31,746 nt of DNA from Candidatus Bathyarchaeia archaeon (GTDB taxonomy: Archaea; Thermoproteota; Bathyarchaeia; Bathyarchaeales; Bathycorpusculaceae), in NCBI GenBank assembly GCA_050012755.1, contig JBEKGO010000030.1:1-31746 (forward strand). Reading direction: 5' to 3'. Shown here piece after piece: positions 1 to 31,746 of this stretch (position 1 is the first letter of the stretch; each line of letters starts with the position of its first letter). The notes under the pieces are model-generated. The model was not told the origin of the DNA. It made no database searches and saw only the letters and a list, made by a program, of their open reading frames with translations. Position numbers and translations under genes: made by a program.

Positions 1-49
1 CAGTGGGCATGGTTTCGATTTTTTCGTTCCAGTATTTGCCGTCTACCAT
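1..49 (-). CDS. Phenylacetate-CoA ligase family protein, N-terminus only (runs off the window)
   Basis: Manual translation from the ATG at 49 gives MVDGKYWNEKIETMPT, which resembles the YWNxxIETM start of PaaK-family ligases. An AGGA SD-like site lies upstream, and the gene follows livF directly. Confidence 0.65.
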   Translation of the reverse strand, partial: MVDGKYWNEKIETMPT

Positions 50-68
50 TTTTTGTTCCTCTCTCTTT

Positions 69-773
69 TTAAAGGCCTAGATACACTTCTTTTATGTGAC
101 TATTAGATAAAAGTTCCCTACTTTTTCCTTCTAAAACTATTCTTCCTTCCTCCAAAACATAACCTCTATCGGCCACAATCAGCGAATCGTGAATGTTCTG
201 TTCCACAAGCACGACCGTCACGCCTTCATCGTTAATTGTCCGAATAGTATCCAAAACTTTTTCCACAATAATTGGCGCCAATCCCAGTGATGGCTCATCC
301 AGTATCAGCAGTTGAGGATTAGACATTAAGCTTCGGCAAATAACAAGCATTTGTTGTTCGCCGCCGCTTAGCGTTTGAGCTAACGCTTTTTCTTTCTTTT
401 TAAGCACTGGAAAAATCTCGAAAACATTTTCCTTTGTCTTTTTGATCTTCGCTTTATCATTTATTGTGTATGCGCCCAGCATTAGGTTTTCTTCAATTGT
501 CATTCGAGGAAAAATTTCTCTGCCTTCAGGAATCATCGTTAAGCCTCTTTTGACTATTTCATATGTCGGCATTTTCTCGATGTTTTCGCCTTTAAACTTG
601 ATTGTTCCAACTTTCGGATGCAGAAAACCCATGATTGTTTTCACGAGAGTTGTTTTTCCAGCTCCATTGGGTCCGATTATGCTTAGAATTTCTTTTTCTT
701 CAACTTTGAAGGTTACATCGCGGAGTATTTGCACCATCCCATATGAAGATGAAACATTCTCTACTTCTAACGC
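69..773 (-). CDS. livF: Branched-chain amino acid ABC transporter ATP-binding subunit (LivF-like)
   Basis: Walker A GPNGAGKT, signature LSGGEQQM, Walker B LILDEPSLGL, VEQN. The frame extends upstream of ATG 737 through LEVENVSSSYG to a GCG codon at 773 behind GGAGG, so the start is uncertain. Confidence 0.9.
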   Translation of the reverse strand, partial: ALEVENVSSSYGMVQILRDVTFKVEEKEILSIIGPNGAGKTTLVKTIMGFLHPKVGTIKFKGENIEKMPTYEIVKRGLTMIPEGREIFPRMTIEENLMLGAYTINDKAKIKKTKENVFEIFPVLKKKEKALAQTLSGGEQQMLVICRSLMSNPQLLILDEPSLGLAPIIVEKVLDTIRTINDEGVTVVLVEQNIHDSLIVADRGYVLEEGRIVLEGKSRELLSNSHIKEVYLGL

Positions 774-775
774 GT

Positions 776-1516
776 TTACTCCTCCTCATTAAACGTAAAC
801 TTTTTGCCCAAATACACTTTCACCACATTTTCGTCGGCACAGACTTGTTTGGGTGTTCCTTCGCATATTTTTTCGCCGTGTTGCAAGACAATTACGCGGT
901 CGCATAATCCCATAATAACCCTCATTACATGCTCAACTATGAGCACGGTTACCCCTTGTCTGTTAATTTGTTTGATTAGTTCAATGGCTTCGTCGCATTC
1001 TGCTGGAGTTAACCCTGTAAGCAACTCATCCAAGAGTAACAGTTTAGGGTTTGTTGCCAAAGCTTTAGCAAGCTGGACACGGCGCAACTCAACAACATTC
1101 AGGTTTTTGGTTGGCACATCAAATTTTTCTTTTCCCAATCCAACAAAACCCAGAAGCTCTTGAGCCTTAGATACAGCACTGATTTTACTCTGAGATTTTT
1201 TCTGGTTAAAAAGTACACTTGTTAATACATTGTCAACGGCTGTCATTTCTGGAAAAGATTGAACTGTCTGCGACGTTTTTGTAATACCTTTTGCGCAAAT
1301 TTTGTGTGGTGGCAGCTTAGTGATGTCTTCTTCTAGAAAGACAATTTGACCCGAATCTGGGTTGTAAACGCCGCTGATAAGGTTTAGCAATGTGGATTTG
1401 CCTGAACCGTTGGGTCCAACGAGCCCAGTTATTTCATTGCTGTTTACTGTGAAATTCAATTTTTTTAATGCTTGAAGTCCTCCAAACTGCTTGGATACTT
1501 CGATGCACTTTAGCAA
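776..1516 (-). CDS. livG: Branched-chain amino acid ABC transporter ATP-binding subunit (LivG-like)
   Basis: FGGLQAL, GPNGSGKST, LLLLDE, VEHVM and C-terminal VYLG. TTG start. Confidence 0.9.
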   Translation of the reverse strand: MLKCIEVSKQFGGLQALKKLNFTVNSNEITGLVGPNGSGKSTLLNLISGVYNPDSGQIVFLEEDITKLPPHKICAKGITKTSQTVQSFPEMTAVDNVLTSVLFNQKKSQSKISAVSKAQELLGFVGLGKEKFDVPTKNLNVVELRRVQLAKALATNPKLLLLDELLTGLTPAECDEAIELIKQINRQGVTVLIVEHVMRVIMGLCDRVIVLQHGEKICEGTPKQVCADENVVKVYLGKKFTFNEEE

Positions 1517-1520
1517 ACTT

Positions 1521-1565
1521 GATTATTCTCCGATTAGCAAGGATTATTCTCCGTAGAAATATAAA
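1521..1565 (-). promoter_or_regulatory. livG promoter: TATA box plus a 12-bp direct repeat across the expected transcription start
   Basis: Minus-strand TTTATATT at 1565-1558. GATTATTCTCCG occurs at 1521-1532 and 1542-1553. Confidence 0.5.
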
Positions 1566-1737
1566 GTTTGGTAAAAATTTTGTTTCATTGAGCTCGAATC
1601 ATAAAACTCAGCCTTAAACCCTTTCTCTCGAAACCCAAATGACCCTTGCAACGACGATTTTAAACAACTTTAAGTTGCTGAAAGAAGAATAGGGTTTACA
1701 CTTTTGAGAAACTAGGACTTTTTTGCGGATACCTTCT

Positions 1738-2136
1738 CTATGTTGTATCTGGAAAGTGCCGTCTAGCTCGTGTGGCGAAGTAGATGCCGACCACTATTAT
1801 GATTATGCCGATCGCAACTAACCAAATAGCCGCTGCTTCCGGTCCGCTTGGAACCCAATGATAAAGAATGTTGGTATAAGCCACTACACCGAAGAACACC
1901 AAAATCAACCCTCCAATCAGCCAGCCAACCATTCCACCTTGACCCTTCTCATGCTTCTCCCCTTTTTCCCCTTTTTCTTGCTTTTCATGTTTCTCCTGTT
2001 TTTCATTTCTATAGCGAGGATAGACTGGCGGAGAAGGTGCGCCCTGATATGTTGCTGTTTTCAATGAAGCACCGCAATTTGGACAGAAAGTCATCGTTTC
2101 ATCGACTTTTTTGCCGCATTTTGGACAATACGACGT
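1738..2136 (-). CDS. Zinc-ribbon membrane protein with EKx repeats and two TM helices
   Basis: The frame extends above ATG 2094 to give (ACG)SYCPKCGKKVDETMTFCPNCG, a complete double-CxxC ribbon behind GGTGA. It is followed by EKQEKHEKQEKGEKGEKHEK and two hydrophobic segments. Confidence 0.8.
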   Translation of the reverse strand, partial: TSYCPKCGKKVDETMTFCPNCGASLKTATYQGAPSPPVYPRYRNEKQEKHEKQEKGEKGEKHEKGQGGMVGWLIGGLILVFFGVVAYTNILYHWVPSGPEAAAIWLVAIGIIIIVVGIYFATRARRHFPDTT

Positions 2137-2339
2137 TAAATCTTCACCTTTTCTATTAGTTTCCTATTGAAGATTTACTATATAAGATATTCACCCAGTC
2201 AAATCTGACAAAGAAAAAGATACATATTTGATGGCCGGATGCGTTTTGGTGGCTAAACAAATCGTGCGAAAACAAAATTGAATCTCAAGAAAAAAGGAGA
2301 AAAGGCATTTAAAAAAATATGAAATTTTGGCGAAAAAGG

Positions 2340-2526
2340 TCATTCGTCCCAATCTTCGCCTTCGATGACTAACTCTTGAAGATCTGCACATTCACCTCCA
2401 TCAGATATTTTTTTTAACTTCGAGTTCAAGTCCACAACTAGGCCAGCTCAAAACTTCCCCTTTTTCTATGTCGCAAGGAATATTGAATTCTGAATCGCAG
2501 TCTGGACATTTGATTTTGTTAACCAT
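2340..2526 (-). pseudogene. lysW: LysW-like amino-group carrier protein, frameshifted in an A8 run
   Basis: MVNKIKCPDCDSEFNIPCDIEKGEVLSWPSCGLELEVKK, then a stop. Removing one A continues the protein as ISDGGECADLQELVIEGEDWDE*, compared with the LysW tail EDWGE. An alternative in-frame ATG lies at 2559. Confidence 0.7.
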
Positions 2527-2785
2527 GTTTTGCAAATTTGGATTTATTGCGTTAATCATTATATTCTTCACTTTTTTATGATTCCCTGTCTAAAGAAAAT
2601 GAAACCTATTAAATATTGTGACTTTTATGTTACAAATTATACTATTGGTGTTCCATTTGAGACAATAAGAAAATGGAAAGAATAATTAAAAATGAACAAC
2701 ATGCTTTACCAATTTCGGTTCAGCGATGATAGAATGGAAAAAAGATGGTGGTGTAGCTTCTTAGCTAACTACTTATCATCAAATT

Positions 2786-3304
2786 CTAGTGCGTAAATAG
2801 TGAGTCTGGCAGCGAAGGATTAAGAACAACGCTAGTGTATTGCGCAGTTTCCCCATTTGTTGAATGGTATGTATAGCTGCCTGAGCCACCGTAGCCTGAG
2901 AGGAAGGTTCTATAATCATCAAACGTGGTGCCCCAACTTGCAGCTTGACTTTGGTATTGGCTCGACAGATCAAGCCATTGCCCGTTTGTTTCCACCCAAA
3001 CCTTCTTCAATTCCCCATTTACGATGTAAACATAGTTGAAGCTTGAAGAAGTGTACTCCACGCGTATGTCAAGATTGGATCCCCCGATGTTCTTCCCATA
3101 ATACGTATATTCTACAGAAGGTGTTGAGCCACCTGTTGTCTTTACAGTGAACTGTAAACTCTTTGCTCCAGAAACACCAGAACCACCGCTTGTAGAAGAA
3201 CCCACGCCTCCTTTGCCACTAAAAGCTAAAAATAAGCCTACTGCCACGATGACGATTGCAACAGTTAAAATTGCCACAAAAATTAGCACTTTCTTACTAT
3301 TCAT
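2786..3304 (-). CDS. Membrane-anchored exported protein, possibly LolA-like fold
   Basis: MNSKK followed by a hydrophobic anchor, a Gly/Ser linker and a beta-rich domain ending NPSLPDSLF. Alternative start at 3343. Confidence 0.75.
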   Translation of the reverse strand: MNSKKVLIFVAILTVAIVIVAVGLFLAFSGKGGVGSSTSGGSGVSGAKSLQFTVKTTGGSTPSVEYTYYGKNIGGSNLDIRVEYTSSSFNYVYIVNGELKKVWVETNGQWLDLSSQYQSQAASWGTTFDDYRTFLSGYGGSGSYTYHSTNGETAQYTSVVLNPSLPDSLFTH

Positions 3305-3485
3305 TTTGTAAATGTTTATTTGCCGATTCGTTTCTGTTCCCATAAAAACTCCAATTTTCTAGTGAAATGGCAATTATATAAGAAAATGTGGTTGCTATCA
3401 TACAACATTTGCTGACATTTTCCATGTGCGGTTTCTTGGTTAAAGTTAAATATTGTTAGGAACTATTAAGGTATTGGTGTTGTGT

Positions 3486-3932
3486 TTGCCTATAACTCAA
3501 GTAAGTGTCTTTCTGGATAACCATCCAGGTTCCCTTTTTGATGTTATGTCAAAGCTTGATCAAAACAAGCTGAAAGTTTTCGCATTGTCAATTGCTGATG
3601 CAGGCGAGTTTGGCTTAGTGCGGTTGATAACTGAAGAGCCTGAGAAAGCAACTAAGTTTTTGGAAGATGCCGAATTTAACCTTGCCAAATCCAAGAAGAA
3701 CACGGAAGTAACGGCGATCTTTGTATCTGCTCAGGAAACGCTGTCAAAAATAACTAAGATTTTGGGAAACGGTGGCATAAACATAGAATACGCTTATTCA
3801 TCAGCTATTCACGTGGACGGCAAAGTCGCATTGATTTTGCGCCCAAGCAACGTCGAGAAAGCCGAACAAATGTTAACTGCTAACGGTGTTGTAGTTCTCT
3901 CGCTCGCTGAAATCAAGAAATATTTTCAATAA
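3486..3932 (+). CDS. Double ACT-domain protein
   Basis: QVSVFLDNHPGSL, ALSIADAGEFGLVRL and INIEYAY are typical of the ACT proteins found near phenylacetate-CoA ligases. Probable TTG start at 3486. Confidence 0.85.
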   Translation: MPITQVSVFLDNHPGSLFDVMSKLDQNKLKVFALSIADAGEFGLVRLITEEPEKATKFLEDAEFNLAKSKKNTEVTAIFVSAQETLSKITKILGNGGINIEYAYSSAIHVDGKVALILRPSNVEKAEQMLTANGVVVLSLAEIKKYFQ

Positions 3933-4065
3933 TTAGTCTCTCAATTGTTGGGGGAGCCACGCCACCGTTTTTTTATGATGTTAAGCTCCATAAAGTAATT
4001 AAATCGGACGATAAGGTTAATTTATCGCGCCAGATACGACGGGTATTCAGAAGGTTAAAGCCAGA

Positions 4066-6882
4066 ATGGGAACATTAAATCTTGATAAGATTTTCGACCC
4101 TCAAAGTGTAGCCATAGTCGGAGCTAGCGACGCAGAAGGTTCAGTTGGCTACGCAATTGTCAAAAATTTTACCAAACTGGGCTTCGCTGGTAAAGTTTAT
4201 TTTGTAAACATCCGAAAACCAGAAATTTTGGGCGTTAAAACTTACAAATCAGTCGATGAGATTCCAGAGCCAATTGATTTGGTGATGATTGCCACACCCG
4301 CCAAAACAGTTCCAGACGTTATGGAAGAATGTGGAAGGGCAAAAGTGAAAGGCGTCATCATTGTTTCTGCAGGATTCAAAGAAACTGGCCCCGCAGGAAA
4401 AGCTTTAGAAGAAAAGATTCTTGAAATCGCCAAAAAATATAACATCCGAGTTATTGGTCCAAACTGCATCGGTCTGATTCGACCACGAACAAACCTTAAC
4501 GCTACTTTTTTGGATAAAATGCCGAAACCGGGCAACGTAGCTTTTCTTTCACAAAGTGGCGCATTAGGCTCGGCGATTCTTGACTGGGCAATCCACGAAA
4601 ACATTGGCTTTAGCAATTTCGTTTCAGTTGGGTCAATGATAGATGTTGACTTTGGCGATCTCATTGATTATTTCGGTTCTGACCCAAAAACTAGAAGCAT
4701 ATTGATGTATATCGAAGGCATAACTGAAGCCCGCAAATTCATGAGCGCAGCAAGGCACTTTGCAAGAACCAAACCCATAATTGTGGTAAAATCAGGCAAA
4801 TTCGCAGAGAGTGCAAAAGCAGCAGCATCCCACACAGGTTCACTTTCCGGAGAAGATGATATTTATGATGCAGCTTTCAAACGTGCAGGCATTGTACGGG
4901 TCAATGAAATTGCTGACTTATTTAATTCTGCTGAAGTTTTGGGGACTCAACCTTTGCCTAAGGGTCCAAGACTTGCTGTAATAACTAATGCTGGTGGACC
5001 CGGCGTAATGGCAACAGACGCTTTGATTGCTCAAAACGGTAAATTGGCAAAGTTAAGCCAAAAATCGATAGATTCACTTAACGCGGTGCTGCCTCCTTTC
5101 TGGAGCCATGGTAACCCGGTTGATGTCTTAGGTGACGCAAAGTCTGAGCGCTACAAGGCTGCACTTGAAGCTTGCCTTAACGACGAAAATGTTGATGGCA
5201 TATTGATTATTTTTACGCAGCAGGCAGTTTCGGAATCAATTGAAATAGCTAAAAACATAGTTGAACTGGTGCGCAACAAGACTTACCAAAATAAAACCAT
5301 CTTAACCTCGTTTATGGGTTTTGGCGCAGTGCAAGAGGCAAACAGTATCCTGAACGCAAACAATATTCCCACTTATTCTACTCCTGAGCAAGCAATCAAA
5401 ACTTACATGTACATGTACGAATACCAGCGCAACATCGAACTCTTATACGAAACCCCTGAAGAGTTGCCAGTTGACGCCTCACCGCCCAAGCGCCCAATTA
5501 TGGTTATTTTGAGAAATGCTGCGTTTGAAGGGCGAGAAGTTTTAACTGAAGATGAAGCTAAAAAAGTACTCAAATACTATAATTTCCCAATCGTAAGAAC
5601 AGCAGCCGCTAACAACGTGGAAGAAGCAGTTACATTTGCCCAAGAAATGGGCTTTCCAGTCGTACTAAAAATTCTGTCACCCCAAATCATACATAAAACA
5701 GATGCAGGCGGAGTAATCCTAAACATCAACACACCAAACGAAGTACGCGAAGCTTTCGAAGTCCTAATCCAAAGAGCAACAGCCTACAACCCAAACGCCC
5801 AAATAATCGGCGTTACCGTTCAACCTATGATCGAAAAGAAAGGTCAAGAAATCATTATCGGCGGAAAAACTGACCCTGTTTTCGGTCCTGTAATACTCTT
5901 CGGCATGGGAGGCGTCGGCGTTGAACTTTTCAAAGATTACTCGATTGGTCTTCCACCTTTGAATACAACTCTTATTCACCGAATGATGGAAGAGACAAAA
6001 GTTTACCACTTGCTCAAAGGATATCGAGGTTCAAGTCCAGTTGACCTTAAAAAGCTCGACGAAACGATGTTGCTTTTCTCTCAGCTGCTTGTAGACTTCC
6101 CACAAATAAAAGAAATTGACATCAACCCCTTCTTGATAAGCGAAAAAGAGGCTTGCATCCTAGATGCCCGCATAGTAATTGACAAAGATGCAGTTTGCAA
6201 GAAATTTGATCCTCATGAACATATGGTCATCAGCCCTTACCCGAAAGGGCAGGAAATTCTGTGGCAACTGAAAAACGGTCAAGAAGTATTGCTGCGTCCA
6301 ATAAAACCTGAAGATGAACCTATGTGGCTGGAAATGTTCCAAAGCTTCTCAGAGGAATCAATACGATACAGATTTTTCCAGATGCTCAAAGATACACCGC
6401 ATGAAGTGCGGGTCCGCTACTGTAACATTGATTATGACAGAGAAGTTGCAATTGTTGCTGAAATTGTTGAAAACGGAAAAAGAAAAATCCTCGGTGTAAG
6501 CCGTGTTAGCATTGAAACTGACGGAAAAAGCAGTGAAATGGCTTTCATTGTAAGCGATTATTGGCAAGGACTAGGCTTAGGAACTAAAATGGTTGATTAC
6601 GCCCTTGACATTGCAAAGGAAAAAGGCGTTGAAAGCGTCTACGCAATCATGCTGCCTGATAATTACAGAGCTTTAAGTTTAACAAAGAAACTGGGTTTCA
6701 ACATTGATTACCTAAGCGACGGTACAGTCAAAGCAACACTTGACCTCAAAAATGAAGACGTTGATACAAGATGCCTGGTGACATTGCCTGAACCTCCCAA
6801 ACAACAACCAAAACAGCAATCTACCGCGGCGCCGCAAGAAAAAAAAGAAGTCAAAGAAGAGCCAGAAATAGCGCCAGCCTAA
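4066..6882 (+). CDS. ADP-forming acyl-CoA synthetase (alpha+beta) fused to a C-terminal GNAT acetyltransferase (Pat/PatZ-like architecture)
   Basis: CoA-binding AIVGAS, IGPNCIG, SQSGA, phospho-His motif SHTGSL, TNAGGPG, ATP-grasp HKTDAGGV and DINP, and GNAT acetyl-CoA motif WQGLGLG. Confidence 0.92.
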   Translation: MGTLNLDKIFDPQSVAIVGASDAEGSVGYAIVKNFTKLGFAGKVYFVNIRKPEILGVKTYKSVDEIPEPIDLVMIATPAKTVPDVMEECGRAKVKGVIIVSAGFKETGPAGKALEEKILEIAKKYNIRVIGPNCIGLIRPRTNLNATFLDKMPKPGNVAFLSQSGALGSAILDWAIHENIGFSNFVSVGSMIDVDFGDLIDYFGSDPKTRSILMYIEGITEARKFMSAARHFARTKPIIVVKSGKFAESAKAAASHTGSLSGEDDIYDAAFKRAGIVRVNEIADLFNSAEVLGTQPLPKGPRLAVITNAGGPGVMATDALIAQNGKLAKLSQKSIDSLNAVLPPFWSHGNPVDVLGDAKSERYKAALEACLNDENVDGILIIFTQQAVSESIEIAKNIVELVRNKTYQNKTILTSFMGFGAVQEANSILNANNIPTYSTPEQAIKTYMYMYEYQRNIELLYETPEELPVDASPPKRPIMVILRNAAFEGREVLTEDEAKKVLKYYNFPIVRTAAANNVEEAVTFAQEMGFPVVLKILSPQIIHKTDAGGVILNINTPNEVREAFEVLIQRATAYNPNAQIIGVTVQPMIEKKGQEIIIGGKTDPVFGPVILFGMGGVGVELFKDYSIGLPPLNTTLIHRMMEETKVYHLLKGYRGSSPVDLKKLDETMLLFSQLLVDFPQIKEIDINPFLISEKEACILDARIVIDKDAVCKKFDPHEHMVISPYPKGQEILWQLKNGQEVLLRPIKPEDEPMWLEMFQSFSEESIRYRFFQMLKDTPHEVRVRYCNIDYDREVAIVAEIVENGKRKILGVSRVSIETDGKSSEMAFIVSDYWQGLGLGTKMVDYALDIAKEKGVESVYAIMLPDNYRALSLTKKLGFNIDYLSDGTVKATLDLKNEDVDTRCLVTLPEPPKQQPKQQSTAAPQEKKEVKEEPEIAPA

Positions 6883-7088
6883 ATGCAAAAGCCTAATTTC
6901 TCTCTCTTTATCATGAAACTTATTTTTTGCTTAGCCATAAAATAACTATTTTTAGGCCTAAGTTAAACGGTTAATTGTTTTTGCAAAAACTTTCGCATAT
7001 GGCATCAATGCTTTGCTGTATCCTTTTATATTTCGTGCTTCTGTAAATCTTGAGAAAGTGTGAAAAGAACACTGCCGGAGGATAATTC

Positions 7089-7577
7089 TTGGAAAAAGAT
7101 AAACGGCGTTCAATGCTGGAGAAAACTCTTAAAGAACATAATTATCAGGAAAGCTCTCTTTTAGAAATATTGCATAGTGCTCAAGAAATTTATGGATATT
7201 TGGATAAAGATCTGCTTATCGATATTTCTGCTTCGCTGAATCTTCCTCCAAGCCACGTTTATGGAGTTGTGACTTTCTATAGTTTCTTTAAACTTAGAAA
7301 GCAAGGCGACCATGTTGTAACTGGATGTCTAGGTACAGCCTGCTATGTTAAAGGTGTTGAACAAATCATGGAAGCCATTGAGCAAGAATTCAACCTCAAA
7401 CGAGGAGGCTCCACCACTGATGGCAAACTATCCTTACTTTTGACTCGTTGTATTGGGGCATGCGCTATGGCGCCAAATATAGTTGTTGATGATGAAGTAA
7501 TTGGAAGAGCAACCACAGACGTGGTAATTCAAAAAATCAAAAATGTACTCGGAGGAGTTAAATCTGAAACTAGATGA
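7089..7577 (+). CDS. hoxE: NuoE-like [2Fe-2S] subunit of a bidirectional hydrogenase
   Basis: VYGVVTFYSFF, CLGTACYVKG and CIGAC. GGAGG SD with TTG start. Confidence 0.88.
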   Translation: MEKDKRRSMLEKTLKEHNYQESSLLEILHSAQEIYGYLDKDLLIDISASLNLPPSHVYGVVTFYSFFKLRKQGDHVVTGCLGTACYVKGVEQIMEAIEQEFNLKRGGSTTDGKLSLLLTRCIGACAMAPNIVVDDEVIGRATTDVVIQKIKNVLGGVKSETR

Positions 7578-9216
7578 TTTGCATAGCATAGTTACGCAAG
7601 AACTTGAATTCCAAAGAGCCTATAAATACCGCATTAACGTATGCTGCTCAAGCGGGTGCGTCCCATTCGGAGCCTTTAAAGTTCTTAAAGCCTTCGAGGA
7701 TGCTGTCAAAGAATTTGGCGTCGACAAGGAATGTAAGGTTGCCCGTACAGGTTGTGTCGGTACCTGCGCTGTTGCTCCTGTTGTGCTTGTTGAGCCAGGT
7801 GACTACTTATACCAAAGCGTTAGCTCAGAAAGAGTGCGGGAAATAGTTCGCGACCATATCGTTTTAGGATTACCAGTAAAAGACATGCTCTACAAGAACC
7901 AAGCGTACTTCCAAAAGCAGCATCGGCTGGTCCTTCGTAACGCGGGAAAAATTGATCCTTCCAGAATTCAAGACTACATTTCAGTAGGCGGCTACTCTGC
8001 TATCGTTAAGTGTTTAGCAACTATGACTCCACAAGGAGTAATTTATGAAGTTATAACAAGCGGTCTCAGAGGACGTGGCGGTGCAGGTTTTCCAACAGGG
8101 CAGAAATGGAGTCTTGTAGCAAGAGCCCAAAACAAACCTAAGTACATAGTTGCCAACCTTGATGAGGGCGATCCAGGCGTTTTTGCTAACCGAACACTCG
8201 CTGAAGCTGATCCACACGCTATTATTGAAGGCATGCTTATTGCAGCTTACGCGACAGGTGCACAGAAAGGCTACATTTACATTCGTTCTGAATATCCACT
8301 TGCTATTCAAACCCTTCAAAAAGCCATTGTTCAAGCAAAGGCTATGACGCTTTTAGGCGAAAACATTTTGGAAACACCCTTCAAGTTTGACCTTGAACTA
8401 CGATTCGGAGCAGGGGCATTCGTTGCCGGAGAAGAAACCGCTATTTTGGCTTCAGTTGAGGGTCGCAGAGCAATGCCTCGTCCCCGTCCACCATACCCAG
8501 CTAACTCAGGCTTGTGGCAGAAACCGACGCTCATCCAGAACGTGGAAACCTTAGCTAACATCCCGCTCATTATTCAGAACGGCGGCTTGTGGTTCCAAAA
8601 ACTGGGAACACCTAAATGCAGCGGAACAAAATGCTTCTCATTAACGGGCAAAGTAAATAATCCTGGACTTATCGAAGTTCCAATGGGCATAAGCCTTAGA
8701 GAAGTCGTTTTTGAAATCGGCGGCGGAGTACCAGACGGCAAAAAATTCAAAGCAGTTCTCGTCGGCGGTCCATCAGGCGGTTGTCTCCCAGAAACACTCC
8801 TTGAATCACCAATTGACTATGACTCGTTAACAAAGGTTGGAGCAATAATGGGGTCAGGCGGCATAGTAGTACTTGATGAAGACTCATGCATGGTTGACAC
8901 TGCAAGGTTCTTCACTGAATTTTGTATTGACGAATCCTGTGGGAAATGCACCCCATGTCGAGCAGGGTTAGCACGAGTTAAGGAAGTCTTTGACAAGATT
9001 ACCCACGGTCAAGGCGAAATGACTGACATCACTACTCTAGAGAAATCCAGCGTTTTCATAAGAGAAGCCAGCCTTTGTGGTCTTGGCCAAACAGCACCAA
9101 ACCCCGTGATAACTACGCTGCGTTACTTCAAAGACGAATATGTTAAACATATTTCTGAGAAGCAGTGTGATGCTGGGAAATGTTTCAAAACTAGAGACGA
9201 GGAGGAAGAAGCATGA
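7564..9216 (+). CDS. hoxF: NuoF-like FMN/NAD-binding diaphorase subunit
   Basis: N-terminal CCSSGC and GCVGTC, GLRGRGGAGFPTG, DEGDPG, GEETA, ESCGKCTPCR and SLCGLG. Probable CTG start at 7564, 8 nt after GGAGG; the ORF track uses ATG 7543. Confidence 0.9.
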   Translation: MKLDDLHSIVTQELEFQRAYKYRINVCCSSGCVPFGAFKVLKAFEDAVKEFGVDKECKVARTGCVGTCAVAPVVLVEPGDYLYQSVSSERVREIVRDHIVLGLPVKDMLYKNQAYFQKQHRLVLRNAGKIDPSRIQDYISVGGYSAIVKCLATMTPQGVIYEVITSGLRGRGGAGFPTGQKWSLVARAQNKPKYIVANLDEGDPGVFANRTLAEADPHAIIEGMLIAAYATGAQKGYIYIRSEYPLAIQTLQKAIVQAKAMTLLGENILETPFKFDLELRFGAGAFVAGEETAILASVEGRRAMPRPRPPYPANSGLWQKPTLIQNVETLANIPLIIQNGGLWFQKLGTPKCSGTKCFSLTGKVNNPGLIEVPMGISLREVVFEIGGGVPDGKKFKAVLVGGPSGGCLPETLLESPIDYDSLTKVGAIMGSGGIVVLDEDSCMVDTARFFTEFCIDESCGKCTPCRAGLARVKEVFDKITHGQGEMTDITTLEKSSVFIREASLCGLGQTAPNPVITTLRYFKDEYVKHISEKQCDAGKCFKTRDEEEEA

Positions 9217-9920
9217 CCGTTAATCAAATCAAACTCAAGATTGACGGAGTTGACGTTACAGTTCCTGAAGGCACATCAATTTTGAAAGCAGCAAGAGATA
9301 GTGGCCTGATAATCCCAACTCTCTGCAATGTTGAAGGATTAACTGCCTATGGCGGCTGCCGATTGTGTCTTGTAGAAATTGGCGGTAACCCGAAACTTTT
9401 TTCAGCCTGTACAACCCCAGTCGGCCAAGGAATGGAAGTAATCACTCATTCTCCTAAACTGAACGAGTACCGTAAAATGGTGATACAAATGCTACTTGCT
9501 GAACGGACTCATATATGCTCGGTATGTGTAGCCAACGACCATTGTGAACTGCAAGCTATGGCAAACCAGCTTGGCGTTGACCATGTTATGTTTGAACGTA
9601 ACTGGAGTCATGACGAAGTCGATTCAACTCATGACTTTCTTGTTATTGATCGGAACAGATGCATTCTTTGTACCAGATGCATTAGGATTTGTGACCAAAT
9701 AGAAGGCGTTCACACGCTTGACCTCAAACTCCGAGGCAAAGACTCTCAGGTCATCATGGACCTTGACGAACCTTGGGGCAAATCTTGCTCCTGCACATCA
9801 TGCCGCAAATGCGCAAAAATTTGCCCAGTCGGCGCCATCTACATTGAAGGAGAACCCATTGACTACACCAAAAACAAAGATATTGCAGAGTTTATTATGA
9901 CGAGGAGGAGCCGTAAATGA
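9213..9920 (+). CDS. hoxU: NuoG-N-like Fe-S diaphorase small subunit
   Basis: IPTLC, GGCRLCLVE, HICSVC, RCILCTRCIRIC and CTSCRKCAKICP. Confidence 0.9.
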   Translation: MTVNQIKLKIDGVDVTVPEGTSILKAARDSGLIIPTLCNVEGLTAYGGCRLCLVEIGGNPKLFSACTTPVGQGMEVITHSPKLNEYRKMVIQMLLAERTHICSVCVANDHCELQAMANQLGVDHVMFERNWSHDEVDSTHDFLVIDRNRCILCTRCIRICDQIEGVHTLDLKLRGKDSQVIMDLDEPWGKSCSCTSCRKCAKICPVGAIYIEGEPIDYTKNKDIAEFIMTRRSRK

Positions 9921-10459
9921 CCGCAGACGCCAAAGTTAGGGTAGCAACTGTTTGGCTCAGCGGCTGCTCAGGATGCCACATGTCCTTCCTTGACCAAGAC
10001 GAACGGCTTATTGATTTAGCTAAAAAAATAACTTTGGTTTACAGTCCTATCGCGGACATTAAAGAATTCCCAGAAAACGTAGACGTCACGCTCATCGAAG
10101 GTGCCGTTGCAAATGACGAGCAACTTGCAATGTTAAGGAAAGTTAGAGCAAGAACAAAAATCCTTATTTCGCTAGGCGACTGCGCCACAACCGGAAACGT
10201 TACCGCTCTGCGAAATTCATGGCGACACAGTGACCAAGCGGTTCTGGAGCGGGCATACAAAGATCCGTCCGACTTAAACGCTGCCATCCCCACTGCCGTG
10301 CCTAAACTGCTCATCCATGCTCGTCCATTGCATGAAATGGTTAAGGTTGACTTTTTTATTCCAGGGTGTCCACCGCCTGCAGACCTCATAAATTATGTGT
10401 TAACTGAATTGTTGGTTGGGCGAACACCAGTTATGGAGGGAAGATCAAAATATGGTTAA
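9917..10459 (+). CDS. hoxY: [NiFe] hydrogenase small subunit, short one-cluster type
   Basis: ATVWLSGCSGCHMSFLD, GDCA and PGCPP in a 180-aa protein. Confidence 0.9.
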   Translation: MTADAKVRVATVWLSGCSGCHMSFLDQDERLIDLAKKITLVYSPIADIKEFPENVDVTLIEGAVANDEQLAMLRKVRARTKILISLGDCATTGNVTALRNSWRHSDQAVLERAYKDPSDLNAAIPTAVPKLLIHARPLHEMVKVDFFIPGCPPPADLINYVLTELLVGRTPVMEGRSKYG

Positions 10460-11894
10460 AGTGCAAACAGAAAAGAAAATTTCTATCAGCCCAGTCTCTC
10501 GCATTGAAGGGCATGCTCAAGTAACCATTTTGCTTAACGAGGATGACTCAGTAAAAGAAGCACTATTCAAAGTAGTTGATTTCCGCGGATTCGAAAAATT
10601 CACTGAAGGCAGACCATTCTACGAGATGCCAAGCATAACATCAAGAGCCTGCGGCATCTGCCCAGTCAGCCACCTATTAGCTTCAGCCAAAGCATGTGAC
10701 GCGATCGTCGGGGTAAACCCGCCAAAAACAGCCATAATGCTAAGACGCTTAATGCATATGGGACAACTAATCCAATCACACGCCTTAAACTTCTTCCATC
10801 TCTCATCACCCGACCTACTACTAGGATTCGACTCTGATCCAGCGCAAAGAAACATTTTCGGCTTAATCGAAAAGCAGCCTGAACTAGCCATGCGAGGCAT
10901 AAAACTCCGCAATTACGGACAAGAAATAATCGAAAAAATCGCCGGTAAACGCATTCACTCAAGCGAATGGATACTGCCAGGCGGCGCAAAATGGCCACTT
11001 ACAGCGGAAAGAGCCGACTACCTTCGCGCCAATCTGCCTGCAGCACTAGAGAGCACTCAGGAAACGTTGTCAATGTACAAGAAAATGCTGGATGGGTTTG
11101 AGGAAGAAATTGAAAACTTCGGCAATTTCCCAAGCTACTACATGGGTTTAGTTACGGGTAATGGAGGGCTCGAACATTATGACGGCACACTTACTATCGT
11201 TGATAATAGAGGCAAAGTTGTTGCACAATGCGTTGACCCAACAACATATCAAGCATTCATAGGTGAAGCTGTTGAATCTTGGTCTTTCATGAAGTTTCCA
11301 TACTTCAAATCAGTCGGGTATCCAGACGGCGCATATAGGGTTGGACCATTAGCAAGACTTAATGTCGCTTCTCACTGTGATACAAATCTTGCAGACCAAG
11401 AGCTCAAAGAATTCAAGAGGCTAGGCAAAAACGGGATTGTGCAGAGCACATTTCACTATCACTATGCTCGATTGATTGAACTGCTGTTCTGCCTTGAAAC
11501 GGCTAAGAATCTGCTTGAAGACCCAGAAATTCTCTCTGAACATGTTACATCAAAAGCTCTCGTCAACAACTACGAAGGTGTCGGAGTGGCTGAAGCCCCC
11601 AGAGGCACACTGATTCACCACTACAAGGTTGACGCACAGGGCATAATAACATGGAACAACATGATAATTGCAACAGAACACAATAACATCGCCTACAACA
11701 TGGCAATAACGCAAGTAGCCAAAAAATATGTCAAAGCAAAACAACTTGAAGAAGGTATGCTAAACCGTGTAGAAGCGGTCATACGCGCCTTCGACCCATG
11801 CCTAAGCTGTGCCACACACGCAATCGGCAAAATGCCCTTAGAAATAAAACTGTTTAATTCAGATGGCAAAATAATTGACTGCAAAATAAGATAA
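10452..11894 (+). CDS. hoxH: [NiFe] hydrogenase large subunit (group 3d-like)
   Basis: RIEGH, L1 motif [15 protein letters not shown], and L2 motif DPCLSCATH followed by a cleavable extension. Confidence 0.9.
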
Positions 11895-11897
11895 ATC

Positions 11898-11921
11898 CTT
11901 TTTTATTTTGCTTTTTTTTTT
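11898..11921 (+). terminator. Oligo-T terminator after hoxH
   Basis: Long T tracts immediately after the stop codon. Confidence 0.55.
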
Positions 11922-12151
11922 CATATTAAGCTAATAGAGAAACGCATTAACTGATATTGTTCAGAAACTCCTAAGTCGATATAGCAGCAACAAACCCTAA
12001 TTATCCTCAAAAACAACATATTTTCAGTAACCTTCCCATGGAAATGTTATAGTTCACATGGAAGAACACCTAAGACTTTAGTGAAGATTTATGTATTTGT
12101 ATAGGGAATTCAAAAAGTAAAATAAGCTATTACCTGAGGAAAGTGAACAAT

Positions 12152-12712
12152 TTGACTGTGCCAGCTTCAACAACTCCATCAGGCAAAGAGCCGATAAAAG
12201 CTTCTGAGCTAGATCCCAAATTCAAGTATGAACTCTTAAAAATACATGGAAGCGAAAAAATACTCAAATGTTTTCAGTGCGGAACATGCACCTCCGATTG
12301 CCCGGTTGCAAGATACAGCGACAGTTACCGCCCAAGAACTTTAATCCACATGGCTCAACTTGGCCTTAGAGACCGGGTGCTGAAAAGCGACACATTATGG
12401 TTATGCGCAGCCTGTTTCACATGCACAGATCGATGTCCACAAGACGTTGAAGTAGCTAATGTTATTCGGGTCTTTCGAAATTTAGCCGTTGAAAGCGGCT
12501 GCATACCTCAAGTATTCAAAGACCAAACTGCATCCCTGCTTGAATCAGGTTACGCTTACAAGATTCCCGAGCTAAGGGTAAAAAAACGTGAATCCCAATG
12601 TTTGCCGCCGCTTCCAAAAGGCAACCCCGAAAATGTGCGAAAAGTGCTGAAAGGCGTAAAATTCGTTGAAACCGTCCAGAAACCAGCAGGAGGACAACCA
12701 GCTGGCCAATAA
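12152..12712 (+). CDS. hdrC: Heterodisulfide reductase subunit C
   Basis: CFQCGTCTSDCP and WLCAACFTCTDRCP. Start is TTG 12152 or GTG 12143. Confidence 0.9.
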   Translation: MTVPASTTPSGKEPIKASELDPKFKYELLKIHGSEKILKCFQCGTCTSDCPVARYSDSYRPRTLIHMAQLGLRDRVLKSDTLWLCAACFTCTDRCPQDVEVANVIRVFRNLAVESGCIPQVFKDQTASLLESGYAYKIPELRVKKRESQCLPPLPKGNPENVRKVLKGVKFVETVQKPAGGQPAGQ

Positions 12713-13595
12713 ATACCTAATTTTTCTCGGATGTGCTATTCCTTACCGTGTTTCAGCCTACGAAATTTCCGCTCGCAAAGTCCTTGCAAAACTCGGCGTT
12801 GAATTGGTTGAAATGCCTGAATTCAACTGCTGTGGTTTGCCATTAGATCCAGTCAGTCATGAAATGATGCTTATTTTAGCAGCAAAAAACTTGGCGATGG
12901 GGGAGCAAATAGGCTTAAACATTCTGACGCTTTGTCCAGGTTGCGCTGGTACATTAAAGAAAGTTAATAAAACTCTAAAAGAGGATAAAGCTCTGAAAGA
13001 GCAAATTAATGGTCACCTCAAAGAAGTAGGATTAGAATTCAAAGGAACCATTGAAACAAAACATCTCCTTCAAATGTTAAAAGAAGATGTTGGAGTAGAA
13101 AAAATTAAAGCATCTGTTGTAAAGCCGCTTACTATGCTTAAAGTCGCTGAACACAACGGCTGCCACATCTTAAGACCTAAAGAATACATTGGCTTTGACG
13201 ACCCTGAAGATCCACAAACACTAAAAATGCTCATCGAAGCCACTGGCGCCACATGCCTAGATTACATCGACGAAACAGAATGTTGCGGAGCACCAAGCGT
13301 CGGAGTCAGCGACAAAATCGCCTTACAACTAGCCAGAGACAAACTAAGTCACGTTAAAATGGTTGAGGCTCAAGCGTTAATCACAATTTGCCCATTTTGC
13401 CATATTATGTATGATACAAATGAGTTGCGGATAGAGAAAATGTTTAGTGAAGTCTATGGCATCCCGATTCTCCATTACCCACAACTGCTCGGGTTAGCGA
13501 TGGGTTTAACACCAGAAGAATTAGCCTTCAACGAACTCCGAGTCAACGCATCAAAAATACTAAAACAGATAGCTGAGGAAGGCAACAAGCAATGA
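12702..13595 (+). CDS. hdrB: Heterodisulfide reductase subunit B
   Basis: Two CCG domains: FLGC/NCCG/CPGC and HNGCH/ECCG/CPFC. Probable CTG start 8 nt after GGAGG. Confidence 0.92.
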   Translation: MANKYLIFLGCAIPYRVSAYEISARKVLAKLGVELVEMPEFNCCGLPLDPVSHEMMLILAAKNLAMGEQIGLNILTLCPGCAGTLKKVNKTLKEDKALKEQINGHLKEVGLEFKGTIETKHLLQMLKEDVGVEKIKASVVKPLTMLKVAEHNGCHILRPKEYIGFDDPEDPQTLKMLIEATGATCLDYIDETECCGAPSVGVSDKIALQLARDKLSHVKMVEAQALITICPFCHIMYDTNELRIEKMFSEVYGIPILHYPQLLGLAMGLTPEELAFNELRVNASKILKQIAEEGNKQ

Positions 13596-14581
13596 GCAAA
13601 AACAAATTAAAAATAGCGTTTTACTGGGCTGCAAGCTGCGGCGGCTGCGAAATAGCCGTTTTAGACTTAAATGAAAAAATCCTTGATGTAGTACAATTAG
13701 CCGACATTGTTTTTTGGCCAGTAGCCATCGACATCAAATACAAAGATGTTGAAGCAATGCCTGAAAAATCCATTGATATAACATTCTTTAACGGTTCAAT
13801 ACGCAATTCAGAGCAAGAACACATGGCAAAGGTTTTGAGAGAAAAATCAAAAACTCTGGTTGCTTTCGGTTCATGCGCTCACCAAGGAAGCGTGCCTGGA
13901 CTAGCAAACTTAAATGACAAGAAAGAAATTTTCGATCAAGTTTACATAAAAGACAAATCAAACATTAACCCACAAGCAACTACGCCAAAAACTCAAACTC
14001 AAGTGAAAGAAGGCACACTTAGAATTCCAGAATTCTACGACACGGTAAAGACCCTAGCACAAACAGTCGACGTCGACTATTACTTGCCCGGTTGCCCGCC
14101 ACCAGTCAAACTAATTGCTGCCGCAGTAGATGCGATAGCAAGCAACAAACTGCCCCCGAAAGGCTCAGTTCTCGCACCGCTCAAAGCAGTATGCGACGAA
14201 TGCCCAAGAAAACGGGAAAACAAAAAAATCGACAAAATCTACCGAGTCTACGATAAAGCTCCTGAACCAGAAAAATGTCTACTTGAACAAGGTATCCTCT
14301 GCTTAGGACTTGCCACTAGAAGCGGATGCGGCGCTCAATGCTTAAACGTTGACATGCCATGCACAGGATGCGGTGGACCAGCTCCAAACGTGCCTGAGCA
14401 AGGAGCGGCAATGATTAGCGCTTTAGCATCTATACTTGGATACGAAGGCGAACCTGGCAAAGCAAATTACACTGAGAAAGAGATTGAAGAACTGCTCAGT
14501 CAAGTCAAAGACCCAGTTGGAACATTCTATATGTATAGTTTACCTGCTTCAATTCTGAAAAGAAAAGTGATCAGAAAATGA
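13592..14581 (+). CDS. mvhG: F420-non-reducing (group 3c) hydrogenase small subunit
   Basis: YWAASCGGCE, FGSCA, PGCPP, VCDEC, CLLEQGILCLG, CGAQC and PCTGC. Confidence 0.9.
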   Translation: MSKNKLKIAFYWAASCGGCEIAVLDLNEKILDVVQLADIVFWPVAIDIKYKDVEAMPEKSIDITFFNGSIRNSEQEHMAKVLREKSKTLVAFGSCAHQGSVPGLANLNDKKEIFDQVYIKDKSNINPQATTPKTQTQVKEGTLRIPEFYDTVKTLAQTVDVDYYLPGCPPPVKLIAAAVDAIASNKLPPKGSVLAPLKAVCDECPRKRENKKIDKIYRVYDKAPEPEKCLLEQGILCLGLATRSGCGAQCLNVDMPCTGCGGPAPNVPEQGAAMISALASILGYEGEPGKANYTEKEIEELLSQVKDPVGTFYMYSLPASILKRKVIRK

Positions 14582-16050
14582 AAGAAATTGTTATAGATCC
14601 AATTACGCGTCTTGAAGGACATGGAAACGTATCCATATTCCTAAATGACAAAGGCGAAGTAGAAAACGCGTATCTTAAAATTCCTGAACTAAGAGGATTC
14701 GAGAAATTCTGCATTGGCAGAAGAGCCGAACTCATGCCTCAGTTAACCACAAGAATTTGCGGTGTCTGCCCAGTCGCTCATCACTTTGCAGCAACAAAAG
14801 CCCTAGACGCAGCCTTCAACGTTGAACCGCCATCAGCAGCAAAGAAACTGCGCGAACTCATGTACAGCGCCTACTTCATCTATGATCACACTTTGCACTT
14901 CTATTATCTCGGTGGACCAGACTTCATTGTTGGACCGGATGCACCGCCAGAAAAACGCAACATCCTCGGCGTTATCGAAAAAGCAGGCATGCCAGTTGCA
15001 AAAGAAGTCATAAAACACAGAGCTTACGGCCAAAAAATGACTGAAATCATCGGGGGAAAAGCAACCCACCCAGTCTGTGGATTACCTGGCGGAATTTCCA
15101 AATCACTAACTGAGACCAACAGGCAAGAAATCGAAACAATGGCAACTTCATGCGTAGGCTTCGCCCAGTTCACGCTAAAACTTTTCCATGACATTGTTTT
15201 AGGCAACACCAAATACCTTAACATGATCAAGAGCCAAGCCTATACCATGCCCACCTACTACATGGGCACTGTTGACCAAAACAACAAAGTCAACTTTTAC
15301 GACGGCAAAATCCGCGTTGTTGACCCATCGGGCAAAGAATTTCTAAAGTTCGAATCGAAAGATTACCTCAAACACATCGGAGAACACGTTGAAGAATGGA
15401 CATACAGCAAATTCCCTTACCTAAAAGCAGTCGGTTGGAAAGGACAAGTTCCGGGAAAAGACAGCGGCATCTACCGCGTCGGTCCATTGGCACGATTAAA
15501 TGCTTCAGATGGTATGGCAACAACGCTTGCACAAGCAGAATACGAAGTTATGTACAAGACGCTTGGCGGCAAACCAGTCCACAGCACCTTGGCTTTCCAC
15601 TGGGCGCGGCTAATTGAGCTTCTTTATGCAACTGAAAGAGCAATGGAGTTGGTTAAAGATCCAGAAATCACCAGTACAAATGTCCGTAACCAGCCAGGCG
15701 AACCAGGCGAAGGCGTCGGCATCACAGAAGCAGCAAGAGGCACACTCATCCACCACTACACGTTAGACAAAGATGCGCTTGTCAAAGACGTAAACCTGAT
15801 TGTTGCAACAACAAACAATTACCCAGCAATCTGCATGAGCATACGCGACGCAGCAAAAGGCTTAATCCACAACGGAAAAATTGACCAAGGCATACTCAAC
15901 ATGGTTGAAATGGCTTTCCGAGCTTACGACCCATGCTTCGGATGCGCAACACACGTTGCAATCGGGCAAATGCCACTAACCTTAGAAGTCTTCAACGCCC
16001 AAAAACAATTAGTCAGCACTGTAAGCCGTTGGATTAGCCATTTTTCCTAA
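14578..16050 (+). CDS. mvhA: F420-non-reducing (group 3c) hydrogenase large subunit
   Basis: IDPITRLEGH, RICGVCPVAH, EAARG and DPCFGCATH. Cys form, with no in-frame UGA. Confidence 0.9.
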   Translation: MKEIVIDPITRLEGHGNVSIFLNDKGEVENAYLKIPELRGFEKFCIGRRAELMPQLTTRICGVCPVAHHFAATKALDAAFNVEPPSAAKKLRELMYSAYFIYDHTLHFYYLGGPDFIVGPDAPPEKRNILGVIEKAGMPVAKEVIKHRAYGQKMTEIIGGKATHPVCGLPGGISKSLTETNRQEIETMATSCVGFAQFTLKLFHDIVLGNTKYLNMIKSQAYTMPTYYMGTVDQNNKVNFYDGKIRVVDPSGKEFLKFESKDYLKHIGEHVEEWTYSKFPYLKAVGWKGQVPGKDSGIYRVGPLARLNASDGMATTLAQAEYEVMYKTLGGKPVHSTLAFHWARLIELLYATERAMELVKDPEITSTNVRNQPGEPGEGVGITEAARGTLIHHYTLDKDALVKDVNLIVATTNNYPAICMSIRDAAKGLIHNGKIDQGILNMVEMAFRAYDPCFGCATHVAIGQMPLTLEVFNAQKQLVSTVSRWISHFS

Positions 16051-16147
16051 GGGCAACTTTTTCATTTTTTAATTCTAGCTTAGTTTTTGTCACAGCAAGT
16101 TTTATATTTAATTTCCTTTGACTACAGCTCTGCTGATGTGATTAAAT

Positions 16148-16621
16148 TTGAAGAGTCTTGTTGTTTATTATTCCCGAACAGGTAACGCGCGATTTGTTGC
16201 CGAAACTATAGCGACAGAAGTCGGTGCTGACATCGAAGAAGTTATCGACCTAAAGAAACGAAGTGGTCCGATTGGTTTTTTCAGTGGCGGTTCTGATGCA
16301 AGAAGAGGCAAAGAAACTGAAATATCACCAACCACAAAATCACACTCTGACTACGATCTCGTTATCGTTGGAACCCCTGTTTGGGCTAGTAGACCAAGCC
16401 CTGCTATTGTCACCTATCTGAAGAAGAATGACCTTTCAGGAAAGAAAGTTGCCCTTTTCTTCACCCGTTCAGGCAAAAAACCTACGGCTTTCGACGAGAC
16501 TAAAGCTTTAATTCCAAATTCTAACTTTATTGGTCAACTCTCATTGATTAACCCTTTAGCTACCAAAGATGAATCTGAAAAACAAATCAGAACTTGGTGT
16601 AAAACACTAACAGAGGCTTAG
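16148..16621 (+). CDS. Flavodoxin family protein
   Basis: YYSRTGNA FMN loop and VIVGTPVW. Confidence 0.85.
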   Translation: MKSLVVYYSRTGNARFVAETIATEVGADIEEVIDLKKRSGPIGFFSGGSDARRGKETEISPTTKSHSDYDLVIVGTPVWASRPSPAIVTYLKKNDLSGKKVALFFTRSGKKPTAFDETKALIPNSNFIGQLSLINPLATKDESEKQIRTWCKTLTEA

Positions 16622-16733
16622 TTACCGAGGATTCCGCAATTGTTTTACGGTAAACTTTTGAAAACCCTAACATTTCAGGGTAAACCCTTATGTGAGTACA
16701 GAGCTCTTCCTAATCTTGTACGTTGGATGTGAA

Positions 16734-17093
16734 ATGCAACCGCAACCACCTAACCCCGAACATAAAAGAATGAAACGCGAGAAAAAAACCATAGGGTACA
16801 TGGTCGAAATCTACTGCAAAGGCCACCACAAAACACATGGCAAATTATGCCCCGAATGCACGGAATTCAAAGAATACGCGTTTATGCGCCTTGACAAATG
16901 TCCTTTCCAAGACAAAAAAAGCACATGCGGCAAATGCATAATTCACTGCTACCGCCCGGACATGAAAGAAAAAGCAAAGAAAGTGATGCGTTATTCAGGT
17001 CCACGCATGCTTGTGCATCACCCGGGTTTAGCGTTGCATCATGCTTGGGATAGCCATCGAAAGCCTCCACACCTTGCCAAGAAAGCAAACTAG
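16734..17093 (+). CDS. YgbA / nitrous oxide-stimulated promoter family Cys-rich protein
   Basis: REKKTI, YC, LCPEC, RLDKCP, KSTCGKCIIHCY and VMRYSGPRM. Confidence 0.85.
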   Translation: MQPQPPNPEHKRMKREKKTIGYMVEIYCKGHHKTHGKLCPECTEFKEYAFMRLDKCPFQDKKSTCGKCIIHCYRPDMKEKAKKVMRYSGPRMLVHHPGLALHHAWDSHRKPPHLAKKAN

Positions 17094-17197
17094 CGCCTGT
17101 ACATCCCTCAGCAATAATTTTAATCCCCATCTTTAGCGATGTAAATGGCAAACTTTTTCTAACTTCAACATTTAATTAATTCTTAATTGGTAGTTCC

Positions 17198-17683
17198 ATG
17201 GCAAATGAAATCAAAAAAGAGCTTGAAAACTGGTTTAGTAGTGCGAAAAGAATTGTCTTAGCAGGGATTGGCAACCCAATTCGAACGGACGATTACTTAG
17301 GATTAAAAATAATCGAACAATTGAAAAGTAAATTGCCAGCAACCGTTCTTTTGCTCGAAGCTGAAACAGTCCCAGAAAGCTACCTCTTAGACATAGAGGA
17401 GTTTAAGCCCACGCATGTGCTACTTATCGATGCTGCCAGTTTAGGTTTACATCCTGGAGAGGCTATTCTTGTTGATGCCGAACAAATCGCGGATTACCCT
17501 GCTATAACGACTCATCTGTTGCCTCTGAACATTTTTTGCGAGTATGTTAGGCAGACGACTGGAGCAAAAATTGCTTTGCTATTGGTTGAACCGAAGAGTA
17601 TGGAATTCGGTGAAGGCTTAACCTTGGAAGTTCAAGCGGCGGCGGAACGATTAACAAAAATATTGGCTGAATTGCTTGGTTAA
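17198..17683 (+). CDS. Hydrogenase maturation endopeptidase (HycI-like)
   Basis: GIGNPIRTDD, ETVPE, LIDAA and TTHLLPL. Confidence 0.88.
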   Translation: MANEIKKELENWFSSAKRIVLAGIGNPIRTDDYLGLKIIEQLKSKLPATVLLLEAETVPESYLLDIEEFKPTHVLLIDAASLGLHPGEAILVDAEQIADYPAITTHLLPLNIFCEYVRQTTGAKIALLLVEPKSMEFGEGLTLEVQAAAERLTKILAELLG

Positions 17684-17784
17684 CCTTCTTTTCTTTTAAA
17701 AAATGTGATTGATGCATTGCAACAACTGTAGTCAAGTTATGTTAATTAGCCAGTTTTCAATTAGGCTTAACTGTGAAGAATGTT

Positions 17785-18264
17785 ATGTCTGGAAAAGCAG
17801 TTATTATTATGGGTTCAGAGCGGGACCTAGATTTTTCCCGAGAAATAGCAAAGTACCTTAAACTTTTGGAGGTAACTTACGAATTTCGAGTAGCATCAGC
17901 ACATAAAAGTCCAGAAAGTGTTCTTGAAATAATAAAAGAATTCCAAAACGAAAAAATAGTTTACATAACTGTTGCTGGACGCTCAAATGCTCTTAGCGCT
18001 TTTGTTGATGCAAACTCATCTAAACCTGTCATTGCATGTCCACCATACTCCGAAACCTATAGTGGAGTTGATATTTTCTCTTCTCTTCGAGTGTCGAGCG
18101 GTGTCGGTTCAGTCGTGACTATCGAGCCTGAAGGAGCAGCGATTGCCGCCGCAAAGATTTTCGCTCTAGAAGACACTGTTGCCGCGGAAACTGTCAAGGG
18201 TTACCAAGCATCAAAGAAGAAAGAGCTTGAACAAGCAAACGAATCAGTGAAGAAACTGAAGTAA
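17785..18264 (+). CDS. purE: AIR carboxylase PurE, class II-like
   Basis: IMGSERD, ASAHK, AGRSNAL and PVIACPP. Confidence 0.88.
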   Translation: MSGKAVIIMGSERDLDFSREIAKYLKLLEVTYEFRVASAHKSPESVLEIIKEFQNEKIVYITVAGRSNALSAFVDANSSKPVIACPPYSETYSGVDIFSSLRVSSGVGSVVTIEPEGAAIAAAKIFALEDTVAAETVKGYQASKKKELEQANESVKKLK

Positions 18265-18402
18265 AGCTCAACCCCAACCCCAATTTCATTTCAATCTTGA
18301 AATTTTATTGAAAATAGGTAAACATAGCGGATGCTAAGACTAAAGCGATATAAACTATAACAGAATAATTTGCTAGAATCAAAATAACTAAGGGAATTAG
18401 TC

Positions 18403-19455
18403 ATGGGCAGCGTTAAAGACCTCGAAATAATCAATCAACCAACTCTGGAAGCCATGGGTATTGGCAGATTCCACTTTTCAGATCGCTACAGCGTTTTTGA
18501 CTGGGGCGAAATGCCCGACCACATAGGAGCCAAGGGAGCAGCCCTCTGCCTTATGGGCGCTTACTGTTTTGAACAGTTAGAGAGGAAGGGTGTTAAGACT
18601 CATTATCGGGGGTTGGTGAGCGCAAACGGTAGAGCCGTCAAGCTTAGCGTCTTGAAGCAGCCTGAAAGCGTTATGGAAGTCAGTTTAGTTAATGTATACA
18701 AACCCAAAACAAGCGTAGTCAACGGAAAAGTTTTCCATGACTACAACATTTACGCAACTAGCTTGAAGAATTGTTTGATTCCCCTTGAAATAATCTACAG
18801 AAATGGCCTGCCAGAAGGCTCATCTGTTTTCAAGCGACTTGAACAAGGAAAAATAACTTTCAAAGATTTAGGTTTAGATCACTACCCCAAACCAGGAGAG
18901 CAACTTGCGAAGCCGATATTTGATGTGAGCACAAAACTTGAAGAAACCGACCGCTATGTCACATGGCAGGAAGCCAAGAAAATAGCTGGTTTAGATGACC
19001 AAGAATTAGCCGACATCACCGACGTTTTGGTTAAAGCAGATGAAACCATAACCGAAATGGCTTCAAAAGCAGGTCTAAAGAATGAAGATGGCAAAATAGA
19101 GTTAGCCTTCGACGAAAACAGGGGCCTCATGGTAGTCGACGTCGTCGGAACTCTTGACGAATGCAGATTCACCTATGATGGGATGCATGTAAGCAAAGAA
19201 ATTGCAAGGCAATTCTACAAGAAAACAGAATGGTACAATGATTTGGAACGAGCAAAGAAAGACGCTGAATCGAAAGGCATACAGGATTGGAAGTCACTAT
19301 GTAAGTCGCAGCCTCCAAAATTAGACCCTAAACTTAAAACAATCATTAGTGAAATGTACATGGCAGCGGCAAATGAAATGGCGGGTCACAAACTGTTTAA
19401 TGCGCCCTTGCTTGCGGATGTAATAGTCAAATATAAAAATTACATGAAGGAATAG
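18403..19455 (+). CDS. purC: SAICAR synthetase (long archaeal form)
   Basis: GSVKD, FSDRYSVFD, IPLEIIYRN, STKLE, DGKIE and DVVGTLDECRF. Confidence 0.92.
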   Translation: MGSVKDLEIINQPTLEAMGIGRFHFSDRYSVFDWGEMPDHIGAKGAALCLMGAYCFEQLERKGVKTHYRGLVSANGRAVKLSVLKQPESVMEVSLVNVYKPKTSVVNGKVFHDYNIYATSLKNCLIPLEIIYRNGLPEGSSVFKRLEQGKITFKDLGLDHYPKPGEQLAKPIFDVSTKLEETDRYVTWQEAKKIAGLDDQELADITDVLVKADETITEMASKAGLKNEDGKIELAFDENRGLMVVDVVGTLDECRFTYDGMHVSKEIARQFYKKTEWYNDLERAKKDAESKGIQDWKSLCKSQPPKLDPKLKTIISEMYMAAANEMAGHKLFNAPLLADVIVKYKNYMKE

Positions 19456-19457
19456 CC

Positions 19458-20555
19458 GTGTTAACCGAAAAAATTAAACAAGTAATAAAAAAATACAAAA
19501 CCAAAGAGATTCGCATAGGTGTTTTAGGCTCACATTCAGCACTTGAAATTGCTTCAGGCGCAAAACAGGAAGGTTATGAAACTGTTGTCGTATGCCAAAA
19601 AGGCAGAGATAAAACCTATACAAAATATTACAAAAACGTTTTTGATCATGTACTTATGCTGGACAGGTTCTCGGAGATAACAAGCGGGGCAAACGTTAAG
19701 AAACTTGTTGAGTTGAACACCATTTTTGTTCCTAACCGCTCATTTTCAGTTTATGCTGGTTATAAGGACATAGAGAACCAGTTTGCTGTACCATTAATGG
19801 GAAACCGATCAATGCTGCGAACCGAAGAGCGCAATACACCCAGAAACCAGCTTTACCTGCTTCAAAAAGCTGGAATAGCAACGCCTCAAACCTTCAAGTC
19901 ACCAAGCGAAATTGACCGACTAGCAATTGTAAAAGTTCCAGAAAGAGAACGAGCCATTGAACGAGCATTTTTCTACGCTTCTTCCCCTGAAGAGTACGAA
20001 AAAACGGCGCAAAAACGCATAAAACAAGGTATAATCACCGCTGAAGCGCTGAAAAACTCAGTTATAGAAGAGTATGTTATCGGCGCCAAATTCAACGCCA
20101 ACCTGTTTTGGTCACCTTTAACTGATGAAATTGACCTCTTGGGCTTTGATAGGCGCATTCAAACAGACCTCGACGGCATCTTAGACCTACCTGCTCAAGA
20201 ACAGCTAGAGCTAAACATTCCAACTCAAAACATAGAAATCGGACACATGGGCGCAACTATGCGTGAGAGCCAAATAGAAAAAATCTTTGTTGCAGCAGAA
20301 AAATTCGTTAACACTTGCAAAAAAGAGTACCCGCCGGGAATGCTGGGCTTGTTCGCGCTTCAAGGCGCTATTACGAAGGATTTGAAGTTCTATGTTTTCG
20401 ATGTTAGCCCCCGAGTTCCAGGCTGCCCCTGTGTTGAGCCTACTTCGCCTTACATGAAGTACAAGTATGGTATGGAAGTCGGTCCAGGCAGACGTGTTGC
20501 TATGGAAGTCAAACGTGCAGTTAAAGAGGGCAGACTTGCGGAAGTAGTAACATGA
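19458..20555 (+). CDS. PurP-family ATP-grasp protein, divergent paralogue
   Basis: LGSHSAL, VPNRSF, GNR and DRRIQ. Visibly paralogous to the next gene. Confidence 0.85.
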   Translation: MLTEKIKQVIKKYKTKEIRIGVLGSHSALEIASGAKQEGYETVVVCQKGRDKTYTKYYKNVFDHVLMLDRFSEITSGANVKKLVELNTIFVPNRSFSVYAGYKDIENQFAVPLMGNRSMLRTEERNTPRNQLYLLQKAGIATPQTFKSPSEIDRLAIVKVPERERAIERAFFYASSPEEYEKTAQKRIKQGIITAEALKNSVIEEYVIGAKFNANLFWSPLTDEIDLLGFDRRIQTDLDGILDLPAQEQLELNIPTQNIEIGHMGATMRESQIEKIFVAAEKFVNTCKKEYPPGMLGLFALQGAITKDLKFYVFDVSPRVPGCPCVEPTSPYMKYKYGMEVGPGRRVAMEVKRAVKEGRLAEVVT

Positions 20556-21637
20556 TAACCAACCAAGACATCTGCAAAATAATCGAGCAATATGACCAGA
20601 AAAAACTGGCCATAGGTACGTTGGGCTCACACAGTTCCCTGAACATTTTCAAAGGTGCCAAAGAAGAGGGCTTTCGCACGGTTTGCATCTGCAAAGAAAA
20701 AGACGCCATAATGTACAAGAAATACCCTCTCGTAGACGAATTAATCATTGTTAAGGACTTCACTGAACTCCTAAACGAGAAAATGCAGGATAAACTGCGT
20801 AAGCTAAATGTGGTTTTGGTTCCACACGGTTCATTCACAGCATATCTTAGCACCGAACAGTTAACGGACAGCCTTTTGGTGCCAATGTTTGGAAACCGCC
20901 AGCTCCTCCATTGGGAGGCAAACCGCAAATCCCAAGAAGAATGGCTACGCCAAGCAGGACTCCGTTTACCGGCAACTTTCAAAACTCCTGAAGACATAGA
21001 CCGCTTAGTCATCGCCAAGCTGCCAGGAGCCAAAGGCGGAAGAGGCTACTTTTTAGCTAACTCACCCAAAGCCTTCTACAAAAAATTCAAAGAACTGGTT
21101 CAACGAGGTTTGCTAAAAGAAACGGATTTGGCAGGTATTCACTTGCAAGAATATGCCCTTGGCGTTAACGTTTACCCCAGCTACTTCAGCTCAATCATAA
21201 ATGATGACGTAGAGTTGCTGGCAATGGATAGGCGCTATGAATCGGCTGTGGATTCAATTGGAAAAATTCCAGCAGCCGAACAGCTTGAAATAGAGGTTAA
21301 TCCCACGTACACAGTGGTCGGCAACTTTCCTATAGTTCTCCGTGAATCTCTGCTGCCTGAAATGATGCGCATGGGAGACAGCGTACACAAAAAAGCCAAG
21401 GAGCTTGCGCCGCCAGGAATCATTGGCCCATTCTGCCTAGAAACCGTTATTACTGATGACTTGAAAATTTTCGCCTTCGAAATCTCAGCCCGCATCGTTG
21501 CAGGAACAAACGTCGGCATTGGCACATCGCCCTACGCTTACTTGAAATACGGTGAGAACATGTACATGGGCAGACGCATAGCTGTAGAAATAAAACAAGC
21601 AATTCAACAGAAGAGACTGCCCGACATTTTAGCTTAA
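20552..21637 (+). CDS. purP: FAICAR synthetase (formate-dependent, ATP-grasp)
   Basis: LGSHSSL, VPHGSF, GAKGGRGYF, DRRYES, GPFCLE and EISARIVAGTN. Confidence 0.9.
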   Translation: MITNQDICKIIEQYDQKKLAIGTLGSHSSLNIFKGAKEEGFRTVCICKEKDAIMYKKYPLVDELIIVKDFTELLNEKMQDKLRKLNVVLVPHGSFTAYLSTEQLTDSLLVPMFGNRQLLHWEANRKSQEEWLRQAGLRLPATFKTPEDIDRLVIAKLPGAKGGRGYFLANSPKAFYKKFKELVQRGLLKETDLAGIHLQEYALGVNVYPSYFSSIINDDVELLAMDRRYESAVDSIGKIPAAEQLEIEVNPTYTVVGNFPIVLRESLLPEMMRMGDSVHKKAKELAPPGIIGPFCLETVITDDLKIFAFEISARIVAGTNVGIGTSPYAYLKYGENMYMGRRIAVEIKQAIQQKRLPDILA

Positions 21638-21644
21638 ATATTTC

Positions 21645-22415
21645 CTAAGAAAAGCAAAACTTAAGTAAACTCTCAAAGTTCTCTCTGGTTTTGTTTTTCT
21701 TGTAAGCTTTCAACACAGCAATCAATTCTAATCTATTTTTTTCTCCAAAAATCTCATCTAAGATTTTTGCAGCAGAGCTGTTTCCGCCAAAAAGATACTG
21801 ACAAACTGCCGTAACATTTGCCACTCTCCGTTGTAAGCTGGCGGTTTCAAAATCTACAATGAAGGTTTTTTTAGCTTTGTCAACAAGCAAGTGTTTAGGC
21901 GCTTTGCTGAGTTCGCCATGATCCAAACCGACTTGATCCAGCTTATAGCATTGTTCTAAAATTTGTCCCAAAACTTGCTTCACAGCATCTTTGTCTTTGT
22001 TAGTTTTTAACCAATTGGGCAGCAAGTCGCCATCTATTAGCTGCATAAGAAGGAAGTTTTTGCTGGCTGCAATTAGTTTCGGAGCTGCATCCACAGAATT
22101 CGCCTTGGACAACATAGCTGCTTCATGAAGGAGGTCGGCTCGGTCTGCGTCTGCCCTTCGGATTTTGACAGCTACTCTTTGACCATTCAAATGTGCGATT
22201 ACTACAATGCCGACAAAACCCTTGCCCAAAACTGGAACCGCAACACCAAACACGCTGGCTGCCCCCGAAAACTCTAAAGCCGACACGCCGTGGCTACGCA
22301 GTTCTATCAGGCGACTTTGCGCTTCAACTTCGTTGGCATTTGGGAAACACAGAACCGAAGCGTAAGGCTCTTGGATCAGTTGGTCAACTGGGACGATTAT
22401 GTGCGACGCTTTCAC
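21645..22415 (-). CDS. Atypical archaeal Ser/Thr protein kinase
   Basis: LGKGFVGIV, VAVK, HGELS and IVDFE. Confidence 0.85.
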   Translation of the reverse strand: MKASHIIVPVDQLIQEPYASVLCFPNANEVEAQSRLIELRSHGVSALEFSGAASVFGVAVPVLGKGFVGIVVIAHLNGQRVAVKIRRADADRADLLHEAAMLSKANSVDAAPKLIAASKNFLLMQLIDGDLLPNWLKTNKDKDAVKQVLGQILEQCYKLDQVGLDHGELSKAPKHLLVDKAKKTFIVDFETASLQRRVANVTAVCQYLFGGNSSAAKILDEIFGEKNRLELIAVLKAYKKNKTRENFESLLKFCFS

Positions 22416-22568
22416 TTTCGGTTCCTTCTGAAGTGATGACTACTGCGTTGTCGAGATTATAAATTTAATATTTGGTAATGTGAAGAATCAACTATTCGAA
22501 TGAGGAGGTTTTCAGTTAGCAAAAAGCTATTATCTCTAATATTTTAAGTTCCTATGTGGTGCACGGTA

Positions 22569-23027
22569 TTGCCGAAAACTCTTCTTATCGTATACTTCTC
22601 TAATACTGTTAAAACTGAGAAAATGGCTTTGCAAATAGCAAAAGGCGCCGAGGCTGCAGGTGCAAACGCGATTTTGAAAAAAGTTGAAGACTGCGCTCTG
22701 GACGACTTAGCCAAAGCTGATGGCTTATCCGTAGGTTCCCCAACATACTATAGCAATATATCGTGGCCAATGAAGAGGTTTTTGGATGAAACAATGCTTG
22801 CTTTCTACACAAAGGGGCATTCACTTAGAAGCAAAGTGTGCGGCTGCTTCACATCCACTGGAGCATACAATGATGGACAGGAGTGCCTCAAAATGTTGGA
22901 GCTAGCTTTTGGAGTTGCTTTGAAGATGAAGATTATTCCTGGAATAATACTTGAATCTAAAGACGTGGACGAAGGTAATTTGTCGGCATGTTTTGAATTT
23001 GGGCAACACGTATCGGAACTAATGTAA
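22569..23027 (+). CDS. Flavodoxin / WrbA-like protein
   Basis: YFSNTVKTEKMA, ADGLSVGSPTYY and FTSTG. Probable TTG start at 22569. Confidence 0.82.
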   Translation: MPKTLLIVYFSNTVKTEKMALQIAKGAEAAGANAILKKVEDCALDDLAKADGLSVGSPTYYSNISWPMKRFLDETMLAFYTKGHSLRSKVCGCFTSTGAYNDGQECLKMLELAFGVALKMKIIPGIILESKDVDEGNLSACFEFGQHVSELM

Positions 23028-23091
23028 TCTATATAATTTTTTGTGTTTTTAAGTACGAATTACTATAAGCTGCGAAGCATTATGCCTTAGA

Positions 23092-23289
23092 ATGGAACCT
23101 AATCAGCAAAGAAGCCAAATCAAACCTGGCACACATGTGAAAATCGTTTTGAAGCAAGACCAGCGAAGCGGTAAGTTAACCGAAGGTGTTGTCAAGGATA
23201 TCCTCACCAACAGTTCAACTCATCCTCACGGAATCAAGGTGCGGCTTACAAACGGCAAAGTCGGCAGAGTACGAATAGTAATAAAATAA
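23092..23289 (+). CDS. YwbE family small protein
   Basis: IVLKQDQRSGKLTEGVVKDILT and HPHGIKVRL..GRV. Confidence 0.9.
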   Translation: MEPNQQRSQIKPGTHVKIVLKQDQRSGKLTEGVVKDILTNSSTHPHGIKVRLTNGKVGRVRIVIK

Positions 23290-23309
23290 TGTGTCATCTT
23301 TGCACAGCT

Positions 23310-23432
23310 TCAACTGACATATTCTTTTTGTTTATATTTAGTTTCTATTCCATTAAGTGTTAAAGCCGCTTCAAATATGATTGCATCTACGTTGTCAAAG
23401 CCTTGTTTCACAGCAACTTTTATTTGAACCAA
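23310..23432 (-). CDS. Small 40-aa protein absent from the ORF track
   Basis: GGTGA SD, 6 nt, then TTG. Translation is MVQIKVAVKQGFDNVDAIIFEAALTLNGIETKYKQKEYVS*. Confidence 0.5.
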   Translation of the reverse strand: MVQIKVAVKQGFDNVDAIIFEAALTLNGIETKYKQKEYVS

Positions 23433-23657
23433 ATTCTCTCACCAAAAGGCGAAAACCACTCTCTGCGATACCCTTAAGATTCAAAAATGAAGAGAAATCG
23501 CATCCTTGGGCTGGATTGCCACTATAATGTTTTCTCAAGACTCCTAATATTCTTATGTGATTTACTGTGTACAACAACAAACAAGACAGCGGCTACTTTT
23601 TGGGTTATAAATTTAATAGGACGACGTCATTATTGGGATTCTGTTTGTGTATTAGCC

Positions 23658-25763
23658 ATGCCGAGATTCAAGCAGATAGCGCAGATACAACAGCTCATGG
23701 GCAAAAAAGAGATAATTCGAAATATAGGCATAATTGCACATATTGACCATGGAAAAACCACGCTTGCCGACTCCTTGTTAGCTGGGGCAGGTCTGCTTTC
23801 AACTGCGATGGCCGGTCAAGCTCGAGTGCTAGATTATCTCGAGGAAGAGCAGAAACGAAAAATCACGATAAAAACAGCCAACATAACGCTTCTTTATGAA
23901 ACCGTAGACACACCTTACGTAATTAATCTTGTGGATACTCCAGGGCATGTAGATTTCACTGGCAAAGTTACCCGAGCCCTGCGCGTTATTGACGGTGCCA
24001 TAGTGGTTGTGGATGCGGTAGAAGAGATCATGGCTCAAACCGAAATTGTAACACGCCAAGCACTTGAAGAACGGGTCCGACCAGTACTTTTCATCAACAA
24101 AGTTGACCGGTTAATAACTGAGCTGCATCTGAACGAGGAGCAAATCCAAAAGAAACTCGACCACATAATCAGCGGCTTCAACGACCTCATTGAACTCTAC
24201 TGTGAAGAGCCCTTCAAGAATCGATGGAAAATTGATGCTTCGTTGGGCAACGTGGCTTTTGGAGCAGCACTGCATGGTTGGGGCTTCACGGTAAACATGG
24301 CAAAGCAGAATGGGTTAAAGTTTTCAGACATCATTCAAATCTACGAAAAAGGTGAAGAAGAGAAACTCGCAAAGACGTTGCCCGTTTACGAAGCAGTATT
24401 TGAAATGACAATCAAGAAGCTTCCAAATCCGAAAGACGCACAAGCATACAGGATAGAGGAGATTTGGGATGGGCATGTCGGCTCGCCGATTAGTAAGGCA
24501 TTGACTGAATGCAGTGACGACGGACCAGCCGTCTTTTGCGTAACAAACGTGCACTCTGATTTAAACGGCGGCTCTGTTGCAACGGGCAGGCTGTTTTCAG
24601 GAAAAGTACAGAAAGGCGACAAATTGCATCTTGTAGATGCTTTAACTGAAACGGTTGTTGAGCAAGTAGCTATTGATATGGGTTCTCTTAGAGAGGAAGT
24701 CGTGTCTGTGTCAGCAGGTAACTTGGCATCTTTAACTTTGAAAGGTGACGTAAAAGCTGGCGAAACCCTTGTTGATGTAGACCATAAGGCTGATATGGTT
24801 CCTTTTGAAGGCATATGCTACGTTTCCGAGCCTGTAGTAACTTTGGCGATTGAACCCAAAAAACCACAAGATATTCCTGTTTTGCTTGAGGGCTTGAAGA
24901 AGCTTGCCAGTGAAGATCCAAACCTAAAAGTTGCGGCTGACAAGGGAACGGGCGAGTACCTCCTCAGTGGCATGGGTGAATTGCATTTAGCAGTCGCCCT
25001 CAACGAGCTCAAAAAGCTATGCGGCTTGGAAGTTGAAGTTTCTCCGCCTAGAGTCGTCTACATGGAAAGTGTAGAGAAAAATGGCATAGTTGCTTTGGCG
25101 AAGAGCCCAAACAAACAGAGTAGTTTCTGGGTTCAAGCGGCGCCTGATGGGCGAGAAATTGAAAAGTCAGGGAGAATTCTTGCGATTGATGAGCATCGGA
25201 ATCTGCTTTTAGATTGCAAAGGCAAGACGGAGCCTGTTTCTGAGGAAGTTTTAGAAGCTATTATTGGCGGCTTTGAATTTGCCTGCAAGGCTGGTCCACT
25301 ATGCGGTGAACCAGTGCGCCATTTGAAGGTTGATCTAGTTGATTTGCAGTTAAGCGAGGAATTCAATTCCAAAGAGGTTATGCGTAGCGTTGGCAAGGCA
25401 ATTTTCGGTTCTTTCTTGACAGCCCAGCCAATCTTGCTGGAACCCATTTACAAAATAGTAATCACCGTCGCATCCGAATTGACAAGTGAAACTTCACGAA
25501 TACTTTGCAGCAGACGCGGCAAAGTTACTTCATTTGAGCAAAAAGGGCTTCTGTCAGTAATCAGCGGCTTTATACCAGTTTCTGAAACCTTCGGTTTCTC
25601 CAAGGAGTTGCGTACTACAACTTCAGGCAGAGCTTTTTGGCAATCATTTTTCGACCACTGGGAAAAAATGCCTCAAAAATTAAGTTTGCAAGTAATAAGT
25701 GATTTACGCCAACATAAAGGTCTCTCGCCAGAAGTGCCTAAACCTGAAAAGTTTGCGGAGTAG
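23658..25763 (+). CDS. Elongation factor 2 paralogue (aEF-2p-like), 701 aa
   Basis: RNIGIIAHIDHGKTT, DTPGHVDF, NKVD, SGMGELHL, GPLCGEP and LLEP. No HRG diphthamide motif. Start at ATG 23658. Confidence 0.9.
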   Translation: MPRFKQIAQIQQLMGKKEIIRNIGIIAHIDHGKTTLADSLLAGAGLLSTAMAGQARVLDYLEEEQKRKITIKTANITLLYETVDTPYVINLVDTPGHVDFTGKVTRALRVIDGAIVVVDAVEEIMAQTEIVTRQALEERVRPVLFINKVDRLITELHLNEEQIQKKLDHIISGFNDLIELYCEEPFKNRWKIDASLGNVAFGAALHGWGFTVNMAKQNGLKFSDIIQIYEKGEEEKLAKTLPVYEAVFEMTIKKLPNPKDAQAYRIEEIWDGHVGSPISKALTECSDDGPAVFCVTNVHSDLNGGSVATGRLFSGKVQKGDKLHLVDALTETVVEQVAIDMGSLREEVVSVSAGNLASLTLKGDVKAGETLVDVDHKADMVPFEGICYVSEPVVTLAIEPKKPQDIPVLLEGLKKLASEDPNLKVAADKGTGEYLLSGMGELHLAVALNELKKLCGLEVEVSPPRVVYMESVEKNGIVALAKSPNKQSSFWVQAAPDGREIEKSGRILAIDEHRNLLLDCKGKTEPVSEEVLEAIIGGFEFACKAGPLCGEPVRHLKVDLVDLQLSEEFNSKEVMRSVGKAIFGSFLTAQPILLEPIYKIVITVASELTSETSRILCSRRGKVTSFEQKGLLSVISGFIPVSETFGFSKELRTTTSGRAFWQSFFDHWEKMPQKLSLQVISDLRQHKGLSPEVPKPEKFAE

Positions 25764-25768
25764 TATTA

Positions 25769-26629
25769 TTGCGGCTTAATGTTTCGTTTGACTTGGATTT
25801 TTCGCTTTGCTGTGGTCAAGTTTTTAGGTGGAAGAAAATTGGCGGTTGGTGGTATGGTGTTGTGGGAGAGAATGTGTTTAAGATTCGTCAATGCGGCGCT
25901 GATTTAGAATTTGTTAACGTGGGCAATGATTTTGTTGCGCATTATTTTGGTTTAAGTGATGATTTAGAACAAATTAGCCGTTGCATCGACAAAGACGATT
26001 ACATTGGGCAGGCTTTGCGCCGGTTTGAAGGATTGCGGATCGTTCGCCAACTGCCGTGGGAATGCCTCATCAGTTTCATCTGTGCAACCTACAAGAGCAT
26101 AGCAGCCATAGAGCTAATGCTAAGGAAACTGTCCATCAAATTTGGGGAAAAAAAAGTTTTTGAAGGATTAGACTTTTACACTTTCCCAACCGCTGAGAAG
26201 CTGGCGTTTGCAAGCGAGAACGGTTTGCGGGAGTGCGGTTTAGGTTACAGGGCCAAGTATGTGCAGGCAACGGCAAAAAAAATCTGCGAACAAAAAATTG
26301 ACCTTGAAAGCTTGAAAAGCTTGCATTATTTAGACGCAAGGAAAAAACTTGTGGAGTTTCCAGGCGTGGGGTTGAAAGTTGCTGATTGCGTGCTGCTTTT
26401 TTCGCTTGAAAAATTGGAGGCTTTTCCTGTTGATGTTTGGGTAAAACGCATAATTCTAAATCATTATGCAGATCAGCTTCCAGAACTATTTGTAAAGAAG
26501 CTTTCCAGCCACGATTCTTTGACAAATGGTGAATACGAAAAGATTAACGCTTTTGGCAGGAGCTACTTTGGGCGGTACGCTGGTTATGCTCAAGAATACC
26601 TCTTTCACTACGAAAGAACACAGATTTGA
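25769..26629 (+). CDS. 8-oxoguanine DNA glycosylase, OGG1 type
   Basis: CGQVFRW, GLRIVRQ.PWECLISFI, GLGYRAKY, HhH motif PGVGLKVADC, FPVDVW and GYAQEYLF. Confidence 0.9.
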   Translation: MRLNVSFDLDFSLCCGQVFRWKKIGGWWYGVVGENVFKIRQCGADLEFVNVGNDFVAHYFGLSDDLEQISRCIDKDDYIGQALRRFEGLRIVRQLPWECLISFICATYKSIAAIELMLRKLSIKFGEKKVFEGLDFYTFPTAEKLAFASENGLRECGLGYRAKYVQATAKKICEQKIDLESLKSLHYLDARKKLVEFPGVGLKVADCVLLFSLEKLEAFPVDVWVKRIILNHYADQLPELFVKKLSSHDSLTNGEYEKINAFGRSYFGRYAGYAQEYLFHYERTQI

Positions 26630-26705
26630 ATCGCAGGGCTGATTGATGGAAATGCGGAAAATGTTTAAATGTTGTATGAAACAGCAGTATTAAGAGCAGA
26701 GCAAA

Positions 26706-26784
<79 letters not shown>

Positions 26785-26843
26785 CTAAACTCTTAGAGCA
26801 GCTGCAGATGGGGGAAGCTAACTCGCAACAAAATCACAAAAAC

Positions 26844-27329
26844 ATGATGGCTGAATCTGTCAATCGTCATCAGTTTTCAATCGGTTTGTTGCTGGTGTTT
26901 TTCGGAGTAGCTGACTTATGGTTTGTTGTACCAAACATGTATGCTGGTTTGGTGGGAGATTGGCATGTCGATTGGCGTTCTTTAAACTTGAACAAGCCAC
27001 TATGGAGCTTTACAGTCCCTCTCCTTCTTATCATAACCCTAATTGGAACCTTAATGCTAAGCCTGTACTGCATAAAGGGCATTCAACCGGAAAGCAAAGA
27101 CAATAAACAAAATGCAGCAATATTGGTAACCGCTCTCGGGTTCACTTATCAAGTGATTGGGGCATGGCCACTATGGAATCAATGGTATCCATGGCAGTGG
27201 CAGGCGGAAATTGCAAGGTACGGCAACTGGCTTGTTTTTCCACTTTTCATCGGCAGCCTTACTGCACTAATAATCGGTGGCGCCTCTTTGTGCATTCACA
27301 GCAACATATACCACAAAAAAGCAGCTTGA
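26844..27329 (+). CDS. Hypothetical Trp-rich integral membrane protein (about 4 TM)
   Basis: Four hydrophobic segments. The start was moved to ATG 26844/26847 because the ORF-track start overlaps the tRNA. Confidence 0.75.
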   Translation: MMAESVNRHQFSIGLLLVFFGVADLWFVVPNMYAGLVGDWHVDWRSLNLNKPLWSFTVPLLLIITLIGTLMLSLYCIKGIQPESKDNKQNAAILVTALGFTYQVIGAWPLWNQWYPWQWQAEIARYGNWLVFPLFIGSLTALIIGGASLCIHSNIYHKKAA

Positions 27330-27533
27330 CACCTGAATAACCCAAAGTTAACCAATCCTTACTGGAAAAAATTCAGAGAAAAAATGGAGACATAGTCTGC
27401 CTTAACCTTGACTGCTGGCGCAACTCTGATGACTGGATCTCCATTACCGTCGTAGTCAACCGAGAGGCCTATTCTGTCTCTGTATTAAGCACCAACTGAA
27501 CCGCGGCAAGAATCTTTTTGTTGCCCAATTGTG

Positions 27534-27986
27534 TCACCTCAGTTCCGTGTGCTTTAGGTTAAGTTTCCTGTAGAGCAGTAATCCCTCAATTAGGAACAAA
27601 ATCATGGCTACTCCAGTCATGCCTGTTAAAAACAAGAAGCTGGCTTGAATTACAATACTTTTTATAAGGTAGCTTAACACTATTATCATTATTTCGGCGG
27701 CGAAAGCGCCTAGAAAAAAGAAGGAATAAAACATCAACCGCGGCACGAGGTTTTTGCCGACCCACACGTGCCCGTTGATGCTTGCTTTTTCCTTTAGAAG
27801 ATAATCGCCGTACTCGTTTTTTTCGATTAACCCGAGCTCTTCAAGTTTTTGCAAATGTCTATGCGCGACGCTTGTGCTGCTTAAGCATGCTCCTCTTGTC
27901 ACATCTCTTGTTCCGACCGGCTTAGCTGCGTGGACGATGTATGCGTAGACGTTTAATGTGTTGCCTTCGAGTTCTTCGTTAGTCAG
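27534..27986 (-). CDS. Membrane-anchored winged-helix transcription regulator
   Basis: The frame extends to CTG 27986: TNEELEGNTLNVYAYI..PVGTRDVTRGACLSSTSVAHRHLQKLEELGLIEKNEYGDY, a wHTH domain, followed by two TM helices. Confidence 0.8.
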   Translation of the reverse strand: MTNEELEGNTLNVYAYIVHAAKPVGTRDVTRGACLSSTSVAHRHLQKLEELGLIEKNEYGDYLLKEKASINGHVWVGKNLVPRLMFYSFFFLGAFAAEIMIIVLSYLIKSIVIQASFLFLTGMTGVAMILFLIEGLLLYRKLNLKHTELR

Positions 27987-28011
27987 AGATTGCAGCGACC
28001 TGTTTGCGTGT

Positions 28012-28863
28012 TTAACTGCCTGCTCCTGGATTCAACTGTGAAAGGGTGCTGTTGCTGCTCGGCGTCGACGTTGGTGACTGTATTATTGAGGGTCCCACTC
28101 CTGGGGGAAGGGGCAATGTTCCTTGTTGATAGGCTCCGTATGCAAAACCAAATCCGTTGCCGAGTTTTGTCAGCTCTATGTGTTCTATAACTTGGTTGCT
28201 TGCTGGTGTGGTGACTGTTACGTTGCCTTTGACTGTGACTGTGCATATTTTGCTCACGTCAATGTAAAGTGTTTGTGCATTTGCAATTTCTGCGGCAGCT
28301 TTCGGTAGGTTGTTTGGGTCAGTTCCAAATATGAAGTGGCTGACATATCCCAATGTGTATTGTTGGTTCGCTATGCCGTCTCCGGCTTGGCCACCGCAGC
28401 CATAATTGATGTCTTGGTCGCTGCTGGTCGGTCCGTTGAGGGTGATGCCATTCGCAAAGGCAATTGTTCCTTGTGGTCCACCAATCATTGTCACTATGGA
28501 GTCATTGGCTAAAATTCCTATGTAGTAGCCCATGTTGAAGATTGGTCCTTGAGGCGATGATATTGCAAATTTGTAGTATTCAACCTTGGCATCGACTGCG
28601 CTGAAGTCGGTTGGGTTCAAAGTGAAGTTTGCGACTATTTGGATATCGGAGCCGTAAAGTGTCATCGTATCGTTTGCACTGACTTTATTTGGGTTAATGT
28701 AGGCGTAAGTGATGTTCACACCGTTTGACAATGGCTCAACATTTGGCAGTTGCGTGTTTGTTTGCTGAGCTTGTGCCATCATCATGTATTCTATTGGCAT
28801 GATTGTTGCTATTCCTATTGTTATGGCGAGTATTGCGCATAGTATTAATTTTTTTTCTGTCAT
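28012..28863 (-). CDS. Exported or membrane-anchored hypothetical protein
   Basis: MTEKK plus a hydrophobic signal/anchor, a beta-rich body and a Ser/Thr/Pro tail. GGTGA SD. Confidence 0.8.
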   Translation of the reverse strand: MTEKKLILCAILAITIGIATIMPIEYMMMAQAQQTNTQLPNVEPLSNGVNITYAYINPNKVSANDTMTLYGSDIQIVANFTLNPTDFSAVDAKVEYYKFAISSPQGPIFNMGYYIGILANDSIVTMIGGPQGTIAFANGITLNGPTSSDQDINYGCGGQAGDGIANQQYTLGYVSHFIFGTDPNNLPKAAAEIANAQTLYIDVSKICTVTVKGNVTVTTPASNQVIEHIELTKLGNGFGFAYGAYQQGTLPLPPGVGPSIIQSPTSTPSSNSTLSQLNPGAGS

Positions 28864-28898
28864 TTGGTTTTTTCACCGCTCTACCAACCGTTAAAGCG

Positions 28899-28953
28899 AC
28901 ATATAATTCTCTCTGAAGAACACTTTGTTCTTTCGTTGTTCTCTAAGAGAACA
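28899..28953 (-). promoter_or_regulatory. Promoter with two inverted repeats upstream of the TATA box
   Basis: Minus-strand TTATAT at 28906-28901. AAGAACA-ctt-TGTTCTT at 28916-28932 and TGTTCTCT-a-AGAGAACA at 28937-28953. Confidence 0.55.
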
Positions 28954-28994
28954 CATTTGAAGAGGCACAAAAAAAAGAAATTATATAGTTTGCT

Positions 28995-30068
28995 TCAACG
29001 CTCGGTTGTTAACCCGTATGATCCTAATGTAAGTTTTTCAGCGCCATCCTTAGTTATGAGCACCGTGTCTTCGATTCGGACTCCTCCATTGCCTGGCAAG
29101 TAAATTCCAGGTTCGTCCGTCACAACGTTTCCTGAAGCCAAGATATCTTTGCTGTCAGGACTCAAAATTGGCGCTTCATGAACTTCCAAGCCAACTCCAT
29201 GTCCAAGGTTATGAACGAAGTATTCGCCAAAACCAGCTGCTTCAATTACCTGCCTCGCCTCAGCATCAACTTTTTTCGCTGAAATACGGGGTCTTATGCT
29301 CTCGAATGCTTTTTGCTGCGCCCGCTCAACTACTTCATAGATTTTCTTTTGTTTCTCAGAAGCCTTTCCAGCTACGAAGGTTCGCGTCATATCAGAGCGG
29401 TAAAACTTGTAGGTTGCACCTAAATCAACCACAACCAAATCGCCATTCCGAATTGTTCGGTCCGAGCAGGAACCATGAGGAAACGCTGAGCTGATGCCTG
29501 AAGCAATTATTGTATCAAAAGCTGTTCCGTCTGAACCTTTCTTGCGCATTGCATATTCAACTTCTGCTGCTACATCCTTTTCTTTTATGCCTGTACGGAT
29601 GGTTTGGGCAGCTACCTTCATGCCAATATTTGTCAAATTGCATGCTTCACGGATGAGTTGGATTTCTCGCTGGTCTTTCACTTTTCTTAAATCACGAATG
29701 AAGTTGCCGGCAGGCTCAAGTCTTTCTTCTCCACCGACTGCTTTGGCTAGGGCTCGCCAAAATTCAATTGAAACTGAGTCAACGGCAAGCTTGGTAGGTT
29801 TTTCGGGCGTTGCGTAGTTGGCGATTTTTTCCATTAAGTTTTCGCCCCGTTTTAGAAGTTCCACAGTTAAGCCGCTTGTTTCTGCTTCTGCCTGCTCATA
29901 ATTAACGGCTGAAACGTATAGGATGCTTTCGCCTTGTTCGGGGATTAGAAGTGCGGTTGCTCCTGGAAAGCTTGTGAAATAAGTTAAGTTTGCACTGTTA
30001 AGAACTAGAAAATAATTTAATTTATCGTTTTTAAACGCTGATTGCTTTAATGCGTTTATTCTGTTCAA
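28995..30068 (-). CDS. Xaa-Pro aminopeptidase/prolidase (M24B)
   Basis: Metal-ligand motifs DLGA, SDMTRT, HNLGHGVGLEVHE, DEPG and RIED. Confidence 0.92.
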   Translation of the reverse strand: MNRINALKQSAFKNDKLNYFLVLNSANLTYFTSFPGATALLIPEQGESILYVSAVNYEQAEAETSGLTVELLKRGENLMEKIANYATPEKPTKLAVDSVSIEFWRALAKAVGGEERLEPAGNFIRDLRKVKDQREIQLIREACNLTNIGMKVAAQTIRTGIKEKDVAAEVEYAMRKKGSDGTAFDTIIASGISSAFPHGSCSDRTIRNGDLVVVDLGATYKFYRSDMTRTFVAGKASEKQKKIYEVVERAQQKAFESIRPRISAKKVDAEARQVIEAAGFGEYFVHNLGHGVGLEVHEAPILSPDSKDILASGNVVTDEPGIYLPGNGGVRIEDTVLITKDGAEKLTLGSYGLTTER

Positions 30069-30244
30069 TGTCTTCGCCTGTTAGAAAAGAGAAATGTTTG
30101 TGATTGGTTTAAGTTTTCGCTTCCCATTTTTGCGTTATGCAGTAAAAAACAAGTCGTTATTAGTCAAGAAATTTTACGTGAATTAGCCGTTAACTTAATA
30201 TACGTTTTAGATGACTCGATAAGCAAGAATTGAGGGGAAAAAGC

Positions 30245-31746
30245 ATGTTCTCTTATGCAGGAAAAATTTTGCATGTTAACCTCACAACAGGCGAAACAAA
30301 AACAGAGCCATTATCTGAGGATATGGCTAGAAGCTATATTGGCGGTATAGGGTTAGGTATACGCCTACTTATGGACAATTCAAAACCAGGCACAGACGCC
30401 TTTGATCCAGATAACCCATTGATTTACTGCACTGGCCCATTAAGCGGCACCATGGGTCCAACAGCCGGAAACGGCTATGCTGTTGTTTCCAAATCGCCAG
30501 CCACAGGCGGAGTAGGCGAAGGCAAAGCTCACGGTTTCTTTGGTCCAGACCTAAAACGTGCAGGATACGACGCGGTTGTTATCAAGGGTAAAGCACCAAA
30601 ATTATCTTACCTTTGGATTGACGATGACAAAGTTGAAATCCGCGATGCAGGATACCTGAAAGGCGCAACAGTTAACGATACCGATAACAAAATTCGAGAT
30701 GAACTCGGCGACTTTTACATTCGTGTTTCAGCCATCGGCGAGGCTGGCGAGAAACTTTGCCGTTTTGCAGCCATCATAAACGACGAGTTCCGGGCCATCG
30801 GAAGAAGCGGCATGGGCGGAGTTATGGGCTCCAAAAACCTCAAGGCAGTTGCAGTCCGAGGAACCCACGACGTTAACGTCGCAAACCTTGAAGGATTTAA
30901 AGAATTCATCAAAATGATTCATGAGCGAATGAAGGGTCCAGCAACCAAGAAATACAAAACCTTGGGAACACCCGAAAACGTTTTGGTTCTTAATTCGCTT
31001 TCTGCTTTAGCCACGAGAAACTGGACTAACGCAACTTTTGAAGGAGCGGACAAAGTCAGCGGCGAATATTTAAACGAACATTATGTAAAGAAAATTGTGG
31101 GTTGTGCAACCTGCGGAATGCGTTGCGACCATATTGCTGTTGTTCCAGAAGGACCATACAAGGGCTCAACTTCAAGGCTTGAGTTCGAATGCCTTTGGAG
31201 CATGGGACCACTTTGCGGCGTTGACAGATTAGACGCAATTATTGAAGCTATGCGAATAGTCAACGAGTACGGCATGGACGGCATATCCATCGGCGTCGTC
31301 GTTGCATTTGCCATGGACCTATATGAGCACGGCATAATCACAAAGGAACAAACTGACGGAATTGACCTTCGCTTTGGAAATGCCGAGGCATTAATTGCAA
31401 TAATCCACAAAATCGGCAAACGCGAAGGCTGGCTTGGCAACATCCTTGCTGAAGGGGTTGCCAAAGCAGCTGAATTAATCGGTGGAGACGCATACAAGTA
31501 CGCCTGCCACATCAAAGGCTTAGAACTGCCAGGCTATGATTTGCGAACGCTAAAGACTGCGGCACTTGGCTTTAGTGTCTCGTTTCGTGGTGCATGCCAC
31601 CTAAGAAACGGAGCTTACTCACCCGACGTTAAAGGCAAAACAAACCGCTTCAAGATTGAGAAAGGAAGAGGCAAAATAATCGCGGACGAAGGCAACATGT
31701 ACAACATCATCGACTCACTTATCGTTTGCAAGTTCAGCAGAGGCAC
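30245..31746 (+). CDS. Aldehyde:ferredoxin oxidoreductase family (tungstopterin), 3'-truncated
   Basis: Manual translation MFSYAGKILHVNLTTG..YIGGIGLG..KSPATGG..AIGEAGE..GRSGMGGVMGSKNLKAV..CATCGMRC..RGACH. The frame is open to the window end and absent from the ORF track. Confidence 0.92.
   Translation, partial: MFSYAGKILHVNLTTGETKTEPLSEDMARSYIGGIGLGIRLLMDNSKPGTDAFDPDNPLIYCTGPLSGTMGPTAGNGYAVVSKSPATGGVGEGKAHGFFGPDLKRAGYDAVVIKGKAPKLSYLWIDDDKVEIRDAGYLKGATVNDTDNKIRDELGDFYIRVSAIGEAGEKLCRFAAIINDEFRAIGRSGMGGVMGSKNLKAVAVRGTHDVNVANLEGFKEFIKMIHERMKGPATKKYKTLGTPENVLVLNSLSALATRNWTNATFEGADKVSGEYLNEHYVKKIVGCATCGMRCDHIAVVPEGPYKGSTSRLEFECLWSMGPLCGVDRLDAIIEAMRIVNEYGMDGISIGVVVAFAMDLYEHGIITKEQTDGIDLRFGNAEALIAIIHKIGKREGWLGNILAEGVAKAAELIGGDAYKYACHIKGLELPGYDLRTLKTAALGFSVSFRGACHLRNGAYSPDVKGKTNRFKIEKGRGKIIADEGNMYNIIDSLIVCKFSRG

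Follow-up and report, generated by a model that had tools for sequence, protein, structure and literature searches.

A conserved hdrCB-mvhGA operon beside a Hox hydrogenase cluster in a Bathyarchaeon, with MvhD and HdrA most likely supplied in trans

The window analysed here, a stretch of 31,746 nucleotides from a Candidatus Bathyarchaeia archaeon (contig JBEKGO010000030.1), carries two hydrogenase gene clusters in succession on the forward strand, hoxEFUYH at 7089-11894 and hdrC-hdrB-mvhG-mvhA at 12143-16050, separated by a spacer of 248 nt. The first consists of hoxE (7089-7577; PF01257), hoxF (7543-9216; residues 4-536 of the 597 in 7t2r_B matched, the C-terminal stretch of that protein being absent), hoxU (9213-9920), hoxY (9917-10459) and hoxH (10416-11894, stop codon at 11892-11894), whose best match among solved structures was 7t2r_D (1.3e-155), followed by 5xf9_D. 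Pfam and NCBIfam domain matches underlie the assignments across the cluster. The NCBIfam HoxE and HoxU models were the best matches for their products, though at scores below the cut-offs (195.9 bits against 224 and 308.6 bits against 333). The gene order hoxE-F-U-Y-H, an FMN- and NADH-binding HoxF and a minimal HoxY are those of group 3d, and by sequence the cluster encodes a diaphorase module together with an NAD-linked [NiFe] hydrogenase of a group 3d-like type. The same five genes in identical order have been described from Bathy-6, where the bathyarchaeal HoxH is sister to the Hox of phototrophs; the portion of that paper covered here draws no link between Hox and hdr-mvh genes (PMC7886697).

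The second cluster begins with an hdrC-like gene (12143-12712) encoding a protein of 189 aa with two [4Fe-4S] motifs, which matched 8rvv_C at 9e-29 and TIGR03290 at 119 bits, below the cut-off of 160. Its eight cysteines C43, C46, C49, C53, C88, C91, C94 and C98 are conserved without exception across all 69 orthologues compared. The hdrB-like gene that follows (12666-13595) encodes two CCG domains (PF02754 twice; 9sfi_C, 3.4e-68; TIGR03288 at 277.9 bits, below the cut-off of 345). Its start is uncertain, as the open-reading-frame rule gives a TTG at 12666 and the start in relatives corresponds to 12702, a CTG here. The motif CX(n)CCX(n)CXXC occurs twice in HdrB, and its ten cysteines (C23, C55, C56, C90, C93 and C166, C206, C207, C242, C245) are invariant in all 64 rows compared, as is C197 outside the motifs. 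The mvhG-like gene (13592-14581) encodes a small subunit of 329 aa that matched 5odc_E over its full length (residues 6-322; 8.7e-68), with a proximal cluster, a C-terminal two-cluster domain and the 12 cysteines of three [4Fe-4S] clusters invariant in 63 of 63 rows. The mvhA-like gene (14578-16050) overlaps mvhG by 4 nt and encodes a large subunit of 490 aa (5odc_F, 1.7e-109; 7t2r_D, 5.6e-115) with an N-terminal RICGVC and a C-terminal DPCFGC Ni-Fe motif, in which C61, C64, C453 and C456 are present in 71 of 71 orthologues. Its matches were to Mvh, Vhu and soluble group 3 enzymes rather than to group 4 hydrogenases of the Ehd/Drh kind, and a domain scan of 12143-17683 found no membrane subunits. 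An earlier note on this DNA had assigned the hox and hdrCB-mvhGA genes in the same way, and these profile and solved-structure matches uphold it; the overlap of the hdrB stop and mvhG start that it read as ATGA was re-read and lies exactly at 13592-13595.

That note had also reported hdrA and mvhD to be missing, and every search of the window agreed. A profile scan of its 31 non-nested open reading frames detected no PF02662 (MvhD) or HdrA-type protein, a search through all six reading frames of the full window with an MvhD-domain HMM and the HdrA of relatives found neither, and tblastn for the two proteins returned noise alone (E > 0.2). The window thus contains neither the [2Fe-2S] subunit MvhD that belongs to a group 3c hydrogenase nor the HdrA flavoprotein that is the site of bifurcation in HdrABC. 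Structure matches of HdrC, HdrB, MvhG and MvhA likewise revealed no extra domain that would replace MvhD.

To place the operon among its kin, species genomes were scanned and 390 relatives were found; locus comparisons cover 80 loci, 76 of them assessable for hdrCB. In 71 of these 76, mvhG is immediately preceded by hdrC and hdrB, indicating that the arrangement is not due to chance, and 37 of 69 loci have an hdrB/mvhG overlap of exactly 4 nt. No fewer than 120 protein clusters match MvhG at identities of 79% and above. Neither mvhD nor hdrA was present in the fetched flanks (up to 10 kb) of 70 of the 72 loci with hdrC and/or hdrB upstream. At locus L036, mvhGA occurs with no hdrCB or mvhD close by, and another locus, L049, has an extra hdrC-hdrB-mvhG copy. 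A non-exhaustive literature search, with subscription journals outside its coverage, found no published account of a bathyarchaeal hdrCB-mvhGA operon without mvhD.

Downstream of mvhA, the window carries two accessory neighbours, a flavodoxin-like gene (16148-16621; PF12682) and a gene for a cysteine-rich protein of the YgbA_NO family (16692-17093; PF11756, 4.8e-41), followed by a hycI-type hydrogenase maturation endopeptidase gene (17198-17683; PF01750, TIGR00072) whose product is presumably the maturation protease for MvhA. Within 3.5 kb downstream of mvhA, hycI was found in 62 of the 80 loci, the flavodoxin-like gene in 30 and the YgbA_NO gene in 21. The flavodoxin-like gene lies 3′ of T-runs and a TATA-like stretch and is therefore probably transcribed separately. 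Stress genes (msrB, nitroreductase, cupin, OsmC) were also considered as a theme of the neighbourhood and set aside, as they form a syntenic block in just 13-17 of the 80 loci and are not general.

The spacer between the two clusters has features that would separate them in transcription. Oligo-T runs act as terminators in archaea, and runs of six, four and ten T (11899-11904, 11906-11909 and 11912-11921), the T-tract pointed out earlier, can be read directly 3′ of the hoxH stop and are terminator-like in sequence. When 160 nt upstream of hdrC were aligned from 70 loci and the window (71 rows), a promoter-like block emerged at 12056-12095, comprising ACATGGAAGAAC at 12056-12067 and, roughly 50 nt ahead of the start of hdrC, a TATA-like TTTATGTA at 12088-12095. 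At least 70% of the 71 rows conserve the consensus A.GGAAGAAT...CTGAA..TTTAT, among them hox-less loci such as L079. The block is probably hdrC's own promoter. A scan for sigma-70 promoters and hairpin terminators, models that are not applicable to archaea, gave fewer sites than shuffled sequence.

Among the related loci, mvhD and hdrA adjoin hdrCB-mvhGA only in L025 and L053. In L053 a tightly packed operon runs gltD-like, flpD-like, hdrA, mvhD, hdrC, hdrB, mvhG, mvhA, hycI; in L025, mvhD, hdrA and a second hdrA-like pair lie divergently upstream, with about 1 kb from the nearest of them to hdrC. The adjoining proteins are a true MvhD (5odc_D, 4.6e-58) and a true HdrA (5odc_A, 3.9e-219, matched in three stretches), the latter of about 1006 aa in both loci (1007 aa in L053). 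MvhG of L025 is 91% identical to that of the window, and in a tree of MvhG plus MvhA, L025 falls in a starred 11-row clade beside the starred 8-row clade of the window, so the state with hdrA and mvhD adjacent is found among close kin. The 1006-aa HdrA is matched by no fewer than 120 protein clusters at identities of 76% and above, the named ones being from Bathyarchaeota, and fusions of HdrA with MvhD named as Bathyarchaeota also exist among the protein matches. When the HdrA and MvhG matches were compared with the locus contigs, that of L025 itself was the sole contig shared among the best 120 hits listed, a result that carries no weight either way.

Further links between MvhG and MvhD came from L018 and L057, two loci on one contig with mvhGA copies that share 98.7% identity over 2615 nt, one behind hdrCB and the other beside a polyferredoxin-MvhD fusion gene. 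Essentially the same MvhG is thus found beside an MvhD-domain gene. The copied segment begins about 195 nt before mvhG, within the 3′ end of hdrB in L057. Two of 16 long MvhG relatives are MvhD-MvhG fusions, and a CCG or HdrC-type domain was found in none of the 16. Natural fusions of MvhD to HdrC- or HdrB-like domains, of about 530 aa, are common, making routes into CCG-type reductases that bypass HdrA conceivable.

The known complex that the operon most resembles is MvhADG-HdrABC of hydrogenotrophic methanogens (5ODC, 8RVU/9SW2), with which HdrC, HdrB, MvhG and MvhA align over their full length with all cluster and Ni-Fe ligands kept; hdrC comes ahead of hdrB, an order shared with the hdrCB unit of methanogens, and hdrA is unlinked, as in most methanogens. 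Unlike the methanogen genes, those of the window have no mvhD before mvhG and no mvhB polyferredoxin gene after mvhA, hdrCB and mvhGA share one operon, the host is a non-methanogenic Bathyarchaeon, and the HdrA of relatives, at about 1006 aa, matches 5odc_A only piecewise. According to the portions of the literature covered, mvhDGAB, hdrA and hdrBC form three separate, non-adjacent units in Methanothermobacter, and hdrA is unlinked in most methanogens (PMC3087415). For Bathy-6, a figure legend to a complete genome lists 'MvhD/hdrA: 2887' and 'HdrCB: 2744-2745' (PMC11697101), and a supplementary table on termite-gut MAGs (Table S2) gives an hdrA with an MvhD (FlpD) domain at gene numbers far from hdrCB, in a paper that calls the identity of the heterodisulfide unclear (PMC7886697). 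The type III hdrA cluster of Bathyarchaeota is stated to contain mvhADG (PMC12054007, in the part covered), and L053, with its GltD-like protein, large HdrA, MvhD, HdrCB and MvhGA, fits that content, whereas only the hdrCB-mvhGA part is present in the window and in 70 of the 72 related loci.

We consider it most likely that the window holds an ordinary MvhAG-HdrBC module. The reading we favour, at a probability of about 0.65, is that hdrCB-mvhGA is a self-contained Mvh-Hdr operon with its own promoter, that MvhD and HdrA are encoded elsewhere and join in trans, and that hoxEFUYH, a neighbour in one clade with a transcript of its own, is part of a loose cluster of hydrogen-metabolism genes and outside the complex. 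This reading is favoured by the presence of mvhD and hdrA beside the operon in L053 and L025, by the division of the archetypal methanogen complex itself into three unlinked units (PMC3087415) and by the published Bathy-6 hdrA with its MvhD domain away from hdrCB. The intact and invariant cofactor ligands of all four subunits were also counted on its side, together with the L018/L057 copies, the MvhD-MvhG fusions and the HdrA and HdrA-MvhD matches from Bathyarchaeota; counted on the other side were the empty flanks of 70 of 72 loci, the mvhGA of L036 on its own, the common fusions of MvhD to HdrC- or HdrB-like domains, and the tight hdrB/mvhG overlap, which is unlike the methanogen layout with mvhD before mvhG. 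The earlier note had offered supply in trans beside a direct coupling of HdrCB to MvhGA or HoxEFU; the former was strengthened by L053, L025 and the methanogen and Bathy-6 precedents, and the latter gained no support.

In the favoured arrangement, MvhAG and HdrBC, both encoded in the operon, would be the hydrogenase half and the disulfide-reducing half of a complex of the Mvh-Hdr type. The connectors arriving in trans would be MvhD, a [2Fe-2S] protein, and the large HdrA flavoprotein of the lineage, or an HdrA-MvhD fusion. Electrons from H2 would pass from the Ni-Fe site of MvhA through the three MvhG clusters and MvhD to the HdrA flavin, where they would be split, one branch leading to ferredoxin and the other running via HdrC into the non-cubane clusters of HdrB and on to a disulfide.

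Other readings dispense with MvhD and HdrA. HdrCB and MvhGA could form a four-subunit, non-bifurcating, soluble H2:disulfide oxidoreductase in which the distal cluster of MvhG feeds HdrC, without MvhD, the HdrA flavin or ferredoxin reduction. The four genes are translationally coupled and kept as a unit in nearly all assessable loci, mvhD and hdrA are out of reach in 70 loci (72 with L045 and L060), and transfer from H2 to the disulfide is downhill, at -414 mV against -140 mV for CoM-S-S-CoB (PMC3087415, in part). Direct transfer from H2 to a disulfide has been proposed for group 4 hydrogenases with HdrBC and without HdrA, Ehd of Methanomethylicia, Ehe, and Drh of Methanocellales, in the portion of PMC9723716 covered; like these, the window has a [NiFe] hydrogenase beside HdrB and HdrC in a cluster that lacks HdrA, but they are of the membrane type and the window enzyme is a soluble Mvh type with an MvhG-like small subunit over its full length. 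We regard this reading as unlikely, given that the orthologous operon comes with mvhD and hdrA in L053 and L025, that near-identical mvhGA stands both behind hdrCB and beside an MvhD-domain gene, that MvhG is fused to MvhD in two of 16 long relatives and to HdrB or HdrC in none, and that no domain in the four proteins could take the place of MvhD. A predicted complex of MvhG and HdrC scored 0.01 against a mark of 0.32 in a run without controls and bears neither way on binding. It is equally doubtful that most carriers in Bathyarchaeia have a minimal, soluble and non-bifurcating H2:disulfide reductase independent of HdrA and MvhD, in which MvhG would pass electrons to HdrC directly and which would use H2 to keep a thiol pool reduced, for example for redox repair, with L053 and L025 representing an ancestral or alternative bifurcating form. 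The alternative in which HoxEFU stands in for HdrA and MvhD as the flavo-FeS module of a Hox-Hdr-Mvh assembly, connecting H2, NAD(H) and a disulfide, is highly improbable. The clusters are directly adjacent on one strand in the window, and Hox lies upstream in 16 of 24 rows of its wider clade, but in only 19 of the 80 loci overall, so that the hox-hdr adjacency is largely not kept in relatives. Other open reading frames are inserted between hoxH and hdrC in two loci, a different hydrogenase with a 638-aa Fer4_22/FAD/NAD protein occupies the Hox position in six, the T-runs and the promoter-like block common to hox-less loci divide the clusters, and Hox has a hydrogenase dimer of its own in HoxYH.

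MvhGA could instead be a mobile hydrogenase unit working with several sets of partners, the link being any MvhD-domain protein in the cell, such as a polyferredoxin-MvhD fusion with Nfn-like subunits, in which case the adjacency to hdrCB would reflect co-regulation and no fixed HdrABC-type complex. The nearly identical copies in two contexts on the L018/L057 contig, with the copied segment starting shortly before mvhG, the solitary mvhGA of L036 and the extra copy in L049 are consistent with such mobility. Against it, the coupling of hdrB to mvhG is kept in most loci and the L053 operon joins hdrA, mvhD, hdrCB and mvhGA in one transcription unit, and we judge it quite unlikely. No support was found for a new wiring in the window, and supply in trans remains the preferred explanation.

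Bathyarchaeia are among the most abundant archaea of anoxic sediments, peat and soil, and the debate over how they process H2 and low-potential electrons still draws on gene lists. Our comparison shows the hdrCB-mvhGA operon to be tightly conserved and very widespread in Bathyarchaeia, with connector genes that move independently of it. For annotation, this means that an operon without hdrA and mvhD does not signify that the complex is missing, and that a Hox neighbourhood does not signify a complex.

The hdrC-like (12143-12712), hdrB-like (12666-13595), mvhG-like (13592-14581) and mvhA-like (14578-16050) genes of the window were assigned on the plus strand by Pfam and NCBIfam scans as well as by matches to solved structures. 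The HdrB-like protein matched methanogen HdrB (3.4e-68), the HdrC-like protein matched HdrC (9e-29), and the MvhG- and MvhA-like proteins matched chains E (full length, 8.7e-68) and F (1.7e-109) of 5odc, the solved methanogen Mvh-Hdr complex. No extra domain was found in any of the four by this comparison, and the MvhG-like protein exceeds the solved MvhG by some 20-30 residues through short insertions only; its closest relatives among the matches listed are 79-92% identical, the named ones being Candidatus Bathyarchaeota or MCG-6. Among orthologues from related loci, the eight cysteines of HdrC (69/69), the two CCG motifs of HdrB (64/64), the twelve cysteines of MvhG (63/63) and the four Ni-Fe cysteines of MvhA (71/71) are invariant, confirming that the proteins are of the types originally proposed. 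The connectors of the methanogen complex are the [2Fe-2S] protein MvhD (PF02662) and the flavoprotein HdrA. Neither PF02662 nor an HdrA-like architecture was present in any window ORF scanned with Pfam and NCBIfam, a six-frame search of the window with an HMM of the MvhD domain and a query for HdrA, each built from relatives, found neither, and tblastn of the window for the two returned only noise. An ATGA at 13592-13595 contains both the stop of hdrB and the start of mvhG, and mvhG and mvhA overlap in a similar manner. The arrangement described in the earlier note, in which these genes abut and the window holds no MvhD or HdrA, stands. The hdrB ORF opens at TTG 12666, overlapping hdrC by 47 nt, and the start used in relatives is equivalent to 12702, a CTG in the window with GGAGGA just before it; the start assigned to hdrB is provisional.

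The surrounding genes were assigned by Pfam and NCBIfam scans and lie on the same strand. Upstream lies a gene (4066-6882), kept upstream of hox in relatives, for a 938-aa protein that joins an ADP-forming acyl-CoA synthetase, made up of CoA-binding, ligase and ATP-grasp domains, to a C-terminal GNAT acetyltransferase. It is followed by hoxE, hoxF, hoxU, hoxY and hoxH (7089-11894) and then by a 248-nt spacer between 11894 and 12143. For both HoxF (7543-9216) and HoxH (10416-11894), the best match among solved structures is a subunit of 7t2r (659.8 and 522.1 bits, respectively), which we take to be the electron-bifurcating NiFe-hydrogenase of Acetomicrobium mobile. Relative to the 597-aa 7t2r_B, HoxF stops at the position of residue 536 and therefore lacks the C-terminal stretch of that chain, presumably the two-cluster ferredoxin domain needed for bifurcation. 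Downstream of mvhA are a flavodoxin-like gene (16148-16621), a YgbA_NO family gene (16692-17093), a HycI-type maturation protease gene (17198-17683), purE, purC and two purP genes. The tandem purP-like genes (19458-21637) overlap stop to start, and the pair is kept in many relatives; the second reaches the NCBIfam cut-off (599 vs 590 bits), while the first falls below it (309 vs 556). A tRNA-Met (CAT) at 26708-26784 overlaps the start of a family-less ORF at 26751-27329, making that ORF call doubtful.

Scanning species-representative genomes with the MvhG-like protein gave 390 loci, the best 80 of which (76-96% identity, nearly all labeled Bathyarchaeota or Bathyarchaeia) were retained, and window proteins were mapped onto them. 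Of the 80, 76 had the 900 nt or more of sequence before mvhG that was needed for assessment; hdrC and hdrB lie directly upstream of mvhG in 71 of these, 69 as intact ORFs under the thresholds applied. One further locus (L045) has hdrC and a truncated hdrB, and four (L018, L027, L036, L054) have neither gene there. Within 3.5 kb downstream of mvhA, hycI was found in 62/80 loci, the flavodoxin-like gene in 30/80 and ygbA in 21/80. These counts for hdrCB and hycI define the conserved unit as hdrC-hdrB-mvhG-mvhA plus hycI. At L036 (3479-8887), mvhGA and hycI stand alone, with genes for TFIIB and SUI1 upstream. Another locus, L049, carries a second, diverged hdrC-hdrB-mvhG copy (12-2404; 71-77% identical to the window's) and then a fragment of the synthetase-GNAT gene, upstream of hox, in addition to the main copy at that locus.

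A Pfam scan of ORFs unmatched to window proteins, combined with an HMM search, detected MvhD domains in five of the best 80 of 390 loci and HdrA in two, L053 and L025. The most divergent locus, L053, is a single tight nine-gene operon (2635-13047) comprising a 577-aa gltD-like gene with a C-terminal Fer4 pair (2635-4368), a gene for a 251-aa FlpD-domain protein (4370-5125), a 1007-aa hdrA (5127-8150), mvhD (8147-8587), hdrC (8584-9111), hdrB, mvhG, mvhA and hycI; the products may form an Mvh-Hdr assembly linked to NAD(P)H. L025, whose MvhG is 91% identical to the window's, has on the opposite strand mvhD, a 1006-aa hdrA, an FlpD-domain gene and a second hdrA-like pair, the nearest of these genes lying about 1 kb from hdrC. 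Both connectors from these loci are genuine, as judged by matches of MvhD to 5odc_D (4.6e-58) and of HdrA, in three stretches, to 5odc_A (3.9e-219). In a quick maximum-likelihood tree of MvhG and MvhA (70 rows; eleven loci without an adjacent full-length ORF pair omitted), the window groups with L038, L001, L002, L008, L003, L014 and L020 in a starred clade of eight rows, adjoined by the starred 11-row clade that holds L025. In the protein collection, at least 120 clusters match the 1006-aa HdrA at 76% identity or above, and fusions of HdrA to MvhD and of MvhD to HdrC/B-like regions are common.

MvhGA was also found in a second context (L018:8835-16492, L027:8835-16407, L054:8826-16281), where a thioredoxin-reductase-like gene replaces hdrCB upstream and the downstream genes encode a 410-aa fusion of polyferredoxin and MvhD together with PyrK-like Fe-S and GltD-like proteins, the latter two Nfn-like or sulfide-dehydrogenase-like. 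L018 shares a contig with L057, and the mvhGA copies of the two loci share 98.7% identity across 2615 nt, indicating that essentially the same MvhGA stands once behind hdrCB and once beside an MvhD-domain protein; the identity begins about 195 nt before mvhG, at what is the hdrB 3′ end in L057. Two of 16 long MvhG relatives from a 50%-cluster library fuse MvhD to MvhG, and none contains a domain of HdrB or HdrC. The protein collection also has many members about 530 aa long (P0394, P0398 and P0483, for example) in which an MvhD domain is joined to Fe-S and CCG regions resembling HdrC and HdrB, respectively, an arrangement that places MvhD directly on a CCG reductase without HdrA; one is named Methanomassiliicoccales and one, partial, Bathyarchaeota.

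The earlier note had suggested that HdrCB might be wired to HoxEFU, which we consider very improbable. Upstream sequence extends for 6.5 kb or more in 68/80 loci; a hoxH gene occurs upstream in the same orientation in only 19/80 and lies downstream and reversed in one (L042). Other ORFs separate hoxH from hdrC in L010 and in L038, the window's nearest relative. Hox-upstream rows make up 16/24 of the window's wider clade in the tree (support 81) and occur elsewhere only in L046. A different [NiFe] hydrogenase, which looks group 3b-like, occupies the position of Hox in L003 (4271-8307), L020, L045, L062, L070 and L071 and accompanies Hox in L005, L009, L017, L067 and L068; it is 24-28% identical to MvhG and MvhA and is accompanied by a 638-aa Fer4_22/FAD/NAD-binding protein. 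The T-tract reported after hoxH is present as runs of 6, 4 and 10, and hdrC is preceded by ACATGGAAGAAC and then a TATA-like TTTATGTA about 50 nt before its start (12056-12095), a block conserved across 70% or more of the 71 upstream regions aligned, including those of loci without hox. From the T-runs and this block, hox and hdr-mvh look like separate transcription units that are neighbors in one clade. About 20 nt before the TATA-like element, at least 70% of the 71 regions carry a ATGGAAGAAT-like motif, which could be a regulator site.

Also raised were a direct four-subunit HdrCB-MvhGA enzyme working without MvhD or HdrA, and supply of both in trans. The former gains from the locus flanks, where 70/72 related loci have no connector gene in reach; in view of the connector genes of L053 and L025, we give it an outside chance. 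For group 4 hydrogenases beside HdrBC without HdrA, direct reduction of the heterodisulfide has been proposed (PMC9723716). On supply from elsewhere, three reports are informative. For Bathy-6, PMC7886697 describes a subgroup 3d Hox, states that one genome encodes MvhADG and HdrABC, the heterodisulfide being unknown, and lists in its Table S2 an hdrA with an FlpD (MvhD) domain whose gene number is far from those of adjacent hdrB and hdrC. A figure legend in PMC11697101 gives, for a complete Bathy-6 genome, "MvhD/hdrA: 2887", "MvhB: 2886" and "HdrCB: 2744-2745", and a survey of HdrA types includes mvhADG in the Bathyarchaeota type III hdrA cluster (PMC12054007). The simplest account, to which we assign a probability of roughly 0.65, is that hdrCB-mvhGA encodes the MvhAG and HdrBC part of an Mvh-Hdr complex whose MvhD and HdrA are encoded elsewhere, the mvhD of this lineage probably traveling with hdrA and not with mvhG.
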